Assembly (NCBI GenBank): GCA_041389025.1
Contig: JAWKSP010000002.1
Location: forward strand, 184,079 to 248,078
Length of the DNA stretch: 64,000 nt
Origin: Minisyncoccota bacterium
GTDB lineage: Bacteria; Patescibacteriota; Minisyncoccia; Phycocordibacterales; UBA918
Direction of reading: 5' to 3'
Shown here one piece after another: positions 1 to 64,000 of the stretch. The notes under the pieces are model-generated. The model was given only the letters and a program-made list of their open reading frames with translations, did no database searches and had not been told where the DNA came from. The position numbers and the translations under genes were made by a program. Positions within the stretch are counted from its first letter, which is position 1. The number at the start of each line of letters is the position of its first letter.

Positions 1-39
1 AATAACGGATATATCCCCATTTACCCCCTTTTTACGTTT

Positions 40-59
40 GCTGCCGGACAGGGACTCGT
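40..59. repeat. 20-nt exact copy of the 3' end of tRNA-Gln (tgctgccggacagggactcg)
   Basis: Identical to 232..251. A second fragment at 372..390 (accattagacgatccggca) duplicates the tRNA 5' end at 286..304. Confidence 0.5.
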
Positions 60-233
60 CCTGACGGTCACCAAGCTATTTTGTTTCCTTTCAGTCACAA
101 AAGTAGCTGGTGCCGCGGGACACGGCTCGCTCATAAATATCGCTCCGCCGTTCGAGTCCTGACGCAAGTGACGAAGGTCACTTGCTTCCGGCAGCACGAG
201 AAAAAGCGCACATAGGCGCTTTTAACTCTCGTG

Positions 234-304
234 CTGCCGGACAGGGACTCGAACCCCGATAGACGGTACCAGAAACCGTAGTCCTACCATTAGACGATCC
301 GGCA
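234..304 (-). tRNA. tRNA-Gln (anticodon CTG)
   Basis: Reverse complement folds as a cloverleaf: acceptor TGCCGGA/TCCGGCA (U1:A72 as in bacterial tRNA-Gln), U8, anticodon stem ACGGT/ACCGT with loop TTCTGGT, T-arm CGGGG-TTCGAGT-CCCTG. A hairpin plus T-run (aaaagcgc..gcgcttttt) follows on the minus strand. Confidence 0.6.
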
Positions 305-478
305 GCAATGAATACAAAATATAATGAACTACTTTTTATTTCCGAGCGAACGCAGGTTGTATGATTTAATACCATTAGACGATCCGGCAATGTTTTGTTT
401 TTATGTGGCGAAAGCTTCGCTTTCGCCACAAGTCACACTATACTGCCATAGACGGTAAAAGATTCAAGTTCATTATAA

Positions 479-1102
479 TTATCTAACCTTTTCACCTTCT
501 AATATCTCCCACCGACAACTATTCTCAGTATGAATATGACGCAAATGAATAATACCAGTGTTTGGCATTTTAAATACTTTCCACAAACGTTTTATTGCTC
601 GTAAGAAGCTCATTTTTTTATTGGTACATAAGTGCTCAAGAAAAATATTTATAAAAACTGAATGCGATATCACTACCACCTTAGCTTCCTCGGGAAAAGT
701 TTCTAAATACTGTCTAGCTTTAATAATGCGATCTATAAACGGAGTATATGTTTCCATCTCTCCTTTTAGTTTATAATCAAAAAACCAATGCCACATATAG
801 CGTGCTGACAGAAGACTAAAATGACTGCTGCCAATCAACCAATTTGGCCTGCGAATCTCTTCAAAAGAATTATTGGTTTCTGGTATCAGATCAAGCTCAC
901 AATTGGCGATAATTATCTTAGCGGTTTCTACCGCTCGTAGATTAGTACTAGTCACTATATGAGTCGGATTAATTTTCTTTATAACTTTAGCTAGGGTTTT
1001 AGCTTGAGCGGTACCTATTTCATTTATGTCAGTTTCATCATGTTGATGACGCTTAGCTACATTGCCATCGGTTTCACCATGTCTAATTAAATATACATCC
1101 AT
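479..1102 (-). CDS. histidine phosphatase family protein (phosphoglycerate mutase-like)
   Basis: N-terminal LIRHGETD (RHG catalytic motif); 207 aa. Confidence 0.65.
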   Translation of the reverse strand: MDVYLIRHGETDGNVAKRHQHDETDINEIGTAQAKTLAKVIKKINPTHIVTSTNLRAVETAKIIIANCELDLIPETNNSFEEIRRPNWLIGSSHFSLLSARYMWHWFFDYKLKGEMETYTPFIDRIIKARQYLETFPEEAKVVVISHSVFINIFLEHLCTNKKMSFLRAIKRLWKVFKMPNTGIIHLRHIHTENSCRWEILEGEKVR

Positions 1103-1120
1103 AAATTATCAAAATATTAA

Positions 1121-1750
1121 TCATTCGGCAAAATGCGCCATATCGTTAAAGCTTTCTAGTTGCCAAGCTTTATACTTATCATTAAAGACTAACGTGGTTA
1201 TACCTGTATTGGTCGTAATAACATTATTCATAATAGACCGCCAGACTAAAGGGTCTGGTTTTTGTCCCATCATAATGTAAAGAGTGATTATTTTAGTCAT
1301 TCTAGCATGAGTCACTAATACCACATCCCCATCAAGAGCCTCTAATTTAGTAAATAACTCTTTAATTCTATTTAATACATCATGAAAATTTTCACCATCC
1401 CCCAACCTCCAGTCTTTATCGGTTATGTTTTCATCAACTTCTTTTAAATAAGCCTTATACTCTGGTGAACTACTAGGCTTATTTTGAAATTGAGTTGGTC
1501 GCTTCATTTCTCGAAGTAAAGGTGTTGTTTCAACCTCTGTTTTAGTTACTTCAGCCAAAAACTGGGCCGTTTCTACCGCCCTCGTATAATCACTAGATAA
1601 CAGGTGTTTAAAATCAATATGAACAAAACGTTCTGCTAAAGCCTTAGCCTGACGCCTACCCTTTACTGATAAAGTAGAATCAGCTGTTTGCACAAGACCA
1701 TTAGCATCGTTATCGGTCAGACCATGTCTCACTATATAAATTCTGCGCAT
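1121..1750 (-). CDS. histidine phosphatase family protein (tandem paralog)
   Basis: N-terminal IVRHGLTD RHG motif; 209 aa; adjacent to a paralog. Confidence 0.65.
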   Translation of the reverse strand: MRRIYIVRHGLTDNDANGLVQTADSTLSVKGRRQAKALAERFVHIDFKHLLSSDYTRAVETAQFLAEVTKTEVETTPLLREMKRPTQFQNKPSSSPEYKAYLKEVDENITDKDWRLGDGENFHDVLNRIKELFTKLEALDGDVVLVTHARMTKIITLYIMMGQKPDPLVWRSIMNNVITTNTGITTLVFNDKYKAWQLESFNDMAHFAE

Positions 1751-1774
1751 AAAAAATACAACTTTGAATTATTA

Positions 1775-2809
1775 TTATTGATTACCAACTTGTTCAATTA
1801 AAGCTATTTCTAAAGGTAAGTAAGGTAACGGGGACCGATTACTTTCTTCTACGGTTTTAATTAATCTTAACAAAAGATGGGAATTTAAAGAAGATGATTC
1901 TTTGGCTAAACTTAACAATCTCTCTTTAGTATCTGGATCATAAGATGCCAATATCTCATCCTTTTCATCCGGCCGATTCCTAATCAACATAACCGCCCTG
2001 ATAGATTCTAAAAGTAATCGTAAAAGTAACTTAACATCAGTGTGAGAGGTAGTGGCAGTTTCTATCGCTCTAAGTCCTAAGGCTGTATCCTTCACACTAA
2101 AAGCCTGAAGTAAATCTAATATCACGACCCTTTTGGGTGCTCCAATTATACTTGCCACCTCATCAGCCGAACCGATCTTGTCACCTGAAGCCATTATGAC
2201 TTTTTGCGTCACGCCCAACGCGTCACGAAACGAACCGTCAGCAGCAATAGCAATCAACCCAGCGGCCTCTGGTGATAAAGTAAAACCTTCTTTTTTAGCC
2301 ACGTCAGTCACTGCATCAATTAAGACTTGCCTAGACGGGGAGTTAAAGCGAAAAACTAAACAGCGAGACAAGATAGTGTCTAACAACTTTTCTTCTTCAG
2401 TAGTAGCCAAAATAAATACCACGTGAGCTGGGGGCTCTTCTAGAGTCTTTAACAAAGCATTGAAAGCTTCTTTAGTAAGCATGTGTACTTCATCAATAAT
2501 ATAAACTTTGTACTTGGATTCATACGGTACAGTATGAACTGCTTCTTTTAGTTCACGCACATCATCTATACCACGATTACTGGCGGCATCTATTTCATAT
2601 AAATCTATGTTTTTTGTGCCAATTTCTTTAGCAAAAATACGAGCCAAAGTTGTTTTTCCAGTACCTCTGGTACCAGAAAATAAAAGAGCATGCGGTATAT
2701 CTCCTTTTTTAATAGCACCTTGTAAAACTGTAACTATATGATCCTGATCACGTACTTCCACAAAAGTTTGTGGTCGATATTTTCGGTATAAAGCTCCTTG
2801 TTCTGACAT
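1775..2809 (-). CDS. dnaX: DNA polymerase III subunit gamma/tau (short form)
   Basis: YRKYRPQTF..., Walker A GTRGTGKTT, DEVHML, SRC box (SRCLVFRF). Confidence 0.8.
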   Translation of the reverse strand: MSEQGALYRKYRPQTFVEVRDQDHIVTVLQGAIKKGDIPHALLFSGTRGTGKTTLARIFAKEIGTKNIDLYEIDAASNRGIDDVRELKEAVHTVPYESKYKVYIIDEVHMLTKEAFNALLKTLEEPPAHVVFILATTEEEKLLDTILSRCLVFRFNSPSRQVLIDAVTDVAKKEGFTLSPEAAGLIAIAADGSFRDALGVTQKVIMASGDKIGSADEVASIIGAPKRVVILDLLQAFSVKDTALGLRAIETATTSHTDVKLLLRLLLESIRAVMLIRNRPDEKDEILASYDPDTKERLLSLAKESSSLNSHLLLRLIKTVEESNRSPLPYLPLEIALIEQVGNQ

Positions 2810-2827
2810 AACAGACAGTATACCAGA

Positions 2828-3712
2828 TTACTCAAAAACCACGGCTTGACGAATAGATTCTCTAAGGGTAGACATATCTGACTTTAGATTGTTACTATCT
2901 AAAATTACATAACCAATTACTTTTTTCTCATTTCCAAATTCCTCCTCAAACAAAGACACGACCGTACGACCAGCCGCCTCAGTATAACCATGTTTTCCAC
3001 CCTGATAAGTTTTATCATAAACTGGGTTATTATTTATCCAGCCGGTATAACTACCGACATATTTTGACAACTTGGTAATATCTAAAATATTAGAGCTATT
3101 ACTATACATATACAATATCAGCAAAACCAAGTCAGAAGCAGTTGAAATATTGCCAGCAGAAAGACCAGAGGCATCAGAGAATTTTGTATCACTTAGCCCT
3201 ATTTCTTTTGTTAAATTATTCATGTTTTCAATAACCATTCCGTTAGTATCACGAATAAAAGCTGCCGCCACATCATTTGATGACTCAAGCAATAGCGGAA
3301 AAAGAAGTTCATGATATGAATAACTTTGTCCAACCTCAAGTTTTCCCGCTCTACCTTCTTCAGCTACGTCACTGTTTGTTATTACCAAATCTTTATCGAG
3401 AGGCCAATTCTTATCAATAGCTAAAGCCGTTACAAGCTTAGTGATAGACGCTATTGGTAACTGAGTATTAGGATTTTTAGAAAAAATTATCTCACCCGAC
3501 TCCACATCAAAAATAGCAAAAGATTGGGCTGGTATTTCTATGTTAATATTTTTATTAAATGAAATTGGAGTCTCCCTAACTTTTTCTATTTCTATAACTG
3601 ACACTTCTGAAGCCAAACTTTTAAAAGCAAATAAAGCCAAAAGCAATACCGCCATAATTGCGGTATTGCTCAAAACTGACCGTAAAAGAAAATTTGAATC
3701 TCTTTTGGTCAT
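2828..3712 (-). CDS. D-alanyl-D-alanine carboxypeptidase (PBP5/6-like, S11 family)
   Basis: SxxK motif ASITKL, SxN motif ESSND; N-terminal signal/TM. Confidence 0.7.
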   Translation of the reverse strand: MTKRDSNFLLRSVLSNTAIMAVLLLALFAFKSLASEVSVIEIEKVRETPISFNKNINIEIPAQSFAIFDVESGEIIFSKNPNTQLPIASITKLVTALAIDKNWPLDKDLVITNSDVAEEGRAGKLEVGQSYSYHELLFPLLLESSNDVAAAFIRDTNGMVIENMNNLTKEIGLSDTKFSDASGLSAGNISTASDLVLLILYMYSNSSNILDITKLSKYVGSYTGWINNNPVYDKTYQGGKHGYTEAAGRTVVSLFEEEFGNEKKVIGYVILDSNNLKSDMSTLRESIRQAVVFE

Positions 3713-3720
3713 AATATTTT

Positions 3721-4161
3721 TTAGGAAGAGGCCTTTTCTGCTGCTTTTGATACCTTATCGGCAGTCTTCTTAACTTTTTTAGCAGCCTTTTTTACTGCTT
3801 TTTTTGTTTTAGTCGCAACTTTTTTAGGCGCAGCTGTCTTAGCAATCTCGAGCCAATGTTCTTTCATTTCTCTTTTAAAGGCAGCCATATCAGCCTTAGT
3901 AGCATTTTGGATATTAGAATATGAAGTACTAACAGTATCGATTAGTTTATCGTATTCCTTTTTAGTCATATCTTGGGTGTTTTCTAAAGATTCCAAAATA
4001 TCTGCTTTAGCCTTAAACATCCAGCTTTTTACCGCCTTGCGATTTTTAGCTGCTTTTTTACTACCATACATGAAGTAAGCACCGACTGCCGCAGCTACAG
4101 CACTTAAGCCAACTGCTACCCCTAAATTATTTACCTTATTATCTTTTTTATTTGTTGCCAT
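3721..4161 (-). CDS. hypothetical protein, N-terminal TM helix, Lys-rich tail (YtxH-like?)
   Basis: ORF with GLSAVAAAVGAYFMYG hydrophobic segment and a KK-rich C-terminus. Confidence 0.3.
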   Translation of the reverse strand: MATNKKDNKVNNLGVAVGLSAVAAAVGAYFMYGSKKAAKNRKAVKSWMFKAKADILESLENTQDMTKKEYDKLIDTVSTSYSNIQNATKADMAAFKREMKEHWLEIAKTAAPKKVATKTKKAVKKAAKKVKKTADKVSKAAEKASS

Positions 4162-4179
4162 ATTTTTTAATTTAAAACT

Positions 4180-4527
4180 CTACTCATCATCTTCAACATC
4201 TCTTGCTTTAGTTCTTCTGGATCTACTACGAGACCGTCCAGCAGATCTTTTTGTACCGCCAAAATCACTGAAGTTGAAAAAAAGACCGAGTAAACGAGAA
4301 ACAAAACCACCATTCATTATCTGCATGCGTAATTCAGCTATATCATCAGCCAAAACTTCGCTACCAGCTTCAATTTTTTCGACAATTATTCGGATAGATT
4401 TTATTATTTTGATAATATGATAAAGAATTACCGAAATAAAAATCATAAAAACCACCGTACCGATACTGGCAATAAAAAAGAAAATGTTGGCGTGTAATAT
4501 CTCATTCATCTTTGTATATTTTAGCAA
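4180..4527 (-). CDS. hypothetical small membrane protein
   Basis: Single N-terminal TM; Arg/Ser-rich C-terminus. Confidence 0.3.
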   Translation of the reverse strand: MLKYTKMNEILHANIFFFIASIGTVVFMIFISVILYHIIKIIKSIRIIVEKIEAGSEVLADDIAELRMQIMNGGFVSRLLGLFFNFSDFGGTKRSAGRSRSRSRRTKARDVEDDE

Positions 4528-4584
4528 GTAAATTATAAATCAAGTGATAGATGAGTGGAAAAGTTTTTGTCGCATTGTTTTTCA

Positions 4585-5259
4585 TCAGTTATAACTCTGC
4601 TTGTTTCTTAATAAATTCCTACTCAAATATACAACAGGTGTATCAATCAAAGCCATTGTCCATTTAAGAATTATAGCAGCAACCATAAGCTTCCAAACAT
4701 CCCAACCAAACACTGGAAAAAGAAAAATTGGGTAAGCAACAACAACATCAAGGGTTTGGGTCATCATAGTACTCACGCAGTTTCTTACCCACAAATATCT
4801 TTCGCCAGTTACTTCTTTTATTTTACTAAATATGAAAATATCAACTCTTTGCTCAAAAAATATAACGATAGCAACGATAACAATACTAATCGCAGTCAGT
4901 GGGTTAAAAAAGCTTCCTAAAGCAATCGCCATTTCACTGTTTGGAGTAATAAAAATTAATAATTTAGAAAAAAGTATTGTACCCACAAAACCAGCCAACA
5001 TGGAATGGACCATTTTCTTTGCTTCCTTCTCACCAAAATTATCAGTAATAATATCCGTTCCTAGGAAAAAAGAGGCAAAAAATGCTTCTCCTAATAGAAT
5101 CGGCCAACCAAATATGTCCAAAGGCAATGTAATAGTAAAAGCTATCAAAACTCCAAGTCCAGCAAAAAGAGCGAGTGTGTATTCCAGCCCCTTACGTAAA
5201 GTTACTATAAGTAAGGAAAAGCTGATTAATAAAGTCATTACAAAAATTAGTAGGTCCAT
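4585..5259 (-). CDS. queuosine precursor transporter-like membrane protein (YhhQ/DUF165 family)
   Basis: Multi-TM protein with an LWVRNCVSTMMTQTLD motif typical of the YhhQ/VUT family. Confidence 0.5.
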   Translation of the reverse strand: MDLLIFVMTLLISFSLLIVTLRKGLEYTLALFAGLGVLIAFTITLPLDIFGWPILLGEAFFASFFLGTDIITDNFGEKEAKKMVHSMLAGFVGTILFSKLLIFITPNSEMAIALGSFFNPLTAISIVIVAIVIFFEQRVDIFIFSKIKEVTGERYLWVRNCVSTMMTQTLDVVVAYPIFLFPVFGWDVWKLMVAAIILKWTMALIDTPVVYLSRNLLRNKQSYN

Positions 5260-5302
5260 TATTTTTATTTAATTATTAGCCAATAAAATAAGAGTTGTTA
5301 CT

Positions 5303-5902
5303 TTATAATTTTTCTATATATAAAAAGTTACATCCATTTTCAAACCAAGGTAGACCTTTTGGTACAAGATCATCTGGACACTTTACAACATTAACAAAAA
5401 CATCACATTTAGCAATACGTTTTATATCATAGTCAGACAGTTCACCAGAAGGGTCTATAACTCCTACCGACGCACCTACATTGATTTTTTTTAGAATAAC
5501 TTCAACAGCAGGTTTAACATGCGCTAAAGCAAAATCTTTACCTTCTAAATTAGATTTTTCAGGACCTACCTCATACACAACCTTATCAATTTTCTTAAAA
5601 AGACTAACTTCTAAATTTTTCCAGTTATCATTTACTATTTCGGCGTTGGAAATTTCATTTTCTGCTCTTTCACACAACTCTCTATTTAACTCTACAATTA
5701 CATGCACCTTTGGTTTAATGTCAGCTATGGCTTTAGCGGACAAACCTAAACCGTACCCAATTTCTAGAACCTTATCTGATTTTCGAATAAATCTCTTAAT
5801 AAAAAATTCTTGTAACTCCTTTTCAGATAAAGCAACAAGAGGTTCTTCACCAGCATATAGAATATCGTTTTTCATTTCTGTTTTGACGTATTTAAATTTC
5901 AT
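5303..5902 (-). CDS. hypothetical protein with a methyltransferase-like GxGxG segment
   Basis: VLEIGYGLGLSAKAI resembles SAM-MTase motif I; the rest is unassigned. Confidence 0.3.
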   Translation of the reverse strand: MKFKYVKTEMKNDILYAGEEPLVALSEKELQEFFIKRFIRKSDKVLEIGYGLGLSAKAIADIKPKVHVIVELNRELCERAENEISNAEIVNDNWKNLEVSLFKKIDKVVYEVGPEKSNLEGKDFALAHVKPAVEVILKKINVGASVGVIDPSGELSDYDIKRIAKCDVFVNVVKCPDDLVPKGLPWFENGCNFLYIEKL

Positions 5903-5935
5903 AGTGTACGTTTTCCGGTAATTATTAACAGCTCT

Positions 5936-6955
5936 TTATATAGTCAAAAAATTTTCCACTATTTCTCCAACTGTCTCTGGATCATTCTGTTCCATTAATC
6001 TAGTTCTTAACTCATGCGCTCCAGCAAAATCTTTTACATAAGCTTTGTAGTGTTTTTTCATGATAGAAAAGTTTTTGAAAGGCAGGAGTTCGGCAAATAA
6101 TTCTGAGTGTTCTACCATCACTCGTAGTTTTTCTTCTATAGGCACATTATTAGCATCTTTTTCCGGATGAAAAAGCCAAGGGTTACCGAAGATCGCTCGC
6201 CCAAGCATTACTCCGTCGGCGCCGGAAAGCGAAGCTTTCCGGCGCGCATCCTCAAGTGACCAAGCATCTCCGTTCCCTACAATCAATGTTTTAGTGTCTT
6301 CCCCACTTTGTATTTCATCTCTGATTTCAACCGCACGCTTAATACGCTCCCAACGAGCCGGCACCTTACTCATTTCATTACGAGTTCGTCCATGGATGAT
6401 AATTGTAGCTGGCTTTTCGGTAAGTAAAATTGGTAACCATTCTTCTAATTGGTCTTGATTATACCCAAGACGAGTTTTTACCGACACCGGAACGCCGTCT
6501 TCTTCACCCATTTTTGCTCCCCGTTTTGCTGCTTGAATCACCTTTAAGGCTGATTCTGGATTCCGCATCATCGCAGAACCACATCCTTGCTTTTCGATGG
6601 ACCGATCCGGACAGCCCATATTGATATCCACCCCATCAAAACCAAGCTCGAGACAGAGCCTAGCCGCTGCTTCCATATGTTCTTCATTGGCAGAAAAAAG
6701 CTGAGCCACAATTGGTCGTTCAGCTTCTGTATAAATAAGATCGGCCATTAATTTCTTTTTTCCCTCTGAAGTGGCTCTCGCCAACCCATCAGCCGACACA
6801 AACTCAGTAAAAGTCACATCTGGACCACCGATAGTACCGTCAACTCTAGTATGCGCACTATACTTAGCGATTATACGGCGAAAAGGCGCGTCGGTGACAT
6901 CTGCCATCGGCGCTAATACAAAAAAAGGTTTTGGTAACTTTTCCCAGAAGTTCAT
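5936..6955 (-). CDS. dus: tRNA-dihydrouridine synthase
   Basis: LAPMADVTDAPFRR N-terminal signature; TIM-barrel Dus family. Confidence 0.8.
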   Translation of the reverse strand: MNFWEKLPKPFFVLAPMADVTDAPFRRIIAKYSAHTRVDGTIGGPDVTFTEFVSADGLARATSEGKKKLMADLIYTEAERPIVAQLFSANEEHMEAAARLCLELGFDGVDINMGCPDRSIEKQGCGSAMMRNPESALKVIQAAKRGAKMGEEDGVPVSVKTRLGYNQDQLEEWLPILLTEKPATIIIHGRTRNEMSKVPARWERIKRAVEIRDEIQSGEDTKTLIVGNGDAWSLEDARRKASLSGADGVMLGRAIFGNPWLFHPEKDANNVPIEEKLRVMVEHSELFAELLPFKNFSIMKKHYKAYVKDFAGAHELRTRLMEQNDPETVGEIVENFLTI

Positions 6956-6972
6956 AGGTGTTTAATTATTAC

Positions 6973-7386
6973 TTAGTCAGAAAATATAGTGTTAGAGACA
7001 ACTTTTATTGTATTCTTATAATCCGAACTATCCAGACTTTCTAAAAATACCGCTAATTCATCAAGCTCAAAACCATTCAAATGACACTGAAGATTATTTA
7101 TCTTACATAAAACCAAAAAGGTTAAAACAGCAGTCCTTTTATTACCATCTACAAAAGGATGATTTTTGATTAAAAAATAAAGGTAAGCAACGACTTTATC
7201 GGTTGATTTACTATAATTTTCTTCGCCGTAGTTTACTCCATTAACATTAGCTACAATAGCTTCAATTTTATTTATCACCCCTTTACCAACAGGAAAAACA
7301 ACCAGATTCTCATTAAGCAGAAGGTTGTAAATCTCGCAAATGTTCTCTGACGTTAGTGGTTGAAATATCTTTTTTTCCTTCGTCAT
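6973..7386 (-). CDS. doc: Doc/Fic family toxin (death-on-curing-like)
   Basis: HPFVDGNKRTA matches the Doc-type Fic motif HxFx(D/N)GNKR; 137 aa as expected for Doc. Confidence 0.6.
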   Translation of the reverse strand: MTKEKKIFQPLTSENICEIYNLLLNENLVVFPVGKGVINKIEAIVANVNGVNYGEENYSKSTDKVVAYLYFLIKNHPFVDGNKRTAVLTFLVLCKINNLQCHLNGFELDELAVFLESLDSSDYKNTIKVVSNTIFSD

Positions 7387-7547
7387 ATTCTTTAATGATT
7401 CAAAACCGTCCGATTTTTATCGAACTCTTGTTTTGCAAGGTCTTTCACATTCTGAGCCTTATTTTTATTTTTCTTAAAAAGATTAAACATAATTACTACT
7501 ATATAGATATTCACTAACAAATCAACCTTGTAGTGTTCAGTACAAAT

Positions 7548-8453
7548 TTATCCCTCTACAGAACCTTCGATATTTCCATCATCTAATAAAGTATTATCTG
7601 TACTACTAGCCAATCCTTCGTCTATATCTATCACCTCATTCACATACAACTTCTCCCCAAAACGCAGGTCAATATATTTAAAATTATCTGATTTTAGGTG
7701 TGAAAATTCATCTGAAGCCAAAAGTGCTTTTAGATATGAGAAAACTTCATTTGGATCATCATATAAAGTAGCTCTTAACTCTCCGCCACCGCTTAATATA
7801 TAAAAAACGTCACCAACCTGATTAACTTCAATATAGCTAACATACCACCCAATTTGTCCCAACAACCAAACGAATTTTTTAGTAGTAACAAAATCTTTTT
7901 CATCCATAAGAACTTCGCCAATCTGTGGTTTTTTTCCATTGTTTCTGTAACGGAGTAAGCTTTCTCCGGTTAAACTTGGTGCCAAACCAAAAGCATAAGA
8001 TTCGTTATCTATAAATAAACATTTTTGATTGTCATTATGATTATGATTATCACACCATAATGAATCTGGTATGTACTCAGAAAATTCTATCGTGATTTCC
8101 GTATTAGACACTTTTTTTGCTGAAACCTCCTTTATTCTTTCTATTTGTTTAAGATTATCTAAGACCTCTTTTTCAGGATAAAACCAAGTAAAACGTTTTG
8201 GTATAAGACGCCAATAATCACCTTTTAAAGTATTATCAACTATATTTTCTATCCTCTCGGCTTGGATAGTTTCTCCATCAAATACTGTTATTTTACTTAT
8301 AGTCATTGCCGGCAACCTAGTTAGATGCCAAATTCCCCAAATTAAAAATCCAAGAAAAAAGAATAAAACCAATCCAAAAAAGACTTGTTTTATTATAAGT
8401 TTTTGTTCCGGCGCCAGGTAGACTTTTTTATTTCGCTTCCGACTAAATTTCAT
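7548..8453 (-). CDS. cell division protein FtsQ/DivIB-like (POTRA)
   Basis: N-terminal cytoplasmic KR-rich segment, one TM, then a POTRA-like ISKITVFDGETIQAERI. Confidence 0.5.
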   Translation of the reverse strand: MKFSRKRNKKVYLAPEQKLIIKQVFFGLVLFFFLGFLIWGIWHLTRLPAMTISKITVFDGETIQAERIENIVDNTLKGDYWRLIPKRFTWFYPEKEVLDNLKQIERIKEVSAKKVSNTEITIEFSEYIPDSLWCDNHNHNDNQKCLFIDNESYAFGLAPSLTGESLLRYRNNGKKPQIGEVLMDEKDFVTTKKFVWLLGQIGWYVSYIEVNQVGDVFYILSGGGELRATLYDDPNEVFSYLKALLASDEFSHLKSDNFKYIDLRFGEKLYVNEVIDIDEGLASSTDNTLLDDGNIEGSVEG

Positions 8454-8470
8454 GACTGTAATGTTACCAT

Positions 8471-8532
8471 GAGTCAGAGAGTGTAAAAGGGGGCGGAAGC
8501 AAAGCTTCCGCCCCTTTTACACTCTCTGACTC
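8471..8532. terminator. near-perfect 29-30 bp palindrome hairpin
   Basis: gagtcagagagtgtaaaagggggcggaagc-aaa-gcttccgccccttttacactctctgactc; lies at the 3' end of the minus-strand CDS 8538..8876. Confidence 0.5.
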
Positions 8533-8537
8533 TCACC

Positions 8538-8876
8538 CTAACAAAGTCTATCTCCCAACCTAACTGTATATTTAGAAGGAGTTACCAATACATATCCATC
8601 TCCAGATGTATTTTTGAAACCAAGTGTCAGAACCTCAGAAATAAAAGGACCGACTTGCCTTGGTAGAAAATTTACTATACAGGCTACCAAAAGCCCTTTA
8701 AGTTCTTCTTTTTCATAAGTTCCTACAAGCTGCACACTAGAACGCTTAGTGCCAATTTCAGGTCCAAAATCAATCGTTAGTTTGTAAGCTGGCTTACGCG
8801 CCTCAGGAAAATCTTGAACTTCAATAATTTTCCCCAATCTAATATCTATCTTTTCAAAATCTTCTATTGTTGCCAT
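8538..8876 (-). CDS. tRNA-binding domain protein (CsaA/Trbp111-like)
   Basis: DFEKIDIRLGKIIEV... OB-fold tRNA-binding signature; 112 aa. Confidence 0.6.
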   Translation of the reverse strand: MATIEDFEKIDIRLGKIIEVQDFPEARKPAYKLTIDFGPEIGTKRSSVQLVGTYEKEELKGLLVACIVNFLPRQVGPFISEVLTLGFKNTSGDGYVLVTPSKYTVRLGDRLC

Positions 8877-8903
8877 AAATTTATTTTCTTAATTTTAAAA
8901 CTT

Positions 8904-9516
8904 TTACTGAAACTGAAATGATTTGTAAGTCTCCCAAAAAAGAGTTTTATCTTCAGATGACTGAAAGATTATTATAAGCGGAGGTATTTGCAGAAGACTA
9001 GGGATATAATCTATCTCTTTCATAGTTAACTTAATAGCCTTTTCATTTATATCCTCAACCTTAGAAACTTCTGACCACATAATATTAACCGTTCCAAAAA
9101 CACCCACTTGATTAACTAAAATATGTGTTTTATATAAAATATTTACAAGATTATTATCGACCACCCAATTATACTTTCCAAATAAACCAGTACCCTTTGT
9201 ATAACTAATTAAAAAAAAGAATAAAGAAAAGCCTATAAATAAAAACATAATCACAAAAAAAATCACTTGGTATAGAGTCGGTAATTACAAGAAAAAACCA
9301 AATAATTAAAAAAGTAAGCAAAACCCAAAAAGTCATACGAGTACCTATATATAAAGACTGTCTAATTGGTATAGTTTCCAAATTTATATATTGAAATTCA
9401 ACAGAATTTTTCTTCAAATCCGCTCTTTCTTTACTTATAGCAACAAGTTGTTCGTCTCTAGCTTTTCCTAACAACCAGTCTGATACCGAGCTTATTATCG
9501 CAAATATTGAATTCAT
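8904..9516 (-). CDS. hypothetical membrane protein; may be a single gene split by a frameshift in poly-A tracts
   Basis: Two overlapping minus-strand ORFs (8904..9266 and 9205..9516) join within a7-a8 homopolymers. Confidence 0.25.
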
Positions 9517-9600
9517 AATTAATGTTTTATAATTGTGTTAAAACACAATTACATTCTTTTCTGTACAAAAACCACAAGCTTTTCTTGCGGTTTCCATACC

Positions 9601-10866
9601 TTACCCAATCTTATCCTTCCCCATAAATGGTCGCAGTGCCTCTGGAATCATAATAGATCCATCCTCCTGTTGGAAATTCTCGATCAAAGACACCAAGATA
9701 CGCGGGGTTGGAATAGCGGTACAGTTAAGTGAATGAGCGTATTTCATCTTACCTTCAGCATCACGGTAACGGATATTGAAGCGACGGGTTTGAAAATCAT
9801 GAAAGTATGAAGCGGAGCTGATTTCACGGTAAGTTTGTTCCCCTGGCACCCAAAGCTCTATGTCATACTTTTTCACTTGTCCTTGCCCCAAGTCACCACC
9901 ACAGTTGAGCACTGTACGATACGGTATACCGAGTGACTCGATAAACTCTTCGGTATTGCGATTGATCTCTTCGTGCCATTTTACACTTTCCTCATGCGAG
10001 GCTTCACAAAGCACTACTTGCTCAAGTTTGAAAAACTCATGCACTCGTATCAGACCTTTTGTATCTTTTCCGTGACTACCAGCCTCACGCCGATAACAAG
10101 GTGAGAAAGCTAAAAATTTTACCGGAAATTCTGCTCGCTCCAAGACTTCATCAGCATAAAATCCCATGGCCGATACTTCACTGGTACCAATCAGATAATC
10201 ATCATCTTGGGTTTTATATACATCCTCGGCATCATTAGGTAAATGTCCAGTACCATACAAGTTACTCTGTCGAACAATCGACGGCACCAGAAGCGGTTCA
10301 AAACCTTTGTTTTGGAAAAATTGGTTAGCATAATTCCAAATCGCCCAAGATAACTTTGCTCCGTCACCACGCAAGAAATAACCACGAAAACCGTGCACCT
10401 TCACACCACGCTCAAAGTCCGCCATCTTATGTTTGGTCATAAGCTCAAGATGGTCCTTGGCTTCAAATGGAAATTTGGTTTTCTCACCCCAAGTTTTTAC
10501 TTCCTCATTATCCGCATCACTCTCACCGTCCGGCACTGACATATCAGGAATATTTGGCACCTGCAGCATTAGCCTTTGCCATTTCTTCATCACCGGCTTT
10601 AGATCCTCTTCGTTATTATGTATGTCAGTTTTTAGTGATTGCATCTCAAGAATCAACTGATGACGTCTGGTGCCATCACCACCAACCTGTGCAATCTCTC
10701 CCGACACTCGATTTTGCTCAGCTCGTTTGGCCTCGATAACGGTCATGAGCTCACGCCTTTTATCATCGATACTAATCAGTTTATCAATATCAACTTCTAT
10801 TTTCTTTTTCTTTGCTGCCAACTTAACAATTTCAGCATTTTCACGAATAAATTTAATATCTAACAT
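9601..10866 (-). CDS. serS: seryl-tRNA synthetase
   Basis: N-terminal coiled-coil, class II motifs, FRREAGS..., 421 aa. Confidence 0.9.
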   Translation of the reverse strand: MLDIKFIRENAEIVKLAAKKKKIEVDIDKLISIDDKRRELMTVIEAKRAEQNRVSGEIAQVGGDGTRRHQLILEMQSLKTDIHNNEEDLKPVMKKWQRLMLQVPNIPDMSVPDGESDADNEEVKTWGEKTKFPFEAKDHLELMTKHKMADFERGVKVHGFRGYFLRGDGAKLSWAIWNYANQFFQNKGFEPLLVPSIVRQSNLYGTGHLPNDAEDVYKTQDDDYLIGTSEVSAMGFYADEVLERAEFPVKFLAFSPCYRREAGSHGKDTKGLIRVHEFFKLEQVVLCEASHEESVKWHEEINRNTEEFIESLGIPYRTVLNCGGDLGQGQVKKYDIELWVPGEQTYREISSASYFHDFQTRRFNIRYRDAEGKMKYAHSLNCTAIPTPRILVSLIENFQQEDGSIMIPEALRPFMGKDKIG

Positions 10867-10970
10867 AAATGCAATTTTATAGTTATCAGATTATACCTTA
10901 TTTTTTTCTTTAAGCACTTCCTTGCTCTTATTTATAATGGTAAAAGCACTAAATAAACAGAGTTTTACAT

Positions 10971-11576
10971 GTGTTTATTTTTAATGAAATTGGTATAATA
11001 TCAGTCATGAAAACTAAATCTGTTTTCTTCTCTGCCATCTTTTTTTCAATTATTTTAGGCCTAAGCCACACCACATACGCAGAAATCACGAAAAGTGTAG
11101 TCGATTCTGACATTTTGAATTATCACAACCAAGCGGAAGTTGAGAAAAAAGTTCGTGAGTATTTTGCTGAAACTCCAGACATGATTGAAATTGCTCGTTG
11201 CGAATCAAATTTCCGTCAATATACTGACAGCGGAAAAGCTTTACGCGGTGGTATGAACAATCAAATGGTTGGAGTATTTCAGTTTAATGAGTCCCTACAC
11301 TCAGCTGACGCTAAAAAGCTTGGATTTGATATCAACACTCTCGAAGGCAACTTAGCTTATGCAAAATATGTTTATGACTCACAAGGCAACACCCCGTGGA
11401 TTTCCGTTCGCCACTGTTGGGAGAATCCTGTTTTACCTAAAGTAACGACTGTCTTTAATAATACCGAACAAAGCATTTCAAAACCAACCAAAGCTGAACT
11501 AAAAGCAAAAATAAAACAGCTTTTACAGCTCCTCCAACTTCTACAACAATTACAAAAACTGCAAGAAATGGTTTAG
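10971..11576 (+). CDS. secreted protein with an Rpf/transglycosylase-like CES motif and a Q/L-repeat C-terminus
   Basis: Signal peptide; IARCESNFRQ...GVFQFN resembles the lysozyme-like Rpf domain; C-terminal KQLLQLLQLLQQLQKLQ. Confidence 0.3.
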   Translation: MFIFNEIGIISVMKTKSVFFSAIFFSIILGLSHTTYAEITKSVVDSDILNYHNQAEVEKKVREYFAETPDMIEIARCESNFRQYTDSGKALRGGMNNQMVGVFQFNESLHSADAKKLGFDINTLEGNLAYAKYVYDSQGNTPWISVRHCWENPVLPKVTTVFNNTEQSISKPTKAELKAKIKQLLQLLQLLQQLQKLQEMV

Positions 11577-11595
11577 CTTTCTTATTATTCATACA

Positions 11596-11967
11596 TCAAC
11601 CCAAGATCTCTTGTATCTCTCTAACTCTCTCAATCAAATCAGCCAGACTTGTTCTCAAATATTCTCCTTCACCCTCTTTAGCCCACTTTGAGTGAGTGGT
11701 ATAGACAACTTTTATAAGGTCAGTATCGACTCTTTCTTTAAGAGCGTTAAATAGAGTGGTATTTCCATCAATTACTTTAAGTTCTCCAGATTCAGTTAAC
11801 CTAATAGAAATTTCTTTGTTTCTAAGGATTTCATAAATATCATCCCCTAATCTTTTTTGATCAATTTCAGATTTTGGTCGCCCAAAATTTATCGTCACTC
11901 CTACCACAGTTTCTTGGTGATTTTCATTAGTTTCAACTTTGTTGCGATTAAAAAGTTTTTCAAACAT
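11596..11967 (-). CDS. hypothetical protein
   Basis: 123-aa ORF with no recognisable motif. Confidence 0.35.
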   Translation of the reverse strand: MFEKLFNRNKVETNENHQETVVGVTINFGRPKSEIDQKRLGDDIYEILRNKEISIRLTESGELKVIDGNTTLFNALKERVDTDLIKVVYTTHSKWAKEGEGEYLRTSLADLIERVREIQEILG

Positions 11968-12130
11968 GTTTAGTTTTTAATTATGTTTATACAAAACTTA
12001 TTTCTTCCCCATAAAATCCAGTAGAAAAATACTCTCTTTCTTCAATACAGGGTCAAACTAACTGTAGCCCTGCGTACTTCAAAATAAAAACTTAGATTTG
12101 ACTTTATTGCATTATTAAAATCCACAAAAA

Positions 12131-12976
12131 CTAAGGTAATTCTATAATGATAGCATCATGGAAATATTCAGCACTTTTAATTTTACCAGCAGTAACGTCT
12201 TCAAATGGTATATTTTTATTATATCTAGCCACTATTAAGGCAGGTCTGATAGTGTTATCAAATATCATTTTACTAAAACAGTCACCGACACCACATTCAG
12301 ACACCAAAGAAAGGTTGTTGTTTAATTCAGTATATATAATCTTATCTTCACCAGTTAGATAATCACTTTCTACAACATCACTACCAGATACATGGTAATT
12401 TTTTCCTTTATACCAAATTCCATCCAACAATATGTTTCTAGGTACATTATTTATAACTTTAATCACCTTATGTGTAGGTTCATGAACCAGATAATCATCA
12501 AAAACACTTGAAGGATTATACAAAATCCGCATCAAAGTATGGTTATTATCTATTTTTATTAAATATGAATTTAAATCACTGAAAGTAGAACTGTCTGAAA
12601 AAGCGATTTTAGTATTTTCAGTATATAATTCTTTACCCTCTAAAACATATTTATTAATAATGCTATTTTTCATTTCTACATAATCACCAGATTTTAATTC
12701 TGAGTCAGCGGAAACCACTATTTTTTCATCAACAATTCCACTCTCTTCTTTTGTTACTAAATCATCTACTTCCTTAATAACCACTTTTTCCGGAGCGTAA
12801 TTATACCCAATCCAACTTCCAATAAAAGGCAAGGCAACGAACAGTGCCATTGCTAAATATTTTGAAACGGGTGTAACCTTTTTCAAATTAGCATAATAAT
12901 CATTATCAATTTCAGATTCGGGCGTGGTATTGTTTTCAATTTGCATTATTAAAATAGTAACACAATCGAAAATCAC
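12131..12976 (-). CDS. hypothetical membrane-anchored protein (shares its N-terminal anchor with 29518..30978)
   Basis: KVTPVSKYLAMALFVALPFIGSWIGYNY anchor followed by an extracytoplasmic domain. Confidence 0.4.
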   Translation of the reverse strand: MIFDCVTILIMQIENNTTPESEIDNDYYANLKKVTPVSKYLAMALFVALPFIGSWIGYNYAPEKVVIKEVDDLVTKEESGIVDEKIVVSADSELKSGDYVEMKNSIINKYVLEGKELYTENTKIAFSDSSTFSDLNSYLIKIDNNHTLMRILYNPSSVFDDYLVHEPTHKVIKVINNVPRNILLDGIWYKGKNYHVSGSDVVESDYLTGEDKIIYTELNNNLSLVSECGVGDCFSKMIFDNTIRPALIVARYNKNIPFEDVTAGKIKSAEYFHDAIIIELP

Positions 12977-13009
12977 AAAAACTATCTATCACCATGCTAA
13001 AATCTACTT

Positions 13010-13900
13010 ATGTCTCAGTATTCTGAAATCAAACTCCTCAATCCTTCGGATTTTGTACCAAACAATCTTGGTGCTTTACTAGAAATTCCTCAACCGCCCG
13101 ACCAACTTTGGTACCAAGGACAAATGCCGCCGGCAGACCTGAAGCTTTTGGCAGTGGTCGGCTCACGAAAATACACTACTTACGGCAAACAAGTGATTGA
13201 ACACTTGATATCTGGACTTGCTGACTATCCGGTCGGAATCGTGTCAGGCCTCGCACTTGGAATTGACGGACTAGCCCATGAAGCCGCTCTTAAGAATAAT
13301 TTGTATACCTTAGCCGTCCCCGGCAGCGGACTTGATGAGAAAGTTTTATATCCAGCTAGTCATCGGAGTTTGGCAAGGAGGATTGTGGATGGCGGCGGCG
13401 GTCTAATGTCGGAATTACCACCTACGACCGCCGCCGCCCCATGGACCTTCCCCCAAAGAAACCGCCTTATGGCCGGACTAGCACACGCCACTATTCTTAT
13501 AGAAGCCGGCGCCAAATCCGGCACCCTCATCACTGCTCGCCTGGCGGTCGACTACAACCGCGAGCTCTTAGCTGTCCCCGGTAGTATCTTTTCCAAAAAC
13601 TCCTACGGGACTCACCAATTTTTAAAGCTCGGCGCTACTTTAGTCACCGACGCTAGCGACATCCTCCTCACCTTAAATATAGAAGAGAAAAAAGCCGAGC
13701 AAAAAGCTAGACCAAAACTTTCCGACCTCGAGGAAAAAGTCATCACCCTCCTCCACGAACCCCTCGACCGCGACACCCTAATCAGACAACTAAATATCCC
13801 AGCCGCGGAAGCTGGGATATTGTTGATGAATATGGAAATGCAGGGGTATGTAAAGTATGAAGCTTTATTATATTACGACAATACAGAACGTAGTGTTTAA
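13010..13900 (+). CDS. dprA: DNA-processing protein DprA (SMF family)
   Basis: VVGSRKYTTYGKQV, GLALGIDGLAHEAAL, Rossmann-like DprA core. Confidence 0.85.
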   Translation: MSQYSEIKLLNPSDFVPNNLGALLEIPQPPDQLWYQGQMPPADLKLLAVVGSRKYTTYGKQVIEHLISGLADYPVGIVSGLALGIDGLAHEAALKNNLYTLAVPGSGLDEKVLYPASHRSLARRIVDGGGGLMSELPPTTAAAPWTFPQRNRLMAGLAHATILIEAGAKSGTLITARLAVDYNRELLAVPGSIFSKNSYGTHQFLKLGATLVTDASDILLTLNIEEKKAEQKARPKLSDLEEKVITLLHEPLDRDTLIRQLNIPAAEAGILLMNMEMQGYVKYEALLYYDNTERSV

Positions 13901-13924
13901 TAAAACTTTATATTTCAAATTAAA

Positions 13925-14830
13925 TTATCGTACAACAGTATATTTATCGGTTATTTTTTCACCATATTTATTGTAACAATCACTGGAAATACCGTAAACA
14001 TAATCTTTTTTCATAATTATTTTACCTTCTTTTATGTAAGCTATATCTTCAACATCTCTAATTTTTCTATGATAATCGAACTCAATAATTAGTTCATCTC
14101 CTTTTAAATAGGGAGCATCTCCAACTCTAACCTCATCATAATCGAAAGTTGTTTTTATTAACATATCCTTAGACATAGTATACATACTATAAGGATCCAA
14201 ATAATAGTGGCTCGATAATATCCTATACTGTCTCGAATCCGGATTATGAAAACATAAATATTGACCATCTAAGGAGTTACTTCTAACATAATTTATTTGC
14301 TCTTTTTTAACCTCATCAATCTTTATATCAATATATTCTTGAGATATTGGTGCAAATATTATTTTTACAAGATATATAAATAAAATTAAACCAAAGAGAA
14401 TAGCTATAGGAATATACTCATATTTTTTTAACCCTTCTCTGTATATATTCTTTTTCGCTCTAACCTTAAATATTATTAAGCTTAATAAAAATATTGCAAA
14501 AATTATAGGAATACCCCAAAAAGCAAGTATTACTATAGCTCCGAAAGAAGCGCCGTATTCAGCGCAAATTTGAAAATTACACATCACAGCATCAATACTT
14601 TCCGTTTGAAAAGCGGTAAACATGTTTACCGCAATAACAAATAAGACTGTTACAAGTGAAGGTAAAAAAACAACAGGAAGACGATCCTTTGATTTGGCAA
14701 AAAAAGTAGCCGCTAATATAAATGATACATAGATAGACAGTAGAGGTATGACAGAAAAGATTAGGATTGTTATTGGATCATATAACAAATCTAATATATT
14801 CCTGTACTTTTCCAACCAAACTAAATCCAT
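13925..14830 (-). CDS. hypothetical integral membrane protein
   Basis: Several N-terminal TM helices; the C-terminal soluble domain is unassigned. Confidence 0.35.
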   Translation of the reverse strand: MDLVWLEKYRNILDLLYDPITILIFSVIPLLSIYVSFILAATFFAKSKDRLPVVFLPSLVTVLFVIAVNMFTAFQTESIDAVMCNFQICAEYGASFGAIVILAFWGIPIIFAIFLLSLIIFKVRAKKNIYREGLKKYEYIPIAILFGLILFIYLVKIIFAPISQEYIDIKIDEVKKEQINYVRSNSLDGQYLCFHNPDSRQYRILSSHYYLDPYSMYTMSKDMLIKTTFDYDEVRVGDAPYLKGDELIIEFDYHRKIRDVEDIAYIKEGKIIMKKDYVYGISSDCYNKYGEKITDKYTVVR

Positions 14831-14963
14831 TAAAATTTATTATACACCAGAGAAAGTAACTATATACTCAAACTTAAGGGGATACTTAACGCTTTTACCT
14901 CCCCTCAACACCCTAACAGTTGACTTTATTCCCCATTCCTAGTATTTGTAACAGGACTAATAT

Positions 14964-17324
14964 ATGAGTAAACAAACTTTAGTAATCGTTGAGTCTCCAG
15001 CCAAAGCGAAGACCATCGAAAAATATTTAGGTAAGGATTATAAGGTTATGTCCTCTATTGGACACGTCCGCGACCTACCAAAAAGCAATACTGACGCCGT
15101 CGACATCGAGGGCGGTTTTATACCACGTTACATTATTTCCCCAGGTAAAGGCAAGGTAATCGATGGACTAAAAGCCGCTGCCGAAAAAGCTGATGCCGTA
15201 CTACTAGCATCCGACCCCGACCGTGAAGGAGAGGCGATCGCTTGGCACGTGGCTGAACTAATTAAAAAAGAAAATAAAAACCTCAAGCGAGTGGTTTTCA
15301 ATGAAATTACCGAAGACGCCGTCAAAGAAGCTATATCTCATCCGCGCAAAATCGACCTCCACCTTAAAGAAGCCCAGGAAGCCCGTCGCGTACTCGACCG
15401 CCTAGTTGGCTATGACCTTTCTGGTCTGATTTGGAAAAAAGTTCGCTACGGTCTTTCGGCTGGTCGCGTACAGTCTCCTGCGCTTCGTATCGTAATGGAA
15501 CGTGAGCGAGAAATTCGTGCCTTTATACCAGAAAACTATTTCACTCTGACTGCCGACATGAAAGCTGGCAAAAACAACATTCCTTTTCTTTGCTCAGTTG
15601 AGCCAAAGGAGTTAAAAGAAGCCGAAAGAATCAAGAAGGTTGGCGAAGCTAACAAATGGAAAGTTACTGGTCTTAAAGAAACTGAAGTGAAGCGTACGCC
15701 ACGCCCACCTTTCACTACCTCTACTTTGCAGCAAGTCGCTTCCACTCGTCTTGGTTTTGCTCCGTCTCGCACCATGGGCGCGGCGCAAAAACTCTACGAA
15801 GCTGGACACATCACCTACATGCGAACTGACAGCACGACTATTAGTGCCGTTGCGGAAAAACAAATCCTAGCTCTACTAAACAAAGAGTACGGCAAAGAAT
15901 ACGTTCAACCTCGTCAATTCAAGACTAAAAGCAAATCTGCTCAAGAAGCTCATGAAGCAGTCCGTCCGACCAATTTTGCTATTCGTAGTGCCGGTTCGAC
16001 CGCCGATCAAAAAGCTCTGTACGAACTAATCTGGAAACGTACTGTAGCCTCACAAATGTCTGACGCAATCGCTAAGCGTACCAAAATCACCACTAATATT
16101 GATAATACTAAGGAAACCATTCCTGACTTTGCAGTCACCGGCTCTCGCATCATTTTTGATGGTTGGCTTAAGGTCGACACTACAGCACGAGGTGAGGATA
16201 CTGAAGTGCCAAAAATAGCTACTGGTGACCCGCTTGATCTAAAGAAGATCGACATCGAAGCCAAACAAACCCAACCACCAAACCGCTACACCGAAGCCGG
16301 CCTGATCAAAGAACTCGAAAAACGCGGTATCGGCCGACCATCTACTTACGCTTCTATTATGAAAACTATTACCGATCGTGGTTATGTCGTAAAAGAAGGA
16401 CGTACTCTGATCCCGACCGACACTGGCGACGTGGTTTCTTCATTCCTTGAGCAACATTTTGCTGACTACATCAGTGACACTTTTACCAGTGAAATGGAAA
16501 CTGAGCTCGACGAGATAGCCGAAGGTGAACGTGAATACGCCAAGACTCTAAAAGATTTTTATAAACCCTTCCAAAAGGCCGTAACCGATAAAGAAGACAT
16601 TGAAAAATTAACCAACTTAGGCCCAGGACCAAAAGGTTTTCCTTGTCCGGATTGTAGTGCTGACATGATCATCAAGCTTGGTAAAGCAGGAACTTTCTTG
16701 TCTTGTAGTCGTTTTCCTGATTGTAACGGAGCGAGACTGATAGATGGTAGCGAAATGAAACCAGACGAACCAATCGGTAACCACCCAGACACCGGCGAAC
16801 CGATTTTTGTCATGAACGGAAAATTCGGTCCTTATGTTCAACTTGGTGAAACTCCGGAAAAGGTAAAAGGTAAAAAACAAGTCAAACCGAAACGTGCTTC
16901 CCTACCAACTGGCGTCAAACCAGAAGACGTTACTCTAAAAGACGCTGTGATGTACCTCACCTTACCTCGCGAACTAGGCGCACATCCAACGACCGGAGAG
17001 CCTATCGTAGCCAATACCGGCCAGTACGGCCCATACTTGGCTCACGCTGGTGATTTTCGTTCTCTAAAAGGCACTGACAACCCATACGAGATCACTTACG
17101 AACGAGCACTTGAAATATACAAAGAACCAAAGCAAACCCGTAAAGGCGAAACACTTATTAAGGAACTAGGGGTTAATCCAGCTACCAAAAAATTAGTTAA
17201 CGTCTTCGAATCAAAATCTGGACGTTATCTCAAAAAAGGCTTCAGACGCATCAGTATTCCCGACGAAATCAAAACCGAAGATTTGACTTTGGAGGTGGCG
17301 GTGGAGTTGTTAAAGCAGGGGTAA
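14964..17324 (+). CDS. topA: DNA topoisomerase I
   Basis: TOPRIM start LVIVESPAKAKTI, catalytic region, C-terminal Zn-ribbon repeats (CPDCSADM). Confidence 0.9.
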   Translation: MSKQTLVIVESPAKAKTIEKYLGKDYKVMSSIGHVRDLPKSNTDAVDIEGGFIPRYIISPGKGKVIDGLKAAAEKADAVLLASDPDREGEAIAWHVAELIKKENKNLKRVVFNEITEDAVKEAISHPRKIDLHLKEAQEARRVLDRLVGYDLSGLIWKKVRYGLSAGRVQSPALRIVMEREREIRAFIPENYFTLTADMKAGKNNIPFLCSVEPKELKEAERIKKVGEANKWKVTGLKETEVKRTPRPPFTTSTLQQVASTRLGFAPSRTMGAAQKLYEAGHITYMRTDSTTISAVAEKQILALLNKEYGKEYVQPRQFKTKSKSAQEAHEAVRPTNFAIRSAGSTADQKALYELIWKRTVASQMSDAIAKRTKITTNIDNTKETIPDFAVTGSRIIFDGWLKVDTTARGEDTEVPKIATGDPLDLKKIDIEAKQTQPPNRYTEAGLIKELEKRGIGRPSTYASIMKTITDRGYVVKEGRTLIPTDTGDVVSSFLEQHFADYISDTFTSEMETELDEIAEGEREYAKTLKDFYKPFQKAVTDKEDIEKLTNLGPGPKGFPCPDCSADMIIKLGKAGTFLSCSRFPDCNGARLIDGSEMKPDEPIGNHPDTGEPIFVMNGKFGPYVQLGETPEKVKGKKQVKPKRASLPTGVKPEDVTLKDAVMYLTLPRELGAHPTTGEPIVANTGQYGPYLAHAGDFRSLKGTDNPYEITYERALEIYKEPKQTRKGETLIKELGVNPATKKLVNVFESKSGRYLKKGFRRISIPDEIKTEDLTLEVAVELLKQG

Positions 17325-17411
17325 AAAACAAAAGTGAAATGAAGTAAACACTTGTAAAGTTACATTATTTGTGTTATAATTTGAGCGTTAAAAAACAGTA
17401 CTGGAGGAAAA

Positions 17412-17696
17412 ATGTACTTTATTACAAAGAAGAGCGGAAATGCTCACAAGTTCAAACAAGGGAGAAAAGCTGTTGTTACTTTAGCTAACAAAGATTTTGA
17501 GGTCACAATAGTCAAACATAACGAAATTTCACACGTTGACGTTGAGTTTGACGAGCCGATACTAATTAGAAAAGAAACTCACAATGTATCATGGTGGTTT
17601 CCAAAATTCTGTGAAAGGTTCTATATCGATGTGGAATATGAATGGACAAAAATCCTTCGTTTTCACGAGAATGAAGTTCATCTTACAGAAGAATAG
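17412..17696 (+). CDS. hypothetical small protein
   Basis: ORF with a GGAGG RBS 8 nt upstream. Confidence 0.35.
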   Translation: MYFITKKSGNAHKFKQGRKAVVTLANKDFEVTIVKHNEISHVDVEFDEPILIRKETHNVSWWFPKFCERFYIDVEYEWTKILRFHENEVHLTEE

Positions 17697-17776
17697 ACCC
17701 AACAAGATTTTATCACCTATACCTCGTATTATGTATCAAAAATAAATACGAGGTATATTTTTATGTATTATAACCA

Positions 17777-18607
17777 CTACAACGACCTCACAAATTTCTC
17801 CACATCACCCTGTTTCATTTTTACCGCTCTAGACTGTTTCCAAACGATATCAAACTGTGACCGCAAGGTCTTAGCTAGCTCAGCGCTTTCGATAATAAAA
17901 CCAAAGCTCTCCTGCCTGGAAGACAAAAAAGCAATCTTCTTGCCATAAATCCAATATCCCATTGAAAAATCGATGTTGCCGGGTGCAATTCTAATCTCAC
18001 GATTAAAGTCTTCTCCCGAACCTAGGTATGGATGTTTTTTGAAGTTTATAACTTGATTTTCTGGCCAAATGGCTCGAACCGAAATATTACGCTTTATCCG
18101 CTCTCGGTTATGTAGATCAAAAAACCTAGGTGAAAGTGTGTCTACCATAGTTTGGATTGGCCAAAGAGCCTCAGTTTCAATATTTTTATATAAGAGCATA
18201 TCTTTCAAAACTCTTTCTAGACTTTCTTTCGTGTCAAAAACCTCAAGTTTTGGAGAAACATAATAATCACTTAAAAGAGATCTGATGTCGGTCAGAGATT
18301 TTTTGAATTCATTTTCTGATAATTCCAACTCTTTCTTTTTTTCTTCAAAAAGATTTACTATCTTGTCCGGATGAATCGGTACAAAAAACTTTTTACCGTC
18401 TTTTCTTGATTCTGTTACCAAACCCTTTGTTATCAAGCGAGCCAACATCGTATAAACAGACGGTCTTGGTAAACCAGTCTGTTTTGCCAAGTCTCCGGCT
18501 GTCACCGACCCTGATGACAACATATTTATATAAAGTTTATTTTCTTCTGGACTGATACCTAGATTTTGTAATAGATTATTATTCATGTTGTCGTAACAAT
18601 ACAACAC
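17777..18607 (-). CDS. TrmB-family transcriptional regulator
   Basis: N-terminal winged HTH GDLAKQTGLPRPSVYTMLARLITKGLV plus a C-terminal TrmB-like domain. Confidence 0.55.
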   Translation of the reverse strand: MLYCYDNMNNNLLQNLGISPEENKLYINMLSSGSVTAGDLAKQTGLPRPSVYTMLARLITKGLVTESRKDGKKFFVPIHPDKIVNLFEEKKKELELSENEFKKSLTDIRSLLSDYYVSPKLEVFDTKESLERVLKDMLLYKNIETEALWPIQTMVDTLSPRFFDLHNRERIKRNISVRAIWPENQVINFKKHPYLGSGEDFNREIRIAPGNIDFSMGYWIYGKKIAFLSSRQESFGFIIESAELAKTLRSQFDIVWKQSRAVKMKQGDVEKFVRSL

Positions 18608-18687
18608 TATTTTATTTTAAGCAAGTAAATATTAATATAATAAAGGTTATTTTTTTGTTCTATAATTTAAACAAAAGAGGTGTAATC

Positions 18688-19296
18688 ATGAACTGTAAAG
18701 AAATTATTGTTTTACCGGGTGGTAGACTAGCAATATTACGCACTCCGTCACCAACCACACTTGATGGATACCGACTCGCCACTCACAGCGAGCTACTATC
18801 AGCCAACTTGTGTTACCCTTTTCCTTGGGGTAACTTACCGAGCGATAGCCAAGCTTCCAAACTTTGGCAAGATCATAAAGTAGGAATGGGTGGACTAATT
18901 CATTATCAGTGGTTTGTAACATCAGAGGGCCGTTTTGGTGGTGCTGATAATGTACCAAAATCTCTCCCTGGCTCACTCCGCTGTTCCATGTACTTAGATG
19001 GCGGTGAAGGATCAGGAGAAGAAAATGAGGGTTTTGCTCTTGTTACAAAGACTGACAAAATAACCCAAAATATGTATAGCAAAGTCCAGCTACACGCTCT
19101 AGAGCATGTAGTGGCTGATGGTGGACATATAATCGTCTCCCCAGTCTGTGAAGACAATATTGTCTACGTTGGTTTTGTCGGTCGCTGCCTGAGATGTCCA
19201 AACCCAGAAGTGATTTCGTTTAAACAACTGCAAAAAGCCGTTCCTGATTATAATTTTCAATTATTTCCCGAGTGGGAAAATTGGTCTTTAACTTAA
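18688..19296 (+). CDS. protein with a C-terminal Nfu-type Fe-S scaffold-like domain
   Basis: ADGGHIIVSPVCEDNIVYVGFVGRCLRCPNPE follows the Nfu pattern GHGG..L..I.EDG...L.F.G.CxxC. Start chosen at the ATG after the AGAGGTG RBS. Confidence 0.4.
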   Translation: MNCKEIIVLPGGRLAILRTPSPTTLDGYRLATHSELLSANLCYPFPWGNLPSDSQASKLWQDHKVGMGGLIHYQWFVTSEGRFGGADNVPKSLPGSLRCSMYLDGGEGSGEENEGFALVTKTDKITQNMYSKVQLHALEHVVADGGHIIVSPVCEDNIVYVGFVGRCLRCPNPEVISFKQLQKAVPDYNFQLFPEWENWSLT

Positions 19297-19434
19297 TTTA
19301 GACTGTTTTTATTTTCGTGAGCCACAAATTTCATTTGTGGCTCATTATATTTATACAATATTAATAAAATGAAACTTTTTTAAAATAAGATAAGTTATAT
19401 TCACTAGATTCTGCACAAACTTAAAGGAGTAAAC

Positions 19435-19617
19435 ATGGTACAAGTTAGAAATACCGTAAATGTAATGATAAATATGCAACAACACGAAGCAATAATACAA
19501 GAAATTTCTCATCCATATTATATAGTGAAATTGGTTACACCTATCAAGCATGGATCAGCTGATTATACAGAAATCATTAAGGTACACGTTAAACATGTTA
19601 ATGTGACTAAAATGTGA
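19435..19617 (+). CDS. hypothetical small protein (60 aa)
   Basis: Strong RBS AAAGGAG; followed by a hairpin plus T-run terminator at 19639..19685. Confidence 0.35.
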   Translation: MVQVRNTVNVMINMQQHEAIIQEISHPYYIVKLVTPIKHGSADYTEIIKVHVKHVNVTKM

Positions 19618-19638
19618 AATTTTGTATTGATGTGTTGT

Positions 19639-19685
19639 CGGGCGATAATTTTTATTGAAAGAAAAATTATCGCCCGTTTTTTCTC
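19639..19685 (+). terminator. rho-independent terminator
   Basis: cgggcgataatttt...aaaattatcgcccg followed by tttttt. Confidence 0.55.
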
Positions 19686-19702
19686 ACTAAGACCGCAAAA
19701 AC

Positions 19703-21292
19703 TTGCCAGATCTCCTACTCCCCCATACAATTACTCATATGACCGCTGAAGACATAATTAGCCATACCGCAGAACCAAGCGATTCTGACAAAGAATTAAT
19801 CAGACAGGCTTTTGCTTTTGCTGAAAACGCCCACGCTGAACAAAAACGTTACTCCGGTGAACCATACATGAGTCATTTAGCCCAAGTTGGCTTAATTCTT
19901 GCGAACATGGATATGGGCGCTCGCACTATCGCTGCTGGATTACTTCACGACACGATTGAAGACACTAGTGTTACTCCAGACGATATAAGGGAAAAATTTG
20001 GTGAGGAAATACTTTTTTTAGTAGATGGTGTAACTAAGCTTAGTTCCGTTCGTTATTATGGCAGTGATCGGCACAACGAAAGTTTACGTAAACTTTTTGT
20101 AGCGACTAGTCAAGATATCCGTGTCCTTATCATCAAACTAGCTGACCGCCTACACAACATGCAAACCTTACATCACGTGCCAAAAGAAAAACAATTACGT
20201 ATCGCTCGAGAAACTTTAGAGATATATGTGCCGGTAGCTCACCGTCTAGGCATGGGAAAAATCCGTAAAGAACTAGAAGACCTATCTTTTGCCTATGTTT
20301 ATCCGGAACAATACGAACGAGTCAAAAAATTACTAGAGACCAAAACTGGTCGCTCTAACGAATATTTAGAAAAAGAAAGGAAAGTATTACAAAAACGTTT
20401 AGCCGATGTTGGATTGCTGGATTTCAATACTTCTTACCGAGTTAAAGGTTTTTATAGTCTTTATCATAAATTAAAACGAAAGGATTGGGATATAAACTGT
20501 GTTTATGATCTTTTAGCTATGCGTGTAGTCGTGTCTACAGTAGAAGATTGTTATCGAGCCCTAGGAATTATTCATGAACTTTGGCGACCACTTCCTGGAC
20601 GAATGAAAGACTATATTGCCTTTCCAAAACCAAACGGTTATAAATCTATACATACTACCGTCACCTCACAAAACGGTTTAATTATGGAAATTCAAATCCG
20701 TACCCGTAAAATGCATCATGAAGCTGAGTTTGGTATTGCTTCACATATCACCTATAAGGAAAATAGTGTTTCTGGTGAAAAAGCATCCACCTCAGCACGA
20801 TTTATGAGTTTGATACCTAATCTTTTTAGACCTTTTTCTAAAACAGAAGATACTGTTGATCATTACCAAATTAGAAGTATGTCACCTCGTGACAAAATTC
20901 CAGTTTGGATTTCTCAAATTGGCCAGACCTACAAAAAGGAAAAATCTACCACCGCTGACTTTATTGAAGACATTAAGAAGGATTTTTTTTCTAACCGAAT
21001 TTTTGTTTTTACTCCAAATGGAGACGTGGTGGACCTACCAGTCGGTGCCACGCCAATAGACTTCGCTTACGCTATTCACTCAGAAATTGGTGACCACACT
21101 TTTGGTGCCAAGCTAAATAAAAAGTTAGTCCAACTTGATACCGAACTTAAAAACGGTGACATAGTAGAGATAGAAACTAAAAAATCCGCTCACCCGACTA
21201 GTAAATGGCTTGATTTTGCCAAAACCTCATTGGCTCGCCGTAAAATTAAAATCTCTATTGAAGAAGATGAAAAAAACAGTCACCATCGCTAA
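19703..21292 (+). CDS. rel: RelA/SpoT-family (p)ppGpp synthetase/hydrolase (short Rel)
   Basis: HD domain (HAEQKRYSGEPYMSHLAQV, HDTIEDT), synthetase domain, TGS domain (RIFVFTPNGDVVDLPVGATPIDFAYAIHSEIG). Confidence 0.85.
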   Translation: MPDLLLPHTITHMTAEDIISHTAEPSDSDKELIRQAFAFAENAHAEQKRYSGEPYMSHLAQVGLILANMDMGARTIAAGLLHDTIEDTSVTPDDIREKFGEEILFLVDGVTKLSSVRYYGSDRHNESLRKLFVATSQDIRVLIIKLADRLHNMQTLHHVPKEKQLRIARETLEIYVPVAHRLGMGKIRKELEDLSFAYVYPEQYERVKKLLETKTGRSNEYLEKERKVLQKRLADVGLLDFNTSYRVKGFYSLYHKLKRKDWDINCVYDLLAMRVVVSTVEDCYRALGIIHELWRPLPGRMKDYIAFPKPNGYKSIHTTVTSQNGLIMEIQIRTRKMHHEAEFGIASHITYKENSVSGEKASTSARFMSLIPNLFRPFSKTEDTVDHYQIRSMSPRDKIPVWISQIGQTYKKEKSTTADFIEDIKKDFFSNRIFVFTPNGDVVDLPVGATPIDFAYAIHSEIGDHTFGAKLNKKLVQLDTELKNGDIVEIETKKSAHPTSKWLDFAKTSLARRKIKISIEEDEKNSHHR

Positions 21293-21328
21293 GTAGATTA
21301 CTCATATACTTAGAAATTAGTCTTAAAT

Positions 21329-22879
21329 TTAAACGGTGAAATTTCTAATTGAATACAAATCACTTTCGTCCTCAGCTTTATTAATAGTAGTTTTTCCTTG
21401 AGACGTGTTTTGATTTATTGTTTCGTTATCAAGATTTTGACTAGCTTTGTTTGTTAAAACTTCACTGTTATTTTGACTTTGTTCAACAACTTGGTTTGTA
21501 TTTATCGTTTTTAAAGAATCGACTTCGGCTGTATTTTGAGCAACCTTATCTTCATTAACTTGATTTTGATTCTCTGGTTTTACCATAGGATTAAAATCTT
21601 GATTTTGTTTATAATCAGAAAAAACTGATTTATCTTCATCTTGATTCTGTACTGGAGTTGCAGCTTGAACTAAAGTAGTGTCTTGTTCTTGGGCTGGTGC
21701 TGGTAGATATTCCTCTTCTTCTGGTTCTTCAATTTTCTTGTAATCAGGACGAGACTCCAATCTATTGACTAATTCAGGATCTTCTAAGAGACTTTCAGGT
21801 TTAGGATCTTCTGGCTTGTTATCTTGATAATAGTTATAAGGATAATCGGTATTTTGTGTAACATTTTTTTCTTGATCATTATCTTGAGCACCAGATAAAC
21901 TTGGTCGACTAGAATTATTATCAACTGGAGAATTTGTTGTTTTTTCTTGTAGAGAATCATCTTTAATCACTTCTTGCACATTTAGTGGTGTATGTTTATT
22001 TAAAGAATCTGCCACAATGTCAGTAGTTGTAGCACCTAAAGAAGCAACCGCCTCGTCCCTTTTCATGCGTTGCAACATATCTTCCAAATCCTCTGGTGAA
22101 AAATAATCAATAGTCAAACGACCTCCGTAGTCAGTCTTTAATATCTGTACTCTAGTACCCAATGTCTCCATAAATCGCTTTTCCATTTCAATCACATCGT
22201 CATCAAACTCATGCGGATTTTTCTTACGTACCTTGTCGGTAGCAATCTTGCGTACAATTCTCTCCACTTCACGCACCGAGAGTTTCTTAAGTAAAATCTC
22301 ACGAAAAATTACATCTTGTTCTTGTGGTTTGTCATTTAGCATCAAGAGAGTTCTGGCATGCCCTTCAGTCATATCCCCTCTTTTTAAGGCATCCAACATT
22401 TGCTCCGGTAAAGCCAAAAGACGAATTGAGTTTGAAACATACTCACGACTACGGCCAACTTTTTTAGCTACCAAAGTATGCGACAAACCAAAAGTATCTG
22501 ATAGTTGCTTAAAAGCCAACGCTCGATCGACTGCGTTTAAATCTTCGCGTTGCAAGTTTTCGATAATAGCCAATTCCAATTTCTCTTGCTCACTATCCTC
22601 ACCTTCACGGATGATAACCGGTACTTGATGCAAACCAGCCAATTTACTCGCCCGCAAGCGACGTTCACCGGCAATAAGCTCGTACTCGGTATAAAAAGTT
22701 CCATCTTCACGTTGCACTTCCTTTCTAGTGACGGTAAGTGGCTGTAACACACCATACATTCTAATTGACTCGGATAATTCCTTTAATTTTTCCACATCAA
22801 ACTCACGCCGTGGCTGAAACGGATTTGGAACTACCTTCTCTACTTCTACCCAAAAAATTGAATCTCCCTGAAATGCCAT
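21329..22879 (-). CDS. parB: ParB/Spo0J-like partition protein with a long low-complexity C-terminal tail
   Basis: ParB box GERRLRASKLAG, HTH; about 250 aa of Q/N/E-rich disordered C-terminus. Confidence 0.75.
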   Translation of the reverse strand: MAFQGDSIFWVEVEKVVPNPFQPRREFDVEKLKELSESIRMYGVLQPLTVTRKEVQREDGTFYTEYELIAGERRLRASKLAGLHQVPVIIREGEDSEQEKLELAIIENLQREDLNAVDRALAFKQLSDTFGLSHTLVAKKVGRSREYVSNSIRLLALPEQMLDALKRGDMTEGHARTLLMLNDKPQEQDVIFREILLKKLSVREVERIVRKIATDKVRKKNPHEFDDDVIEMEKRFMETLGTRVQILKTDYGGRLTIDYFSPEDLEDMLQRMKRDEAVASLGATTTDIVADSLNKHTPLNVQEVIKDDSLQEKTTNSPVDNNSSRPSLSGAQDNDQEKNVTQNTDYPYNYYQDNKPEDPKPESLLEDPELVNRLESRPDYKKIEEPEEEEYLPAPAQEQDTTLVQAATPVQNQDEDKSVFSDYKQNQDFNPMVKPENQNQVNEDKVAQNTAEVDSLKTINTNQVVEQSQNNSEVLTNKASQNLDNETINQNTSQGKTTINKAEDESDLYSIRNFTV

Positions 22880-23031
22880 ACAATACTAAAAAACCGTAAA
22901 TAATTACCTCCGAACTCACGTTCGCTATTATTTTGTCATTGTACCATATTGAAAAAAATGTCACTGTTTATAACTTTTATTTTTCTAGATATCTGATACA
23001 CTCTTAAAATTATTGTTTATTAAAACAATCT

Positions 23032-23113
23032 GGGCGTGTGGCGGAATTGGTATACGCGCACGACTCAAAATCGTGTTCCGCAAGGATTGAGGGTTCGACT
23101 CCCTCCACGCCCA
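23032..23113 (+). tRNA. tRNA-Leu (anticodon CAA)
   Basis: Acceptor GGGCGTG/CACGCCC, anticodon loop CTCAAAA, long variable arm, T-arm GGTTCGACTCC; terminator hairpin at 23117..23150. Confidence 0.7.
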
Positions 23114-23154
23114 CTAAAAAACTACTTGAAAATTTATTCAAGTAGTTTTTATTT

Positions 23155-23544
23155 TTATCTAACAACGATGGCTAAGGTAATAATAATCATTTCTAGCATC
23201 CAAATCAAAATACTGATTCTAGTACAAGAACTGGCATTATCATGAGAAAGCCTAATATAGACCGATAAATGTATACAAGCCATAATGGCCCATGAAGGAT
23301 TACTAATTGAACTTATATCCTCTGCTGTCCAAGCTGACCAAACATTTGGTAAAAAAATTATTGGCCCAGACAAACAAATTATTGAAAGTATATTTTCTGC
23401 CTGTGGCATTTCAATAACTTTCCTTGTAACACCAACTACAGTTTTAGACAATCTGAGCTCTAAATTAACTATTTTATCAATAACTGAATAAATTACCTTT
23501 ATCCAAAAAGGTAAAAAATACCCAAAAGTGTAGACGTTCATCAC
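23155..23544 (-). CDS. hypothetical membrane protein
   Basis: 129-aa ORF with hydrophobic segments. Confidence 0.3.
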   Translation of the reverse strand: MMNVYTFGYFLPFWIKVIYSVIDKIVNLELRLSKTVVGVTRKVIEMPQAENILSIICLSGPIIFLPNVWSAWTAEDISSISNPSWAIMACIHLSVYIRLSHDNASSCTRISILIWMLEMIIITLAIVVR

Positions 23545-23636
23545 CCTCTCTCTTTAAATAAACAAATCAGCCGACATTATGACATAATTTTTAAATTAAT
23601 CTAGTCTTAATATTATTTTATGGTAAACTCCAATTT

Positions 23637-24545
23637 ATGAGTAAGCCAAAAATTTTAACTGTTGTCGGACCAACCGCTTCGGGAAAGTCTGACCTTGCCG
23701 TAGAATTAGCTCTCCGTTTTAACGGTGAGGTAATTTCTGCTGACTCAAGACAAGTATACAAAGGTCTTGATATTGGTTCTGGCAAGATTACTACTGAAGA
23801 AATGAGAGGTATCCCCCATCACCTCCTTGGTGTCGCAAACCCTATTTCAGACACTTATACAGGAGCAGATTTTCTACGTGATGGAAGAATCACTCTTGAA
23901 GGTATTTTAGGTAGAGAAAAATTACCGATCGTTGCTGGTGGAACTTTCTTTTGGCTGGAGCTTTTGCGTGGACGCAAAGCGGCCGCGCCTGTACCTCCAA
24001 ACCTCACCCTACGTGCAAAACTAGAAGAACTAACTACCGAAGAACTTTTTACTAAACTACAAGAAAAAGATGTAACCCGAGCAAATAATGTAGACAAAAA
24101 CAACCGTCGACGTCTTATTCGCTCACTTGAGATCATTGAAACCCTAGGTAAAATACCAGAAGTCACACAATACACAGAATCGCCCTATGACTGGATTATT
24201 ATCGGTATTGATATAGATAAACAAACTTTAGAGGAAAGAATAAAAAACCGCTTAGAAAAAAGACTTGGGACAGGAATGGTGGAGGAAGTAAAAAACTTGC
24301 TTGAGAAAGGTGTTTCTGCGGATAAATTGATTAGTTTTGGCCTTGAGTACCGGTACATAACCGAATATCTACAAGATAAAATCACCTATGAAGAAATGCG
24401 AGAGCAAATAATCATTAAATCAAGACAGTTCGCTAAACGTCAGTATACTTGGCTAAAAGCCGATCCTGACATAATCTGGAAAAAATTTCCTATTACTGTT
24501 AACGAACTTGAAGTAGAAATAAAGGCATTTTTATATAATAATTAA
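23637..24545 (+). CDS. miaA: tRNA dimethylallyltransferase
   Basis: P-loop GPTASGKS, SADSRQVYKGLDIGS. Confidence 0.85.
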   Translation: MSKPKILTVVGPTASGKSDLAVELALRFNGEVISADSRQVYKGLDIGSGKITTEEMRGIPHHLLGVANPISDTYTGADFLRDGRITLEGILGREKLPIVAGGTFFWLELLRGRKAAAPVPPNLTLRAKLEELTTEELFTKLQEKDVTRANNVDKNNRRRLIRSLEIIETLGKIPEVTQYTESPYDWIIIGIDIDKQTLEERIKNRLEKRLGTGMVEEVKNLLEKGVSADKLISFGLEYRYITEYLQDKITYEEMREQIIIKSRQFAKRQYTWLKADPDIIWKKFPITVNELEVEIKAFLYNN

Positions 24546-24602
24546 AAGTAAAATTACTGTTTTTAGTATAAACTTTTACTCAGTAAATCTTATTGTTATT
24601 TC

Positions 24603-24631
24603 TTGACCAATTACCATCTTTCCCCTAATAT
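24603..24631 (+). promoter_or_regulatory. sigma-70-like promoter (TTGACC-17-TAATAT) upstream of tRNA-Trp
   Basis: Hexamers with 17-nt spacing seen directly in the sequence. Confidence 0.4.
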
Positions 24632-24692
24632 TACTGACACCCGTCGCTTTCGACTTATTTAATGCGACTTATTTAACAAAACATAAATAAAA

Positions 24693-24766
24693 GGGCCTAT
24701 AGTTTAGTGGTAGAATTCTGGTCTCCAAAACCAGCGACCGTGGTTCGAGTCCACGTGGGCCCGCCA
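24693..24766 (+). tRNA. tRNA-Trp (anticodon CCA)
   Basis: Acceptor GGGCCTA/TGGGCCC, anticodon loop CTCCAAA, encoded CCA end. Confidence 0.75.
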
Positions 24767-24771
24767 AGGCA

Positions 24772-24812
24772 CATAAGAAAAGACCGATGCGTTGCATCGG
24801 TCTTTTCTTATG
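24772..24812. terminator. 19-bp perfect palindrome hairpin
   Basis: cataagaaaagaccgatgc-gtt-gcatcggtcttttcttatg. Confidence 0.55.
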
Positions 24813-24840
24813 TATCAAGCAAAGTAAGGTGAGGACTGTG

Positions 24841-25728
24841 CTAATACCCGTATATAGAAAAATGAGATGCAGAAATCCAATTACCCAATACTTTTATATC
24901 ATCACCAGAGGCACCTTGTGATATCAAACTATCTTTCTCCGCTTGGGTTTTAACCTCATAGACTGGCCTTAATCCATTTTTTTTAGCGGCATCTATAACC
25001 CTAACAACTTCTGCCCCAGTCATACCACCCGCCTTACTATAATCAATACAAGTTCCGTTATTGTGACATTCGCTTTTATGCGCACGGGTTGGTGGCATAC
25101 CTTCTGTAACTCTTGCTCCAGACACACCTGCATCTATATGAAACTGGTTTATTTTATCAACGATACTAGGTGATACACTACAACTACTTGCATTCTTACA
25201 CGGAGCAGCAAGAGGAACACAAGTCCCTCCAGTACAACCAGATGGCAACGGTCCTGTTGGTGGTGGAGTGTTAGGATCGGACATGGGATCCCCTAGCCAT
25301 TTAGTTGGCGCAGTCTGCACCTGACACTGTACATCTGTCCACGGTCCATAACCTTGAATTTCCCCACTACCACCCTTTAATAAACCTCGCATAATAGTAT
25401 CTACCAAAAGCCAAGCCGCCATCACAATAACCAGTCCGATAATAGCATTGGTAAACTTACTCTTAGCATCCTCTAAAGCTGAAGTGTTACCACCAGAAGT
25501 TATCAATTTAAAGCCAGCAACCGTCATCATAACCGCAAAAATCATAAAAATAATTCCAAACAACCATTTTATGACAATATTGGCTGTATCTACTAAATTA
25601 CACGCACTACAATCGACTCCATCACAAGTGAGGAAGCCTTGAGCATTTACAGACTCAGCCGGCACTATAAGCACTAAAAGAAATACTAATAATGGTGGAG
25701 AGATAAGTGTTAAAGTTTTTTTAATCAT
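24841..25728 (-). CDS. pilin-like two-TM module (TrbC/VirB2 or T4SS-pilin style) fused to a Cys-rich C-terminal domain with an M15-like HxxGxCxD segment
   Basis: Signal peptide, Cys cluster CDGVDCSAC, TM1, loop GGNTSALEDAKSKF, TM2 NAIIGLVIVMAAWLLV; C-terminal HNNGTCID. Confidence 0.4.
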   Translation of the reverse strand: MIKKTLTLISPPLLVFLLVLIVPAESVNAQGFLTCDGVDCSACNLVDTANIVIKWLFGIIFMIFAVMMTVAGFKLITSGGNTSALEDAKSKFTNAIIGLVIVMAAWLLVDTIMRGLLKGGSGEIQGYGPWTDVQCQVQTAPTKWLGDPMSDPNTPPPTGPLPSGCTGGTCVPLAAPCKNASSCSVSPSIVDKINQFHIDAGVSGARVTEGMPPTRAHKSECHNNGTCIDYSKAGGMTGAEVVRVIDAAKKNGLRPVYEVKTQAEKDSLISQGASGDDIKVLGNWISASHFSIYGY

Positions 25729-25749
25729 AAAATTATTACTTAAATTATA

Positions 25750-26766
25750 CTACAAAGCATCCGCCACACTAGTAATGTTTTTTACATAATTTCTAGTCTC
25801 TACATAACCAGTATTTGGCACACAACTAGAATTTTCAGTCTCATAACATCCTGGACTATCCCAAGCACATTCCCACCGCATCAGTCCCGGACAATCATTG
25901 CTAGGTAAAATTGCAGCTGGTCCACCATTATATTCAGCCAAAGCTCGACTGGTAGCGTTATCATAAGCTCGATGTTTTTCATACAATTGATCATAATACT
26001 TAGCACCTAAAGCTAAGCTATAATTATTATCATCTCGTAATTTTGTCGCTACTTCCTCATCGCTTAAACCTTTTAAACTAGGGTCCAGTCCTCGAGCAGT
26101 ACTAACCAACATCTGACTACAACCATAGGCTGTACCATATGGTGTATCTGGCCCTACTTTATTGGTACAGTTACCAGATTCTTGCATAATTAGTGACTTA
26201 AATATTTTTTGTTGGTACGGATCGTTTATACCATTTGCGACAGCTGTGTTTTGTATATCCGTTTGAATACTACCGGAAGAATTTATTGCATTTACTGCTG
26301 AATTAATTTCATTGGTATTAAATATATGATTATTACTACCAGTAGCTGTGGTCCTAGCAAATTGCTGAGCTGTTGGCTGAGCCACACACTGAATATCATC
26401 CCAGAAGTCATAAGTAGGACTGTTTACCATTACTTTCAAACCAAAATCCACCACAAACCAAACGGCTAAAAAAATAATGTAGCCAACAATTGCATTAATA
26501 AGATATTTTTTGATTTGCGTTCTGGCTCCAGCCTGACCAACCGAAGAAGCTAGCCATAAACCAAGCACCATTATCATGATAATTATAAGAACCCCCAAGA
26601 TAATACCTAGCCAATCAAAAATGTTTTGTATTAATTTAACAACGTGACAAGTTTGACAAGGATCTGCTCCATCTCCTCCACACGGCACCAATCCGGCAGC
26701 GCTCACCAAAATAGGAGAAACCATCAAGGTAAATAAAGTATAAACTTTCCACATATCCAAAATCAT
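25750..26766 (-). CDS. pilin-like two-TM module fused to a lytic transglycosylase (SLT) domain (VirB1-like activity)
   Basis: N-terminus parallels 24841..25728 (VPCGGDGADPCQTC, two TMs, INAIVGYIIFLAVWFV); C-terminal MQESGN...GCSQML...AEYNGG SLT motifs. Confidence 0.5.
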   Translation of the reverse strand: MILDMWKVYTLFTLMVSPILVSAAGLVPCGGDGADPCQTCHVVKLIQNIFDWLGIILGVLIIIMIMVLGLWLASSVGQAGARTQIKKYLINAIVGYIIFLAVWFVVDFGLKVMVNSPTYDFWDDIQCVAQPTAQQFARTTATGSNNHIFNTNEINSAVNAINSSGSIQTDIQNTAVANGINDPYQQKIFKSLIMQESGNCTNKVGPDTPYGTAYGCSQMLVSTARGLDPSLKGLSDEEVATKLRDDNNYSLALGAKYYDQLYEKHRAYDNATSRALAEYNGGPAAILPSNDCPGLMRWECAWDSPGCYETENSSCVPNTGYVETRNYVKNITSVADAL

Positions 26767-26890
26767 ACCATGTTGATACTTTGAAAAATCGACAAGGTGT
26801 GGTAATTTGTACGCTACATGAGCGAAAATCGCTGTATGTATAAATTTAAACGCTTAAAATAATCTAAACGTTCCAACAAAATGAAACATT

Positions 26891-26974
26891 GCGTCGGTGG
26901 CAGAGTGGTCAATTGCATCAGACTGTAAATCTGACGGGCTTCGCCCTACGGGGGTTCAAATCCCTCCCGGCGCA
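26891..26974 (+). tRNA. tRNA-Tyr (anticodon GTA)
   Basis: Acceptor GCGTCGG/CCGGCGC, anticodon loop CTGTAAA, long variable arm, T-arm GGGGGTTCAAATCCCTC; terminator hairpin at 26977..27012. Confidence 0.75.
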
Positions 26975-27112
26975 CAAAATATAAAACACCCTAAAAGGGT
27001 GTTTTATATTTTGTAGCAGTAATAAATATGTGCTTACCAAAATTTATTTATTGTTATTTGCTATACTAAGAGCAAATAAGTGATTTCATTTGATCTATGA
27101 TGTTATAAACAT

Positions 27113-27141
27113 TTGACAATATTATAGGTACCTCATATAAT
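27113..27141 (+). promoter_or_regulatory. consensus sigma-70 promoter TTGACA-17-TATAAT
   Basis: Perfect -35 and -10 hexamers with 17-nt spacing, about 48 nt upstream of the CDS at 27189; RBS AAGGAGAAG. Confidence 0.6.
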
Positions 27142-27188
27142 ATCGGCTGATTTTTTTGTTATTTATTTTACTCAAGGAGAAGTGAAAA

Positions 27189-27638
27189 ATGTCAGTTACA
27201 CAACCAATGTTTGTAATTTCTACAAAAAATTTGTTTAACAAATTTTTTAAAATTCTAACGAAGTTAATTGAAATAAAACCAGAAGTAAACCTAAACGAAC
27301 TAAGCGAGGCGCAAATTATTACTCATTTAGCCAGCAACCACAGACGAGCACGTATTATAGTCAGTGAATTAATCAAGAAAAACAATTCGATCAATACAGA
27401 CTATACAGACTGTTTTAGTAGCGGCGTAAAGTACGCCAATGTACTAAACACGCTTGGTATACGTAGTAAAGATATAGTATTACTGTACTATATCTACAAA
27501 AAAGATATCTTGAGCTTGAGACAAGCTTTGGTGGCTAACCATTTAGAAAATGAACAATGTTGCCATCATGATAAAATGAATGTAAAAGTACCCTTGTCTA
27601 TGGCTTTAGAAAAACTAAAAAAAAGACAGAGGAAATGA
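27189..27638 (+). CDS. hypothetical small cytoplasmic protein
   Basis: Own consensus promoter, strong RBS and terminator hairpin (27650..27680). Confidence 0.45.
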   Translation: MSVTQPMFVISTKNLFNKFFKILTKLIEIKPEVNLNELSEAQIITHLASNHRRARIIVSELIKKNNSINTDYTDCFSSGVKYANVLNTLGIRSKDIVLLYYIYKKDILSLRQALVANHLENEQCCHHDKMNVKVPLSMALEKLKKRQRK

Positions 27639-27743
27639 GACACCTAAACAACCCACCAATGGTGGGTTTAATTTTTTCTTATTTACAAACTAGCTTTTTA
27701 ATAGTACTTTAAAAATTAGACTTATTGTACGGAGGACATATAA

Positions 27744-28256
27744 ATGAACTTTTTTCCGCTTGTAGGCATAGCCCTTATGGCTACACTTTGTTTTTCTTTT
27801 GGATTTTATTTGGTCGGATTAATTTTTCTTTTGTTATTAATATTTTACATAGCTGTATTTCTCTACTTAGGTAATATATTGGTTTTGTTTATAAATATGC
27901 CGACTTCTTGGCAAAATATGTCCGAGACTATGGAAATAGCTAGAAAAAGTGGCTACAAAGTAGATGTAACCCAAATATATTCGGTATCTAGAATCTATTT
28001 AGCTATAAATATACTAGTAAACTGGCTTTTTGAAATTTCTGTTAACAAAAAAGTAGTAGCTGATTTTGAAAAAACATTTGTGAAAAAAGTAGTCGAAACT
28101 GAAGAAGTTCAAGACAAAGCTATTCATTATTTTACTGAAGTGAATAAAAAAAGACCTGATATTTTACTATACATAGTCAATGCTATAAAAGTCAGAAAAC
28201 GCTTTGGGTTGATGTCTAAAAATAAAGAAAGAGAAAGAAAAGAAGTTTTGAATTAA
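27744..28256 (+). CDS. hypothetical membrane protein
   Basis: RBS GGAGGA; two N-terminal TMs; bidirectional terminator hairpin at 28285..28313. Confidence 0.4.
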   Translation: MNFFPLVGIALMATLCFSFGFYLVGLIFLLLLIFYIAVFLYLGNILVLFINMPTSWQNMSETMEIARKSGYKVDVTQIYSVSRIYLAINILVNWLFEISVNKKVVADFEKTFVKKVVETEEVQDKAIHYFTEVNKKRPDILLYIVNAIKVRKRFGLMSKNKERERKEVLN

Positions 28257-28336
28257 AATAGCTTATTTTTTAAGCTAAAAAATAATCACCGAAACAAAAA
28301 ACGTTTCGGTGATTTTGTTAATTCATTTTACTTAAG

Positions 28337-29362
28337 TTAGTCAAAACTGTCGTCACTATTAAAATAGTCATCACCAAAAGACTCATTATCCGACACATTC
28401 TCACTCCTTCCATACTGATCGTCATCATATCCTATACGATCACTCTCTTCATGACCATCTTCATTGGTAGACTGATCATCAACTAAAGAGCCAGAAGCTG
28501 GATCAAAATCTTCCGGTAATTGAGCGTGCTGTTCAGCTAAATCTGGTGTTAAATCAAACACACTATTAACTGGTTCCACAAAACCAGCAACATCCTCACT
28601 AACAGCATTTTGCCAAGTATCGTCACCAACACCAGTCACCGCCATAGATGCATTTCTATCAACCTCATCAAACTCCAGCTGATCTACACTAGTGGCGTCA
28701 GCGTCGTTTGAACTAAGCAAAAGATAACCAAGACCGAGCAAAGCAATAGTACCAAGAGCGTAAGCTAATGGATTATTGGAACTATCCTTTCCAAACTTAC
28801 TCCATGGTTGCGCAGAATTAGCTTGGTTCGGTATTTCTTTTTCACCTTGTTTATAATTTAAAGCATGTTGATTTGGAATACCAATATCTTCCGCCTGTTT
28901 CCAAGAGTCAATATTTGCACCAAGATAAATAACTATCCAACCATCTTTACGTTTTTGCTCAATCAGCTTTTTAACATCAGCTAACTGGTACTTTTTTGAA
29001 CTATTTTCCAAACCATCAGTCTGAATAACTAACATATTCTTATTAGTACCACCACTTTCTACTATTTTAATAATATCAACAATGGCATCAAAAAGTGGCG
29101 TTAAAGCTCGTGGTTTATATTCTTGAACCTCTACCGGTCTGATGTCACCCATCAGTCCTTCTCGTAAGTTATCAAAACCCATAGAATCAAACTGTCTTAA
29201 GATAAAATTAGCCTTTCCACCTTTCGAATCAGCTTGCATCTTTTTTAAGAATAGGTTTATCGCTTCCACTACCTGTTTTTCGGTACCATACATTGAACCG
29301 GTACGATCCAACAAGTGGGCAACAGTAATATCACTACTAAAAACTAAGGGATGTATGGTCAT
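28337..29362 (-). CDS. von Willebrand factor A domain protein with a C-terminal TM and an acidic tail
   Basis: MIDAS-like LLDRTGSM near the N-terminus; vWA fold spacing; TM ALGTIALLGLGYLLL; D/E-rich C-terminus. Confidence 0.5.
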   Translation of the reverse strand: MTIHPLVFSSDITVAHLLDRTGSMYGTEKQVVEAINLFLKKMQADSKGGKANFILRQFDSMGFDNLREGLMGDIRPVEVQEYKPRALTPLFDAIVDIIKIVESGGTNKNMLVIQTDGLENSSKKYQLADVKKLIEQKRKDGWIVIYLGANIDSWKQAEDIGIPNQHALNYKQGEKEIPNQANSAQPWSKFGKDSSNNPLAYALGTIALLGLGYLLLSSNDADATSVDQLEFDEVDRNASMAVTGVGDDTWQNAVSEDVAGFVEPVNSVFDLTPDLAEQHAQLPEDFDPASGSLVDDQSTNEDGHEESDRIGYDDDQYGRSENVSDNESFGDDYFNSDDSFD

Positions 29363-29517
29363 ATGACCTCCTTTTTTAAATTTAAAAGAGCTTACTTAAG
29401 TTGATTTTTACTATCAACTTTAATTTTTTATAACATAGAAAAATTAAAGTGTAAATATATTTAAACTTCATTCAACCGACTATTGTCTAAATTGTTTTGT
29501 TGATATTAATTAAATTA

Positions 29518-30978
29518 TTAAAAAGTTAATTCATTTACATTCACCACCGCCTCTATTAAATCCCCTGTCTGACGTAAGTTATCGTATGACAAGTAAGTTC
29601 CCTCCTCCTCAACAATAGCGTTACTCTTAGACTGTTCTAATTTATTTAGTGATACAGCAAAAATCTCAACTGTGGTGTCATTAATCCAATTTACTCGTAT
29701 CTCAGCATCACCGTATCCATCTTTATAAAAATAAGTAAAATTATTTGGATCTATTTCATGTATTTTTACAGCTTTCCCTAAAACAAGGTCATAAATAAAT
29801 AATTCATATTTATTATTTTTAGGAAAAACAACTATATATCTATTATCAGAACTTAAAGTCTTGCGTGGGTAAGACTGCATAACAAAACCAGTATCCGTTA
29901 GGACATTTTCTTCAGTAGTCCTGTCAAAAACAACAAGTGAGGCGTAACCCTGACCTTCGTAAGGTGAGGACGTTAGATAAATTCTTTCTTTAGTGCTTGA
30001 TGAAGCTAGTAATTTTATAGAAGAGAAATTGAATAAATCATAATCAGAAGTGTCTAGTGTTTTTAATAATTCATATTTTCCTGACACGCTATTCTTATAG
30101 CATAAGTCCGTACTTTTTTTATAATAATCATCCTCATAAAAATACAGGAAGTAACTTACATCTTTGTCTTTATATTTTTCCGTATATCCTTCTTTTTCAC
30201 AGTAAAAGTTCATTACCCTTTCTTCATCCAATCCCTCACTCCAAGACTCTTTTTTCACATATTTTTCACCATCAAAAATATATTCTGTATATATCCATTC
30301 TTGAGCCGATTTAGCACTGGAAGTAATACTTTTATTTTCTATATCAAAAGTTGGGTTTACTAAGTTAGATAAATCAGGTTCAAAAGTAGAAAAATCATTA
30401 CTTAACTCTAAGAGACCGTTGTCAGGATTATAAAGATAAAAACGATAAAACCTATTTACTCCACCATATCCAACATTAGACAAGACCCCCAAATCCAAAT
30501 AATGGTCGTAATTTATATCGCGATTTGTAATCAAAAAAGATTCTTTATTGGCGATACCAGCTAATCCAGCAAAATTTACATCTATGGTTTGCACTACTTC
30601 GTACTTTTCATTCAGTACCTCGAGAACACTCTGATCATAGCGAATTTTATATTTACCCATATCAACCGTAGTAGTAGCTACAAGACCCTTATTTAAGACA
30701 AATTCATCCCCAATCTCTACTTTTTCCTCAGGTCCCGACGCTGTATCTTCCTCAATCATGACCCCCTCTACTTCTTCCACCACCTCCTCCAAAGCAATCT
30801 TATATCCCACATAAGCACCCACAAATGGTAGTAATATAAATAACACAAGCGCTAAATACTTTGACAACGGCGTGACTTTAGTCAACCTGTCGGTTGAGTT
30901 TTGTTGTTCTAAAGTTTCTGTTGAAACTTTAGTTTGAGTTTCTTCATCTATTTTATTTGTGTTTGTCTCTGGTGACAT
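29518..30978 (-). CDS. large hypothetical membrane-anchored extracytoplasmic protein
   Basis: N-terminal KVTPLSKYLALVLFILLPFVGAYVGYKI anchor shared with 12131..12976; Tyr-rich beta-rich ectodomain. Confidence 0.4.
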   Translation of the reverse strand: MSPETNTNKIDEETQTKVSTETLEQQNSTDRLTKVTPLSKYLALVLFILLPFVGAYVGYKIALEEVVEEVEGVMIEEDTASGPEEKVEIGDEFVLNKGLVATTTVDMGKYKIRYDQSVLEVLNEKYEVVQTIDVNFAGLAGIANKESFLITNRDINYDHYLDLGVLSNVGYGGVNRFYRFYLYNPDNGLLELSNDFSTFEPDLSNLVNPTFDIENKSITSSAKSAQEWIYTEYIFDGEKYVKKESWSEGLDEERVMNFYCEKEGYTEKYKDKDVSYFLYFYEDDYYKKSTDLCYKNSVSGKYELLKTLDTSDYDLFNFSSIKLLASSSTKERIYLTSSPYEGQGYASLVVFDRTTEENVLTDTGFVMQSYPRKTLSSDNRYIVVFPKNNKYELFIYDLVLGKAVKIHEIDPNNFTYFYKDGYGDAEIRVNWINDTTVEIFAVSLNKLEQSKSNAIVEEEGTYLSYDNLRQTGDLIEAVVNVNELTF

Positions 30979-31008
30979 ATTTATATACTAGAGTTAATAA
31001 ACTAATGA

Positions 31009-32001
31009 TTAACTATTTTTACTCATACGATCAAACAATCTAAAGTGATGTCCAGCACCAAACATAATTATTATAATAATGGCAGCAAAGTGTGGTAAGT
31101 GTCCGGTAAGTTCAATTGGCCCTAAAATAAATAGTGGTATGGTAAAAATAATTGCTGTTACAACCGCCACTAGACGAGTAGTGATACCAAGTAAAAGTAA
31201 TAAACCTAACAAAGCTTCAGTAGTTCCAGCCAACAAAACAAAAAGGTAATCAGATACCCCAAAACTAGCTAGAAAGTTCCAGTCATGTTGGGCTAAGAAA
31301 TTTAAACCCAGCTCTGGTCTAAAAATCTTTTCAGTAAAACCAAGAGTTACCAAAGTAATACCAGTACCGACCCGTAAAGTCGGTAACGCATAAGGTCTAA
31401 ATTTATAGACAAAACCTTTGATAGACCTTATAGACAAAACACTAAAGTAATCATTACCCATGATGATAATAAAGGAAATGATAGATAAGACCCAAATATT
31501 TTCAACCAGAGCTTCTAAACCGGCGTAAGGTAAAGCCAAAAACCAAACAATGGCCAACAATACTGCTCCCAAACGAGCAAAAATTCCTAAAAGAAACATA
31601 AGGCCAATCACAAACTGAACCATAATAAGTAACATTGGTACACCAGAATGAACGGTAAGATTGGGTGAAAATAAATATTCATGGGTACCAGCAATCATAA
31701 AGAAAGCCCCCGCCACCATAGTGAAAGTAGCTGCTACACGATTGAAAGCATTGACTGTTCTAGGACGTAAAAAATCTAACCGAAATAATTTCTTTTTTTC
31801 CAATACTGTACCAACAAAAACCACAAAAGTGGCTAATAAAAAACAGCCGGCTAAGTATAATGAAGTAGGTTCTTGTGTGACTAATGGCGGAATTTCTCCT
31901 TCTGCAAACCAACGAGTATGTGCCGAGGCAAGTAAAGGAATAAAAAATAAGGCTATTAAAAAAACACTTCTCTGAGAAAAAGTTTTAATCATGCCTAACA
32001 T
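31009..32001 (-). CDS. hypothetical polytopic membrane protein (DoxX-like?)
   Basis: About eight hydrophobic helices; no catalytic motif recognised. Confidence 0.3.
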   Translation of the reverse strand: MLGMIKTFSQRSVFLIALFFIPLLASAHTRWFAEGEIPPLVTQEPTSLYLAGCFLLATFVVFVGTVLEKKKLFRLDFLRPRTVNAFNRVAATFTMVAGAFFMIAGTHEYLFSPNLTVHSGVPMLLIMVQFVIGLMFLLGIFARLGAVLLAIVWFLALPYAGLEALVENIWVLSIISFIIIMGNDYFSVLSIRSIKGFVYKFRPYALPTLRVGTGITLVTLGFTEKIFRPELGLNFLAQHDWNFLASFGVSDYLFVLLAGTTEALLGLLLLLGITTRLVAVVTAIIFTIPLFILGPIELTGHLPHFAAIIIIIMFGAGHHFRLFDRMSKNS

Positions 32002-32048
32002 GATATAGATTTATAGATAATTTTGACTCAATTTATCCCCAGGGGTAA

Positions 32049-32110
32049 GTGAGGTGGGATAAATAAAAGGTGTTTCCTTAAGGAAACACCTTTTATTTAT
32101 CCCACCTCAC
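32049..32110. terminator. 29-bp perfect palindrome hairpin
   Basis: gtgaggtgggataaataaaaggtgtttcc-ttaa-ggaaacaccttttatttatcccacctcac, immediately 3' of clpB on the minus strand. Confidence 0.55.
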
Positions 32111-32119
32111 TATAAATCC

Positions 32120-34818
32120 TTAAGCGGTTACCGGTTCTTTTGCTTTTACAACACGTTTTGTGACAGGTTTTTTTCTTCCCCCTTTACTCTTTACGTCAAA
32201 ATCAATTTCACCCTTACGCATACAGACTTTTACCACTCCTTTTTGTAACATACCCTCACCCACCATCATATTAGCCACCGGTGTTAGTATCTTACTTTGG
32301 ATCAAGCGTTTTAATGGTCTCGCACCAAACTTTGGATCATAACCTTCTTTAGCCAAGTACTCCAGCACATCATCGGTTAAAGTCATAATTATTTCTTTAT
32401 TTTCTAGACGACGTTGTACTTCATCAATCTGAATAGAAACAATACTGCGAATAGTTTCTGGTGACAAAATATCAAAGACAATTATCTCATCAAGTCGGTT
32501 TAAGAACTCTGGTCGGAAGTAGTTCTTGAGACTATCCATTACTTTATCCTTGGCCTGCACATATTGAGTAGCATCATCTTTTTCAGCCGCAAAACCAAAA
32601 CTAGACATTCTATCTATATGCTCAGCACCAATATTAGAGGTCATAATAATAACTGTATTGCGGAAATTAACCTTTCTACCTTTAGCATCAGTCAAATGAC
32701 CAGAGTCAAGGACCTGCAATAGAATATTAAATACTTCAGGATGAGCTTTTCTATTTCATCCAACAAGATAACTGAGTAAGGACGATGTCGTACTCTCTCG
32801 GTAATTGATCCTCCTTCTTCGTGTCCCACATAACCAGGTGGCGAACCAATAATCTTAGACACAGCATGTTTTTCCATGAACTCTGACATATCAATCCGAA
32901 GTAAAGCATCAGAATCATTAAACATAAATTCTGCTAAAGCCTTAGATAGTTCAGTTTTACCAACTCCAGTTGGACCAAGAAACAGAAATGAACCGATCGG
33001 ACGATTTGGATCAGCAATTCCCGCTCGTGAACGCTTGATAGCGTCAGCCACCAGTTTAATAGCATGATCTTGACCAACTACTTTATTTTTTAGAACATCC
33101 TCCATTCTAGCTAGTTTACGAGCTTCCGCTTCAAGCATGCGAGACACCGGTATACCAGTCCAACGCGAGACTACAGAAGCAATATCTTCTTCAGTCACCT
33201 CTTCTTTTAGTAAACGACGACTGCGTTGCAGTTTTTTAAGACGTTTCATTTTATCATCAAGTGCTTTTTGTACTTTAGGAATTGAATCATAACGAATTTC
33301 CGCTGCCTGAGTTAAATCAGCCATTGCTTCAGCATTTTCTGCTTCTACTCTAAGTTCTTCTAATTCCTTCTTTAATTTACTAATTTCTCCAAGAGTATTT
33401 TTTTCATTACTCCATTTAGTTTCTAAAGCTGAAGTGGTTTCTTTTAGTTCACCGATTTCTCGTTCGATTTCTTTTATTCTGTCTTTTATTTTCTTCTTAT
33501 TTTCAGACACTTCTAACTCCTTTCGCAAAGCTTCACGTTCGATTTCTAAACGTCGCACCTGTCTGTCAGACACTACCAACTCTTCCGGTTTATTTTCTAG
33601 TGAAATACGTAAAGCAGAAGCCGCTTCATCAATCAGATCCACAGCTTTATCTGGTAAAAAACGATCAGTAATGTAACGAGAAGAAAGATTTACTGCTGAT
33701 ACAATCGCATCATCAGTAATTCGTACTCCATGAAAAAGCTCGTATTTTTCAGACAGACCACGAAGAATAGCGATAGTGTCTTCCGGTGACGGCTCATTTA
33801 CAAACACTGGTTGAAAACGTCGAGTCAAGGCCGGATCTCGTTCAATGTGTTTTTGATACTCTTTTAAAGTAGTAGCTCCGATTACTCTTATTTCACCACG
33901 AGCCAAAGCTGGCTTTAGCATATTAGAAGCATCCATCGATCCTTCGGCTTGTCCTGCACCAACTATAGTATGCAATTCATCGATAAATAAAATTATTCCT
34001 CCATCAGAAGCTTCTACTTCTTTCATCACTGCTTTTAAACGCTCCTCGAACTCACCACGAAACTTAGTACCAGCCACTAAAAGACCTAAATCAAGAGATA
34101 GAATCTCTTTTTCTCGAACTGACTCGGGTACATAACCAAGCACTATTTGCTGGGCCAAACCCTCAGCTATTGCAGTCTTTCCCACTCCGGCCTCTCCTAT
34201 CAACACTGGGTTATTCTTAGTACGACGAGACAGTATCTGAATCACCCGTTGTATTTCCACATCACGACCAATTACCGGATCTAGTTTATTTTCTTGTGCC
34301 AATTTAGTAAGATTTCTAGTGTATTTAGTTAGAGCACGATATTTTTTAGGAGCCTGAACGTCAGTAACATTATGTTCACGCAACTCCTTAACTGTACGTA
34401 TGACTTTCTCTCGATCAATTCCCGAACGCTGTAATAACTCAACCGCCGGCCCCGGATACTCAAGAACAGCTACAAACAAATGCTCTACTCCAACATAAGA
34501 ATCACCCATTTGCTCAGCTAACTTACCAGAAAACTCTAGCGCTTTAGCTAGATCAGGCGTCAAATAAAGTTGGTAAGTTGGTGAAATCGTAGTTTGCATC
34601 TCACTCACCTCTAATGCTTCGAGCATAATATCAGTAAAAGCAATCACGTCGACATCCATTCGGTCAAGAATTGAGATCACCATACTTTCATCCTGCATGG
34701 CCAATGCGGTCAAAAGATGAATTGGATTAACATGATTTTGTCCTCGTTCGATAGCTAGTTCATGCGCTTTTCTGATAGCTTCTTTAGCTTTTGATGTAAA
34801 ATTTTGAAAATTAGGCAT
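32120..34818 (-). pseudogene. clpB: ClpB chaperone (AAA+ disaggregase) interrupted by a 1-nt frameshift near 32745
   Basis: N-domain, NBD1, coiled-coil M-domain and NBD2 are all recognisable. Reading LLDEIEK then jumps frame; adding one g to gaaaag-ctcatcc restores [16 protein letters not shown]. Confidence 0.7.
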
Positions 34819-35037
34819 AACTCATTTAATTATACGATACAAATTGCGCATTCTTACATTCTTGCGTGTGTTTAAACCGTTCTGGCAATCAATCTATTTT
34901 GCAAAAATGTTTCGTTATCCCTATATTGCAATAAAAATAACTTTGAGTCAACTAAGAAATAGTATTAAAAAATAGGTCGGAAAATCGCTTCGCGATTTTC
35001 CGACCTCACCACTAACCTATCACCAAAAAAAAATAAA

Positions 35038-35691
35038 TCACTTCTCAAAAACCACCAAATATGCCAATTCACCAACTTTCTGATGATTTACCATAGTGAG
35101 CCCAGCTTTTTCTCCCAACTCTTTCAATTGCTCAAGTGAAAATTGTTCGGAGGTTACATTTCCTGAAGAAAGAGAGTAGATTATTGTCCCGCTCTCTCCA
35201 TCAACATCCAATATTGGAGCATCAATGGACTCACTCATAGCTATACGGATTTCTAAAGCAGTTTCTGCATAAGTACTTAAAAGTAATTTACCTCCACTTT
35301 TTAGCACTCTGGCAGCTTCCCCTATAGAAAACTCTTTCCTGTCACCTAAATTTGGCAATAACATAAGGTGAGTTACTAAATCAAAGGTATTAGACCCAAA
35401 CGTCAAATTCTGAGCCGTACACAACTCAGCGTAAACATTTGGCGAATGTCTGAACCTGTTATTGATCTCATTTACTGCCACAAGATCATTATCAACACCA
35501 ATTATTTTTTGGGTTTGCTTAATAATGGTTTCTATACCGCGACCATCACCACAACCAACATCCAAAACATAGGATTCACTTGGTATATTAGTTAACAAAA
35601 ATTCTCTCTCGGCATCAAAAAGTTTTTGAAACTCAGAGGTTGGACTCTCCACAATTTTCTGCCACCAATCAATATTTGTTTCTAGTACCAT
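35038..35691 (-). CDS. class I SAM-dependent methyltransferase
   Basis: Motif I VLDVGCGDGRG; acidic residue at the end of beta2. Confidence 0.6.
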   Translation of the reverse strand: MVLETNIDWWQKIVESPTSEFQKLFDAEREFLLTNIPSESYVLDVGCGDGRGIETIIKQTQKIIGVDNDLVAVNEINNRFRHSPNVYAELCTAQNLTFGSNTFDLVTHLMLLPNLGDRKEFSIGEAARVLKSGGKLLLSTYAETALEIRIAMSESIDAPILDVDGESGTIIYSLSSGNVTSEQFSLEQLKELGEKAGLTMVNHQKVGELAYLVVFEK

Positions 35692-35789
35692 TATTCACCT
35701 CCATTACATTATGTGACTTAAATTAAAACAACAAAATTCCTTGAAGTTATACGTCCTAAAACTACTTTAGTCAACAGTAAAAAACAAAT

Positions 35790-36359
35790 CTACTTAGTAA
35801 TAATTTTTACATTTTCAGATAAATTTTTGGTAATAAAATCTAAATCTTGCTTTGAATAGTTGGTACCGATTAAGTTTAATACCTTTAAGTTACTTAAATT
35901 ACTAAGTTCATACGGTAAACCAGTAATAGGATTGTTAGACAAATCTAAGACCTCAAGCTTTGATAACTGGCCAATTTCGGCTGGTACTCCGGTAAAATTA
36001 TTATCACTTAGATCAAGAGTTTGTAGATTTTGTAAATGTCTAATCTCAGCCGGCAATGACCCGCTTAGTTTATTGTGAGATAAATCCAAAACAGTGACTT
36101 CTTTTCTAGAAAAAATACCGCTTGGTTCTTTAGTTAGATTTTGGTAGCTCAAATCAATAACTTGATCATCATTTGCTTCTGATGATTTATCCAAGAGACT
36201 ATCTGGTACTGCTTGATTAACCATATTGTTTACTGTTTTTTCTGTATTTAATCTTTCTTCCAAGACTTTTTTACCAGCTGTAGTCTCGGTTTCATTAGAA
36301 ATATACATAAATCCAAAAACAATTATGACAATCGCGAGCAATAGACTAATTAAACCCAT
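35790..36359 (-). CDS. leucine-rich repeat protein with an N-terminal TM anchor
   Basis: At least five LxxLxLxxNxL repeats (LDLSHNKLSGSLP, LDLSDNNFTGVP, LDLSNNPITGLP...). Confidence 0.6.
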   Translation of the reverse strand: MGLISLLLAIVIIVFGFMYISNETETTAGKKVLEERLNTEKTVNNMVNQAVPDSLLDKSSEANDDQVIDLSYQNLTKEPSGIFSRKEVTVLDLSHNKLSGSLPAEIRHLQNLQTLDLSDNNFTGVPAEIGQLSKLEVLDLSNNPITGLPYELSNLSNLKVLNLIGTNYSKQDLDFITKNLSENVKIITK

Positions 36360-36385
36360 ATTCTTTAATTATACAACAAAAAAAA

Positions 36386-37021
36386 TTAATTGCAGATAAC
36401 CTTAATATTCCCAAACTGAGATACCGCTGATTCTAGTATCTGCCAACCAGAAATTTTTAGTAACTCCAAAAACTCTCCTTCTGTATAAAGGCAAACTGGT
36501 TTTAGAACACCAAAAACTTCTGCCTCCCGATCTGGTAGTTGAGCAAAACGTCCAATTACCGACTTATTTCTATCTGGATATGTCACACCAATTGCAGTAT
36601 TAAGACCGGTAACTGAAATATACAAACGATCAATCACTACCTTTCTTAATTCTTTTAAAATTTTTTCAGCTTCTTGATATGACAAATAATGAATAGTTCT
36701 CTGCAAACAACAATCATCAAATCTTTCGTTTTTTAGTATTTTAGTTAAATTTCTAATATCCCCTTGAATAAATTTTAGACAATCAGATGATAAGCTATTT
36801 TCTTCTCTAAGCTTAGAAAATTCTTGGCTATAGTCACAGATATCAACGGCAGTGACAAAAGCACCAGCTGTAGCTAGGCGCACTGACTGACCGCCCGCTC
36901 CCGATCCTAAATCCAAAATTTTTGGTTCATTTTTAGTAATAATATGAGCGATTAATTTCCGATCTAAATCATCAGCCCGTCGCAACGCCACATCTACACC
37001 GTAGTTTGTTTTTTCCTCCAT
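36386..37021 (-). CDS. class I SAM-dependent methyltransferase
   Basis: Motif I ILDLGSGAGGQS, motif II AVDI. Confidence 0.55.
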   Translation of the reverse strand: MEEKTNYGVDVALRRADDLDRKLIAHIITKNEPKILDLGSGAGGQSVRLATAGAFVTAVDICDYSQEFSKLREENSLSSDCLKFIQGDIRNLTKILKNERFDDCCLQRTIHYLSYQEAEKILKELRKVVIDRLYISVTGLNTAIGVTYPDRNKSVIGRFAQLPDREAEVFGVLKPVCLYTEGEFLELLKISGWQILESAVSQFGNIKVICN

Positions 37022-37027
37022 TAATTA

Positions 37028-37807
37028 CTAATTTTTCTTTAATTTTTCTTCCACACTAGCCTGTAACCATTCCTTAGTTCCTTCAAAAGCTCTAAGTACC
37101 TCAATAGGAGTAGCAAATACTACGGTATTGGATTGGTCTGATGATAGGTCGTTTAGGGTCTGAAGAGTTCTTAGGTGTAAAGCGCCTGGCGTACTAGAAA
37201 GTAGCTTGGCGGCTTTTTGGATATTTTCTGCCGCTACCACTTCACCTTCTGCCTTTATAATCACTGACCGTCGCTCTCTTTCTGCCTCGGCTTGCTTGGC
37301 GATAGTCCGCTCCATATCAGCCGGCAGGAAAAAGTCCTTCAGCTCCACATTATCAACCTTAATTCCCCACTGATTGGTCTCCTCATCAACGATATTTTGA
37401 ATTTGAGTCGACAACTTATCTCGCTCAGACAACGCTTCATCAAGCTCAGCCCCTCCGACCACGTTTCGCATGGTAGTTTGTGCCAACTGTGACACCGCAT
37501 AACGAAAATCTTCTACTTCGAGTATCGCCATCGCCGCATCTGACACTCGGTAGTAGATCACGGCGTTGATACTAGCTGATACATTATCCTTAGTAATTAC
37601 CTTTTGATCCTGTACATCAACCGCCTTTACGCGCAGATCTACTTTGTACATTTTTTGAAATACCGGCACGATAATACTCCATCCCGGCTTACGAAGACTA
37701 GTGTAGCGCCCCATAGTAAGCACCACTCCTCGTTCATACTGCTTTACCTCGCGTAAAAACGAAATCAAAACGATAGCAATAAGAAATAATATCCAAAAGA
37801 AATTCAT
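37028..37807 (-). CDS. SPFH/band-7 (stomatin/prohibitin-like) membrane protein
   Basis: N-terminal TM, SPFH core, C-terminal coiled-coil EAERERR. Confidence 0.7.
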   Translation of the reverse strand: MNFFWILFLIAIVLISFLREVKQYERGVVLTMGRYTSLRKPGWSIIVPVFQKMYKVDLRVKAVDVQDQKVITKDNVSASINAVIYYRVSDAAMAILEVEDFRYAVSQLAQTTMRNVVGGAELDEALSERDKLSTQIQNIVDEETNQWGIKVDNVELKDFFLPADMERTIAKQAEAERERRSVIIKAEGEVVAAENIQKAAKLLSSTPGALHLRTLQTLNDLSSDQSNTVVFATPIEVLRAFEGTKEWLQASVEEKLKKN

Positions 37808-37941
37808 ATTTAAAAAGTTAGAATCTGGTAATATGGTTTTATTATACGCTCATAAGGATATAAAGAAAGAGCTGTCTACTAATTTTGTAGACAGCTTCAC
37901 AACAAATCTTTTTTCTCTCCTATACAAATAGAATTTATTTA

Positions 37942-38286
37942 TTATTTTTCTTGCATGGCACTTATCTTAAGAATTAAGAAATCTACATAACTTACTGTGA
38001 ACTTATTTATTTTTATAGAAACATAACCTGTCTCCATGTCCACTAAAGCAGCTGGATCGCTATGAGCTGTACCATCCTTCGAAATTCTACCCACTAATTT
38101 TGCTCGATTACCATCCTTAAAAAAACGTACATGTTTTCCAGTTCCTCCATCATCTTCATAATACCCATCAAGTTCAACCACTTGTTTAATAAAAAATTTA
38201 CGTTGTTCTTTAGATAAGAGCCCGTTATCAGGCAAATTCAATAGATTTTTCGTAAATGATTTTAAAGGGATAGAGTCAAACATCAA
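37942..38286 (-). CDS. hypothetical protein
   Basis: 114-aa ORF, last gene of the co-directional string. Confidence 0.3.
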   Translation of the reverse strand: MMFDSIPLKSFTKNLLNLPDNGLLSKEQRKFFIKQVVELDGYYEDDGGTGKHVRFFKDGNRAKLVGRISKDGTAHSDPAALVDMETGYVSIKINKFTVSYVDFLILKISAMQEK

Positions 38287-38350
38287 TTACCTCCTTTGGC
38301 TAATTATATAGTGAACTGAACCCATAATAAACCACATTAATTTTAAAAAA

Positions 38351-39550
38351 TCAACCCCTCATCCGCTCACAAAACTTTACTAGAGCATCTACTACATATT
38401 CCAAATCTTCTTTAGTCGTATCTTCGCCGAGCGAGAAGCGGATGGTGGAGCGGGAGCAGGCGGCGTCAGCGGTCAGTTCTTTTACCACCGCGCTCTCGCC
38501 GCCGCCCGCTCCCGCACACGCGCTCTTGGTACTAGCAGCAATCCCTTGCATATCTAGATACACCACCGCGTACTCAGTATCAAAATCAAGCAAAGAAATA
38601 TTAATATTGTTAGCCACCCGCGCTTCACCGGTAGCACCATTTAAAACCGTCCCAGTCACTCGACCAAGCAACATTTCAATCATTTCGTCCCGAAGCTTAC
38701 CCACTCTCTCTGCTCGCTCTTTATAATTGTCCTGCGCCAACTCCAAAGCCCTAGCCATCCCTACTATCCCAGCTACATTTTCCGTCCCCGGCCGAAGTTC
38801 ATCTTCTTGTCCGCCGCCAAAAGCCACCGGTAAAAGTCCGATTCGCTTACTCATCGCAAGCACCCCCACTCCTTTTGGCCCATAACACTTACCAGCATCA
38901 AGGGCCATAGTATCCACCCCTAATTGCTTAAAAGCACAAGGAAGCCAAAGTGGTGCCTGCGCTGCATCCAAATGCACCATTATGGAAATATTATTTTCAC
39001 GCTCAAATTTACGAACCAACCTGACCAAACGCAACACCGGCTGTATCGTACCAATCTCACTGTTCACATAAGCAAACGTAATCAAAACAGTTTTTGAAGA
39101 TAGTAGTTTCTCCAACTCAGTCGGTGAGATTATCCCTTTTTCATCTACTTTTACATATTTTACCTTCACTCCCAAACCCTCAAGTTCAGCCATCACTTCA
39201 TCAACCGATGGGTGCTCTATCTTAGTGGTAACCACTTCCATATCAGAATAAGCCACACCTTTTTCTTTATGTAGGTAACGCAACCGACCCAAAATCGCCA
39301 AATTATTACTTTCAGTACCGTTGCCGGTAAAAAATACTCCGACCGGTTTTATTTCCAAAATTCTCGCCACTTTAATTCTGGACTCTTCCAGTGCTTGCTT
39401 GGTTTTTTGTCCCTCTTGATGAATCGAGCTGGCGTTACCAAAATTTTCCGTCAAAAACGGCATCATCACCTCCAGCACTTCAGGTTTTAACGGTGTCGCT
39501 GCCGCGTTGTCCATGTAGACCCTTCTTTTCTGGCTTTCTCCTTCATTCAT
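38351..39550 (-). CDS. cysteine desulfurase (class V aminotransferase, IscS/NifS-like)
   Basis: YMDNAAATPL, PLP-binding region, C-terminal catalytic Cys loop STKSACAG. Confidence 0.8.
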   Translation of the reverse strand: MNEGESQKRRVYMDNAAATPLKPEVLEVMMPFLTENFGNASSIHQEGQKTKQALEESRIKVARILEIKPVGVFFTGNGTESNNLAILGRLRYLHKEKGVAYSDMEVVTTKIEHPSVDEVMAELEGLGVKVKYVKVDEKGIISPTELEKLLSSKTVLITFAYVNSEIGTIQPVLRLVRLVRKFERENNISIMVHLDAAQAPLWLPCAFKQLGVDTMALDAGKCYGPKGVGVLAMSKRIGLLPVAFGGGQEDELRPGTENVAGIVGMARALELAQDNYKERAERVGKLRDEMIEMLLGRVTGTVLNGATGEARVANNINISLLDFDTEYAVVYLDMQGIAASTKSACAGAGGGESAVVKELTADAACSRSTIRFSLGEDTTKEDLEYVVDALVKFCERMRG

Positions 39551-39646
39551 TACGAAATCATGACATAAGGTGAAAAATATGTAAATCTCTGCTATACTCG
39601 CAATACTTTTAGTTGCAATACACCGTCTTTTGAGTGTCTTTACTAT

Positions 39647-41185
39647 TTGTTTATTTTATTAGCTGGTTTTTATATTTATTTTGTTATGAAAAAGAAAAAA
39701 AACAACCAACCGAACATCACTAAACGTCCACCAATAGTGGTGGTTATGGGTCATATCGACCACGGAAAATCGACTCTGCTCGACTACATAAGAAACAGTG
39801 ACGAAGTCGCCAAGGAAGCCGGAGGCATCACTCAACACCTCTCAGCTTACGTAGCAAACCACAAAACCAAAGAAGGTAACGAAGAATCCATCACCTTCCT
39901 TGATACTCCTGGACACGAAGCCTTTCAAAAAATGCGTCTTAGAGGAGCCGATGTCGCCGATATCGCTATCTTGGTAGTTTCCGCTGAGGATGGTGTAAAA
40001 CCACAAACTTTAGAGGCTTTAGAATCTATAAAACAAGCTAACATCCCTTACATAATAGCGATAAATAAAATCGATAAACCTGGCGCTGACATCACTCGTA
40101 CTCAAACCAGCCTAATCGAGAACGAAATATACATTGAAGGTATGGGGGGCGACATACCATGGGCACCAATCTCGGCTAAAACCGGTGAAGGTATTAACGA
40201 TCTTTTGGACTTAGTAGTCTTGGCCGCAGACTTGGCCGAGCTTAAAGGTGACTCCAATGCCGATGTGCGTGGGCAAGTAATTGAAGGTAAGGTAGATCCA
40301 AAACGTGGCAACACTGCTACCTTGATAATTAAAGACGGAACTTTAAAGAGCGGTTCATTTGTAGTGGCAGGAAAAGCTTTTGCTCCGGTAAGGATTATGG
40401 AAGATTTTCAAGGTAAAAGCTTAAAAGAAGCCAGTCTTTCCACTCCAGTTGGTATAGTTGGTTTCAATACTACCCCAACCGTCGGTAGTAGTTTTTATAC
40501 CGTAAGCACTAAAAAAGAAGCTGAGGCCGCTACCGAACAAGCCGATGGTAAAGAAAAAATCAAAATCAAAAACGACGCCAACCTACCGACTATTCCAATT
40601 CTTATCAAAGCCGGTACTCTTGGCTCTATCGACGCCATTGAGCATGAACTATCCAAATTTACTTCAGACCGTATTAATGTTCGTATCATCGACACCGGAG
40701 TTGGTGACATAACCGCCAACGACGTACAAAACGTCAGTGCTACCAAAGATGCTATTATCGTTGGTTTTGGTGTAAAAATTGAACGTCAAGCAACAGACTT
40801 AGCAGAAAGATTAAATGTAGAAATAGATACTTTTGACATAATTTACGAACTATCAGATTGGTTAAACACTGCTCTTAAAAACCGTACTCCTAAAAAAGAA
40901 GAGCAAGTCTTCACTGGTAAAGTAAAAATTCTAAAACACTTTAGTACTCAAAAAAATACCTACGTTTTAGGCGGAAGAATTGATGAAGGATATATTAAAT
41001 TAGGACAAAAAGTAAAGGTCTTAAGACGTGATATAGACTTAGGAAAAGGTACAGTTAAAAACCTTCAACAACAAAAATCAGACGTACAAAAAGTCGATGA
41101 GGGTGAATTTGGTATGCAAATCGAAACTAAAGTTGATATTGCTGCCGGTGACTACCTAGAGCCTTACGATTTAGTAATTACTTAA
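39647..41185 (+). CDS. infB: translation initiation factor IF-2 (compact form)
   Basis: G-domain VVVMGHIDHGKSTLLD, DTPGHEAF, NKID, then beta-barrel domains. Confidence 0.85.
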   Translation: MFILLAGFYIYFVMKKKKNNQPNITKRPPIVVVMGHIDHGKSTLLDYIRNSDEVAKEAGGITQHLSAYVANHKTKEGNEESITFLDTPGHEAFQKMRLRGADVADIAILVVSAEDGVKPQTLEALESIKQANIPYIIAINKIDKPGADITRTQTSLIENEIYIEGMGGDIPWAPISAKTGEGINDLLDLVVLAADLAELKGDSNADVRGQVIEGKVDPKRGNTATLIIKDGTLKSGSFVVAGKAFAPVRIMEDFQGKSLKEASLSTPVGIVGFNTTPTVGSSFYTVSTKKEAEAATEQADGKEKIKIKNDANLPTIPILIKAGTLGSIDAIEHELSKFTSDRINVRIIDTGVGDITANDVQNVSATKDAIIVGFGVKIERQATDLAERLNVEIDTFDIIYELSDWLNTALKNRTPKKEEQVFTGKVKILKHFSTQKNTYVLGGRIDEGYIKLGQKVKVLRRDIDLGKGTVKNLQQQKSDVQKVDEGEFGMQIETKVDIAAGDYLEPYDLVIT

Positions 41186-41194
41186 AACACACTT

Positions 41195-41527
41195 ATGTCA
41201 GACAGACACCAAAGAGTAGAGTCCTTAATTAGAGAGTTAGTTGCTAGCTACATCCAAAAAGAAGCCAATACCGATCCCCTTATTACCATAACCAGAGTCA
41301 CCTCTTCTCCGGACTATCGCCGCATGACCGCCTTTTTTACTACTATACCTGACGGACGAGAAGATGATGCTCTTATATTTCTAAAACGCACCGGTAGTGA
41401 CCTAAGAAGCTATATCAAGAAAAAAAGTAATTTGAAAATTATCCCTTTCTTAGAATTCAGCGTTGACTATGACGAACGTCACCGCCAGCATATTGATGAA
41501 ATCGCTCGAGATATTGAAGAAGAATAA
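41195..41527 (+). CDS. rbfA: ribosome-binding factor A
   Basis: 110 aa immediately downstream of infB; RVESLIRELVASYI KH-like fold signature; terminator hairpin at about 41533..41560. Confidence 0.65.
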   Translation: MSDRHQRVESLIRELVASYIQKEANTDPLITITRVTSSPDYRRMTAFFTTIPDGREDDALIFLKRTGSDLRSYIKKKSNLKIIPFLEFSVDYDERHRQHIDEIARDIEEE

Positions 41528-41568
41528 TTTTAAAGCGGATGACTTCGTCATCCGCTCTTTCTTGACAT

Positions 41569-42264
41569 TCACCTCCAGTCTATAAAACTTATAGTTGGAG
41601 GAATATTCAGTGGTGAATTGTATTTTTTCATTCCTGTAGTCAACTCAAGTTTGATATCACAACTAGGAAAATTTGTTTCTCTTACCCAGTCACACAAGGA
41701 ATTAAATAATCTTTTTCCTTCCTCTATTCCATTTATCCCTTGAACAGTAAAAACTGCATGTTCTTCCAAACCATTTACCGTTGACTTCTTTCTAGCAAGG
41801 AAATATATGCCATTTTCTACAAAAAAATCTACAATCTCATCTGATATGGAATTTCTAGGTACTGAAATATGAATATCCCAGACTTTATTCTCCTCATTAA
41901 GCTTTGACCTAAGTTTCTGAAACGGAAAATATTTTAACTTGAAAATTCTACTCGGAGTTATATGTACATCAGAAAGAATACACTCGCTATGCCAATACCC
42001 AACTGAATTTGTCTCAAGCATGATACCATCAACCAAAGATTCTAATCTCCTCAACTCAATGATGTCGTCAACCTTCTTTGATACATGAACAGCAATCAGA
42101 GGACAAGCGGTATAAAACCTTTGCGTATCTTCATTCATGATAATTCTCCTATCTACTAAATTATCATCAACAAAACCGATTTTTTTTAAAGCTGTACCAA
42201 CCACACTTCCATCGTCATTTTCTGTCGCAACATGCATATCATAAGTATACTTTTTATTACTCAT
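41569..42264 (-). CDS. hypothetical protein
   Basis: 231 aa, divergent from an HTH regulator gene. Confidence 0.35.
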   Translation of the reverse strand: MSNKKYTYDMHVATENDDGSVVGTALKKIGFVDDNLVDRRIIMNEDTQRFYTACPLIAVHVSKKVDDIIELRRLESLVDGIMLETNSVGYWHSECILSDVHITPSRIFKLKYFPFQKLRSKLNEENKVWDIHISVPRNSISDEIVDFFVENGIYFLARKKSTVNGLEEHAVFTVQGINGIEEGKRLFNSLCDWVRETNFPSCDIKLELTTGMKKYNSPLNIPPTISFIDWR

Positions 42265-42391
42265 ATCATCCTCACTTTTATAAAATTACTTCCACTCATG
42301 ACTTTACAAAACCATTATAGTTTTGTACAATCTTTCACATAATTTGTGATGAAAATCATAGAAAACATTAGGCATAACTAAAAATATTCAC

Positions 42392-43117
42392 ATGAAAATA
42401 CTTGAAGAAATAGGACTAACAAAAACAGAAGCTAGGATATATGAGCACTTGCTACGTCTGGGTGAGTCTCCTGTAAGTTCCCTGCAAAAATCCTTAGATA
42501 CCCATCCGCAAATTATATACAGGACGATCGATAATCTGACCAAGAAAGATTTAGTAACAGTCGTCAATAAAAAGAACAAAAAATTTGTTATTCCAGAACA
42601 CCCCAAAAAATTGGAAGAGCTAGAAAAAGAAAAACTTAACAAACTTAAAAACAGTCTTCCTGAACTGATAGATATCATGAACAAAACAGAAAGTACGTTA
42701 GTAAAAACTAGCGTAGGTTTTGAAGCTATCCGGTCGTTTCGTAGAATGGCCATCAATGAACTCAAAAGGAGTGAGACTTTATATATTATTGGTGGATCGG
42801 GAGACAGGTTTTATGATGTAATGGGAGATGATTATGAAGAGATTGAAAACAAACGAATCAAAAAGAAAATAAATAAAAAACTTTTAGCTTTCTCTCAAGA
42901 GAAAGAAAAGTTTAATCAAGACACAAACAGACTACATACGGACTTTCGATATTTTTCTTCCAATCACCCCACTCTGTCCAGCATTAATATCTTTAATGAC
43001 CATGTTGGAATCATAATATGGTCAACCGAACCAATTCTAATCCACATAAACAGTCATGAGGTTGCCAATTCCTACAAGCACTACTTTAATGAACTGTGGC
43101 TAAACAGCACAAACTAG
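42392..43117 (+). CDS. TrmB-like HTH transcriptional regulator
   Basis: N-terminal GLTKTEARIYEHLLRLGESPVSSLQKSL winged helix. Confidence 0.45.
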   Translation: MKILEEIGLTKTEARIYEHLLRLGESPVSSLQKSLDTHPQIIYRTIDNLTKKDLVTVVNKKNKKFVIPEHPKKLEELEKEKLNKLKNSLPELIDIMNKTESTLVKTSVGFEAIRSFRRMAINELKRSETLYIIGGSGDRFYDVMGDDYEEIENKRIKKKINKKLLAFSQEKEKFNQDTNRLHTDFRYFSSNHPTLSSINIFNDHVGIIIWSTEPILIHINSHEVANSYKHYFNELWLNSTN

Positions 43118-43200
43118 ACATAACGTTTGCATGAAAAAACCTTTCAGGTCAACACTTTCCTTACCACCACAATAATGCTAAAGTATTGGTTACTTTAATA

Positions 43201-43272
43201 GTCCTGGTGGCGAAGTGGTAACGCTGCGGTCTGCAAAACCGCCATGCGCGGGTTCGATTCCCGCCCAGGACT
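43201..43272 (+). tRNA. tRNA-Cys (anticodon GCA)
   Basis: Acceptor GTCCTGG/CCAGGAC, anticodon loop CTGCAAA, T-arm GCGGGTTCGATTCCCGC. Confidence 0.75.
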
Positions 43273-43322
43273 CACGGAGGAAAATTACACTTTCAGTGTA
43301 ATTTTCCTCCGTGAGTCCTGGG
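43264..43322. repeat. 27-bp perfect inverted repeat whose left arm is the 3' end of tRNA-Cys
   Basis: cccaggactcacggaggaaaattacac-tttca-gtgtaattttcctccgtgagtcctggg. Confidence 0.6.
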
Positions 43323-43329
43323 AGCAAAG

Positions 43330-43480
43330 TATTTTAATACTTTGCGTCGGGAATCGAAAAGCGAACGATCTGAGTCGCTTCTTCCTAAAGCGACGAAGCA
43401 GTGAGCTGTGGTCAAGCGAGTGAAATATTTTCATGTTTTAGAACATGAAAATATCCACGAGAGTGACCGATTCCTTTCCA
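43330..43480. repeat. diverged repeat R1 (related to 43808..43945), ending in a tRNA-3'-end-like segment
   Basis: Shared blocks cgggaatcgaaaagcg / cgggaattgaaaagcg, gagtcgct / gagtcgact, gtgaccgattcc / gtgaccaattcc; internal hairpins. Confidence 0.4.
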
Positions 43481-43675
43481 GCAAAACTCGAAACACTAAG
43501 TAACAACATACTCGACAGTATATTCGTTATCTATTGTAAGATTTAGTGGAGTTATTACATACCAACGTGGTGTAATCAGTAGATCACACTGTCCTAGAGA
43601 CATTCCTATAGGGACTTAAAGAAAGTCCCGTGACTAATTATATTATTTAGAGTAGGATTCAAAAAAAATATTAAT

Positions 43676-43765
43676 GCCGAGGTGGTGGAATCGGTAGACA
43701 CGAAGGACTTAAAATCCTTTGCCTATTTATACGGCGTGCGGGTTCAATTCCCGCCCTCGGCACCA
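43676..43765 (+). tRNA. tRNA-Leu (anticodon TAA)
   Basis: Acceptor GCCGAGG/CCTCGGC, anticodon loop CTTAAAA, long variable arm, encoded CCA. Confidence 0.75.
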
Positions 43766-43807
43766 AATTAAAAAGTAACAACTTCTTGTTGTTGCTTTTT
43801 AATTTAC

Positions 43808-43945
43808 GTAGTCAGAATGACGGGAATTGAAAAGCGTAATTTTAATTCGAATACTTGGAGTATTAAAATAGCTGGGGTCGAGGAGCTTAGTACTTTTTGG
43901 AGTCGACTAAGACGAACAAAAATACTTAGCGAGGTGACCAATTCC
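43808..43945. repeat. diverged repeat R2, ending in ccaattcccgcccttagcac (near-copy of the tRNA-Leu-TAA 3' end)
   Basis: The 3' end matches 43745..43763 (caattcccgccctcggcac) at about 17/19 positions. Confidence 0.45.
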
Positions 43946-44371
43946 CGCCCTTAGCACAAAAAAACAACGAGTCTACTTTGGTTGGACTCGTTGTTTGTAT
44001 TCTAAAGCTAGAATTTAGTGTAATGATATAATCTTTTCCGACAATACTCGCAGTCACTGATGGTAAGTTTGGTAGACCAATCCAAACCATAGTCACCGTC
44101 TGATTTATATAATCCAAGAAAACATAAAGCTCTTCGAGAAAGTAAAATAGACAACATACCCCGTATCTTCAAAAATAAGTTAGTTAATATTCCTTTAATA
44201 TTCATCAGATATGTTCCTCCATAAAGATAAAAACAACATTATACCCAGTAAACAATATAAAACTTTTTACTTTGAAGGACAACCTCATCGCCGTTAAATT
44301 TAAATCATCTAAATAAACAATTTTACGGCTTGTTTTTGACTACAAACTATTGTAAACTCATCGACACACAC

Positions 44372-44444
44372 CCACCCTTAGCTCAGTTGGTAGAGCAGCT
44401 CCCTCTTAAGGAGACGGTCCAAGGTTCGAGCCCTTGAGGGTGGA
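44372..44444 (+). tRNA. tRNA-Lys (anticodon CTT)
   Basis: Acceptor CCACCCT/AGGGTGG, D-arm GCTCAGTTGGTAGAGC, anticodon loop CTCTTAA, T-arm CAAGGTTCGAGCCCTTG. Confidence 0.6.
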
Positions 44445-44556
44445 CGCGAGTAAAACAAACTTCTCACTTTAAAAAGACAAGGAAGTTTGTTTTAATTTCG
44501 CGTCCGAGGCGTAACGATGTATTCTGCTCTACCTAGGCAGAAAACAGTAGAAGTGG

Positions 44557-45267
44557 CTATGAAAAATCACTTATATTATTCTCAATCTTTTCTACCACCT
44601 CAACCAAAGTCTCTAATAGATATAAATCTACAATTTTCTCGTAACCTTCTCGGTTAAAATGAATTCCATCACTTATCTTGTTATTTTTATCCAGAAAAAC
44701 TTCTGAAGTCATAAAAGGTAAAAGTAATATTTTGTGTTTTTTAGACAACTCCTCATACATAGAGTTAAACTTTTCTACATAACCAAGACCGGAAGTAATC
44801 GGTGCTTTCATTTGTAGCAATATCACCACTGGTGCATTTTCACCAGCTTTTAATGACAAAATAGTTTGGTCTAAGTTGTTATAAGTTTGGTCAAGATCAA
44901 TTGACCGAAGCGCGTCATTGCCACCGATACCCAACAATACAATATTCGGCTCTTGAGCTTTAATATCATCAACTCGAGCTAATACCTCACCAGCCACGTC
45001 CCCGTTTACTCCCTCGTTTACAACCAATACATTTAAGCCCAGACCTTTGAGTTTCGTCTCCAATATTGACGGGTAACTATCTTCTTTTGATAACCCATAG
45101 CCAGCGGTCAGACTATCGCCCAGAGCAATTATTTTTATTCCTTCACTTGGATTGGGTACCACGTGTTCAATGTCAGAAATCATAAACCCTGAATCATCCT
45201 TTAAAATAAAAAAGCTAACTATAAATAAAAATAGTGAAGCTAATATTATTAAGTGACTTTTCTTCAT
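44557..45267 (-). CDS. SGNH/GDSL-family hydrolase (lipase/esterase)
   Basis: Signal or TM N-terminus; GDSL block IIALGDSLTAGYG; GGNDAL block. Confidence 0.75.
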   Translation of the reverse strand: MKKSHLIILASLFLFIVSFFILKDDSGFMISDIEHVVPNPSEGIKIIALGDSLTAGYGLSKEDSYPSILETKLKGLGLNVLVVNEGVNGDVAGEVLARVDDIKAQEPNIVLLGIGGNDALRSIDLDQTYNNLDQTILSLKAGENAPVVILLQMKAPITSGLGYVEKFNSMYEELSKKHKILLLPFMTSEVFLDKNNKISDGIHFNREGYEKIVDLYLLETLVEVVEKIENNISDFS

Positions 45268-45347
45268 TATTCATAGTGTATCACTTATTTTATCTTTTAT
45301 TGTGAACTTCCGTAACTACATTATAGTGTTTTAAATTAGCTTTTTAT

Positions 45348-45376
45348 TTAGACAAATATCCTTTTTATGCTATACT
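45348..45376 (+). promoter_or_regulatory. sigma-70-like promoter TTAGAC-17-TATACT upstream of tRNA-Leu-TAG
   Basis: Hexamers and spacing read from the sequence. Confidence 0.4.
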
Positions 45377-45394
45377 CTCCTTCACATCCCAAAT

Positions 45395-45476
45395 GCGCGG
45401 GTGGCGAAATTGGTAGACGCGTTAGTCTTAGGAACTAATAGAGCAATCTGTGGAGGTTCAAGTCCTCTCCCGCGCA
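45395..45476 (+). tRNA. tRNA-Leu (anticodon TAG)
   Basis: Acceptor GCGCGGG/CCCGCGC, anticodon loop CTTAGGA, long variable arm. Confidence 0.75.
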
Positions 45477-45703
45477 CTAGTATAAAAATCAGCTTGACGA
45501 TTAGTCGGGCGATTTTTGTTAGTGCGCGGGAAGAAAGCAAACTACTTTGCTTTCGTGAGGGCTTGAAGACCGGAACGATGCCGCAGGCAAGTGAGGTGGG
45601 GTCGAGAAAATTTTGCTTTGCAAAATTATTCGTGACCAAGTCCTCTCCCGCGCACTAATATAAGAAATCAGTTCGACGAATAATCGGGTTTTTAATTTTA
45701 CTT
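45461..45703. repeat. direct repeat of the tRNA-Leu-TAG 3' end plus about 40 nt of downstream sequence (copy 1 at 45461..45517, copy 2 at 45639..45703)
   Basis: agtcctctcccgcgcacta(g/a)tataa(a/g)aatcag(c/t)t(t/c)gacga(t/a)ta(g/a)tcggg...ttttt, about 85% identity; a second acceptor-like gcgcggg lies at about 45524. Confidence 0.55.
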
Positions 45704-46174
45704 AAACCACCTCTCCCGCAACCAAGAAAGAACTCTTTTCATCTCATCTTCATTTAATTTCTCTCTCTTATCAGAATCAATATTGTTTTCTAGTGATTTA
45801 TTTAAAGCAGGATACCAACCTCCGGGACTTTCAAAATCCCCTTCAACACGCGGAATTATATGTAGATGCAAGTGCAAAACCGTCTGTCCCGCCGACTTAC
45901 CGTCTTGAATCGTCCAATCAAAACCGGTAGCTTTAAATTCTTTTACAATAAAATTGGTAACTTTTCTGGAAAAAGAAAAGAAATACTGGACTTGCGTTTC
46001 CGACAAATCATTTAGCGAGGTATGTTTCTGCTTCGGTAGGACAAGCACATGCCCGGGCACAATAGGAGCAATATTGTAGATAGCCAGACAATCATCTGAT
46101 TCTACAAACACACTATGTGTTACATCAAAATTCCCAAATCTATAATTTTTATCATTCATGTTACTTGCCACCAA
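45698..46174 (-). CDS. HIT-family (histidine triad) nucleotide hydrolase
   Basis: HLHLHIIPR histidine-triad motif. Confidence 0.8.
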   Translation of the reverse strand: MVASNMNDKNYRFGNFDVTHSVFVESDDCLAIYNIAPIVPGHVLVLPKQKHTSLNDLSETQVQYFFSFSRKVTNFIVKEFKATGFDWTIQDGKSAGQTVLHLHLHIIPRVEGDFESPGGWYPALNKSLENNIDSDKREKLNEDEMKRVLSWLRERWFK

Positions 46175-47327
46175 ACTCCCTCACCAACTTCACAAACACC
46201 GCATCAGTCCAACCAAACCCTTCTTGCGTCGGATATCGACCACTTTTTCCCACGTCAACTTTCACTACATTATATTTTTCCCAGAAAGTACCGGTTTTTT
46301 CGAAAACTTTACGATTTGTTTCAAGCCATTTTTTGGCCAGTCTCTCAGCTTCTTCTCTAAATCCATAACTTAAAAGTCCCTTGACAACTATCCACTGTTG
46401 ATTGGCCCAACCGTTTGGATAATCCCATTGCTTGTAGTCGCCCGACAACCCATCTTTTTGAGTGCTAGCCAACCCACCTTTACACTCAAACATTTTAATA
46501 TTTTCCAAAACTTTTTTAGCTTGACTTTTAGTGGCTAAGCCGGCCCATAGCGGATAAAATCCGGAAATTGCCCAAAAGTCGCTTTGTCGTTTGTTTACAT
46601 AATCGTAATCAAAGAAAAAACCTTTTTCGTTATCCCACATTAGTTTGTTTATAGTTTCTTTACGTTTCTTGGCACGCTCTCTGTATTTTTTTACCTTGTC
46701 TTTATCAGCTAAAATTTTGTATATAAAAGCTAAATCAACTTCATATTTGTACAGAAGACTATTTAAATCAACCGGTAAAAAATCCATGCATCTTTTATCA
46801 AAACGTGAAGTCATGTCCCAACCCGACTCATGCTCGGCTGTGTCGTCAGTATGGAGATGGTCACAATATCTAGACAAACCTTTATGTACTTTATGAACTT
46901 TCTTGCTGTCTACCCAATATTTATTTAATTCTTTTTCCGCTACTTTAGCTACGTATTCTAACCATTTTTTATCTTTGGTTTTGTTGTATACCTCTAAAAT
47001 CATTGAAGTGAGGAAAGGTGGTTGAGAAGTGCCCAAGTTGTAATAGCGGTTACGCGACGGCACGATACCAAAACGGTTACATAAGTAAACCAAATTATTT
47101 ACCATACCCTTAGCCATTTCTATCTGATCTGTTTCCACCAACCCAAGGATAATAAAATAACTGTCCCAATAAAACTGGTCATTGTCGTATATACCGGATG
47201 AAGCGGACGGGGCGATAAAAGGGTTTGGTAGACCAAGATGAATACCTTGGTCTTCAGGGAGATAGAAAGTTAATTCTTCTTGGTGGCTTTCAATATATTC
47301 AAGACATTTTTTGTATTTTGTCTTCAT
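46161..47327 (-). CDS. trehalase-like glycoside hydrolase (GH37-like)
   Basis: QFYWDSYF (trehalase signature 1-like), ESGWDMTSRF, QWDYPNGWANQQW (signature 2-like). Confidence 0.6.
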   Translation of the reverse strand: MKTKYKKCLEYIESHQEELTFYLPEDQGIHLGLPNPFIAPSASSGIYDNDQFYWDSYFIILGLVETDQIEMAKGMVNNLVYLCNRFGIVPSRNRYYNLGTSQPPFLTSMILEVYNKTKDKKWLEYVAKVAEKELNKYWVDSKKVHKVHKGLSRYCDHLHTDDTAEHESGWDMTSRFDKRCMDFLPVDLNSLLYKYEVDLAFIYKILADKDKVKKYRERAKKRKETINKLMWDNEKGFFFDYDYVNKRQSDFWAISGFYPLWAGLATKSQAKKVLENIKMFECKGGLASTQKDGLSGDYKQWDYPNGWANQQWIVVKGLLSYGFREEAERLAKKWLETNRKVFEKTGTFWEKYNVVKVDVGKSGRYPTQEGFGWTDAVFVKLVREFGGK

Positions 47328-47406
47328 TAGTTACCATTATACAATATAGGACAGTGTGACCAAGTGAAAAGGCCGGAAAGCTTTGCTTTCCGGCCTTTTC
47401 ACTTGG

Positions 47407-48441
47407 TCACACTGCTCGCAACCTCGCCTTTTTAAACTGTCTACCTCTAAAATAGCGATTGTAGTAGCGAGCAAAGGTTTTCTTAAAACCTGCCGGAAGC
47501 TTGTCGGTAAGCCCACACCACCGCGAACAATAACCCTCTCGCTTTCTCACACAATCGTCACACCCAAGGTACAGCACATGACAAATTTGATTCTTGCAGT
47601 GATAATGAGTGTCGCTCTTGCTCCTCCCACAAAGATGACAATGAGAAATTATCTCGTCACCGATTTTCTCACCTAGTCTCTCATCAAAGACAAAGTTTTT
47701 ACCGTAAAATTTGTTTTCCAAACCTTCATTTTCTACCTGATGCTTGTAGTCAATAATTCCCCCTTTTAAATGCTTCACATTCTTAAAACCATTATGTTTC
47801 AGCCAAGCACTCGCCTTTTCACAACGAATCCCGCCGGTACAATAAAGAGCAATCTTCTTATCTTTATGCTTCTCAAGCAAAGCAGGTGTGACTGCTAGCT
47901 CTTCACGAAAAGTGTCTACGTCAGGTGTAACAGCGCGAGCAAAATGGCCCACTTCACTTTCATAAGCATTTCTCATATCGACGATCACAGCGTTCGGATC
48001 GTCTATGTATTGGTTCATCTCCTTGGCAGTTAGATATTCACCGGTATTAGTAACATCAAAGGTAGAGTCATCCAAACCGTCAGCTACAATCTTTGACCTA
48101 ACTTTAATGGTTAGTTTGTAAAAAGACGATTCTTTCCCCTCTTCAACCGCTATTTTGTACGGCACATCAGTGAGCTCGGGCTGAGCTTGCACCCAACTAT
48201 CAAACTCCTGCCAGTTTTCGGTCGGTACGTTCATTTGTGCATTTATACCTTCATGAGCGACATAGATACGCCCTAAACAGCCTAGTTCTAGGCACTTTTC
48301 CAGCAACCTTTCACGAAACTCTTCCGGTTCAGCAACTTTTACATAACGATAAAAGGACACGGTGGTACGCGGTCGTTTATCAGCCAAAACCGCCTCTTTT
48401 TTCTCAAGGCGCGAGCGCAAATCTTTAGCAATTTTTCCCAT
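47407..48441 (-). CDS. trhO: rhodanese-domain tRNA uridine(34) hydroxylase-like protein (TrhO/YceA family) with a Cys-rich C-terminal extension
   Basis: Rhodanese active-site loop YCTGGIRCEK; C-terminal CHLCGRS...HCKNQICH...CDDC...CSRWCG zinc-ribbon-like segment. Confidence 0.6.
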   Translation of the reverse strand: MGKIAKDLRSRLEKKEAVLADKRPRTTVSFYRYVKVAEPEEFRERLLEKCLELGCLGRIYVAHEGINAQMNVPTENWQEFDSWVQAQPELTDVPYKIAVEEGKESSFYKLTIKVRSKIVADGLDDSTFDVTNTGEYLTAKEMNQYIDDPNAVIVDMRNAYESEVGHFARAVTPDVDTFREELAVTPALLEKHKDKKIALYCTGGIRCEKASAWLKHNGFKNVKHLKGGIIDYKHQVENEGLENKFYGKNFVFDERLGEKIGDEIISHCHLCGRSKSDTHYHCKNQICHVLYLGCDDCVRKREGYCSRWCGLTDKLPAGFKKTFARYYNRYFRGRQFKKARLRAV

Positions 48442-48767
48442 AACAATTACAACTTAAAGTATGCAAAATGGTACCAGAGAGACCAGATATAGGCAAATTT
48501 TGCATAATACTTTAGAAAATTATGAAATGTATGTAACAGAGGTGGTAAAGTAAAATGAGGGGCAAAACCTTCGGTTTTGCCCCTCATTTTATCTTGTCAC
48601 CTCACTCCACACCCCGACACCAAAACCACCAAATCTAACCAAAATCCTTGATTTTTTATGGATTTTATGGTATTGTATTAAACAGCAAAATTTATGTGGT
48701 TAAGCTGACTTTTGTCAGCATACTCACATCTTTAGATCTTTAAATTCAACTTAAAAGGAGATTTCAA

Positions 48768-50300
48768 ATGAAATTACCAAACTTCGAAATTCCAAAAGGA
48801 AAAAGCTGGGGTTGGGTTATTGTTTTTTTAGTCATCACAATCTTGTTAATTAGTGTTTATTTAAAACACTTAGAAGATTTCGGCATACAAGAAGCAAAAC
48901 CCTCGACAGTAACCCAAGTGTCTAATACTGAAACCGCAAAAACAGATACTTTGACAGAAAATTATGACGGAGGATCTGGGTTTTCTATATTTGATTGGAC
49001 ATTAATCATCTTACTTATTTGGTATTTATATATTCCACTTGGTGTCTACTTTGTTTTATTTGTATTTGGTATACCATTAGCTTATTTACTTGAAAACAAC
49101 TCGTACAGGGCAACAAACACGAAGTCTATTCTGGATAAATTTGGTTTTTTTACTATATTAGCACCAGGAAGAGCAAAATTAATTGTAAGAGGTGATGACA
49201 TTATTACAATACTAATGAATTTTCCTGGCCATACTTTTAAAGGTATGCGTGACAGCAATATTGATATGAAGTCAAAACCAGAAGACTATTGGGAGGTAGT
49301 AGAAGAAGTAGACGATAAGCCTAAGTATGAATTAATACCTTTTCCTAAATTTAATTTCTGGTTATGGAAATATCTCTTTCTTACATACGTTTATCCATGG
49401 TGGATGTGGAAAATATTTATTTTCAAATTCACTAGGCGTATTTTTACTGGAATATGGCCAATACAAACCGTATTCATCTACGCTATGCAAATGTGGGATG
49501 GTAAGGAGGGCGTGAAAAACAGTATTAGTGACCATGTTAGAGTAGAACCTTTTGATTATAATCTTTTAATCAGATCTGCTGGTACTAAAGACAGGTCGCC
49601 AGTAAGAATTGAGGTGACCTTTACAGCAATAGTCACCAACCCCTACAAAACTGCCTTTAAAACAGATAGTGGTAATTGGTCTGCAAGGATAAACAACTTT
49701 TTACCAGGTATTGTAGATAATTACACTCGCGGACTTCCCCTTGACATAGTATATGCAAGCAGCAACTCATATATTAGTGCAGTTATCAAGTCCTTAGGCG
49801 CAACCGAGGAAGAACTGCAAGAGGAAATAAGGGAGATTGTAGAAGGGCATGAAAAACATAAAAAAGATTCTATTTCCAAAATCAAAAATAATGCAAAAAG
49901 GCCTTTTTTTCATACTTTTGGGATTAAAGTAAATAAAGCCTCTACTCCAGACAGATCAGTTGTAGACAAAGAAATGGCGAAAAAATTACTTGAAGCAGCC
50001 ATTGCTAAAGCAATAAAAGAAGCCGCTATTACTGAAGCTGAGGGTGAAAGTCGAGCTAGTGTGATTCGTTCTGAAGGTCAAGCTAAAGCAATAGAAAACT
50101 TGATTGCCGCTGCAGCAAAACATGGCTCACTTGGTGAACTTATTGCTCAAATCGAAAGAGACAAGACTGTAACAGCAAATTTACCTGACGGTTCAAACGT
50201 CATCTTGTCTTTAGGAGGTAAAGGTTCTGGTAACGATGAGACACTGGAAACATTAAAAGCTATGCTAGCTAAGTTAAACGATCTTACTAATGCAAGTTAA
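48768..50300 (+). CDS. membrane protein with an SPFH/flotillin-like domain
   Basis: Three or four N-terminal TMs; central beta-rich region; C-terminal AEAE-type repeats (AITEAEGESRASVIRSEGQAKAIENL). Confidence 0.4.
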   Translation: MKLPNFEIPKGKSWGWVIVFLVITILLISVYLKHLEDFGIQEAKPSTVTQVSNTETAKTDTLTENYDGGSGFSIFDWTLIILLIWYLYIPLGVYFVLFVFGIPLAYLLENNSYRATNTKSILDKFGFFTILAPGRAKLIVRGDDIITILMNFPGHTFKGMRDSNIDMKSKPEDYWEVVEEVDDKPKYELIPFPKFNFWLWKYLFLTYVYPWWMWKIFIFKFTRRIFTGIWPIQTVFIYAMQMWDGKEGVKNSISDHVRVEPFDYNLLIRSAGTKDRSPVRIEVTFTAIVTNPYKTAFKTDSGNWSARINNFLPGIVDNYTRGLPLDIVYASSNSYISAVIKSLGATEEELQEEIREIVEGHEKHKKDSISKIKNNAKRPFFHTFGIKVNKASTPDRSVVDKEMAKKLLEAAIAKAIKEAAITEAEGESRASVIRSEGQAKAIENLIAAAAKHGSLGELIAQIERDKTVTANLPDGSNVILSLGGKGSGNDETLETLKAMLAKLNDLTNAS

Positions 50301-50354
50301 ATTTTGCTTTTAAATAAGCCGGTAAAGTAATTTACACTTTACCGGCTTTTTGTT

Positions 50355-51304
50355 TTATCTAAGGACATTTGTCACTTTTTCATATAGTACTTCATTAGGA
50401 CTCTTTCCATCAAGGGAACAATGTTCCAGGTTGTTATAGTATTCATTCCAAAGGCGAATTTTCTTTTTCAGATTGGTAACAGAAGTAAATCTGTTACGTT
50501 GATAAAACTTCTCCTCATCTTCTCTATGAGAGCGTTCAACGGTACCGTTCTGAGCCGGTTTCCCTGGATCAATCAGGTAATGAGTAATCTTGTGTTTAAT
50601 ACACCACTCATCTAAAGCATGAATAGTCTTTATGGTTAAGTCTGAACGTTTATTGGTGCCAAGGTAATAATTGGTAAAGGTACTATGATTATCGGTTTTG
50701 ATAGCTTGTATGGTATTGGGAAACTTCTGTTTAACTATCTCCATCATTCTAATAGCATGGTGAGTAGTTTGTTCATCAAATATTTCTAAATGTCTCCATC
50801 TACTAGCGGTATCTATGACTGTATATTGATAGTATTTAAGGCCTTGTATAGCCCCTGGAACATACTTCACGTCCATCTCTAGGAGTGTTCACCTGGTTGT
50901 CTCACTGCTTTTATATATTTATACTTTATCTTCTTAACTCGGTACTTACGTACTAATCCTGCATTTTTAAGTATTTTAGATACGGTACTATGTGGTACTA
51001 ACAACCCTTGTTTCTTCAATCTCCAATGCAGTTTCTTGGAACAAAGACCGGTTTGTTTACGGAGGGTGATAACTTCTTCTTTGATACGTATTGGAGTTTC
51101 GTTAGGTTGTGTCTTTGGTTCCGTACTTTTAGGTATCAATCCATCCAGGCCACGTTCTTTATATGCTTTCTTCCACCTTTTTAAACTACGTTCACTATGT
51201 GGACATACTTTAGCTACGTCTACCAACCTCATTTCTTTATTAATAATTGGTTTGATCCACCTCCACCTTTCTTCTTGTATAGTTTTTGCCATAGATATAC
51301 ACAT
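50355..51304 (-). pseudogene. IS481-family transposase split by a -1 frameshift between the HTH and the rve/DDE domains
   Basis: ORF A ...RQPGEHS* then ORF B MDVKYVPG...; in the -1 frame the join reads QPGE-LLEMDVKYVPG (IS481-like PGELxxIDVKKL); KTDNHSTF and PAQNGTVERSHR DDE-region motifs; no obvious slippery heptamer. Confidence 0.55.
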
Positions 51305-51340
51305 TTCTTAATGATAAAGAAAAGTGCCAAATGTGTTTAG
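50357..51340. mobile_element. IS481-family insertion sequence (about 985 bp) with imperfect terminal inverted repeats
   Basis: Left end tctaaggacatttgtcactttttc and right-end reverse complement tctaaacacatttggcacttttct match at about 20/24; encodes an HTH plus DDE(rve) transposase. Confidence 0.55.
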
Positions 51341-51425
51341 ACATTACCTTTTATATTTGATTTATATATATTTTTATGTTATAATATAAAAAATAGTTCT
51401 TATAAATTCAATCAAAGGAGTTAAA

Positions 51426-52307
51426 ATGGGCACATTTTCTATAGGAATATCCATTATTGTTACTGTGACACTGATAACGTGTGGCCTAATATTTATAACC
51501 TTACTTACTAAAGGTCTTGTAAATAAAAATACAGAACTCAATGATAGTCCAACTAAAAAAGATGGTCTCTGGACAAAAAATAAACCGTATCTTTTTGCTG
51601 AATTATTAGCACTTTTGTTAGCTTTGGCATGGTTTTTTTATGAAGATATACCTTTGTCAACTTATATTGACTGGATAAATTCTAAATCAAAACAATATCT
51701 TATTCCATATTTAGGTTCTAATTTAAGTACTTTAATCATTTATACCATGCATGTTTTAGTGGTGTTTTGGTTTATTGAGTTAATCTTACGGGCACGCCGT
51801 AAAGAACCAAAAGTTCTGGCACTTGGTTATTCGGGAAAATGGTTGGTGTTTTTGGTAACTATTTTAGTACTTTATATCTTTGTTATAGAGACATATAGTA
51901 AGAATGATAAAGTGACAGAAACTATCACCCAAACAAAAAAAATAGATAGGGTTAGCTTTTATAAAGTTGGGGAGGAAAAAACGGTGGTTTTATCAAACCA
52001 CAGTGATATCATACCGATTCACATAAGAGCACAAATGATCAGTGATGGCAAAACCACCTATGTGGTATGCGCCAAAATTGTTTCCCCAGACTGGGTACTT
52101 GCTTTGGAGGATTTTCCTTCAGAGCAAGTCGAATACAAAAATATAGAAAATACGGGTTATCAGTATGATCTTGGTCTAACAGAAAAAGTGAGAATTTTTC
52201 TTGCCAAGAAAAGTATCTATAACCCAATGAAGGTGGTCTTAGTACTAAAAACCGCCGATTATTGGAATTTGGACACTAGTAATATATGTTCTAATTCCAC
52301 TCATTAA
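51426..52307 (+). CDS. hypothetical polytopic membrane protein
   Basis: RBS AAAGGAG; several TMs followed by a soluble C-terminal domain. Confidence 0.4.
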   Translation: MGTFSIGISIIVTVTLITCGLIFITLLTKGLVNKNTELNDSPTKKDGLWTKNKPYLFAELLALLLALAWFFYEDIPLSTYIDWINSKSKQYLIPYLGSNLSTLIIYTMHVLVVFWFIELILRARRKEPKVLALGYSGKWLVFLVTILVLYIFVIETYSKNDKVTETITQTKKIDRVSFYKVGEEKTVVLSNHSDIIPIHIRAQMISDGKTTYVVCAKIVSPDWVLALEDFPSEQVEYKNIENTGYQYDLGLTEKVRIFLAKKSIYNPMKVVLVLKTADYWNLDTSNICSNSTH

Positions 52308-52377
52308 TTCAAACGGTATCAAATTTTTTAAAAAAATTTTTTTAAAATTTGATACCATTTTTTTATATTTATATAAA

Positions 52378-52758
52378 TTAAGGTCCGGTATTTGGATTAG
52401 AATTATTTGTATTATTAGTGTTATTATTTACTGGATTAAACACGGTATTACACTGTGCCGCCGTCGGATCTTTGGTACAGTCTAAAGTTTGTCCAAGACC
52501 AAAGGTATTTACAGCGATACTGAGTATCGCATAAGCTGAAGCCATAATAACCAAACCGATAATACCGTAAGTCATGTGTTTTTTTCCTTTATCACGCGCC
52601 TGCTCACTGGCACCATTAAAAATAAAGATCGCTGCCCCATAAATAAAAACCAGAAAAGCAATACCACTCAAAAGAGCTATTAAAGGAAATAGGATTACAT
52701 CATTTACCTTTTCGACAAATTTCCAAGCTTCGTTAGCAGCATCTTGCTGGGGTGACAT
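52378..52758 (-). CDS. two-TM pilin-like small protein (paralog family, T4SS-pilin/TrbC-like)
   Basis: TM1, loop NGASEQARDKGKK, TM2 HMTYGIIGLVIMASAYAIL; N/T-rich C-terminus. Confidence 0.4.
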   Translation of the reverse strand: MSPQQDAANEAWKFVEKVNDVILFPLIALLSGIAFLVFIYGAAIFIFNGASEQARDKGKKHMTYGIIGLVIMASAYAILSIAVNTFGLGQTLDCTKDPTAAQCNTVFNPVNNNTNNTNNSNPNTGP

Positions 52759-52851
52759 GCGTATAATTATATCACCTTGTTACGGCCAGTAAATAAATAA
52801 TACACAAAACAAAAAAGCCCAAACGGGCTTTTTATAGTAAAGTGCTAAAGA

Positions 52852-53307
52852 TTAAATAGGATTAACCTTCGGCTTCAAAGTCTGATCAAAAACTTCATCA
52901 GCACCTGTACTTGAAGCAAGTAGATTAATAACACCCCAGAATATAATGATTAAAACAAAACCTAGAATTGCGTAAATCATCAAACTCTTTCCTTTTTCTT
53001 TTGACTCTTCGTTGGCTCCACCAGCTATAAAGTATTGGAACATTCCCCAAACGAATACGAGAAAACCAATGCCAACAATAAATGGTATTAATACAGTGTT
53101 CGCAAAAACAAGTATGGTTTGAAGCAAATCGCCAAACCTACCTCCTCCTCCGGCTCCTACACCTCCTGGATCAGCTAATTGTGCAGAAGCATTTGCTATC
53201 GGCAAAAAAAACAAGACTAGACTAGTGAGAAGAAAATTAAAACGTTGCATAACTTTTTGTAAATTTATTAATAAATAATTAATCGTGTACCTTTTAAAAT
53301 TATACAT
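52852..53307 (-). CDS. two-TM pilin-like small protein (paralog)
   Basis: Signal peptide, TM1, loop AGGANEESKEKGKS, TM2 LMIYAILGFVLIIIFWGVINLL. Confidence 0.4.
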   Translation of the reverse strand: MYNFKRYTINYLLINLQKVMQRFNFLLTSLVLFFLPIANASAQLADPGGVGAGGGGRFGDLLQTILVFANTVLIPFIVGIGFLVFVWGMFQYFIAGGANEESKEKGKSLMIYAILGFVLIIIFWGVINLLASSTGADEVFDQTLKPKVNPI

Positions 53308-53358
53308 AAAATATTATTTTTTGGTATATCAGATTTGAAATATTGTGAATAATTTTAC

Positions 53359-53613
53359 TTAACCAAAAATTGATTTTCTAAGCATATTTATAATACCCCA
53401 TACAGAAATAATCAATACGACGACCAACACAGCCACTAAAGCCAGTCTTTTTCCTTCCTCTCGTTTTTTTTCGTCTCCAGCATTTATCACCCAGGCGTCA
53501 AACACCTTCCAAACCAAAAAAAGGAACACAAAAGATAAGAGCGTTGGTATTAAAATATTTATCAAGCCGATAAAGAGATTAACTAGTTCTTTAAATGTGG
53601 TAGGAGTATTCAT
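53359..53613 (-). CDS. two-TM pilin-like small protein (paralog)
   Basis: TM1, loop NAGDEKKREEGKR, TM2 LALVAVLVVVLIISVWGIIN. Confidence 0.4.
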   Translation of the reverse strand: MNTPTTFKELVNLFIGLINILIPTLLSFVFLFLVWKVFDAWVINAGDEKKREEGKRLALVAVLVVVLIISVWGIINMLRKSIFG

Positions 53614-53618
53614 AAAAA

Positions 53619-54023
53619 TTACGGAGAGGGTGGAGGGGTAAAAGCACTAACTAGGTTCTTAATAATCTCACCAATCGCATACGCTCCCAAAATAAGTACT
53701 CCACCAATAATAGCGTAAGTGAGGGCTTTTTTAGCAGTAGTTAGCTTAGTCTCGTCACCTTGAGCGGTCACATAGAGAAAGCCGGCATAGATAATGAAAA
53801 AAATAACTATCGGGGTGGCTATCACCACTACAATACCTAATATACCTTCCAATAAGTCTTCTATACTATTTACTGATAGCGGGTTATTTAGAGTTACATT
53901 AGTACTTGGAGGAGGAGCTGAATACGTCATTCTCGGTAGAAACAAAAATAACCATAATAAAAAACCATGGTTACAGAATTTTCGAACATCTTCTCCTTTT
54001 TCTTTAATAATATTCATATCCAA
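53619..54023 (-). CDS. two-TM pilin-like small protein (paralog)
   Basis: TM1, loop TAQGDETKLTTAKKA, TM2 LTYAIIGGVLILGAYAIGEII; Pro-rich C-terminus. Confidence 0.4.
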   Translation of the reverse strand: MDMNIIKEKGEDVRKFCNHGFLLWLFLFLPRMTYSAPPPSTNVTLNNPLSVNSIEDLLEGILGIVVVIATPIVIFFIIYAGFLYVTAQGDETKLTTAKKALTYAIIGGVLILGAYAIGEIIKNLVSAFTPPPSP

Positions 54024-54028
54024 AATAA

Positions 54029-55345
54029 TTAGTACACCGCTTGTAACCGACCTACCACATCATTAGCCGTTCTTGTGGTATCTTGTCTGTTGGCACTAAT
54101 ATCTTCTAATGCCCTACTAAGTATATCATCCGTCTGTTCCAAATCTGGATTCAACCATGCTCTAGTGTTGTAAGCTGATAAATAGATGATTCTTCCATAA
54201 ACGTCATTACTTCCAAGGGACAAAGAACTTCTATGGACCGGAGCCATGTTATATCCATCAGCTAAAACCTTAGCTCTATTCTGGCTCCCGATCTCACTCA
54301 TCACTTGATATGCTCCTTGTTTATTATTAGCACTTTTCGGTATAAAAAAGCCATAAAAATTTCCATATACGCGTTTGTTGGTGGAATTTTCACCCTGTGG
54401 AACTTCAGCTATATCGAAACTCAAATTGGGATTCTTTTCTTCAAGTCCACGCGCTTCACTGCCGTATCCGAAATAAAAAGCTAAATCTTCTCTCAAGAAT
54501 ACGTCTTGATCTAATCCTAAAGTTCGATTCCAGCTATATAGAGAGTTGTTTACATTACTAAAACTGGTATAGAAATCTAACGTTTTAGTAAGTGGAATCT
54601 TAACGCTATTTGATTCATTTAACTTAACCATATACTCATTGTTTTTACTTTCCGAAACCATTGGGCTACCGGCTTGAAGAAGTAGGGTAGATAGTATTGG
54701 AAAAGCATTTTTTACATTTACATATTCTCCCATCGCCAAAGTCGATAGTTGGATTCTTCGATTGAAGTCCCTAATAGTTATCAACGGCGCCATTGAACTT
54801 ACTAACTCTTCCCAATTTTTTGGTGGCGTTAAAAAACCATTATCAGACAAAATATCCCTATTCCAGTACATAACCAACGGATCAACCATAACTGGAAAAG
54901 CATACACTCCGTCTTGCAGAGCAAAGATGGAAGCACCATCTATATACAAGTTTCTAAAATCACGCTCTGGAAAAGAGTCATATGATATTGGTTGTAATCG
55001 ACTACGGTGCTTAACCAACCTTTCGTGAGACATAAAAAGTAAGTCAGGCGGAGTTTGGTCAGCCAATGCGTCGACAAGTACTTTGTCAAAATCTTCCGGC
55101 GGTATATAACGGTACGATACTGTCCTAAATGACTCATTATCTTCACGTAGGTCAATCATCATACTTGAAAATACATCGTCAGACAAAGTTCCCCATATAG
55201 ATACACCGCCCTTTAAATCAAGACATGTCCCATCTTCTTCGCAAGACGGACTCTCATATGTATTCAACAAAACCAATGCGGCAATCATTAAAACTCCAAA
55301 CGTCACTACCAACCCTAATTCAAACGGTCTTAGTTTTAACATCAT
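54029..55345 (-). CDS. extracellular solute-binding protein-like (SBP family 1-like) lipoprotein or anchored protein
   Basis: N-terminal TM; VYAFPVMVDPLVMYWNRDIL resembles the SBP_bac_1 hinge region; no adjacent permease or ATPase. Confidence 0.45.
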   Translation of the reverse strand: MMLKLRPFELGLVVTFGVLMIAALVLLNTYESPSCEEDGTCLDLKGGVSIWGTLSDDVFSSMMIDLREDNESFRTVSYRYIPPEDFDKVLVDALADQTPPDLLFMSHERLVKHRSRLQPISYDSFPERDFRNLYIDGASIFALQDGVYAFPVMVDPLVMYWNRDILSDNGFLTPPKNWEELVSSMAPLITIRDFNRRIQLSTLAMGEYVNVKNAFPILSTLLLQAGSPMVSESKNNEYMVKLNESNSVKIPLTKTLDFYTSFSNVNNSLYSWNRTLGLDQDVFLREDLAFYFGYGSEARGLEEKNPNLSFDIAEVPQGENSTNKRVYGNFYGFFIPKSANNKQGAYQVMSEIGSQNRAKVLADGYNMAPVHRSSLSLGSNDVYGRIIYLSAYNTRAWLNPDLEQTDDILSRALEDISANRQDTTRTANDVVGRLQAVY

Positions 55346-55891
55346 ATTTTTCTTACACTAAATCCATAATGATGGTCACCGGCTGGGAATTCGCGCTCCA
55401 TCACCATACCACCAGCTTCAAATAATGCGATAGCGGTATCTTTTTGTATTACGTCTGCCGGCTGTGGACCTAAACCTCCAAAAGATTCAGACCAATCAAT
55501 GACATGTATTACTCCACCATGTCTAATAACGCGACTTATTTCTCTTATAGCCGCTTCTTTATTTTCAAACTGAAAAAGTATTTAATAAAATACCCGTATC
55601 CAAACCTCATCATCAAGCGGAATTCCTGATTCTTCAAGATCACACCACAGAACTTACATTAGGCAAGCTATTGATACGAATAAATTCACTCAGTTTCTCC
55701 ACTAAAACTTTTTGTATTTCACAAGCATACACATGGCCAGTACTACCGGTCATTTCTGATAATACCTTTAGAAAAAAACCACTACCAGCTCCAAAATCTG
55801 CCACTTGGTCACCTTCTTTAATAAAAAAGTGGCTGGCAACGACATCAGGCACAACAAACCGTCCAGGTAAGATGTTATTCATACCCTTCAT
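55346..55891 (-). pseudogene. class I SAM methyltransferase broken into at least two frames
   Basis: The N-terminal ORF (55640..55891) carries motif I VADFGAGSGFF and stops. A different frame downstream encodes FQFENKEAAIREISRVIRHGGVIHVIDW... (the post-II LKPGG-like region). Confidence 0.45.
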
Positions 55892-55989
55892 TTTAATATA
55901 ATTTAATCTTTATTTAAACCTGTTGGGTGTGTAATCAAAAAAAAGAAAAGGGCGGTCGCTTCGCGACCGCCCTTTTCTTTCTTTTTTGA

Positions 55990-58461
55990 TTATTCTGATA
56001 CAAACACCACACTAGCAATTGAGTCTCCGTCACGCATCTTCATTACTCTTACTCCTTGAGTTTGACGACCTAAAGTAGGAACGTCTTTTAATGGTAGTTT
56101 AATTACTTGCCCTTTCTTACTCATTATTACCAACTCACCCTCCAATCTTTCTTCTCCTCTTAAGATGATTCCTGCTACTATTGTTCCTGTTTTATTGGTT
56201 AATTTAACTGTCTTAATACCTGAACCACCACGCTTCTGTACTTTATATTCTTTTGCTGGAGTCGATTTACCATATCCATGTTCTGTTACTATAAGTATCT
56301 CAGTATTTTTTTCACCTTTCTTTATCACATCAGCTGATACTACCTTATCGCCTTTTCCAAATTTCATGGCTGTTACTCCAGCGGCGGTTCTACCCATTTC
56401 TCTAACATCACTTTCTTTAAAGCGAATTGCTTGCCCATTTAAAGTAACCAAAGACATTTCATCTCCTTTCCCAACAAATTTAGCTGCGATTAGTTGATCA
56501 TCATCCTTTAAGGTAATAGCAATTAAGCCACTGCGACGCACATCTTTAAAGGCAGCTGCGTCACTTTTCTTAGCTACACCGTTCTTAGTCACCATCATTA
56601 AAGCCCAGTCACCAGCCCATTCTTCTTTACGCACAGCCAAGACCGAGGTGATATGTTCATCTTGAGTTAATGACAAGAAGTTCATGATTGACTTACCTTT
56701 AGTAGCTCGCCGACCTTCCGGAATCTCATACATTTTACTTTGATAAACCTTTCCTTTATCAGTAAAGAACAGAAGGTCGCTATGAGCAGAAGTGGTGAGT
56801 AAGGTAGTTACAATATCTTCCTCTTTGGTGTTCAAATCAACTACTCCAACTCCACCTCGTTTCTGGGTACGGTATTCACTCGGATTAGTTCGTTTAACAT
56901 AACCGCCCTGTGTAAGTACTAATACACTTTCCTCATCTGGGACCAAATCCTCCTGCGACATCTGTTTTACTCCACCCTTTACTATCTTAGTTCTACGATC
57001 ATCACCATACTTATCAGCAATTTCTAGTAAATCATCCTTAACTATCTTCATCATCTTAGCTTTACTTTTCAAAATTGCCTCCAACTCTTTAATCAACTTC
57101 TGAATTGCCTTTAATTCATCTTCAATTTTCTTACGTTCCAGTCCAGCTAACTTCTGCAAACGCATATCAAGAATTGCTTGGGCTTGAATTGCTGAAAATT
57201 TAAATTCCTTCATCAAAGCAGCGTGGGCTGTTGGTACGTCTTTAGCGGCACGTATCAGCTTGATAATCTTATCAATATGATCAAGAGCTTTCTTAAGACC
57301 AAGTAAAATATGTTCACGATCTTGTGCTTTACCAAGATCATAAGCAGTTCGACGTCTTATCACCTCAGCTCGATGCTTAACATATTCTTGCAAAATAGCC
57401 TTTAATGATAGAGTCTGCGGGACTCCGTCCACCAACGCCACCATATTGTAATGGAAAGTATCTTCCAGTTGAGTATGCTTGTATAGTTTATTTAAAACTG
57501 TCTGCGGTTGAGCACCAGATTTTAAATCAATCACCACTCGAATATCTGGAGGTAGACTCATCACGCATATCACGAATTCCTCAATCTTCTTGTCACGTAC
57601 TAGATCAGCGATTTTTACCTGCAAATCAGCTTTATTGACACGAAAAGGTATAGAAGTAATTACAATCGAAAAAGCTCCACGTTTATCCTCCACAATCTGC
57701 TCACCTCTCACCGTCACACCACCTTTTCCGTTAGCATAAGCGTGAGCGATATCTTTTTGGTTAAAAGCAATTGCACCAGTTGGAAAATCTGGACCCTTGA
57801 TATGTTTTAGTAAATCATCGGTAGAAGCTTCTGGGTCGTCAATTAAATGCGCTACCGCACTTGCTACTTCACGTAAATTATGCGGTGGAATATTAGTAGC
57901 CATACCAACAGCAATTCCTAGAGAACCAAGCAAAAGCAAGTTTGGCACGGCCGCCGGTAAAACTACCGGTTCTTTCTTACTACCATCAAAGTTAGGTCGC
58001 CAATCGACAGTATCTTTTTCTAAATCACGAAGCATCTCCTCGGCCACTTTAGACATCTTGGCTTCCGTATAACGATATGCAGCTGCCGAGTCACCATCAA
58101 TTGAACCGAAGTTACCTTGTCCAATTACCAACGGATACCGAGTAGAAAAAATTTGCGCCAACTTAACCATCGCTTCATACACCGAAGAGTCACCGTGTGG
58201 GTGGAAGCTACCAAGTACGTCCCCTACCACAGTCGCTGATTTCTTAAATTTAGCACTAGAAGTAAGACCATTTAGACGCATCGAGTACAAAATACGTCTA
58301 TGTACTGGTTTTAAACCATCTCGCACATCAGGCAAAGCTCGCTGAGTAATAACGGACATCGCGTAATTCAAATACGCATTCTCCATTTCACTAGTGATAT
58401 TTTGTGTTACGATTCCGCGTTGCGGTTCCGGATTTTCTGGAGCTATATTCTTCTTCGGCAT
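55990..58461 (-). CDS. gyrA: DNA gyrase subunit A
   Basis: N-terminal [22 protein letters not shown], catalytic Tyr region, C-terminal beta-pinwheel repeats. Confidence 0.9.
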
Positions 58462-58579
58462 AATTAATTTTTAAATAAAATCTAACGGAAATACTAAACC
58501 TTAAATAATGGCGGATTATAGCACGATATAGGCCTCTTACCTAGATATTGTTTTTATAACTTTTTATTTTGTAATTTAA

Positions 58580-59134
58580 TTAATGATTAGAACCAGTCGA
58601 AGATGCAGTACTAGTACTATTTCGACTAGAAGTAGTTACTATTTGGACTTCCCTATAATCTTGCTTTTTTTCAGAGGTAGTAGCACCATTTTCAGTAAAC
58701 ATCGTTCTGATAGTATTTGTGGCAGACTGACTGGAAGAAGCTTTTAGACCAAAAAGTGAAGTTGAAGCGTAACTGTTATTATCAATAGAAAAATTCTGTT
58801 CTTCAAAATCTTCATCGACTTTAGTGGTTTCAACTTCATTTTTGATTATTTCATTTAAATCAATATTTTCTGTTTCAGAATCAGAAGTTTCAGTTGAACC
58901 AACCGCTTCTTTTAGGCTAGCCATATATTCTTTTGATTCTTCAATGAAACCGGAAAAAGGTGAGTTACCACTATTATCTTCTTTATTATTAGAAAAATTA
59001 AAATAACTCTGATCCATACCAACCAACCAAACAATTACAATGATACCAGTAAAAATAGAAGCAAAAGCTTTAGCGTAAGCTACTCTAACTGATTTGGGCT
59101 TTTTGTGTAATTTTATAAGAAACTTACGTAACAT
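58580..59134 (-). CDS. hypothetical membrane-anchored S/T-rich protein
   Basis: N-terminal TM; Ser/Thr/Asn-rich low-complexity C-terminus. Confidence 0.3.
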   Translation of the reverse strand: MLRKFLIKLHKKPKSVRVAYAKAFASIFTGIIVIVWLVGMDQSYFNFSNNKEDNSGNSPFSGFIEESKEYMASLKEAVGSTETSDSETENIDLNEIIKNEVETTKVDEDFEEQNFSIDNNSYASTSLFGLKASSSQSATNTIRTMFTENGATTSEKKQDYREVQIVTTSSRNSTSTASSTGSNH

Positions 59135-59186
59135 AAATATAAATTATGTTTTATTTTAATCAGTATTTATTTTAAAAACAAATAAC

Positions 59187-59807
59187 CTAGGCTTTAAGTA
59201 CAACCACTTCTCCCTCCATTACAGATACATCTTTTCTTTTTATGGTTAATTTATCTACCGCTTTTTGCCCTTCTACACCAGCCTCCTTCAAGAAGGCTTT
59301 GAGTGCAGTATTGTCGTAATGCATCGGTATAATAGCTTTTGCCTCTAGCTTTACTGCCAATTTATAAGCCTGTGGCACATCAAGCACATCATCACCACCA
59401 ATTGGTAAAAACAACACATCCACATCACCGATCTCACCTAATATTTTAGGATCAATTTCTGCTGAACTTAAAGCACCTAGAAAAACCAAATTTATATCTT
59501 CCAGTCTAACTTGATAAATAGTGTTGTAGCGATCTACTTTTTCATAAACAGTTTTCACCCCAAAACCTCGAGCAGTAACATGACCAAACTCATATTCTCC
59601 AGGCCCATTTACGACAAATGGTTCTTTACTACCATGTGCTACCTGATCTACTCCATTGAAATTTGGATGATTTAAAGACACAAAAGCAAAGTCTGATCCA
59701 AACTTAACCGGCGATAATTTTGATTTTTTAGAAATTGGGTCAAAAGCCAAAGTTGTATCGCCAAACGTAACTTTGAAGCACTGCCCTCCGTGATGCGTAA
59801 TTACCAT
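59187..59807 (-). CDS. MBL-fold metal-dependent hydrolase (UPF0173-like)
   Basis: MVITHHGGQCFKV start typical of the UPF0173 family; beta-lactamase-fold His/Asp pattern. Confidence 0.55.
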   Translation of the reverse strand: MVITHHGGQCFKVTFGDTTLAFDPISKKSKLSPVKFGSDFAFVSLNHPNFNGVDQVAHGSKEPFVVNGPGEYEFGHVTARGFGVKTVYEKVDRYNTIYQVRLEDINLVFLGALSSAEIDPKILGEIGDVDVLFLPIGGDDVLDVPQAYKLAVKLEAKAIIPMHYDNTALKAFLKEAGVEGQKAVDKLTIKRKDVSVMEGEVVVLKA

Positions 59808-59985
59808 AGTGCCACTATCATACTAGACTGGTGGATTTTGGCAAAACATAACAAAAGTAATGAAAGATATTTTCCTTTTAATTCAACTAGACTAATTGAT
59901 TATTTTATACTATATTACCCACACCTTTTGAGGTAATTATTAGTTCCTAGCGACACACGTTTAACCCTGTACTCACGCACATGGC

Positions 59986-61197
59986 GTGGATAGAAGCGGA
60001 AAAATCGAAGATTTTTCCGCTTCTATCCCTCGAGAATCGGTTGTACAGACGCGTGTCGTCGGAAAATTATATATAAAATTTATTATGTCAGATGACACAT
60101 CAGTAGCAGCTGCTTCTAACAGCGCTGTTATGCAATCATTTATTAACGACACTCCGGAAGCTCCTAAGGAAGGACAACTAGTCGAAGGAGTGGTTTCAGC
60201 TATTGGTCGCGCCCGCGTTTATGTTGACCTACCACCATTTGGTACTGGTCTTATTTTTGGTCGTGAGTTTATGAACGCTCGTGACGTACTACGAAAAGTT
60301 TCTGTTGGTGACACCATCGCCGCTAAGGTAGTAACTCCAGAAAACGAAGACGGTTACATTGAACTATCACTTAAAGAAGCTCGTCAGGCTTTAATCTGGG
60401 CTGATGCCGAAGAAGCAGTAAAACGTGGTGCAGTTATGAGTCTTGAAGTTAAAGAAGCCAACAAAGGTGGCCTTATCATTGACTGGCAAGGTATTCAAGG
60501 TTTCCTACCAGCTTCTCAACTATCAGCTGACAACTATCCTCGAGTATCTGATGGTGATAAAGATAAAATCTTAACCTCACTAAATAACTTGGTTGGTAAG
60601 CACTTAAGCGTAGTAATGATCACAGCTGACCAAAAAGAACACAAGCTGATCTTCTCAGAAAAAGGTCTACAAGAAAAAGAAGAGAAGGAAGAGAAAGTTG
60701 GTAAATATGAAGTTGGGGATGTCCTAACCGGTGAAGTAACCGGAGCAGTAGACTTTGGAGTATTTGTAAAAGTTGAACAAGGTCTCGAAGGATTAGTACA
60801 TATTTCTGAACTTGATTGGGGCTTAGTTGAAGATACTCGTACTCTATACAAGGTTGGTGATAAAGTAAAAGTAAAGGTAATAGAAGTTAAAGACGATAAA
60901 ATTTCACTATCAATCAAACAACTTAAGAATAATCCATGGGCAGAAGCTGGAAAGAAATATAAGAAGGACCAATTAGTAGACGCTGTAGTCATTAAATACA
61001 ACAAGCATGGTGCTCTAGCTTCAATCGAAGAAGGTGTAGCTGGCTTGGTACACGTATCTGAATTTGAAAATGAAGCAGCTCTAAAGAGCGCTTTGTCTCT
61101 AGGTAATGTATACAAATTTAAGATCACATTGTTTGAACCAAACGAACAAAAGATGACTCTTACCTACAAAGAAGCTAACGAAGAAGGGAGTAAATAA
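59986..61197 (+). CDS. rpsA: S1 RNA-binding domain protein (ribosomal protein S1-like, four S1 repeats); the real start may be the ATG at 60085
   Basis: Repeated S1 motifs GQLVEGVV, GDVLTGEVTGAVDFGVFVKV, GDKVKVKVIEV, VDAVVIKYNKHGALASI. Confidence 0.7.
   Translation: MDRSGKIEDFSASIPRESVVQTRVVGKLYIKFIMSDDTSVAAASNSAVMQSFINDTPEAPKEGQLVEGVVSAIGRARVYVDLPPFGTGLIFGREFMNARDVLRKVSVGDTIAAKVVTPENEDGYIELSLKEARQALIWADAEEAVKRGAVMSLEVKEANKGGLIIDWQGIQGFLPASQLSADNYPRVSDGDKDKILTSLNNLVGKHLSVVMITADQKEHKLIFSEKGLQEKEEKEEKVGKYEVGDVLTGEVTGAVDFGVFVKVEQGLEGLVHISELDWGLVEDTRTLYKVGDKVKVKVIEVKDDKISLSIKQLKNNPWAEAGKKYKKDQLVDAVVIKYNKHGALASIEEGVAGLVHVSEFENEAALKSALSLGNVYKFKITLFEPNEQKMTLTYKEANEEGSK
59988..60028 (+). promoter_or_regulatory. 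19-bp perfect hairpin that overlaps the first in-frame ATG of the S1 gene (candidate leader or translational-control structure)
   Basis: ggatagaagcggaaaaatc-gaa-gatttttccgcttctatcc; begins 2 nt after the ATG at 59986. Confidence 0.4.
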
Positions 61198-61206
61198 TAG
61201 ATAATA

Positions 61207-61245
61207 CACACAATACCCCGCGGCTACGCCGCGGGGTATTGTGTG
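61207..61245. terminator. bidirectional terminator hairpin between convergent rpsA and pth
   Basis: cacacaataccccgcgg-ctacg-ccgcggggtattgtgtg. Confidence 0.55.
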
Positions 61246-61255
61246 TAACACCACA

Positions 61256-61858
61256 TCAATTAACTTTATTCATTGCTTTCTCTACCCCACTTTCGATAAT
61301 TATTTTTAGAGCATTACTCACTTTATCCTTCACCTCTTCCAGCTTCTCAATCTCCTTTTTACTAAACTCCTTCAACACAAACTTTGGCAAAGCTCCACCG
61401 GTAGGACGTTTTGGTTTACCAGTCCAAAAACTGACTGACGCAATACCTACTCTCACCCGCACAAAATCCTTACTGCCAAGCGAACTGATTATCGACTTTA
61501 TTCCATTATGACCACCATCTCCTTTTCCTATCGATATCTTCACTTCTCCAACTGGTAAGTCGACATCATCATAAACCACCACTAACTTATCAACCTCCGC
61601 CTTGCTCACTAGTTTTTTGACCGCTGTACCGGAGTTATTCATAAAAGTCTCTGGATACAAGAGCATAATCTCTTCACCAGAAATAACCCCTCCCGAAATT
61701 CGTCCAGCTACCGAGGAATTAGAAACAGGACTTGGTAAACCAATTTTAGTAACAAAATAATCCAACATTAACCACCCCACATTATGTCTGGTATTTTTAT
61801 ACTTCTCTCCTGGATTTCCTAAACCAATGATGTAATGCATATTTGAAATATTGTACAT
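61256..61858 (-). CDS. pth: peptidyl-tRNA hydrolase
   Basis: IIGLGNPGEKYKNTRHNVGW signature. Confidence 0.85.
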   Translation of the reverse strand: MYNISNMHYIIGLGNPGEKYKNTRHNVGWLMLDYFVTKIGLPSPVSNSSVAGRISGGVISGEEIMLLYPETFMNNSGTAVKKLVSKAEVDKLVVVYDDVDLPVGEVKISIGKGDGGHNGIKSIISSLGSKDFVRVRVGIASVSFWTGKPKRPTGGALPKFVLKEFSKKEIEKLEEVKDKVSNALKIIIESGVEKAMNKVN

Positions 61859-61887
61859 TAAACCAGAGTTAAAGCTATAATTATTTA

Positions 61888-62670
61888 TTGATTCTTAGTT
61901 ATGTTATCCTTATCACTACCATGTCAGAACCAATTCTCAAAATTGAAAATTTAGTCAAAACCTACGGCCAAGGCGACAAAGCCAAGCTCGCAGTCGATAA
62001 TATTTCACTAAGTATCCCGAAGGGTAGCTTTTTTGGTCTTTTGGGACCAAACGGAGCCGGAAAAAGTACCACCATTCACTGTATTACCGGTATTTCGCAG
62101 CCAACCTCCGGACAAATATTTGTTGATGGTACCGATGTAGTAGAAGAGTATAAACTGGCTAGAACAAAAGTTGGACTCTCTCCTCAAGAATTTAATGTCG
62201 ATATCTTTTCAACCGCTGAAGAATTAATGCATTACATGGGTGGTTACTACGGAATAGAAAAAATTGAGCGACAGAAAAGAATTAATGAATTAATAAAACA
62301 ATTCGACCTAGAAGAACATCGCAATGTACGATTCCAAAAACTGTCTGGCGGACTTAAACGTCGCACCATGCTAGGGCGAGCTTTGGTGCATTTACCACAA
62401 CTTCTAATTCTCGACGAACCAACAGCTGGTGTTGACATCAAGCAACGTCACGACCTTTGGGCTTATCTAAAAGAAATTAACCGACAAGGCACCACTATTA
62501 TTCTCACTTCACATTACCTAGAGGAAATAGAATATCTTTGTAACGATATTGCTATCATAAATCACGGAAAGATAGTCGCTCACGACACAAAAGAAAACTT
62601 TATTAAAGATGGACAGAAGCTTGAAGACGCTTATTTAAAAATTACCAAAGAAAAAGTAACTGAAAATTAA
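61888..62670 (+). CDS. ABC transporter ATP-binding protein
   Basis: Walker A GPNGAGKST, signature LSGGLKRR, Walker B LLILDEPT. Confidence 0.85.
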   Translation: MILSYVILITTMSEPILKIENLVKTYGQGDKAKLAVDNISLSIPKGSFFGLLGPNGAGKSTTIHCITGISQPTSGQIFVDGTDVVEEYKLARTKVGLSPQEFNVDIFSTAEELMHYMGGYYGIEKIERQKRINELIKQFDLEEHRNVRFQKLSGGLKRRTMLGRALVHLPQLLILDEPTAGVDIKQRHDLWAYLKEINRQGTTIILTSHYLEEIEYLCNDIAIINHGKIVAHDTKENFIKDGQKLEDAYLKITKEKVTEN

Positions 62671-62672
62671 TT

Positions 62673-63440
62673 ATGAAAACAAATTGGATTGGTCTTTTCA
62701 CGATGTTTGAACGAGAGATAAAGCGTACCTTAAGAGTTGCTATCCAAACCTTGGCCGCACCGGTAATATCCGCTGCTCTCTATATATTTATATTTGGTCT
62801 AGTTATTGGTTCACAAATAACCGAAATCGCTGGGGTTTCATACATTGCTTTTGTCTTTCCTGGCATCTTGATGTTATCCGTCATTAATTCGGCTTTTGCT
62901 AGCTCTTCTTCTGCCCTTTATTTCATGCGTTTTACGCGTGGTATTGAAGAAATACTAATCACTCCTTTTTCATACCTTGAAATGTTAATCGGCTTTGTCG
63001 GTAGTGCTATTACACGCGCTATCTTAGTCTCACTTCTTATTCTAGTTGTAGGTGTTGTTTTTGGCGCTGTTTCTCTACTCCATCCAGTTTTATTTATATT
63101 ATATGTTAGTGCGATTGCCGCTATTTTTGCTATGCTTGGGATAATTGTGGCTTTATGGGCTGAAAATTTTGAACAGCTCCAAGTTCTCAATACTTTTGTC
63201 ATTACCCCTCTCACCTATCTAGGCGGAATCTTCTACTCCATTACTTTCTTGCCGGAAACCGCCGCTACTTTAACCGCCTTAAATCCTTTTTTTTACTTTG
63301 CTGACGCTGTAAGATACAGCATGATTGGCGTTAGCGAAGCTAACGCCACTATAGGTGTGGTTATAATCATCACATTAGTTTTTGGACTTGGTATTTTAGT
63401 GACACATCTTTTTAAAAAAGGATGGAAGATAAGGTCGTAA
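62673..63440 (+). CDS. ABC-2 type transporter permease
   Basis: Six TM helices; translationally coupled to the ATPase (ATG 3 nt after its stop). Confidence 0.7.
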   Translation: MKTNWIGLFTMFEREIKRTLRVAIQTLAAPVISAALYIFIFGLVIGSQITEIAGVSYIAFVFPGILMLSVINSAFASSSSALYFMRFTRGIEEILITPFSYLEMLIGFVGSAITRAILVSLLILVVGVVFGAVSLLHPVLFILYVSAIAAIFAMLGIIVALWAENFEQLQVLNTFVITPLTYLGGIFYSITFLPETAATLTALNPFFYFADAVRYSMIGVSEANATIGVVIIITLVFGLGILVTHLFKKGWKIRS

Positions 63441-63659
63441 TTTTTTAAAACTACTTGTTCCAGCAATTCGTCCTAGGAAGGGACGAATTGGGAACTAAAT
63501 TCATAATAGTCGTTACACTCCTTTATTCATTTATCCTTGGAGGGTCGAAACTAACATTGTGCCTGCCTAAAGAAAACATAGTCGCGCTGCGCGCTCCTTG
63601 TTTTCCTTAAAATTTGTTTTTACTTTTTGATTAAAGTATAATAGTAGAAATTTTGCTTA

Positions 63660-64000
63660 TGAATCTGTTTTCAAAAAAAGATAATGAGTTAGAAAAAACA
63701 TCTGACAAAGAATCTGAAACAGAAATTCACCACGTCGAAAAAGAAGAACATCCTATATTAGAAATAATTCGCTTCTCAATTATTGCCTTGATTATAGTAG
63801 TACCAATCCGGATGTTTATCGCCCAACCTTTTATCGTTTCCGGTGCCTCTATGGAAAATACCTTTCATACCGGTGAATACCTAATTATCGACCAAGTTAG
63901 TTATTACCTACATGAACCAAATCGCGGTGATGTTATTGTGTTTCGTTATCCTAAAGACCCATCCAAATTCTTTATTAAGAGAGTTATCGGTCTACCGGGA
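63660..64000 (+). CDS. lepB: signal peptidase I (truncated at the window end)
   Basis: TM anchor then SGASMENTF (S26 catalytic Ser box) and VIVFRYP / IKRVIGLPG box. Confidence 0.7.

Follow-up and report, generated by a model that had tools for sequence, protein, structure and literature searches.

In the stretch of DNA analysed here, 64 kb long and called the window below, the copy of the tRNA-Gln 3' end that lies downstream of the gene is a working helix strand of a 158-nt element and not a passive scar, based on the stable fold of this element, the inverted tRNA-end copy that it carries, and the conserved family of such elements behind many different tRNAs. The element is, in fact, a member of an undescribed multi-copy family located almost only directly 3' of tRNAs in Paceibacteria (CPR). 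Our account as a whole is that tRNA-Gln sits in two "frames" made of its own ends, within a multi-copy family whose non-autonomous cassette is exchanged, and we would assign it a probability of roughly 0.5.

Duplication of both tRNA-Gln ends, claimed in a preliminary description of this DNA, was borne out, with no match expected by chance at either end (for the 3' end, in shuffles allowing up to 3 mismatches). The 64-kb window contains the 3'-end 20-mer TGCTGCCGGACAGGGACTCG exactly two times, at 232-251 and, as an exact 20-nt copy, at 39-58 (previously placed at 40..59), while the 5'-end 20-mer TACCATTAGACGATCCGGCA lies at 285-304 and 370-389, and is 20 nt long rather than the 19 nt reported at 286-304 and 372-390. 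The same atg was said to follow both 5' copies; what is found is gcaATG after the tRNA copy and ATG after the upstream one, and a 3-nt gap is needed to bring them into register. The gacggtcacc stretch, formerly regarded as pseudo-tRNA-like, does not resemble a tRNA; it corresponds to GUGACC, a conserved motif at 66-71 (minus sense) that makes up helix P5. The preliminary description did not mention a third copy of the tRNA-Gln 3' end, which is inverted and lies at 150-161 and 187-196. The features of the locus are as follows:

233..304, minus strand: tRNA-Gln(CUG) gene (ARAGORN; Rfam tRNA model, 53.9 bits at 234-304)
232..251, minus strand: T3, the last 20 nt of the tRNA-Gln gene, CGAGUCCCUGUCCGGCAGCA
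197..231, minus strand: trailer and terminator-like palindrome, CGAGAG-UUAAAAGCGCC-UAUGU-GCGCUUUUU-CUCG
39..196, minus strand: whole tRNA-Gln-linked element, 158 nt, in the order P1-A-P2-GU-P3-cassette-P3'-P1' (MFE -80.6 kcal/mol)
187..196, minus strand: anti-T3 part 1, the P1 5' strand UGCUGCCGGA, complementary to the acceptor 3' strand, discriminator and CA
164..185, minus strand: P2, hairpin of a 9-bp stem and a 4-nt loop, GCAAGUGAC CUUC GUCACUUGC
153..161, minus strand: anti-T3 part 2, the P3 5' strand CAGGACUCG, complementary to the T-stem 3' strand and the 3' half of the T-loop
59..152, minus strand: cassette with junction GAAC, P4 (GGC/GCC base, GGAGCGAU...GAGCGAGCC), P5 and the GUGACC motif (66-71), from MFE folds and covariance-model matches
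39..58, minus strand: T3', exact 20-nt direct copy of the tRNA-Gln 3' end, forming the 3' strands of P3 and P1

The tRNA-Gln(CUG) gene has no encoded CCA, its discriminator G at 234 being followed by C 233 and A 232. T3, from which the direct copy and the inverted copy both derive, spans T-loop C56, the 3' strands of the T-stem and acceptor stem, the discriminator and CA. The stem of the terminator-like palindrome extends outward into T3 and anti-T3 (inverted repeat 187-201 / 227-241, 15/15); a scan of 1-600 for sigma-70 promoters and strict terminators called nothing, this palindrome included. In MFE folds anti-T3 and T3' pair into the closing helices P1 and P3 around the cassette. P2, flanked by A (186) and GU (163-162), is placed exactly opposite the boundary between acceptor and T-stem, and anti-T3 part 2 has an A opposite U64, which makes it a true complement of the tRNA end rather than a copy of the tRNA G50 strand. 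The cassette itself folds as a three-way junction: it has a GAA junction, tandem G-A loops in P4, a conserved G.U within P5 (GGUC/GACC), and the GUGACC motif. MFE z-scores of three elements in the window range from -6.6 to -8.7; for the Gln element the tRNA strand has a value of -7.4 and the opposite strand one of -8.7, and because both strands fold about equally well, this element may, judging from folding energies, also have a role as single-stranded DNA.

Membership of the Gln element in a wider family was assessed with two covariance models. R1, built from 7 other elements with the tRNA-Gln locus left out, matched the Gln element at 50-161 on the minus strand with 36.1 bits (E 1.2e-6), the best score in 0.96 Mb of non-CPR control DNA being 20.3 bits. 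R2 scored 68 bits on the Gln element; in Patescibacteria loci totalling 0.62 Mb it gave 13 strong matches, and the same 0.96 Mb of non-CPR control DNA yielded no match at E<=1. A same-strand tRNA lies immediately 5' of 12/13 strong family members and of all four matches in the window; one member that does not adjoin a tRNA is at 1830-1939 of locus L007. The family sample comprises about 20 members from 8 genomes, and the arms of each member match its local tRNA. A search of the window and five related loci with Rfam 15 (gathering score; E up to 10) retrieved only tRNAs at the gathering score and, below it, generic hairpin noise (miRNA models), a single-sequence nhmmer search recovered the seeds only, and in the literature we found no relevant account of tRNA-linked MITEs or structured RNAs in CPR. 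Besides the Gln element, the window holds the following members:

43313..43483, plus strand: family member behind tRNA-Cys (R1 95.9 bits)
43805..43955, plus strand: family member behind tRNA-Leu(UAA), without P1 and P2 (R1 99.6 bits)
45520..45655, plus strand: complete family member behind tRNA-Leu(UAG) (R1 63.2 bits)

The member behind tRNA-Leu(UAG) carries an exact 19-nt T3' at 45637-45655, behind which the tRNA terminator recurs in diverged form; the terminators after T3' and after the tRNA are 73% identical homologs. Behind tRNA-Leu(UAA) the direct 3'-end copy is exact over 13 nt. In the tRNA-Cys member P2 and the cassette are present, T3' has decayed, and anti-T3 is perfect, within a 27-bp palindrome with the tRNA end.

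The pattern of substitution within the family, together with the conserved G.U, points to an RNA made from the tRNA strand. In the family alignment, 92-95% of cells are paired, versus 21-46% when the partners are slid, and 13/18 pairs show changes on both sides. The base of P4 occurs as AGC/GCU, GAC/GUC, GGC/GCC and ACC/GGU, and the G.U pair of P5 is kept in 8/13 members. Across 7 loci, P2 is 95% paired with 6/9 pairs changed on both sides, and in P3 such changes affect 6/8 pairs, the columns of P3 and P1 varying with the adjacent tRNA. The window and a Kaiserbacteria MAG, with IF-2 proteins that share 74% identity, have orthologous Leu(UAG) elements set apart by 8 compensatory double changes. 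A coding reading was rejected for the ORFs at 21-197 and 178-429 (overlap with the tRNA), and likewise for a 45-aa ORF through the Leu(UAA) element, which is not conserved and has a stop in L162.

Comparison of loci argues for exchange of the cassette between sites. The Leu(UAA) cassette of the window and the Leu(UAG) cassette of L162 are 96% identical in their interior, and the arms around them both switch to match the differing tRNA. Within L162, the cassettes behind Cys and in copy B behind Leu(UAA) are 98% identical, whereas orthologous Cys cassettes are only 74% identical. Comparison with orthologous loci, proposed in the preliminary description, does uncover an empty site: L082 has tRNA-Gln(CUG) in the same gene order without the 3' element. 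At Cys, L164 and L170 show a frame that lacks a cassette, and tandem arrays occur in L162 and L169. No integrase or transposase adjoins the tRNA-linked elements of the window (Pfam on neighbouring genes from window position 1 onward) or appears in the Pfam gene tables covering 10 kb on either side at L162, L172 and L173, and no recombinase, nuclease or reverse transcriptase ORF adjoins any member, according to neighbour Pfam matches and the tables of those three loci. In L169 a Y1_Tnp gene (PF01797) lies between tRNA-Leu(UAA) and its element; it is bounded by its own hairpin ends and is part of a separate IS insertion. A search for relatives of the elements among phages, plasmids and viral contigs found none.

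Rather than marking both ends of a single event, the 5' and 3' duplications belong to two separate structures, the 5' one being made up of these features:

370..389, minus strand: 5' copy, UGCCGGAUCGUCUAAUGGUA, identical to tRNA positions 1-20 and located 65 nt 5' of the gene
341..356, minus strand: motif CCUGCGUUCGCUCGGA between the 5' copy and tRNA-Gln, with the counterpart CCUGCGCUCGGA in L082
404..430, no strand assigned: hairpin with a perfect 12-bp stem, which closes the region of the upstream His_Phos gene and marks the outer boundary of the 5' structure

In L082, where dnaX is 70% identical and gene order is as in the window, an analogue of the hairpin at 404..430 is present, and the 5' structures of the two loci, judged by the motif that they share at 341..356, are orthologous. 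The 5' copy of L082, 20 nt in length, tracks its own tRNA, which differs from that of the window at acceptor positions 6-7, and has a complementary partner, with which it pairs, directly 5' of the tRNA. The window copy has no such complementary partner, and its tie to an element therefore comes from one relative (L082); based on that comparison, it is probably the outer (distal) arm of a 5' element of mirror-image form that has been truncated. On the 5' side, then, the window would hold what is left of a mirror-image element, intact in a relative, after loss of the inner complementary arm. Further 5' copies are found in L003, in L007 and at tRNA-Tyr of L162.

On the 3' side we propose that the frame arises by triplication of the tRNA end in direct, inverted and again direct orientation; the terminator palindrome would lie at its centre, and the near-palindromic T-loop would be where it ends. 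The cassette would be a small non-autonomous element, selfish or domesticated, which lives in tRNA 3' flanks and is exchanged between tRNA 3'-flank sites and between genomes. It would presumably be carried on read-through transcription from the tRNA, through the terminator-like hairpin; because the frame is made from local sequence, we infer that the tRNA gene stays intact while the cassette rides the read-through transcript. Within this transcript T3, anti-T3 and T3' might compete. In the predicted optimum, anti-T3 pairs with the real tRNA 3' end and the tRNA 5' acceptor strand with T3', an arrangement that beats the folded tRNA plus closed element by 9-15 kcal/mol (full-locus MFE, three loci). 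Several members have a decayed T3' and a still perfect anti-T3, a pattern that suits pairing of anti-T3 with the tRNA, or correction of the palindrome, better than it suits a simple "clamp".

Such competition could also be the point of the structure, as in a cis-acting RNA switch where anti-T3 sequesters the new tRNA 3' end by toehold invasion, T3' serves as anti-sequestor, and a sensor in the junction gates tRNA yield, with a ligand, a protein or a tRNA as the input that sets which pairing wins. The perfect complementarity of anti-T3 to the tRNA end and trailer over 21-27 bp (Gln, Cys and Leu(UAG), plus Tyr and Cys of L162), retained even where T3' has decayed, would suit this possibility, as would two mutually exclusive pairings 9-15 kcal/mol apart, a cassette with aptamer-like conserved loops and covarying helices, and a 5' structure in L082 that follows the same logic in mirror image. 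Mutually exclusive pairings and a conserved junction are seen, the position is downstream of the gene, and the elements matched none of the known aptamer models. Against a switch, however, are the terminator-like hairpin between tRNA and sequestor, a patchy distribution with orthologous sites sometimes empty, tandem arrays and near-identical cassettes at different tRNAs that resemble a mobile element, and one member that follows a protein gene; on balance we regard this explanation as doubtful. Neutral template switching during replication, at terminator palindromes and the near-palindromic T-loop, could generate the arms around a functionless RNA. Behind many tRNAs, in fact, terminator palindromes reach 4-27 nt into the acceptor strand as a continuum, arm boundaries fall in the T-loop, and a perfect anti-T3 beside a constrained tRNA is what quasi-palindrome correction predicts. 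It leaves unexplained, however, the conserved cassette with compensatory changes (at 74% IF-2 identity), the covariation in P2, the conserved G.U, and cassettes 96-98% identical at different loci, and as an explanation of the whole it seems to us very improbable.

The preliminary description had read the repeats as scars of site-specific integration or excision. The repeats themselves, the att-like extent of the 3' one, and filled and empty alleles in related genomes all stand; there is no island, however, no integrase among the neighbouring genes, and what lies between the 3' repeats, only 173 nt apart, is a stably folded element of the family. In its classical form this explanation would have attL/attR remnants of integrase-mediated islands that were later deleted, as in CIMEs. 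The tRNA-Gln 3' repeat does run from the T-loop (C56) to just beyond the discriminator; an extent from the T-loop to the 3' end is typical of att repeats at tRNA genes, many of whose att sites have such a direct repeat. Each unit also brings its own T3 and terminator, the one after the Leu(UAG) copy being homologous to that after the tRNA (73% identity), and tandem arrays exist. Nevertheless, no integrase is found near the members examined, the inserts measure merely 130-190 nt, every unit contains an inverted copy of the att segment, one and the same cassette occurs at different tRNAs with differing arms, RNA-type covariation that includes a conserved G.U is unexpected for decaying attP arms, and no relatives were found in phages, plasmids or viral contigs. 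We hold att scars to be very improbable too. Even less credence is due to the idea that the fragments belong to a second functional tRNA gene, which the preliminary description named as a refuting outcome, or to an intron-containing one. P1 and the first part of P3 do mimic the acceptor/T-stem stack of tRNA-Gln, with P2 in place of the D and anticodon arms, and intron-containing tRNA genes overlooked by gene finders have been described in Patescibacteria, with introns at position 35/36 in the anticodon loop (PMC13011429). Only one tRNA is called at the locus, however, by ARAGORN and by the Rfam tRNA model with E up to 10, and a second or pseudo-tRNA in 1-430 is found by neither; the structure lacks both an anticodon arm and a T-loop (the bases of the latter are paired), and it matches no intron family of Rfam, group I and group II models included. 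The group I introns of Patescibacteria tRNAs were set aside as unrelated, as they sit in the anticodon loop at 35/36 (PMC13011429). A search of 1-430 for a tmRNA or permuted tmRNA found none, and likenesses to hammerhead, hairpin, k-turn and T-box-platform motifs were weighed by eye and led to no claim.

Genomes of CPR/Patescibacteria are extremely compact, and hundreds of conserved, covarying non-coding bases behind many tRNAs therefore need to be accounted for. If mobile, the elements would represent a new route for a selfish element into tRNA genes without an integrase, leaving the tRNA unharmed and having its arms rebuilt from each target. Acting as switches, they would constitute the first RNA devices located 3' of a tRNA that gate maturation via competition for acceptor and T-stem strands. 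In either case, they yield att-like repeats of tRNA ends that island and prophage finders would be prone to misread, and they break short-read assemblies at tRNAs. One contig of SRR28338157, identical in sequence to the window, ends at the tRNA-Gln locus within the T-loop. R1 and R2 define an RNA family that can be searched for across CPR genomes and tested in metatranscriptomes.

Several known systems share part of these features. Like MITEs, REPINs and PATEs linked to RAYT or IS200/605, the elements are multi-copy, non-coding and hairpin-forming, occupy extragenic positions just after genes or terminators, and have near-identical copies at different loci. Unlike them, they have target-derived, locus-specific arms in place of conserved terminal inverted repeats, show neither a fixed short target duplication nor, as far as found, a linked transposase, and sit almost exclusively behind tRNAs, in the same orientation. 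With group II introns (EBS/IBS), IS110 bridge RNA and TnpB omega RNA they have in common a structured scaffold with a segment complementary to the flank of the insertion site. We would entertain as unlikely the notion that the cassette is a programmable, guide-bearing mobile RNA, with anti-T3 as a guide of about 20 nt for insertion at the matching tRNA end, T3' as duplicated target, an effector from elsewhere in the genome or the three-way junction acting as a ribozyme, and retargeting by arm swap. In contrast to those systems, however, no recombinase, nuclease or reverse transcriptase is adjacent, a hairpin divides the complement of about 20 nt, which pairs, inside the element, with a target copy, and size and fold match none of them.

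A likeness to archaeal tRNA introns and to split or permuted tRNAs appears in the read-through fold, where the 5' part of the tRNA pairs with the distal T3' and, formally, about 190 nt then lie within the T-loop between positions 55 and 56, as an archaeal intron might. Here, however, a complete, uninterrupted tRNA gene precedes the element and the host is bacterial, for which we know of no splicing endonuclease. In mascRNA at the MALAT1 3' end, the tRNA-like domain of tmRNA and mitochondrial t-elements, the parallel is that the acceptor/T-stem stack, discriminator included, is reproduced in P1 and the beginning of P3, and by analogy recognition of this stack in the manner of RNase P or RNase Z is conceivable. 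The present helix, unlike those mimics, is blunt (discriminator and CA are paired) and has no T-loop or elbow, many members are without P1, and searches with mascRNA and tmRNA models gave nothing beyond the real tRNA and noise.

Sublocation classes of tRNA-gene integrative elements were reportedly described by Williams in 2002. With such elements and with CIMEs the family shares a direct repeat from the T-loop to the 3' end, a replacement 3' end with terminator, an intact tRNA, tandem arrays, and filled and empty alleles. The present unit differs from both, however, in being 130-190 nt long, with no cargo, no integrase and an internal inverted att copy, in that cassettes 96-98% identical are found behind Leu(UAA), Leu(UAG) and Cys with locally matched arms instead of at one tRNA target, and in that its interior is a covarying RNA structure.

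Both ends of tRNA-Gln(CUG) are duplicated, as the preliminary description had claimed: exact 20-mers lie on either side of the gene where shuffled sequence gives an expectation of zero and, in fact, either 20-mer has only its two matches in the 64 kb with three mismatches allowed. The coordinates first assigned to the repeats were 1-2 nt off, the 5' repeat being 20 nt long and not 19, and the atg reported after both 5' copies is shared only if a 3-nt gap is introduced (ccggcaGCAatg versus ccggcaatg). What had been overlooked is an inverted third copy of the tRNA 3' end, within an element at 39-196 on the tRNA (minus) strand.

Features at the tRNA-Gln locus (all on the minus strand)
370-389: exact copy of the tRNA 5' end
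285-304: tRNA-Gln 5' end, first 20 nt
233-304: tRNA-Gln(CUG) (ARAGORN; Rfam tRNA model, 53.9 bits at 234-304)
232-251: tRNA-Gln 3' end, last 20 nt
231 to 197: trailer and terminator-like palindrome, directly after the tRNA
196-187: UGCUGCCGGA, complement of the acceptor 3' strand, discriminator and CA
185-164: P2, a 9-bp hairpin with one A before it and GU after it
161-153: CAGGACUCG, complement of the T-stem 3' strand and T-loop
between CAGGACUCG and the distal copy: further structure, 94 nt
58-39: distal exact copy of the tRNA 3' end (T3'), closing the element

Because an A of the inverted segment faces U64, where the tRNA's own base is G50, this segment is a true complement and not a copy of the tRNA 5' strands. 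The predicted fold of the 158-nt unit (-80.6 kcal/mol) pairs the two tRNA-derived strands into helices P1 and P3, which close off a three-way junction of P3, P4 and P5; we refer to the conserved junction part as the cassette and to the arms made from the tRNA end as the frame. Folding z-scores are -7.4 for the tRNA strand and -8.7 for the opposite one, and since both strands fold equally well, a role as single-stranded DNA may also be considered. As for the surroundings, the dnaX-linked tRNA-Gln is of the CUG type in the window and in L082, a relative with the same gene order, and of the UUG type in every one of the more distantly related Patescibacteria loci compared (L002-L007, L028, L083-L092); two His_Phos genes separate it from dnaX in the window, both with homologs in L082 and at least one in L084. 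A short-read contig (L001, Logan SRR28338157), 100% identical to positions 254-1999, terminates exactly between G53 and U54 of tRNA-Gln, where the repeated T-loop segment starts, which may mean either that the assembly broke at the repeats or that the population is heterogeneous.

The Cys, Leu(UAA) and Leu(UAG) tRNAs of the window show the same arrangement, each on its own strand. A covariance model built from seven elements, the Gln element being left out, recovered the latter (50-161, minus strand, 36.1 bits, E 1.2e-6), against a top match of 20.3 bits in unrelated bacterial loci totalling 0.96 Mb. The next model, trained on 13 members, gave 13 strong matches across 0.62 Mb of Patescibacteria loci, and the control yielded no match at E<=1. 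Of the 13, twelve directly follow a tRNA on the same strand, at a distance of 48-90 nt or as the second unit of a tandem pair; the sole non-tRNA member (L007, 1830-1939) follows the terminator of a protein gene. The sample, small at about 20 members from 8 genomes, includes members in the window and in the comparison loci L162 (Nomurabacteria), L169, L173 (Kaiserbacteria) and L091, and a related short form is present in L162, L169 and L172. The IF-2 of the window's organism is 100% identical to an entry labelled as a Candidatus Paceibacterota MAG.

The closing helix of the L007 member is ATTGTCTT/AAGACAAT, and its AAAGACAAT recurs about 130 nt upstream (~2045-2055), within the preceding gene, which may reflect the same logic of copying upstream sequence or a chance match (about 1 in 200). 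Behind tRNA-Lys(CUU) in the window (44446-44540), a terminator palindrome that takes in the final 4 nt of the tRNA (GGAC...GUCC) is followed by GAGGCGUAACGAUG, similar to the start of cassette helix P4; the covariance model did not call this site, which may be a decayed member. A tRNA-Lys-like gene in L169 (13877-13949), with an undetermined anticodon in ARAGORN ('ct') and an apparently shortened anticodon loop, precedes a hairpin like P2 and a number of cassette-like pieces. Downstream of tRNA-Gln(UUG) in L003 (~11330-11480) lies a partial cassette (GGGACUCGAAGG..., GGGGUCGAGG) whose anti-T segment fits the T-arm of a CUG-type tRNA-Gln better than that of the adjacent UUG tRNA, followed by an apparent C-terminal fragment of a pirin-like gene. 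A 45-aa ATG ORF across the whole Leu(UAA) element (43817-43954) was rejected as coding, since the 96%-identical copy in L162 lacks a start in this frame and has a stop ahead of it. The window's Fic/DOC-family gene (6973-7386) and two T4SS-pilin-domain genes close to tRNA-Trp and tRNA-Tyr (24841-26766; one also with an SLT domain) are ordinary CPR content, unrelated to these elements.

Selection on RNA structure is suggested by the model alignments, where 92-95% of cells are paired, compared with 21-46% when partners are slid, and 13 of 18 pairs have changed on both sides. The base of P4 occurs as AGC/GCU, GAC/GUC, GGC/GCC and ACC/GGU, and P5 keeps a G.U pair where the opposite strand would have a C-A mismatch. 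P2 always has 9 bp and a 4-nt loop, with an A on one flank and GU on the other, replaced by GG in two members; it covaries at 6 of its 9 pairs. Between the window and L173, two genomes sharing only 74% identity in IF-2, the orthologous Leu(UAG) elements show 8 compensatory double changes, with the P4 region almost invariant. The P2 behind tRNA-Leu(UAA) in L173 (12330-12351) matches that behind Leu(UAG) in the window (45532-45553) at 22/22 positions, so P2 acts as a conserved or exchangeable module.

Several comparisons speak for movement or exchange of the elements. The cassettes of the window Leu(UAA) and L162 Leu(UAG) elements differ at only 4 of 111 interior positions, one pair being compensatory, while both arms are switched to suit the respective tRNA. 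Within L162, the Cys cassette and the one following Leu(UAA) share 98% identity; the orthologous Cys cassettes of the window and L162 are only 74% identical. The L082 site is empty, with no 3' element despite the shared dnaX - His_Phos - His_Phos - tRNA-Gln(CUG) order, and behind Cys in L164 and L170 the cassette is missing, though an anti-T3 arm (anti-T3 being the complement of the tRNA 3' end) is present together with a P2-like hairpin of 10 bp and a 3-nt loop. L162 and L169 carry tandem two-unit arrays, every unit ending with a tRNA-end copy and its own terminator.

Our account of the 5' copy is, as a whole, less secure than that of the 3' side. At the corresponding place L082 has a 20-nt copy of the first 20 nt of its own tRNA, which differs from the window tRNA at acceptor positions 6-7, the copy being changed likewise; between copy and tRNA, both loci share the motif CCUGCG..CGCUCGGA. 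This common place and motif, with a copy matching its own tRNA, argue that the 5' structure is old, yet that the copy has tracked the tRNA. The L082 copy is paired to its own complement, which sits 17 nt before the tRNA, in a direct-inverted-direct layout that mirrors the 3' side; because this complement and about 60 nt of interior are missing in the window, the copy there looks like a truncated 5' element. L003 and L007 have further 5' copies ahead of tRNA-Gln, and L162 has one ahead of tRNA-Tyr, the last followed by a hairpin and an interior similar to 3' cassettes.

The most likely explanation, to which we give a probability of about one half, is a small non-autonomous structured-RNA cassette that would be housed in frames built of local tRNA-end sequence, transcribed by read-through from the tRNA, and exchanged between tRNA sites and between genomes. 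In the transcript three strands would compete, namely T3 (the real tRNA 3' end), anti-T3 and T3'. Folding of the whole locus as a single transcript gives a common predicted optimum for Gln, Cys and Leu(UAG), in which T3 and anti-T3 form a long hairpin that is capped by the terminator and has P2 branching off its side, and the tRNA 5' acceptor strand pairs with T3'; this is predicted to beat the folded tRNA plus closed element by 9-15 kcal/mol. Anti-T3 keeps perfect complementarity to the end of the tRNA and its trailer over 21-27 bp, even where T3' has decayed, which argues that either pairing with the real tRNA end or palindrome correction matters.

In overall layout, the tRNA end is present three times, direct-inverted-direct, around the terminator palindrome as centre; the triplication terminates in the near-palindromic T-loop, always directly after a conserved GUGAC. 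Among the rival readings, a switch gating tRNA maturation is unlikely; that the elements are neutral template-switch products is, set beside the compensatory changes, improbable. The earlier reading as an integration scar did capture an att-like repeat, but the object itself is a structured RNA element, and no integrase or transposase was found adjoining any member, and no partner enzyme turned up, among the neighbouring genes in the window, L162, L172 and L173, so att scars of the ordinary kind seem very improbable. L169 does have one IS200/605 transposase, but as an insertion of its own: this Y1-type gene (PF01797; 12385-12834, and 12288-12960), with its own flanking hairpins, sits between tRNA-Leu(UAA) and its usual downstream terminator and element. 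A second tRNA is scarcely credible, as the stretch once called pseudo-tRNA-like is not tRNA-like and neither ARAGORN nor the Rfam tRNA model detected a second tRNA or pseudo-tRNA near tRNA-Gln.

Rfam 15 holds no match to this family, phage, plasmid and viral collections contained no relatives of the element, and our literature search found no description of it. Judged against these resources, the object behind tRNA-Gln belongs to a family of tRNA-end-clamped structured RNA elements of CPR bacteria that has so far gone undescribed.

Follow-up and report, generated by a model that had tools for sequence, protein, structure and literature searches.

The doc gene in the window (the whole stretch of 64,000 nucleotides that was analysed) and the short open reading frame (ORF) upstream of it probably represent one copy, broken here, of a toxin-antitoxin module that consists of two genes and is restricted to Patescibacteria. 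The toxin of this module would be a Doc-type Fic-fold protein, presumed to be toxic, and its partner would be a stand-alone helical protein of 55–65 aa without a DNA-binding domain that neutralises Doc by direct binding. With the sequence as assembled, doc is intact and only a 32-aa N-terminal peptide of the partner could be made. The apparent orphan toxin of the original prediction is thus explained by a frameshifted partner gene: a solitary toxin is present in this assembly only, where the frameshifts have produced it, and does not characterise the family; about 30 related loci contain the partner. The features of the locus are listed in Table 1.

Table 1. Features of the doc locus, with positions given in the numbering of the window.
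Feature	Position	Strand	Remarks
5′ remnant of antitoxin-like gene	7392..7490	minus	32 codons and TAA; originally predicted as a 33-codon ORF
3′ part of antitoxin-like gene	7313..7405	minus	(I)KEYDEGKKDISTTNVREHLRDLQPSA and TAA at 7313-7315; out of frame with the 5′ part
First 1-nt deletion	7402..7405	minus	T4 versus T5 in L088 (BLASTN); shifts the antitoxin frame
Second 1-nt deletion	7391..7393	minus	A3 versus A4 in L088 (BLASTN); 4 nt upstream of the doc ATG
doc	6973..7386	minus	Intact gene for a 137-aa Doc-type Fic-fold toxin
Doc catalytic motif HPFVDGNKR	7135..7161	minus	Residues 76-84
Dual-coding segment, 74 nt	7313..7386	minus	Doc codons 1-25 and the C-terminal 24 codons of the antitoxin, -1 register
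-35-like hexamer TTGATT	7520..7525	minus	Promoter scan; consensus match only
-10-like hexamer TATAGT	7498..7503	minus	Promoter scan; ends 7 nt before the small-ORF ATG

The Doc protein with the sequence HPFVDGNKRTA (residues 76–86, nt 7129–7161) was found at the coordinates and with the sequence originally predicted. Its identity as a Doc-type toxin was supported by a match to the Pfam Fic/DOC family (PF02661; E = 1.6e-11, 45.4 bits versus a cut-off of 24, residues 10–93), by the Doc motif and by P1 Doc being its best structural match. The NCBIfam model TIGR01550 (DOC_P1) gave 35.6 bits, below its cut-off of 38.65, and only a partial alignment (residues 61–115); judged from its sequence, the window Doc is a divergent subfamily of Doc. 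A sequence search of the PDB returned Doc proteins as top matches, 9vzc_A (best) and 3k33_A. The AlphaFold model, for which 114 homologues were used as input, showed six helices (pLDDT 92.8) and was most similar to P1 Doc 3k33_A (TM 0.72/0.79, probability 1.00), the top chains being 3k33_A, 3dd7_A, and 3kh2_A (TMq 0.66–0.72, TMt 0.73–0.79), whereas larger Fic proteins were much poorer structural matches. In line with the alignment check that had been proposed for the motif, H76, D80, G81, N82, K83, and R84 were invariant across the 114 homologues, and all 11 family-invariant residues were kept in the window. A dN/dS of 0.047 was obtained for doc when compared to the closest relative (locus L088), which shows strong purifying selection on this gene. 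From the fold and the HxFxDGNKR motif, Doc would be expected to phosphorylate EF-Tu as P1 Doc does.

The search for Doc homologues gave 164 proteins of 135–143 aa, and those with a named source were from Patescibacteria or unclassified bacteria. Their N-terminus, MTKEKKxFQPLTS, was unusually conserved. In the window, doc has the housekeeping genes dus and seryl-tRNA ligase as neighbors. NCBI annotates it as MEZ4104442.1, ‘Fic family protein’, in a metagenome-assembled genome (MAG) labelled Candidatus Paceibacterota bacterium, and the accession that follows belongs to the 301-aa upstream gene, no protein being annotated between the two. The recorded gene calls of several related loci also omit the small ORF. 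With this ORF missing from the annotation, such Doc toxins become mislabelled as solitary.

It had been suggested that the inhibitory helix had moved into Doc itself, so that Doc would inhibit itself like class II/III Fic proteins and need no partner. Doc is 11 residues longer than P1 Doc, but the model contained only the six Doc helices and superposed on P1 Doc end to end over 131 columns. The extra length was found to be a disordered N-terminal tail (the first 12 residues are coil in the model, with pLDDT <50 for residues 1–3) that is a by-product of the overlap described below. The inhibitory motif [ST]xxxE[GN] was absent from Doc on direct reading, and a conserved partner gene exists, which together make self-inhibition very improbable.

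The short, basic upstream ORF, MFNLFKKNKNKAQNVKDLAKQEFDKNRTVLNH, was also as predicted. It extends from an ATG at 7490 to a TAA at 7394–7392, encodes 32 aa, and is separated from the doc ATG (7386) by 5 nt (7391–7387). When the intact 59-aa protein of L088 was compared to the window by tblastn (E = 4e-21), its aa 1–30 matched 7490..7401 with 80% identity and its aa 30–59 matched 7405..7316 with 90% identity, in two different frames. The partner sequence was shown to resume in another frame as IKEYDEGKKDISTTNVREHLRDLQPSA* (7405..7313), and the conserved core of the family, SLKEYDEGKKDIST..., thus persists at 7316–7405, out of frame. BLASTN of the window versus L088 showed exactly two 1-nt gaps in the small ORF, 11 nt apart and both in homopolymers. 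The first deletion (T5 to T4) gives the TAA that ends the predicted 33-codon ORF, and because of the two deletions the conserved second half of the partner is unreadable from the ATG at 7490. Programmed frameshifting across the break was considered and rejected, since two shifts would be needed and the frame is simply open in relatives. A second copy of the small ORF was not found in the 64 kb by tblastn with the 59-aa L088 protein.

The suggestion that the short ORF is a minimal, novel antitoxin was borne out in that it belongs to a novel family of very small antitoxin-like proteins, but it is not a complete gene, being the 5′ half of a 55–65-aa ORF. About two thirds of the putative Doc-binding helix remain in the 32-aa peptide, which has none of the invariant core (S32, L33, Y36, D37, G39, K41, I43, and T45 are missing) and whose last four residues are products of the frameshift. 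If the break is real, the peptide is unlikely to be able to protect the cell. A working minimal antitoxin of 32 aa would have in its favor that most of the putative helix (VKDLAKQEFDKNRTVL) is kept, that translational coupling to doc is possible as the ORF ends so close to the doc ATG, and that doc is intact and maintained at the dN/dS given above. In the register given by hhalign, the conserved N is followed by about 8 more residues in canonical Doc antitoxins (..KNAELFRRLA*) and by 6 in the window peptide (..KNRTVLNH*). Short Phd peptides can moreover neutralise Doc: about 23 residues from the C-terminus of Salmonella Phd suffice for Doc binding and rescue (PMC9207808). Against this, either half of the bent helix of Salmonella Phd alone loses measurable affinity (PMC9207808), every invariant core residue is lost, no family member that was read is cut where the 32-aa peptide ends, and the exact peptide was not found in a collection of 15 billion proteins. 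The few short members of the family were whole proteins with a later start, ended mid-motif, or were frame-shifted. We therefore regard a functional 32-aa antitoxin as improbable, and the reading as a broken copy of a longer partner is preferred.

This longer partner was found in all of about 30 distinct related loci from Patescibacteria, in every one of which an ORF of 55–65 aa is located upstream of doc and enters it by 62–80 nt in the other frame (example, MFKFLGLKKNKKDFQAVARKQLKKNKAVLKSLRDYDEGKKEISTTNVRKHLQHIQASL). The closest relative, L088, has a Doc with 93% identity and the same flanking genes on both sides, and carries an intact 59-aa ORF, MFNLFKKNKSKVQNVKDVAKQVFDNNRTVFESLKEYDEGKKDISTTNVREHLRDLQPSA, that overlaps doc by 74 nt. 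The family of small proteins comprises at least 213 members at E ≤ 0.01, with lengths of 47–90 aa among the 120 listed; all members with a named source are annotated as ‘hypothetical’ and none has a Pfam domain. A profile search of 1.84 billion representatives gave 71 clusters at 50% identity, almost all of 38–95 aa and none with a recognisable further domain, and no fusion of the small protein to a DNA-binding domain was found among them. The only long matches in this search were a 204-aa protein in an unrelated context and a weak match in a 1244-aa protein. No description of this module was found in the literature.

Pfam and NCBIfam gave no match to Phd/YefM, AbrB, or any other family for the upstream peptide, so the profile check proposed for it was negative, and at E ≤ 10 there was none for the 32/42-aa ORF or four full-length family members. 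The predicted lack of a Phd/YefM-type partner was confirmed in that PF02604 was matched neither by the peptide nor by the full-length small proteins. Nor did the search of Pfam, NCBIfam, PADLOC, and PDB profiles reveal a family for the small protein. Its architecture consists of a short basic N-terminus, a long helix (VAekQLekNraVieSLRD), an invariant turn (YDxGKKxIST), and a short C-terminal helix. The AlphaFold model (pLDDT 76) showed helices at residues 7–10, 15–38 (briefly interrupted), and 46–52, with a loop at 39–45, and as modelled the protein leaves no room for a DNA-binding domain. An alignment of 112 sequences showed S32, D37, G39, K41, and I43 to be invariant, and L33, Y36, K40, and T45 nearly so. 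The motif [ST]xxxE[GN] was absent from the column composition of these 112 sequences; S32 and E38 lie 6 residues apart and position 38 is variable (E/T/Q/I/A/K). The partner as a Phd/YefM, AbrB, RHH, or class I Fic antitoxin was therefore rejected, with neither a domain match nor the [ST]xxxE[GN] motif.

The overlap of the two genes was compared in 27 distinct related genes, in which it was 62–80 nt long and exactly 74 nt in 20. Over this segment the last 20–26 codons of the partner share DNA with the doc start codon and Doc helix 1 in the other frame, the Doc part consisting of the N-terminal tail and helix 1. Compared to L088, the window showed 0 synonymous changes at 15 sites of the overlap versus a dS of 0.77 in the rest of doc, and the DNA at 7314–7389 was 100% identical, whereas the flanks differed by about 14%. 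The same codon was used for the same residue at a frequency of 0.70 in the overlap (94% for codons 1–8) versus 0.425 elsewhere in doc. The overlapping frame was open in all 27 genes, with the same end point in 20, and in the rest of doc T-ending codons, which would close the frame, were found in 49% of equivalent contexts; this count is partly circular, the overlap being defined by the first stop, and speaks only to the open length of the frame. Doc residues 2 (T/M), 4 (E/G/A/V), and 7 (I/K/T) vary in a way that matches synonymous third-position changes of D37 and G39, which shows that the small-protein frame is constrained over the first approximately 10 codons. Farther downstream, Doc S13, C17, Y20, and L23 are conserved and the tail of the small protein varies. 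This pattern of variation indicates that selection on the shared DNA is dominated by one frame in its first part and by the other frame farther on. The part of the small ORF upstream of doc showed a dN/dS of 0.096 between the window and L088; this low value and the invariant core show that the sequence of the small protein matters, beyond the act of its translation. At the level of sequence comparison, the small ORF was shown to be truly protein-coding and the overlap to be dual-coding, and conservation of the overlap could partly reflect the translation-initiation region of doc.

A sigma-70-like promoter was found at 7525–7498 with a 16-nt spacer and 9 of 12 consensus matches, and its TTGATT hexamer is conserved in L088. 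In approximately 24 of 31 distinct related loci a TAnnnT, often preceded by TG, ends 6–9 nt before the ATG of the small ORF. A −10 element ending just before the start codon suggests a leaderless or near-leaderless mRNA, from which the small ORF is probably expressed. No Shine-Dalgarno-like sequence was seen before the doc ATG by direct reading of the aligned loci. We lean slightly towards regarding the locus as a lineage-specific Doc module in which an antitoxin of about 59 aa without a DNA-binding domain is made from a leaderless mRNA and has its core and tail encoded out of frame in the 74 nt that contain the toxin start. With the core and tail of the antitoxin in the same 74 nt as the start and first helix of the toxin, neither gene could be lost or altered without affecting the other. 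The lack of a detectable DNA-binding domain in the small protein would leave autoregulation of the type II style unexplained.

The distribution and decay of the gene pair are informative for the proposed antitoxin role. Among the approximately 30 distinct loci, the pair is patchily distributed and moves between unrelated neighborhoods, including a SET-domain gene, an integrase fragment with nusA, a HigB/M78 island, gyrA, clpB, and T4SS pilin genes; a scan of viral contigs did not find the module. In four loci (L110, L112, L119, and L124), doc is truncated, internally deleted, or without the catalytic motif and the small ORF next to it is intact; a toxin-antitoxin pair decays safely when the toxin gene is lost first. 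The reverse order, an intact doc with a broken small ORF, was seen only in the window among the loci read.

For comparison, the ORFs upstream of approximately 70 generic Doc genes (L001–L080, distant canonical loci matching the motif F[VTI]DGNKRTA, taken among the matches listed in a contig scan with the Doc alignment) were collected. The antitoxins in these loci had N-terminal domains that were AbrB-like, RHH-like, or other, and 49 ended in ..(K/R)(K/E)N..L(F/Y)(K/R)RLA. With hhalign, the helix of the small protein aligned in one register with the C-terminal helix that 44 canonical Doc antitoxins have in common (P = 2e-4, probability 46%). In a search of 7156 ORFs with the HMM of the small family, canonical antitoxins made up 11 of the top 27 matches with only 73 in the set; the best single match was non-significant (E = 0.63), and some matches aligned in other registers or elsewhere in the protein. 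These profile comparisons are suggestive of a relationship between the helix of the small protein and that of canonical Doc antitoxins. The long helix would then act as the C-terminal Doc-binding helix common to Phd-, AbrB-, and RHH-type Doc antitoxins (..KN..LFRRLA). This fits published results on Salmonella Phd (given above) and on the E. faecalis antitoxin, in which Doc is bound by a bent helix of residues 52–79, with the C-peptide SKQKHNELYKELVT mediating the binding (PMC13034048).

The small ORF could have a different role, as a regulatory upstream ORF or leader peptide or as an unrelated partner, with the Doc-like protein being a non-toxic modifying enzyme of Patescibacteria. In favor of this, weak profile similarity is the only link between the small protein and a known antitoxin family, a DNA-binding domain is lacking, loss of the protein seems to be tolerated in the window, and the window doc lies among housekeeping genes (dus, seryl-tRNA ligase). 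Arguing against such a role are the invariant amino-acid core and low dN/dS of the small protein, the patchy distribution of a pair that moves between unrelated neighborhoods, and decay that takes doc and spares the small ORF in four loci. Furthermore, no role other than that of a toxin is known for Fic/Doc proteins that have this motif and are of this size (Makarova et al., 2009; PMC2701414). We consider a role other than that of an antitoxin unlikely.

For a lethal toxin, one would not expect an intact and maintained doc next to a broken antitoxin gene; this combination requires that the break is very recent or an error of the assembly, that a second copy exists elsewhere in the genome, or that toxicity is low. 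Because the small ORF otherwise looks selectively maintained, the break in the window is either very recent or not real, with odds near even. The two deletions may be consensus errors of the metagenome, in which case the true genome carries the intact 59-aa ORF and a complete module, and there is no orphan toxin. Both indels are homopolymer-length changes, 11 nt apart, in an ORF that is otherwise maintained (dN/dS as above, and 0 synonymous changes in the overlap versus a relative at dS of about 0.8), and a 250-kb contig from a Paceibacterota MAG would fit long-read data. A candidate second homopolymer frameshift is located 1.8 kb away in a T8 run near 9260, between the ORFs 9205..9516 and 8904..9266; a search with a repaired fusion of these two ORFs found no homologues and so spoke neither for nor against it. 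On the other hand, coding sequence makes up 87% of the window, long intact ORFs reach 823 aa, and tRNA genes account for most of the larger gaps, which shows that indels are not widespread in the assembly. The T4 and A3 runs are short, which is unusual for homopolymer errors, and it is improbable that two independent errors occurred within such a short distance (11 nt). The exact Doc and Dus products were absent from the contig index, and the exact proteins were found once, from the same NCBI MAG. We give consensus errors a serious chance, a little short of even.

These results expose an unannotated protein family as the probable antitoxin partner of a Doc subfamily that is restricted to Patescibacteria. 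If true, this is a new family of Doc antitoxins, and among toxin-antitoxin operons the module stands out by an unusually long same-strand overlap that is conserved and codes in both frames. With its 74 nt read out of frame, this conserved overlap is a clean natural case of dual coding. The partner consists of little beyond the putative toxin-binding helix and a new extension, which would make it useful for studying the minimal determinants of Doc neutralisation; if it is an antitoxin, we know of no smaller natural Doc antitoxin than this protein of about 59 aa. The window would represent a natural state with a broken antitoxin and an intact toxin, in which survival would imply that the truncated helix protects, that Doc output collapses without full translation of the upstream ORF, or that a copy acts in trans.

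Compared to known systems, the module shares the toxin fold and the HxFx(D/N)(A/G)NKR motif with the type II system Phd-Doc of P1 (PDB 3K33, 3DD7), and likewise has a small upstream partner gene in the same operon, with neutralisation through a helical segment being presumed here. It differs from P1 Phd-Doc in that the partner has no Phd/YefM, DNA-binding, or dimerisation domain and that a leaderless mRNA is the probable transcript of the first gene. The class I Fic antitoxins VbhA and YhfG/FicA are likewise stand-alone helical proteins of about 55–62 aa without a DNA-binding fold that are encoded directly upstream of a Fic-fold toxin. However, they are defined by [ST]xxxE[GN], which the small protein lacks together with any Pfam match to the VbhA and YhfG families, and their toxins are AMP-transferases with GNGR, whereas the window Doc has the Doc-type GNKR. 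Doc antitoxins of the AbrB/MazE and RHH types are represented by E. faecalis EFPhd-EFDoc (PDB 9VZC), by the MazE-Doc pair TasA-TasB of pGI1, and by L001–L080, a set that includes the Saccharibacteria loci L003, L007, L027, and L054. Most of the canonical Doc loci sampled overlap by 0–4 nt, in contrast to the 62–80 nt out of frame in the Patescibacteria module. The antitoxins of these types share with the small protein a helix with the pattern hydrophobic-x-K-N-x-x-[LV]-[FIY]-x-x-L, in the same register as their toxin-binding C-terminal helix, and unlike them the small protein lacks a DNA-binding domain and extends approximately 25 residues further (DYDxGKKxISTxxVxxxL...).

Among the related Patescibacteria loci, the small antitoxin-like ORF was found to be intact in L110, L112, L119 and L124, in each case beside a damaged doc. 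The damage across these loci consisted either of truncation after 23-85 codons or of loss of the catalytic motif by an internal deletion.

Two homopolymer runs and the features around them are listed in the table below together with a tRNA cluster.

Coordinates of homopolymer runs, overlapping ORFs and the tRNA cluster in the window
Feature	Position	Remark
A7 run (GGAAAAAAAG)	7370-7376	inside the doc/small-ORF overlap; read in the doc frame as the slippery heptamer A_AAA_AAG
ORF, 120 aa	8904..9266	same strand as 9205..9516, overlapping
ORF, 103 aa	9205..9516	same strand as 8904..9266, overlapping
T8 run	near 9258-9265 (region 9205-9270)	within the ORF overlap
tRNA cluster Cys-GCA, Leu-TAA, Lys-CTT, Leu-TAG	43201-45477	

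The heptamer A_AAA_AAG is a classic slippery sequence, and a -1 slip at the A7 run would shift ribosomes from the doc frame into the small-ORF frame. The run is not strictly conserved; the related locus L082, for example, has GGAAAGAAGG. In a 95-aa small-protein match from the representative-library profile search (P0280), the small-ORF frame is naturally fused to the doc frame at the A7 run. Further matches from this library (P0285, P0274, P0299, and P0290) are remotely related to the small protein and carry the core SLKDHDEGKKxIxT; one of the four is 204 aa long and has CxxC pairs resembling those of a zinc ribbon. As to the T8 run, a T7 in its place would join the two overlapping ORFs, giving a single membrane protein about 203 aa long, and no homologues were found with this fused protein as query. 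The T8 run may mark a second homopolymer frameshift, or it may be phase-variable.

The closest related locus, L088, contains a diverged 57-nt copy of the dus 5′ end (L088:1748-1804; 84% identity; compare window 6904-6959) and approximately 1.45 kb of additional DNA with ORFs of 234 and 76 aa, which together separate the upstream gene from the module; the window contains neither. This arrangement looks like a scar of insertion into the dus start, with the 5′ end of the gene rebuilt by the insertion.

Elsewhere, the tRNA cluster occupies a 1.4-kb stretch without a long ORF, and four more tRNAs occupy several other intergenic gaps in the window.

In the comparison set of generic doc loci (L001-L080), 49 antitoxins encoded upstream of doc were found to share a C-terminal helix, ..KN..L[FY][KR]RLA, while their N-terminal domains were unrelated (AbrB-like, RHH-like, and others). 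The helix looks like a common Doc-binding module joined to various DNA-binding domains.

Follow-up and report, generated by a model that had tools for sequence, protein, structure and literature searches.

N-terminal signals served by a dedicated signal peptidase are known from the SipW class (TasA/TapA, NCBIfam TIGR04088), and KxYKxGKxW marks a further N-terminal signal class of Gram-positive surface proteins. The Vlp/Vsp proteins of Mycoplasma are lipobox-Cys lipoproteins that show mainly DNA-level conservation within one species, together with repeats and phase switching. In the TonB/TolA anchors, an N-in single-pass helix binds ExbB/TolQ through a conserved face, and a charged, extended spacer leads to an outward domain. 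At the N terminus of otherwise unrelated Gram-positive surface proteins, the YSIRK/GXXS motif leads to septal secretion, as described in S. aureus (PMC5962339, PMC10865820), whereas the C-terminal tags of the LPXTG/sortase, PEP-CTERM/exosortase and MYXO-CTERM/myxosortase systems combine a signature, a transmembrane helix and a basic cluster (PMC1569441, PMC11980579). Here we describe a conserved N-terminal block that heads two otherwise different proteins encoded in one window (the whole stretch of DNA analysed, 64,000 nucleotides of a Minisyncoccota genome), and that is very probably a lineage-specific module for membrane targeting or anchoring.

The window has a GC content of about 37% and carries housekeeping genes for SerRS, DprA, TopA, RelA/SpoT, ParB, MiaA, ClpB, an IscS-like protein, IF-2 and GyrA. 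A previous sequence-only reading of this DNA had pointed out two open reading frames with near-identical N-terminal segments, and both frames contain exactly the segments it quoted; its limits needed revision, in that both genes lie on the minus strand, the start given for gene 1 is probably too early and the conserved block is longer than the quoted segment. For gene 1, the open reading frame finder listed 281 aa from a GTG at 12976, which is probably too long; the real start is more plausibly the ATG at 12946, because NCBI annotates 271 aa and the homologue P0003 begins with MQIENS. Protein 1 is a 100% match to P0001 (NCBI hypothetical protein R3B60_04150, 271 aa, Candidatus Paceibacterota bacterium), which lies on the same 250,242-bp contig as P0174, the counterpart of protein 2. 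The two proteins end in ...AIIIELP (271 aa) and ...VNVNELTF (486 aa), and their features are as follows.

12131..12946, minus strand: coding sequence of the first module protein (protein 1), 271 aa from the ATG at 12946, beginning MQIENN.
12767..12892, minus strand: conserved N-terminal module of protein 1, ANLKKVTPVSKYLAMALFVALPFIGSWIGYNYAPEKVVIKEV (profile match, E 3.4e-27, 92.7 bits).
12797..12871, minus strand: predicted transmembrane helix of protein 1, PVSKYLAMALFVALPFIGSWIGYNY (AlphaFold2, residues 26-50 of the 271-aa protein).
29518..30978, minus strand: coding sequence of the second module protein (protein 2), 486 aa (P0174, 100% match; NCBI R3B60_04245).
30250..30525, minus strand: XAC2610-related domain in the ectodomain of protein 2 (aa 152-243; NCBIfam NF047539, E 3.1e-16).
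30760..30888, minus strand: conserved N-terminal module of protein 2, RLTKVTPLSKYLALVLFILLPFVGAYVGYKIALEEVVEEVEGV (profile match, E 7.2e-22, 75.6 bits).
30796..30870, minus strand: predicted transmembrane helix of protein 2, PLSKYLALVLFILLPFVGAYVGYKI (AlphaFold2, residues 37-61).

When the two proteins are compared by BLASTP, the sole significant alignment is the segment itself (19 of 31 residues identical, 26 of 31 positive, E 8e-11), and no similarity was found over the remainder, which agrees with the previous observation that the ectodomains diverge. The ungapped block common to both reads xL(K/T)KVTP(V/L)SKYLAxxLFxxLPFxGxxxGYxxA(P/L)E(K/E)VV and spans about 42-45 aa; it opens with a basic juxtamembrane motif, takes in the helix and closes with A-P-E-K-V-V beyond it. 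A profile HMM search of the six-frame translation matched these two open reading frames alone, with no further copies at E<10 in the 64-kb window. Across 36 aligned codons, 22 residues are identical, 14 of them encoded by different codons; nucleotide identity between the two copies of the block is 58%, and no exact match between the genes is longer than 11 nt, a stretch that falls outside the segment. The sequence-only reading had itself raised the possibility that the likeness stems from a recent partial duplication within this genome, to which a chance resemblance of two hydrophobic segments may be added. Apart from having been raised a priori, neither finds any support: the low nucleotide identity and the differently encoded shared residues speak against a recent copy, the BLASTP E-value and the hundreds of strong profile matches elsewhere against chance, and the joint probability of the two is close to nil. 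Judged by their codons, the two copies are instead the outcome of an old divergence under purifying selection, their similarity being maintained at the protein level.

The module is far from confined to this genome. Used as a database query, the 281-aa protein returned 48 proteins, most of which share only the N-terminal 11-27% of the query, and the ungapped consensus is M(E/Q)P(E/Q)...(A/S)PL(K/H)K-VTP(V/L)SKYLAMALF(I/V)xLPFxGG(W/Y)(I/V)GYxYAPEKVVEVE(K/R)VV. Searched against 1.84 billion representative proteins (50%-identity clusters), a 45-position profile of the block matched 1,983 representatives at E<=1e-3, of which 846 reach E<=1e-10, with P0001 at E 6.7e-22 in this library of 1.84e9 proteins; among the 150 matches listed, the match starts at residues 9-97 and protein length ranges from 67 to 450 aa. 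In 185,579 species, each represented by one genome, a scan confirmed 83 sites at 79 loci in 62 assemblies, with one to six copies per assembly, a lower bound given incomplete metagenome-assembled genomes and a pattern-limited scan. The HMM search that the sequence-only reading had proposed thus shows the motif to be present well beyond this genome and in its relatives; of the two findings that would have refuted that reading, absence from relatives and a recent partial duplication, neither was made.

The assemblies are mostly labelled Patescibacteria, Paceibacteria, Kaiserbacteria, Nomurabacteria or, by an automated label, Saccharibacteria. A few are otherwise labelled (Azotimanducaceae, Acidimicrobiales, Patiriisocius, Pseudomonadales and Gammaproteobacteria), and some of these contigs are probably mis-binned, because they show the same CPR-type synteny and about 42% GC. 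A phage origin of the module was considered and rejected, as the viral contigs of IMG/VR gave no module match. No Pfam-A or NCBIfam model covers the 45-aa block, whether in the two window proteins (E<=1) or in 150 members, and a PDB sequence search with the module profile returned chance matches only (E>0.1). Our search of the full-text literature on N-terminal motifs, sorting signals and surface proteins of Patescibacteria, Paceibacteria and Parcubacteria found no description of the module, nor is it mentioned in the passages retrieved from a paper on Patescibacteria type IV secretion (PMC12102498).

The module belongs to none of the systems with which we compared it: every defining motif tested is absent, and no cognate enzyme was found near the loci. 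The consensus lacks the YSIRK/GXXS and KxYKxGKxW motifs, and neither the window proteins nor the 150 members match an NCBIfam signal-class model. As for LPXTG/sortase substrates, a single LPXTG-like match, attributable to chance, occurs among 173 members, and a C-terminal hydrophobic 18-mer is absent; as for PEP-CTERM/exosortase substrates, the block is N-terminal, and neither a C-terminal hydrophobic tail nor an NCBIfam match was found. The consensus ...VTPxSKY-LAMALF... does not show the G|F...E pattern of type IV pilin-like (class III) signals; none of the conserved columns of the 45-aa profile is a Cys, as the lipoprotein lipobox L-x-x-C would need, and no RR pair of a Tat signal in the n-region consensus PL(K/H)KVTPxSKY.

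Per-column conservation, calculated from 255 distinct copies and numbered along the 45-position profile, is about 100% at T7, P22, F23 and G29, 99% at S10 and G25, 98% at K11, A14, F18 and Y30, 94-96% at Y12, L13 and L17, and 90-93% at V6, P8, G26, A33, P34, K36 and E39. This bears out the view that conservation of the segment exceeds what a generic transmembrane helix needs. The least conserved helix positions (16, 20, 24 and 31) lie on one stripe, and A14-F18-P22-G25-G29, with a GxxxG pair among them, make up the opposite face. The helical conservation moment reaches 6.4, about twice the mean of 3.4 obtained by permutation, a marginal difference (p ~0.05). Such an A-F-P-G-G face suggests packing of the helix against itself or against a conserved membrane partner; the common membrane partner proposed by the sequence-only reading fits this face, although the moment favours it only marginally. 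Y12 on one side and W27, Y30 and Y32 on the other are spaced as interfacial aromatic belts, and these belts, together with a snorkelling K11, might occur in any well-placed transmembrane helix. The divergent relatives L068, L072 and L078 keep the first half only, VTPxSKYLAxALFxxLPF; L072 belongs to the complete genome CP060229.

AlphaFold2 models of the two proteins, which rest on shallow alignments and have a mean pLDDT of 61-69, each contain a single long helix, with block pLDDT values of 81-96 in the 271-aa protein and 90-95 in the 486-aa protein; the helix itself exceeds pLDDT 90 in both, and between it and the beta-rich domains lies a linker of about 45-65 aa modelled with low confidence. 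In 173 members, the residues that precede VTP form a tail with a median length of 21 aa and a net charge of -3, the 12 residues before the helix carry a net charge of +2.1 and the 12 residues after it -1.0, and neither a second hydrophobic segment nor a C-terminal hydrophobic tail was found. Because these flank charges fit the positive-inside rule, we infer an N-in/C-out topology. The hydrophobic helix, at 19-25 residues, has the length of an anchor. The only site compatible with the -3/-1 rule is (T/N/S)-Y-A, which is followed by Pro at +1 in 91% of copies and by Leu in the 486-aa protein. A Pro at +1 blocks type I signal peptidase, a rule established for the E. coli leader peptidase and not for CPR enzymes, and on this ground the segment is probably an uncleaved type II signal-anchor. 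The two proteins had previously been taken to be secreted; given the Pro in so large a share of copies, they are more likely to be membrane-anchored.

What follows the linker is highly diverse. BLAST sorts the 256 C-terminal regions compared into 133 groups, of which 96 have a single member, and Pfam recognizes only DKNYY (9), PsbP_2 (3) and Cyt-b5 (1) among 150 members. The 486-aa protein scores 59.6 bits against NF047539 (cut-off 35), which places its ectodomain in the XAC2610-related family. XAC2610 is named in a Xanthomonas type IV secretion effector/immunity context, and an immunity role cannot be assumed for the window protein. Within this domain, a DINYDHYLD loop is presumably Ca-binding-like, going by FG-GAP-type motifs. 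The domain occurs behind the module once in P0147 and twice in P0176, it is combined with differing C-terminal parts in P0028, P0175, P0177 and the 486-aa window protein, and in P0178 it follows a generic MKK...TM anchor. Ectodomains related to that of the 271-aa protein occur in 11 other members, and Foldseek searches of the PDB with both models gave weak, low-TM, propeller-blade-like matches alone. By profile match, then, the same block heads about 2,000 clusters of one lineage with unrelated C-terminal domains, and the presence among these of families as unrelated as DKNYY, PsbP_2, Cyt-b5 and XAC2610_fam argues for a shuffling of ectodomains and not for divergence alone.

Genomic context adds to this picture. 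The gene for the 486-aa protein occupies a locally conserved slot with the order clpB, (DoxX-like membrane protein), module gene, (VWA-like protein), two T4SS_pilin/VirB2-like genes and miaA; one of the pilin-like genes is fused to an SLT transglycosylase, and miaA lies on the opposite strand. The order from clpB to T4SS_pilin recurs in 10-14 other loci (of about 80), and the slot holds at least 14 ectodomain groups in 21 loci; at one of these (L025), the ectodomain is of the type seen in the other, 271-aa window protein. Another locus (L035) packs five module genes into about 6 kb, and four of these adjoin one another directly. In nucleotide sequence, the four tandem genes are 68-100% identical over their 5' tails and modules, in a mosaic pattern, whereas their ectodomains stand at about 30%, the level of chance, and the concerted evolution of the 5' ends extends into the upstream DNA. 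Such mosaic identity indicates that the conserved 5' end is also subject to duplication and recombination.

The sequence-only reading had proposed a dedicated sorting or anchoring signal, analogous to the sortase, exosortase or PEP-CTERM tags, and had suggested looking for co-occurring genes, such as a peptidase, that track with the segment. Neither of our surveys brought out such a family: all-versus-all clustering of the open reading frames around the 79 loci found no gene family enriched beside module genes, and when the 125 genes that make up the first half of the neighbour set (up to two positions to either side of a module gene; the second half comprises 131 genes) were scanned with Pfam, there was no enriched family and no peptidase standing out, the top counts being AAA 5, T4SS_pilin 4 and TrmB 3. 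The genes clpB, T4SS_pilin and miaA were considered as partners and set aside, since they are neighbours in 10-14 of 80 loci, a local synteny in a subset. Pilin genes are no commoner near module genes than across the window, which holds four in 64 kb, and VirB2-like pilin arrays are common in Patescibacteria generally (PMC12102498); the pilin neighbourhood is therefore better read as synteny than as a functional link.

We consider it somewhat probable, at roughly 55%, that the module is a lineage-specific N-terminal signal-anchor cassette of Paceibacteria-type bacteria, which makes specific contacts and displays interchangeable ectodomains. The acidic tail of about 20 aa and the basic juxtamembrane motif L-(K/H)-K-V-T-P-x-S-K-Y would both remain in the cytoplasm, and the membrane would be crossed once, by a helix of some 25 residues that contains Pro-Phe at its middle and a GGxxG motif. 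A-P-E-K would close the helix at the outer face, where its Pro would prevent a cut by type I signal peptidase, and the V/E/K-rich stretch, together with a disordered acidic linker of 45-65 aa, would form a stalk that presents an interchangeable, mostly beta-rich ectodomain on the cell surface. Specific protein contacts are the best explanation of the near-invariant helix face and of the T/S/K/Y motif: A14, F18, P22, G25 and G29 and the cytoplasmic residues would serve either self-association or docking, the latter to a conserved partner in the membrane or in targeting whose gene lies elsewhere in the genome. New ectodomains would then reach the same anchor through duplication and recombination of the conserved 5' end. 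A stronger version, which we regard as unlikely, makes the module the recognition tag of an undescribed N-terminal sorting or display system of Paceibacteria, in which a dedicated, trans-encoded membrane factor binds the helix face and VTPxSKY and positions, processes or oligomerizes the exchanging ectodomains. Under this version, the ectodomains could mediate host attachment or defence in putative episymbionts.

The segment might instead be a specialized cleavable leader: a long signal peptide that a dedicated or atypical peptidase recognizes and removes, as in the SipW class or in the processing of YSIRK/GXXS peptides, so that the ectodomain is released into the wall or medium. The signature Y-x-Y-A-P-E-K-V-V-E lies right at the outer boundary of the membrane, and its T/N/S-Y-A fits the -3/-1 rule; the succession of basic cluster, helix and boundary motif mirrors the C-terminal sorting tags; helix-breaking residues such as the P and GG of the hydrophobic core are frequent in cleaved signals and in substrates of intramembrane proteases; and the YSIRK peptides show that conserved N-terminal signals with special processing exist (PMC5962339). 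These points are opposed by the Pro that follows the candidate site in 91% of copies, a helix that is as long as an anchor, the lack of a peptidase gene enriched near the 79 loci and the lack of a match to NCBIfam signal-class models, so that we hold cleavage of this kind to be doubtful. Cleavage within the membrane is a further variant, by which the protein is a type II substrate of a site-2-protease or SPP-type enzyme, with a destabilized helix and a cytoplasmic peptide released as a signal. The N-in orientation, the helix-destabilizing P22 and G25-G26, and the cytoplasmic VTPxSKY, which is conserved even in the half-modules of L068, L072 and L078, would all suit this variant, and anti-sigma factors and Eep-processed pheromone precursors provide analogues. 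The cytoplasmic part is, however, only about 20-30 aa long, acidic and variable outside the juxtamembrane motif, Pfam and NCBIfam detect no anti-sigma domain, and no linked sigma factor or protease gene was found, which together make regulated intramembrane proteolysis very improbable.

The most sceptical reading assigns the block no special function at all: common descent of fast-evolving paralogues in a reduced genome, local gene conversion and the generic constraints of membrane insertion would suffice, and the ectodomains would merely have diverged past recognition. In its favour, the 5' ends in tandem arrays show concerted evolution, upstream DNA included; only one to six copies are seen per genome and no partner was found; and the many orphan ectodomains might share a fold, as both models are beta-rich and propeller-blade-like. 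Yet the block stays near-invariant across 62 assemblies and about 2,000 clusters although synonymous sites are saturated, the same ectodomain sits on an ordinary anchor in the single-pass protein P0178, and the ectodomains include clearly unrelated families (DKNYY, PsbP_2, Cyt-b5 and XAC2610_fam). We therefore consider this reading improbable and regard the N-terminal tag as genuine, special and maintained by selection.

Most Paceibacteria and other CPR bacteria have not been cultured; they are thought to live attached to other cells, and their surface proteomes are almost wholly unannotated. A tag of 45 residues that a sequence search suffices to detect, and that marks about 2,000 clusters as one putative functional class of membrane-anchored, outward-facing and fast-changing proteins, thus offers a direct handle for listing candidate host-interaction and defence proteins of the lineage. 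Its invariant residues are targets in the search for the machinery that inserts, positions or processes these proteins, and the module would make a useful new Pfam or NCBIfam model. Taken together, these features suggest a lineage-specific tag for the display of surface proteins.

With the SipW class the module shares the principle of an N-terminal signal common to a handful of proteins per genome, but it has no TIGR04088 match and no adjoining SipW-like gene, and its +1 Pro speaks against cleavage. The Vlp/Vsp proteins resemble it in their conserved 5' region and signal, variable exposed part and tandem arrays that recombine at the conserved end, as at L035; the module differs in lacking a Cys and in being conserved at the protein level across about 60 species. 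The TonB/TolA anchors provide a 'works like' model for a partner-docked anchor, although the module has no sequence similarity to them, no SHLS motif and no ExbB/ExbD context, the organisms that carry it are presumably monoderm, and its C-terminal domain is variable where theirs is conserved. It works most like YSIRK/GXXS, which is likewise a conserved motif in an N-terminal targeting segment whose conservation exceeds what Sec export needs. YSIRK, however, is short, lies in a cleaved signal peptide of Firmicutes and usually accompanies a C-terminal LPXTG, whereas the module has another motif, spans 45 aa, takes in the whole helix with both its boundaries and is probably retained as an anchor. 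In its tripartite layout on many unrelated proteins of one lineage, finally, the module is the N-terminal mirror image of the C-terminal sorting tags. It differs from these in its position at the opposite end, in its motifs, in having no cognate enzyme found nearby and in its one to six copies seen per genome (a lower bound), compared with the dozens typical of PEP-CTERM-type tags; and cleavage of an N-terminal tag would release the protein, whereas the C-terminal tags lead to its transfer. Should a dedicated partner exist, the module would be the first N-terminal counterpart of sortase/exosortase-type sorting systems.

L035:697-6744 (Patescibacteria MAG JAZKIJ01), one of the 79 module-bearing loci detected in 62 assemblies, packs five module genes into about 6 kb, with four in direct succession. 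The 5′ ends of these four tandem genes are near-identical and mosaic, upstream DNA included, and their ectodomains are mutually unrelated. Two variants of the module can also be told apart:

Cys-pair module copies: L035:697-1443, L043:2466-3434, L024:998-1684, L060:4535-5905, L071:1952-2899
Divergent half-modules: L068:5947-6135, L072:5749-6102, L078:5863-6630

In the Cys-pair sub-family, a pair of cysteines sits in the cytoplasmic tail right before VTP, in the form CPWYxPLC-(K/R/T)-VTP... or ICDPLCRVT..., and, judged from sequence, could constitute a metal or disulfide motif. The half-modules retain VTPxSKYLAxALFxxLPF and have lost GGWIGYxYAPEK; some of them occur in very short ORFs (63-118 aa), and one is located on the closed Nomurabacteria chromosome CP060229.

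Seven module contigs (L008, L070, L032, L033, L040, L068 and L078) come from MAGs labelled Azotimanducaceae, Acidimicrobiales, Patiriisocius, Pseudomonadales or Gammaproteobacteria. These contigs are likely mis-binned, because several of them show the CPR-type clpB/T4SS_pilin/miaA gene order and a GC content of about 40-42%.

In the window, the following genes accompany the module genes:

10971-11576 (+), 201-aa secreted-looking protein with a CESNFRQY...GVFQ motif
24841-26766 (-) and 52852-54023 (-), four T4SS_pilin genes (PF18895, VirB2-like), as two pairs
28337-29362 (-), VWA-like gene, directly downstream of the 486-aa module gene
32120-34818 (-), ClpB as two overlapping ORFs, 32692..34818 (708 aa) and 32120..32719 (199 aa)
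35790-36359 (-), small leucine-rich-repeat protein, 189 aa
46161-47327 (-), trehalase-family glycoside hydrolase
50355-51304 (-), IS-type transposase as two ORFs, HTH (50879..51304) and rve integrase core (50355..50876)

The VWA-like match is weak (E 0.003, under the Pfam cut-off), and the matching region is followed by an apparent hydrophobic segment and then a long acidic, Asp/Ser-rich C-terminal tail. In one T4SS_pilin gene, 25750..26766 (-), the pilin part is joined to an SLT lytic transglycosylase domain. The scanned window ORFs, all but about a dozen and none of them before 7548, include no virB4. Arrays of this pilin type have been reported from Patescibacteria (PMC12102498).

ClpB is a single ORF of 903-906 aa in relatives; in the window the shorter ORF contains the remaining AAA_2 and the D2-small domain. 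The interruption is a frameshift, which may reflect a misassembly, a pseudogene or a gene that is genuinely in two parts. The leucine-rich-repeat protein and the trehalase-family glycoside hydrolase seem uncommon for a reduced CPR genome.

The 201-aa protein, which ends in the low-complexity stretch QLLQLLQLLQQLQKLQ, had no Pfam match at E<=0.01; its motif is reminiscent of transglycosylase-like or lysozyme-like domains. The division of the transposase into HTH and rve ORFs, for its part, resembles that of frameshifted IS3-like elements.

Follow-up and report, generated by a model that had tools for sequence, protein, structure and literature searches.

In the 64-kb stretch of patescibacterial DNA analysed here (hereafter, the window), two adjacent genes each encode a pilin-family module fused to a domain with the fold of a peptidoglycan-cutting enzyme. 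Gene A (24841..25728, minus strand; 295 aa ORF) joins the pilin module to a LAS-type metallopeptidase fold, and gene B (25750..26766, minus strand; 338 aa ORF) joins it to a predicted lytic transglycosylase. We consider it very probable that the two products are a pair of extracytoplasmic peptidoglycan hydrolases anchored by pilin hairpins. The broader reading, namely, that they constitute a VirB1-like wall-opening activity split over two proteins and tethered by VirB2-type modules, including a link to a pilus or type IV secretion system (T4SS), could in our judgement go either way. The fusion architecture is conserved in Paceibacteria and inherited vertically. The first-pass annotation of this DNA had called it 'not a standard architecture', which is correct in the sense that it is unusual for a classical T4SS but not in the sense of rarity, as it is represented by hundreds of sequence clusters in Paceibacteria.

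The ORF list bears out both genes at the coordinates originally given, on the minus strand. They are co-oriented and separated by only 21 bp; this short gap and the identical A–B order in related loci (L001–L004, L009–L011, L015, L057 and L078) show that they form one operon. A promoter and terminator scan of the locus yielded no more sites than shuffled sequence. The probable true start of B is Met5 at 26754, which is the start used by most B homologues and in the NCBI record. The short motifs quoted at first reading are all present in the translations, in A at residues 35 (CDGVDCSAC), 94 (NAIIGLVIVMAAWLLV) and 222 (HNNGTCID), and in B at residues 28 (PCGGDGADPCQTC), 90 (INAIVGYIIFLAVWFV), 194 (MQESGN), 215 (GCSQML) and 277 (AEYNGG). 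The two proteins share one plan, consisting of a signal peptide, a cysteine motif, a two-helix hairpin and an extracytoplasmic enzyme domain, and their match to the architecture originally claimed is far above chance. Full-length homologues fall into approximately 80 clusters for A and 80 for B, most of the latter annotated with PF18895 and PF01464. NCBI lists A as 'pilin', in a Candidatus Paceibacterota MAG, and some fusion members are already labelled by automated annotation. The database names now in use are 'pilin' and 'hypothetical protein'.

Read from the sequence, the predicted signal peptide of B (residues 1–23; 26698..26766, minus strand; ILVSA/AG) comprises a hydrophobic stretch followed by a VSA/A cleavage site, and its pairwise identity among homologues (27.5%) is as expected for signal peptides; that of A covers residues 1–29 (25642..25728, minus strand; ESVNA/QG), with 28% identity among homologues. 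The pilin module of B (residues 24–130; 26377..26697, minus strand) contains the C29/C37/C40 motif, helix 1, a short loop, helix 2 and C127, and that of A (residues 30–136; 25321..25641, minus strand) contains C35/C40/C43, helix 1, a loop with K89, helix 2 and the sequence GPWxxVxC135. A variable, Pro-rich linker follows in A (residues 137–162; 25243..25320, minus strand; 28.5% identity; AlphaFold2 pLDDT 55–61); its length differs among homologues, some of which carry inserts of about 60 aa. The initial assignment of the modules to TrbC/VirB2-type T4SS pilins held for one Pfam family and failed for the other. Both proteins match PF18895 (T4SS_pilin) above the gathering cut-off of 26.6 bits, A over residues 45–112 (44.9 bits, E 1.3e-11) and B over residues 43–108 (39.4 bits, E 6.4e-10). 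For PF04956 (TrbC/VirB2), A scores 12.6 bits against a cut-off of 27.9 and B has no match, this cut-off being passed by 12 of the 106 relatives of A. AlphaFold2 agrees with the proposed layout, predicting two long helices in each protein (42–76 and 82–116 in A; 39–74 and 79–114 in B) ahead of a globular enzyme domain with pLDDT >90 (mean pLDDT 83.5 and 87, respectively). Given that pilins are indistinguishable from other helical hairpins by fold, fold comparison was given no weight as proof of a pilin hairpin.

The modules are under evident constraint. C29, C37, C40 and C127 of B are invariant in 49 homologues, the module cysteines of A are invariant among its homologues, and across 106 long fusions conservation of the four module cysteines reaches 90% or more. 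In a comparison of eight pilin modules, the loop Lys (K89 of A) is the sole invariant column. Among homologues of A, identity amounts to 51–59% in the pilin module and 58.5% in the enzyme domain, as opposed to about 28% in the signal peptide and linker; a module as conserved as the enzyme domain and far above the signal peptide indicates that the pilin module is under selection. Stand-alone pilins of 132–181 aa are approximately 60% identical to the pilin module of A, and in some relatives of the fusions an extra extracellular domain is found N-terminal to the hairpin. The position of conserved cysteines on both sides of the hairpin suggests that the four residues may staple it by disulfides, in place of the head-to-tail cyclisation of mature TrbC/VirB2 pilins.

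The C-terminal region of B (residues 166–338; 25753..26271, minus strand), which contains six cysteines, is, judging from its motifs and modelled fold, a lytic transglycosylase of family 1 with the goose-lysozyme fold. The Pfam SLT match (PF01464) is marginal, at 22.4 bits versus a cut-off of 21.3, and is precomputed for most B homologues. The putative catalytic Glu-Ser pair (E196–S197) and the GxxQ (G215/Q218) and AYNxG (Y279–N280–G282) motifs are invariant in 49 sequences, and the domain has an SLT-type lysozyme-like fold; profile, motifs and fold thus converge on the SLT assignment made at first reading. Compared with characterised family-1 lytic transglycosylases (MltE, Slt70, MltC, MltF), B has a different N-terminal tether and three probable extra disulfides, in an organism of monoderm type, and against the Pfam model of these enzymes it scores just over threshold.

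The C-terminal domain of A (residues 163–295; 24844..25242, minus strand) consists of a four-Cys knot followed by a domain of the LAS, or Hedgehog/DD-peptidase, fold. Across 50 homologues, the putative metal ligands H222-x6-D229 and H289 are invariant, and there is little or no variation at E209, E258, R206 and another two histidines. The ligand motif aligns with SQHxxGTAID of P0096, and hhalign of the A domain to an M15_3 paralogue gives an E-value of 0.0026 and a probability of 11%. No Pfam M15 family model matches A at E≤1, and a profile of the domain run against PDB sequences found no M15 or Hedgehog chain, the matches being insignificant, LDL-receptor-like and confined to the Cys knot. 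By structure, the closest entries in the PDB are Hedgehog ligands, and one stretch of A resembles the Hedgehog sequence RVTEGW...H...HxxGxxVD. A has no counterpart of the catalytic HxH/ExxH motif of M15, the sequence around H289 being ISA(S/P)HFS, so that activity of A is not assured; the candidate bases E258 and E209, although invariant, lie at shifted positions. What stands of the original 'M15-like' call is thus the fold and the metal-ligand motif, and not membership in an M15 sequence family or possession of HxH/ExxH. The model points to A as a probable cutter of peptide stems or cross-links with the fold of an LAS-type zinc peptidase, and zinc is the metal it would be expected to bind. 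Relative to the other members of the superfamily (Peptidase M15, with VanX, VanY and LdcB; MepA; the Hedgehog N-terminal domain), A has the same fold, undetected by the Pfam M15 models, and differs in an insert of about 30 residues between the YEV strand and the last His, in the N-terminal four-Cys knot and in two cysteines flanking the first ligand. This type of LAS domain forms a family of at least 519 clusters at 50% identity and lies behind a pilin module in 119 of 136 representatives.

The pair occupies a fixed chromosomal site across Paceibacteria, adjoining miaA–parB–relA–topA. The locus is single-copy and situated between clpB and these genes even for a homologue with 29% identity; miaA directly follows the pair in 60 of 64 loci, and tRNA genes flank the pair. 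ORFs at 27189–29362, beside the pair, had no tblastn match in related loci. At this fixed position, the enzyme domains differ by lineage and include SLT, SLT_3, VanY, M15_3/4, NlpC/P60 and LAS domains. Pairs were typed by Pfam on a sample, and each related pair in which both domains were typed combines a glycosidase with a peptidase. In L007, L019, L031, L034 and L042, the partner of a LAS, VanY or NlpC/P60 domain is a lysozyme-like SLT_3 domain, whose Pfam score falls short of the cut-off in L007 and L042; for L039, L040 and L045, typing succeeded for the peptidase alone (NlpC/P60, M15_3 and M15_4). Among 106 long proteins with a pilin module, the recognised C-terminal enzyme domains are nearly all peptidoglycan hydrolases. 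The census of architectures is based on a scan of GTDB genomes together with custom HMMs, a word-indexed search with the pilin module having given seven matches, too few for this purpose. Single-linkage BLAST clustering of the C-terminal regions was dropped because nearly everything merged, probably owing to the post-helix segment having been left in.

As first reported, the window encodes neither VirB4 nor VirD4: its ORFs with a length of at least 500 aa encode TopA, RelA/SpoT, ParB, ClpB, IF-2, GyrA and a Band_7 protein, and virB6, prgI and trsD are likewise absent from the 64 kb. Ten large unannotated ORFs sampled from 84 pilin-containing related loci included no secretion ATPase or other T4SS gene, the related loci that were checked have neither VirB4 nor VirD4 within a distance of 10 kb, and the supplement of PMC12102498 has no entries for related assemblies. 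With no secretion ATPase among the ORFs inspected, the T4SS link rests on homology of the module and not on gene neighbourhood. The window does, in addition to what was first noted, contain a four-gene array of small pilins (52378–54023), 26 kb from the pair. Small pilin 1 (53619..54023, minus strand; 134 aa) matches PF18895 with 36.7 bits and also PF04956 TrbC/VirB2 with 29.1 bits, over the cut-off of 27.9, and is matched by HMMs built from the modules of A and B. Small pilin 2 (53359..53613, minus strand; 84 aa) is recognised by the module HMM (E 2e-5), its PF18895 score of 18.7 bits being below threshold, and small pilins 3 (52852..53307, minus strand; 151 aa) and 4 (52378..52758, minus strand; 126 aa) match both PF18895 (33.5 and 33.1 bits) and the module HMM. 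Directly upstream of the array is a solute-binding-protein-like (SBP) gene (54029..55345, minus strand; PF01547/PF13416), associated with it by synteny only; the order gyrA–SBP–pilin array recurs in L005, L072, L074, L079, L085 and L087. In the Giovannonibacteria locus L005, a B-type SLT fusion lies between the SBP gene and the pilins, heading a three-gene small-pilin array. A weak NCBIfam match to p028 of pLS20 was dropped as a lead, since the paper on pLS20 attributes gene 28 to antitermination and reports no component resembling VirB2.

Patescibacteria carry arrays of VirB2-like pilins, which are essential in Southlakia, and often lack a dedicated VirB1 near virB4 (PMC12102498, PMC10633639, PMC12857230); in Paceibacteria, virB4 lies mostly near dnaA according to the literature. 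A and B belong to the same Pfam family, PF18895, as the VirB2-like pilins of Ca. Southlakia epibionticum and the Nanosynbacter TM7x arrays, and resemble them in having a signal peptide and a pair of hydrophobic helices joined by a short loop whose Lys is conserved. However, the described patescibacterial pilins are small (~80–180 aa) and often arrayed near virB4, whereas A and B reside at a housekeeping locus without virB4 and add a C-terminal enzyme domain of 130–170 aa. The four-Cys motif of A and B is also absent from the small array pilins of the window. Enzyme fusions of VirB2-like pilins are not mentioned in PMC12102498, PMC10633639 or PMC12857230, and we found no description of the pilin–hydrolase pairing in the literature searched. 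A functional parallel is provided by the VirB1-type hydrolases of monoderm conjugation systems (TraG of pIP501, PrgK of pCF10, CwlT of ICEBs1, Tn916 Orf14/CTn1 Orf17), which carry both activities on one polypeptide, whereas here the predicted glycosidase and peptidase are on two proteins and combined at the operon level. Furthermore, the hydrolases of the TraG/PrgK/CwlT type have a single N-terminal anchor in place of a pilin hairpin on each protein, use CHAP/NlpC-P60 or M23 peptidases instead of a LAS fold and are encoded inside T4SS operons, unlike A and B, which are flanked by tRNA genes, miaA, parB and clpB.

We propose that a cleavable Sec signal peptide would export A and B and that the VirB2-type hairpin would hold them in the membrane, with the N-terminus outside, helix 1 running inward, helix 2 running outward and the short loop with its conserved Lys in the cytoplasm. 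With this predicted topology, the Cys-rich enzyme domain would sit on the outer side of the membrane, in the compartment of the peptidoglycan, at the end of a flexible Pro-rich linker. There, B would cut glycan strands and A would probably cut peptide stems or cross-links, the pair supplying the muramidase and peptidase that VirB1-type hydrolases offer in one polypeptide; both proteins are presumably active as enzymes. The pilin module may further dock A and B among the VirB2-like pilins of a patescibacterial pilus or T4SS-like apparatus, and the wall would be opened at the site where that apparatus is assembled. This last coupling has to be set against the location of the pair at a vertically inherited housekeeping site, in a window without VirB4, VirD4 and VirB6.

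The same location is in line with an own-wall function. On that account, A and B are housekeeping autolysins that remodel the cell's wall during growth or division and have co-opted a pilin-derived hairpin as a mere anchor. The deeply conserved, single-copy chromosomal locus, which shows no mobile-element or phage signal, and the failure to find a secretion ATPase in the window or the sampled ORFs of related loci all speak for it, and glycosidase plus peptidase is also a normal autolysin repertoire. Nevertheless, we regard it as unlikely, if a serious contender: a mere anchor would not be expected to match the catalytic domains in conservation, to keep four near-invariant cysteines and the loop Lys or to have stand-alone pilin relatives of ~60% identity; a housekeeping enzyme working on the cell's own, unchanging wall would not usually be swapped for another type at one and the same locus; and in L005 a pilin array begins with a fusion gene. 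Another reading is an enzyme-armed pilus, in which the fusions co-polymerise with small pilins as minor or tip subunits of a VirB2-type filament that would display both enzymes and breach the wall of the host cell. The module belongs to the pilin family beyond doubt and is strongly constrained, the hairpin is predicted to end on the outer side, with a long flexible linker attached, the enzyme domains are rich in cysteines, a frequent trait of extracellular proteins, and lineage-specific enzyme types are to be expected if host walls differ; the further extracellular domain preceding the hairpin in some relatives fits as well, and F-pilin with a small extension at its C-terminus can still be assembled into pili. 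However, a globular domain of 130–170 residues is sterically demanding for the helical lattice of VirB2-type pili, and no assembly ATPase was found nearby, either in the window or in the sampled related-locus ORFs, so we consider such a filament improbable.

The remaining alternatives concern the enzymes themselves. The LAS fold of A could be a metal-stabilised binding module, recognising stem peptides or a host surface ligand, with B as the only catalytic partner, as might be suspected from the lack of an M15 HMM match and of HxH/ExxH and from the proximity to Hedgehog ligands in structure and in one sequence stretch. We think this quite improbable, given the (near-)invariance over 50 homologues of the full H-x6-D...H triad along with two more His, E209, E258 and R206, and given that canonical VanY, M15_3, M15_4 or NlpC/P60 peptidases occupy the same genomic position in other lineages, which argues for selection for peptidase activity there. 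We also considered a lysis cassette of a prophage or other mobile element, in which an endolysin would be fused to a holin-like membrane protein. Phage lysis genes do include two-helix membrane modules and muralytic domains, an SLT-containing virion protein is a weak PHROG match of B (E 2e-4), and the pair is flanked by tRNA genes. Yet A has no PHROG match, the locus contains no phage structural or integrase genes, the pair has the same chromosomal position in many species-level genomes, and a predicted cleavable signal peptide with a pilin-family HMM match does not fit a holin. Synteny, together with the PHROG results, effectively refutes this origin.

A large part of bacterial diversity belongs to the Patescibacteria, which, as far as they have been studied, mostly live attached to other cells. 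Their T4SS-like apparatus, with its VirB2-like pilins, is essential in the one species known to be amenable to genetics. That one large class among them covalently couples a pilin module to putative wall-cutting enzymes offers a testable handle on the relation of the pilin family to the cell envelope and on the way in which ultra-small epibionts open walls, be it their own or those of their hosts. If the enzyme-armed pilus were true, lineage-specific domain swapping would track the chemistry of host walls, and if A and B were ordinary anchored autolysins, the finding would still be a useful correction of annotation. The LAS-type domain of A, as an unmodelled family, bears on the evolution of the Hedgehog/DD-peptidase fold. 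In L007 and L008, unlike in the locus described here, a small ORF (162–190 aa) separates the two fusions.

The pair comprises two minus-strand genes separated by 21 bp, B (25750-26766; 338 aa, with the start at Met5 in most homologues and in the NCBI record) and A (24841-25728; 295 aa), with tRNA-Tyr and tRNA-Trp genes on either side. A Candidatus Paceibacterota MAG encodes proteins of identical sequence, annotated as 'hypothetical protein' (B) and 'pilin' (A). The N-terminal modules of A and B score 44.9 and 39.4 bits, respectively, against the Pfam T4SS_pilin family (PF18895), well over the curated cut-off of 26.6 bits. The Pfam TrbC/VirB2 model matched A below the threshold and B not at all, and NCBIfam yielded only sub-threshold matches, to a Mycoplasma ICE pilin-like protein. 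AlphaFold2 models, obtained with ~50 homologues for each protein, predict a signal-peptide helix followed by two long helices (residues 42-76 and 82-116 in A; 39-74 and 79-114 in B). Three cysteines precede the first of these helices and one follows the second; none of the four varies within either family, and each is conserved at 90% or more across 106 long relatives. The sequences of both proteins contain a cleavable signal peptide (cleavage between VNA and Q in A, and between VSA and A in B), so that the hairpin must be out-in-out, which would place the C-terminal domains outside the membrane. In the A family, identity between homologues is 51-59% in the module helices and loop, 58.5% in the enzyme domain and only 28% in the signal peptide and linker, which speaks against a loose hydrophobic anchor. 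The A module also has relatives that occur as pilins on their own (132-181 aa), with ~60% identity and the same Cys motif.

The C-terminal domain of B is of the family-1 lytic transglycosylase type. Its score against Pfam SLT is marginal (22.4 bits; cut-off 21.3), and E196-S197, G215, Q218 and Y279-N280-G282 are invariant in the family alignment; Foldseek supports this with matches to goose-type lysozyme and MltE. The corresponding domain of A (residues 137-295) matches no model in Pfam, NCBIfam or PHROG, and a profile search of PDB sequences returned nothing relevant. A contains only four histidines, all conserved, including H222, which forms H222-x6-D229 within the invariant motif CHxNGTC(I/V)D, and H289, within the invariant motif HFS. 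E209 and E258 are invariant as well, and R206, H217 and four cysteines preceding the fold are likewise conserved. In hhalign comparisons, H222 and D229 align within the SQHxxGTAID motif of the paralogue P0096, in which the same pilin module precedes a canonical Peptidase_M15_3/HH_signal domain, and the stretch RVTEGMPPTRAHKSECHNNGTCID aligns to 25 residues of human Shh, with a score that is not significant by itself. A lacks the HxH/ExxH motif from which M15 enzymes draw their catalytic residue; E258 is most likely the stand-in. The first-pass annotation, which read the pair as pilin-like modules fused to SLT (B) and M15-like (A) domains, described it correctly: every motif it quoted was located, the pilin and SLT models match, and the structure predictions do not show the modules to be ordinary signal-anchor helices. 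The domain identities and the operon can be considered established.

An exhaustive HMMER search (E<=1e-3) recovered 519 cluster representatives of the A-type domain, which has a LAS (Hedgehog/DD-peptidase) fold. A pilin module lies upstream in 119 of the 136 new representatives, the remainder being mostly short fragments; this sizeable family has no Pfam match and rarely occurs without the pilin module. Four of the LAS-fusion relatives (P0240, P0250, P0278 and P0333; 500-650 aa) carry an extra 180-390 residues before the hairpin and would have extracellular domains on both sides of it. Ahead of the LAS fold, residues 163-186 of A (25171-25242) form a four-Cys segment, GCxGGxCxPLxxPCxNxxSC, with weak, insignificant profile matches to LDL-receptor class A repeats; this may be a separate small disulfide knot.

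Nomurabacteria, Paceibacteria and Parcubacteria contigs share the gene order B-A-miaA (convergent)-parB-relA-topA, and a B homologue with only 29% identity still lies between clpB and miaA. Scanning one genome for each GTDB species yielded 79 loci; apart from a 3-kb contig labelled Bacilli, these bear Patescibacteria-lineage labels or the uninformative 'uncultured bacterium'. Two long pilin-module proteins are encoded in tandem at most loci; of the 64 loci with miaA, 60 have it as the next labelled gene. PF18895 is matched by 105 of the 106 long pilin-module proteins, with C-terminal domains that differ by lineage: SLT_3 (19), SLT (18), Peptidase_M15_3 (7), VanY (6), NlpC/P60 (6), Peptidase_M15_4 (5), Extensin-like_C (5), as well as Amidase_5, Destabilase, C-type lysozyme and RPF-like transglycosylase; our LAS HMM added ~20 assignments. 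All sampled pairs in which both partners could be typed combine, by domain, one enzyme for glycan strands with one for peptides; this conserved pairing can likewise be regarded as established. SLT precedes LAS in the window pair and in no fewer than eight further loci; SLT_3 precedes LAS in L007 (SLT_3 at 19.4 bits, below the 27-bit cut-off) and L019, NlpC/P60 in L034 and VanY in L042 (SLT_3 at 26.4 bits, just under the cut-off), and L031 has the reverse order, VanY before SLT_3. Only the second gene was typed in L039 (NlpC/P60), L040 (M15_3) and L045 (M15_4). At the same site in L006, a pilin of 129 aa precedes a pilin-M15_3 fusion. In L007 (9508-9996) and L008 (3149-3721), a small ORF (162-190 aa, no Pfam match), absent from the window pair, separates the two fusion genes and possibly encodes an immunity or assembly factor.

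HMMs made from the A and B modules revealed four more pilin genes in the window, all on the minus strand (53619-54023, 53359-53613, 52852-53307 and 52378-52758). Three of the four pass the PF18895 threshold, one also that of TrbC/VirB2, and all lack the Cys motif of the A and B modules. They follow gyrA (55990-58461), a methyltransferase remnant (55640-55891) and a gene for a solute-binding protein (SBP) of the SBP_bac_1 family (SBP and pilin genes, 52378-55345, minus strand). The order gyrA-SBP-small-pilin array marks a second conserved locus, found in the window and six other Patescibacteria genomes. The array of a Giovannonibacteria locus (L005) starts with a B-type SLT fusion, tying the fusions to small-pilin arrays.

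PF18895 pilins are recognised as VirB2-like parts of a T4SS of Patescibacteria that is akin to the conjugation systems of monoderms, and their genes are often arrayed, with 2-11 divergent members together (PMC12102498). Epibiotic growth of Ca. Southlakia epibionticum requires both its pilin array and its T4SS (PMC10633639, PMC12857230). A survey of Patescibacterial T4SS handled VirB1 homologues separately, noted additional wall-related domains (M23, LysM) and suggested that the VirB1 role may be filled by other glycosidases (PMC12102498). No mention of pilin-hydrolase fusions was found in these three papers or in full-text literature searches. The architecture, deemed non-standard in the first-pass annotation, is undescribed in the literature searched, yet it is conserved in Paceibacteria rather than unique to this genome, combines known kinds of components (VirB2-like pilin, VirB1-like hydrolase and LAS peptidase) and is present in databases, where some members are already named, e.g. 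'Type IV secretion system pilin/Transglycosylase SLT domain'.

The most economical interpretation is that the pair provides the VirB1-like wall-opening function of this lineage. The activities would be divided between two polypeptides, with the VirB2-type module tethering each enzyme and keeping it with the pilins. That the proteins are instead ordinary autolysins with a generic anchor appears unlikely, albeit worth serious consideration: its location among housekeeping genes and the fact that no secretion ATPase was found nearby speak for it, but a specific interaction is favoured by the strong constraint on the module, the existence of stand-alone pilin relatives and the gene order in L005. 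Less probable still, the fusions might be subunits of a filament that brings the enzymes to a host wall, a reading with which the presumably outward-facing C-terminus, flexible linker, disulfide-rich domains and lineage-specific swapping of enzyme domains are all compatible. Synteny and the PHROG searches rule out a prophage lysis cassette. VirB1-like wall opening remains our preferred reading.

On one side, the pair is bordered by topA, relA/spoT, parB and miaA, and on the other by several lineage-specific ORFs, then clpB, methyltransferases, iscS and infB. No VirB4, VirD4 or VirB6 candidates were found among the window ORFs, nor any T4SS ATPase among ten large unannotated ORFs checked near related loci. 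The lineage-specific block (27189-32001), without a counterpart in related loci, includes a DoxX-domain membrane protein and a 341-aa protein (28337-29362) strongly matching phage family phrog_7371 (E 2.5e-36, unknown function). The adjacent clpB (32120-34818, minus strand) is split into two overlapping ORFs (708 and 199 aa), as against one gene of ~900 aa in related genomes, which could reflect a frameshift, pseudogene or assembly error. Near the small-pilin array, an IS transposase is encoded in two ORFs (50355-51304, minus strand; HTH, 141 aa, and rve integrase core, 173 aa), with a similar HTH/rve gene in L001. Leucine-rich-repeat proteins are uncommon in small bacterial genomes; one of 189 aa (35790-36359, minus strand) is encoded between two methyltransferase genes, and L001 has one in the same place. 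Finally, a Peptidase_S11 D-Ala-D-Ala carboxypeptidase gene (2828-3712, minus strand) indicates that, apart from the fusions, the genome encodes one or more conventional enzymes of peptidoglycan processing.
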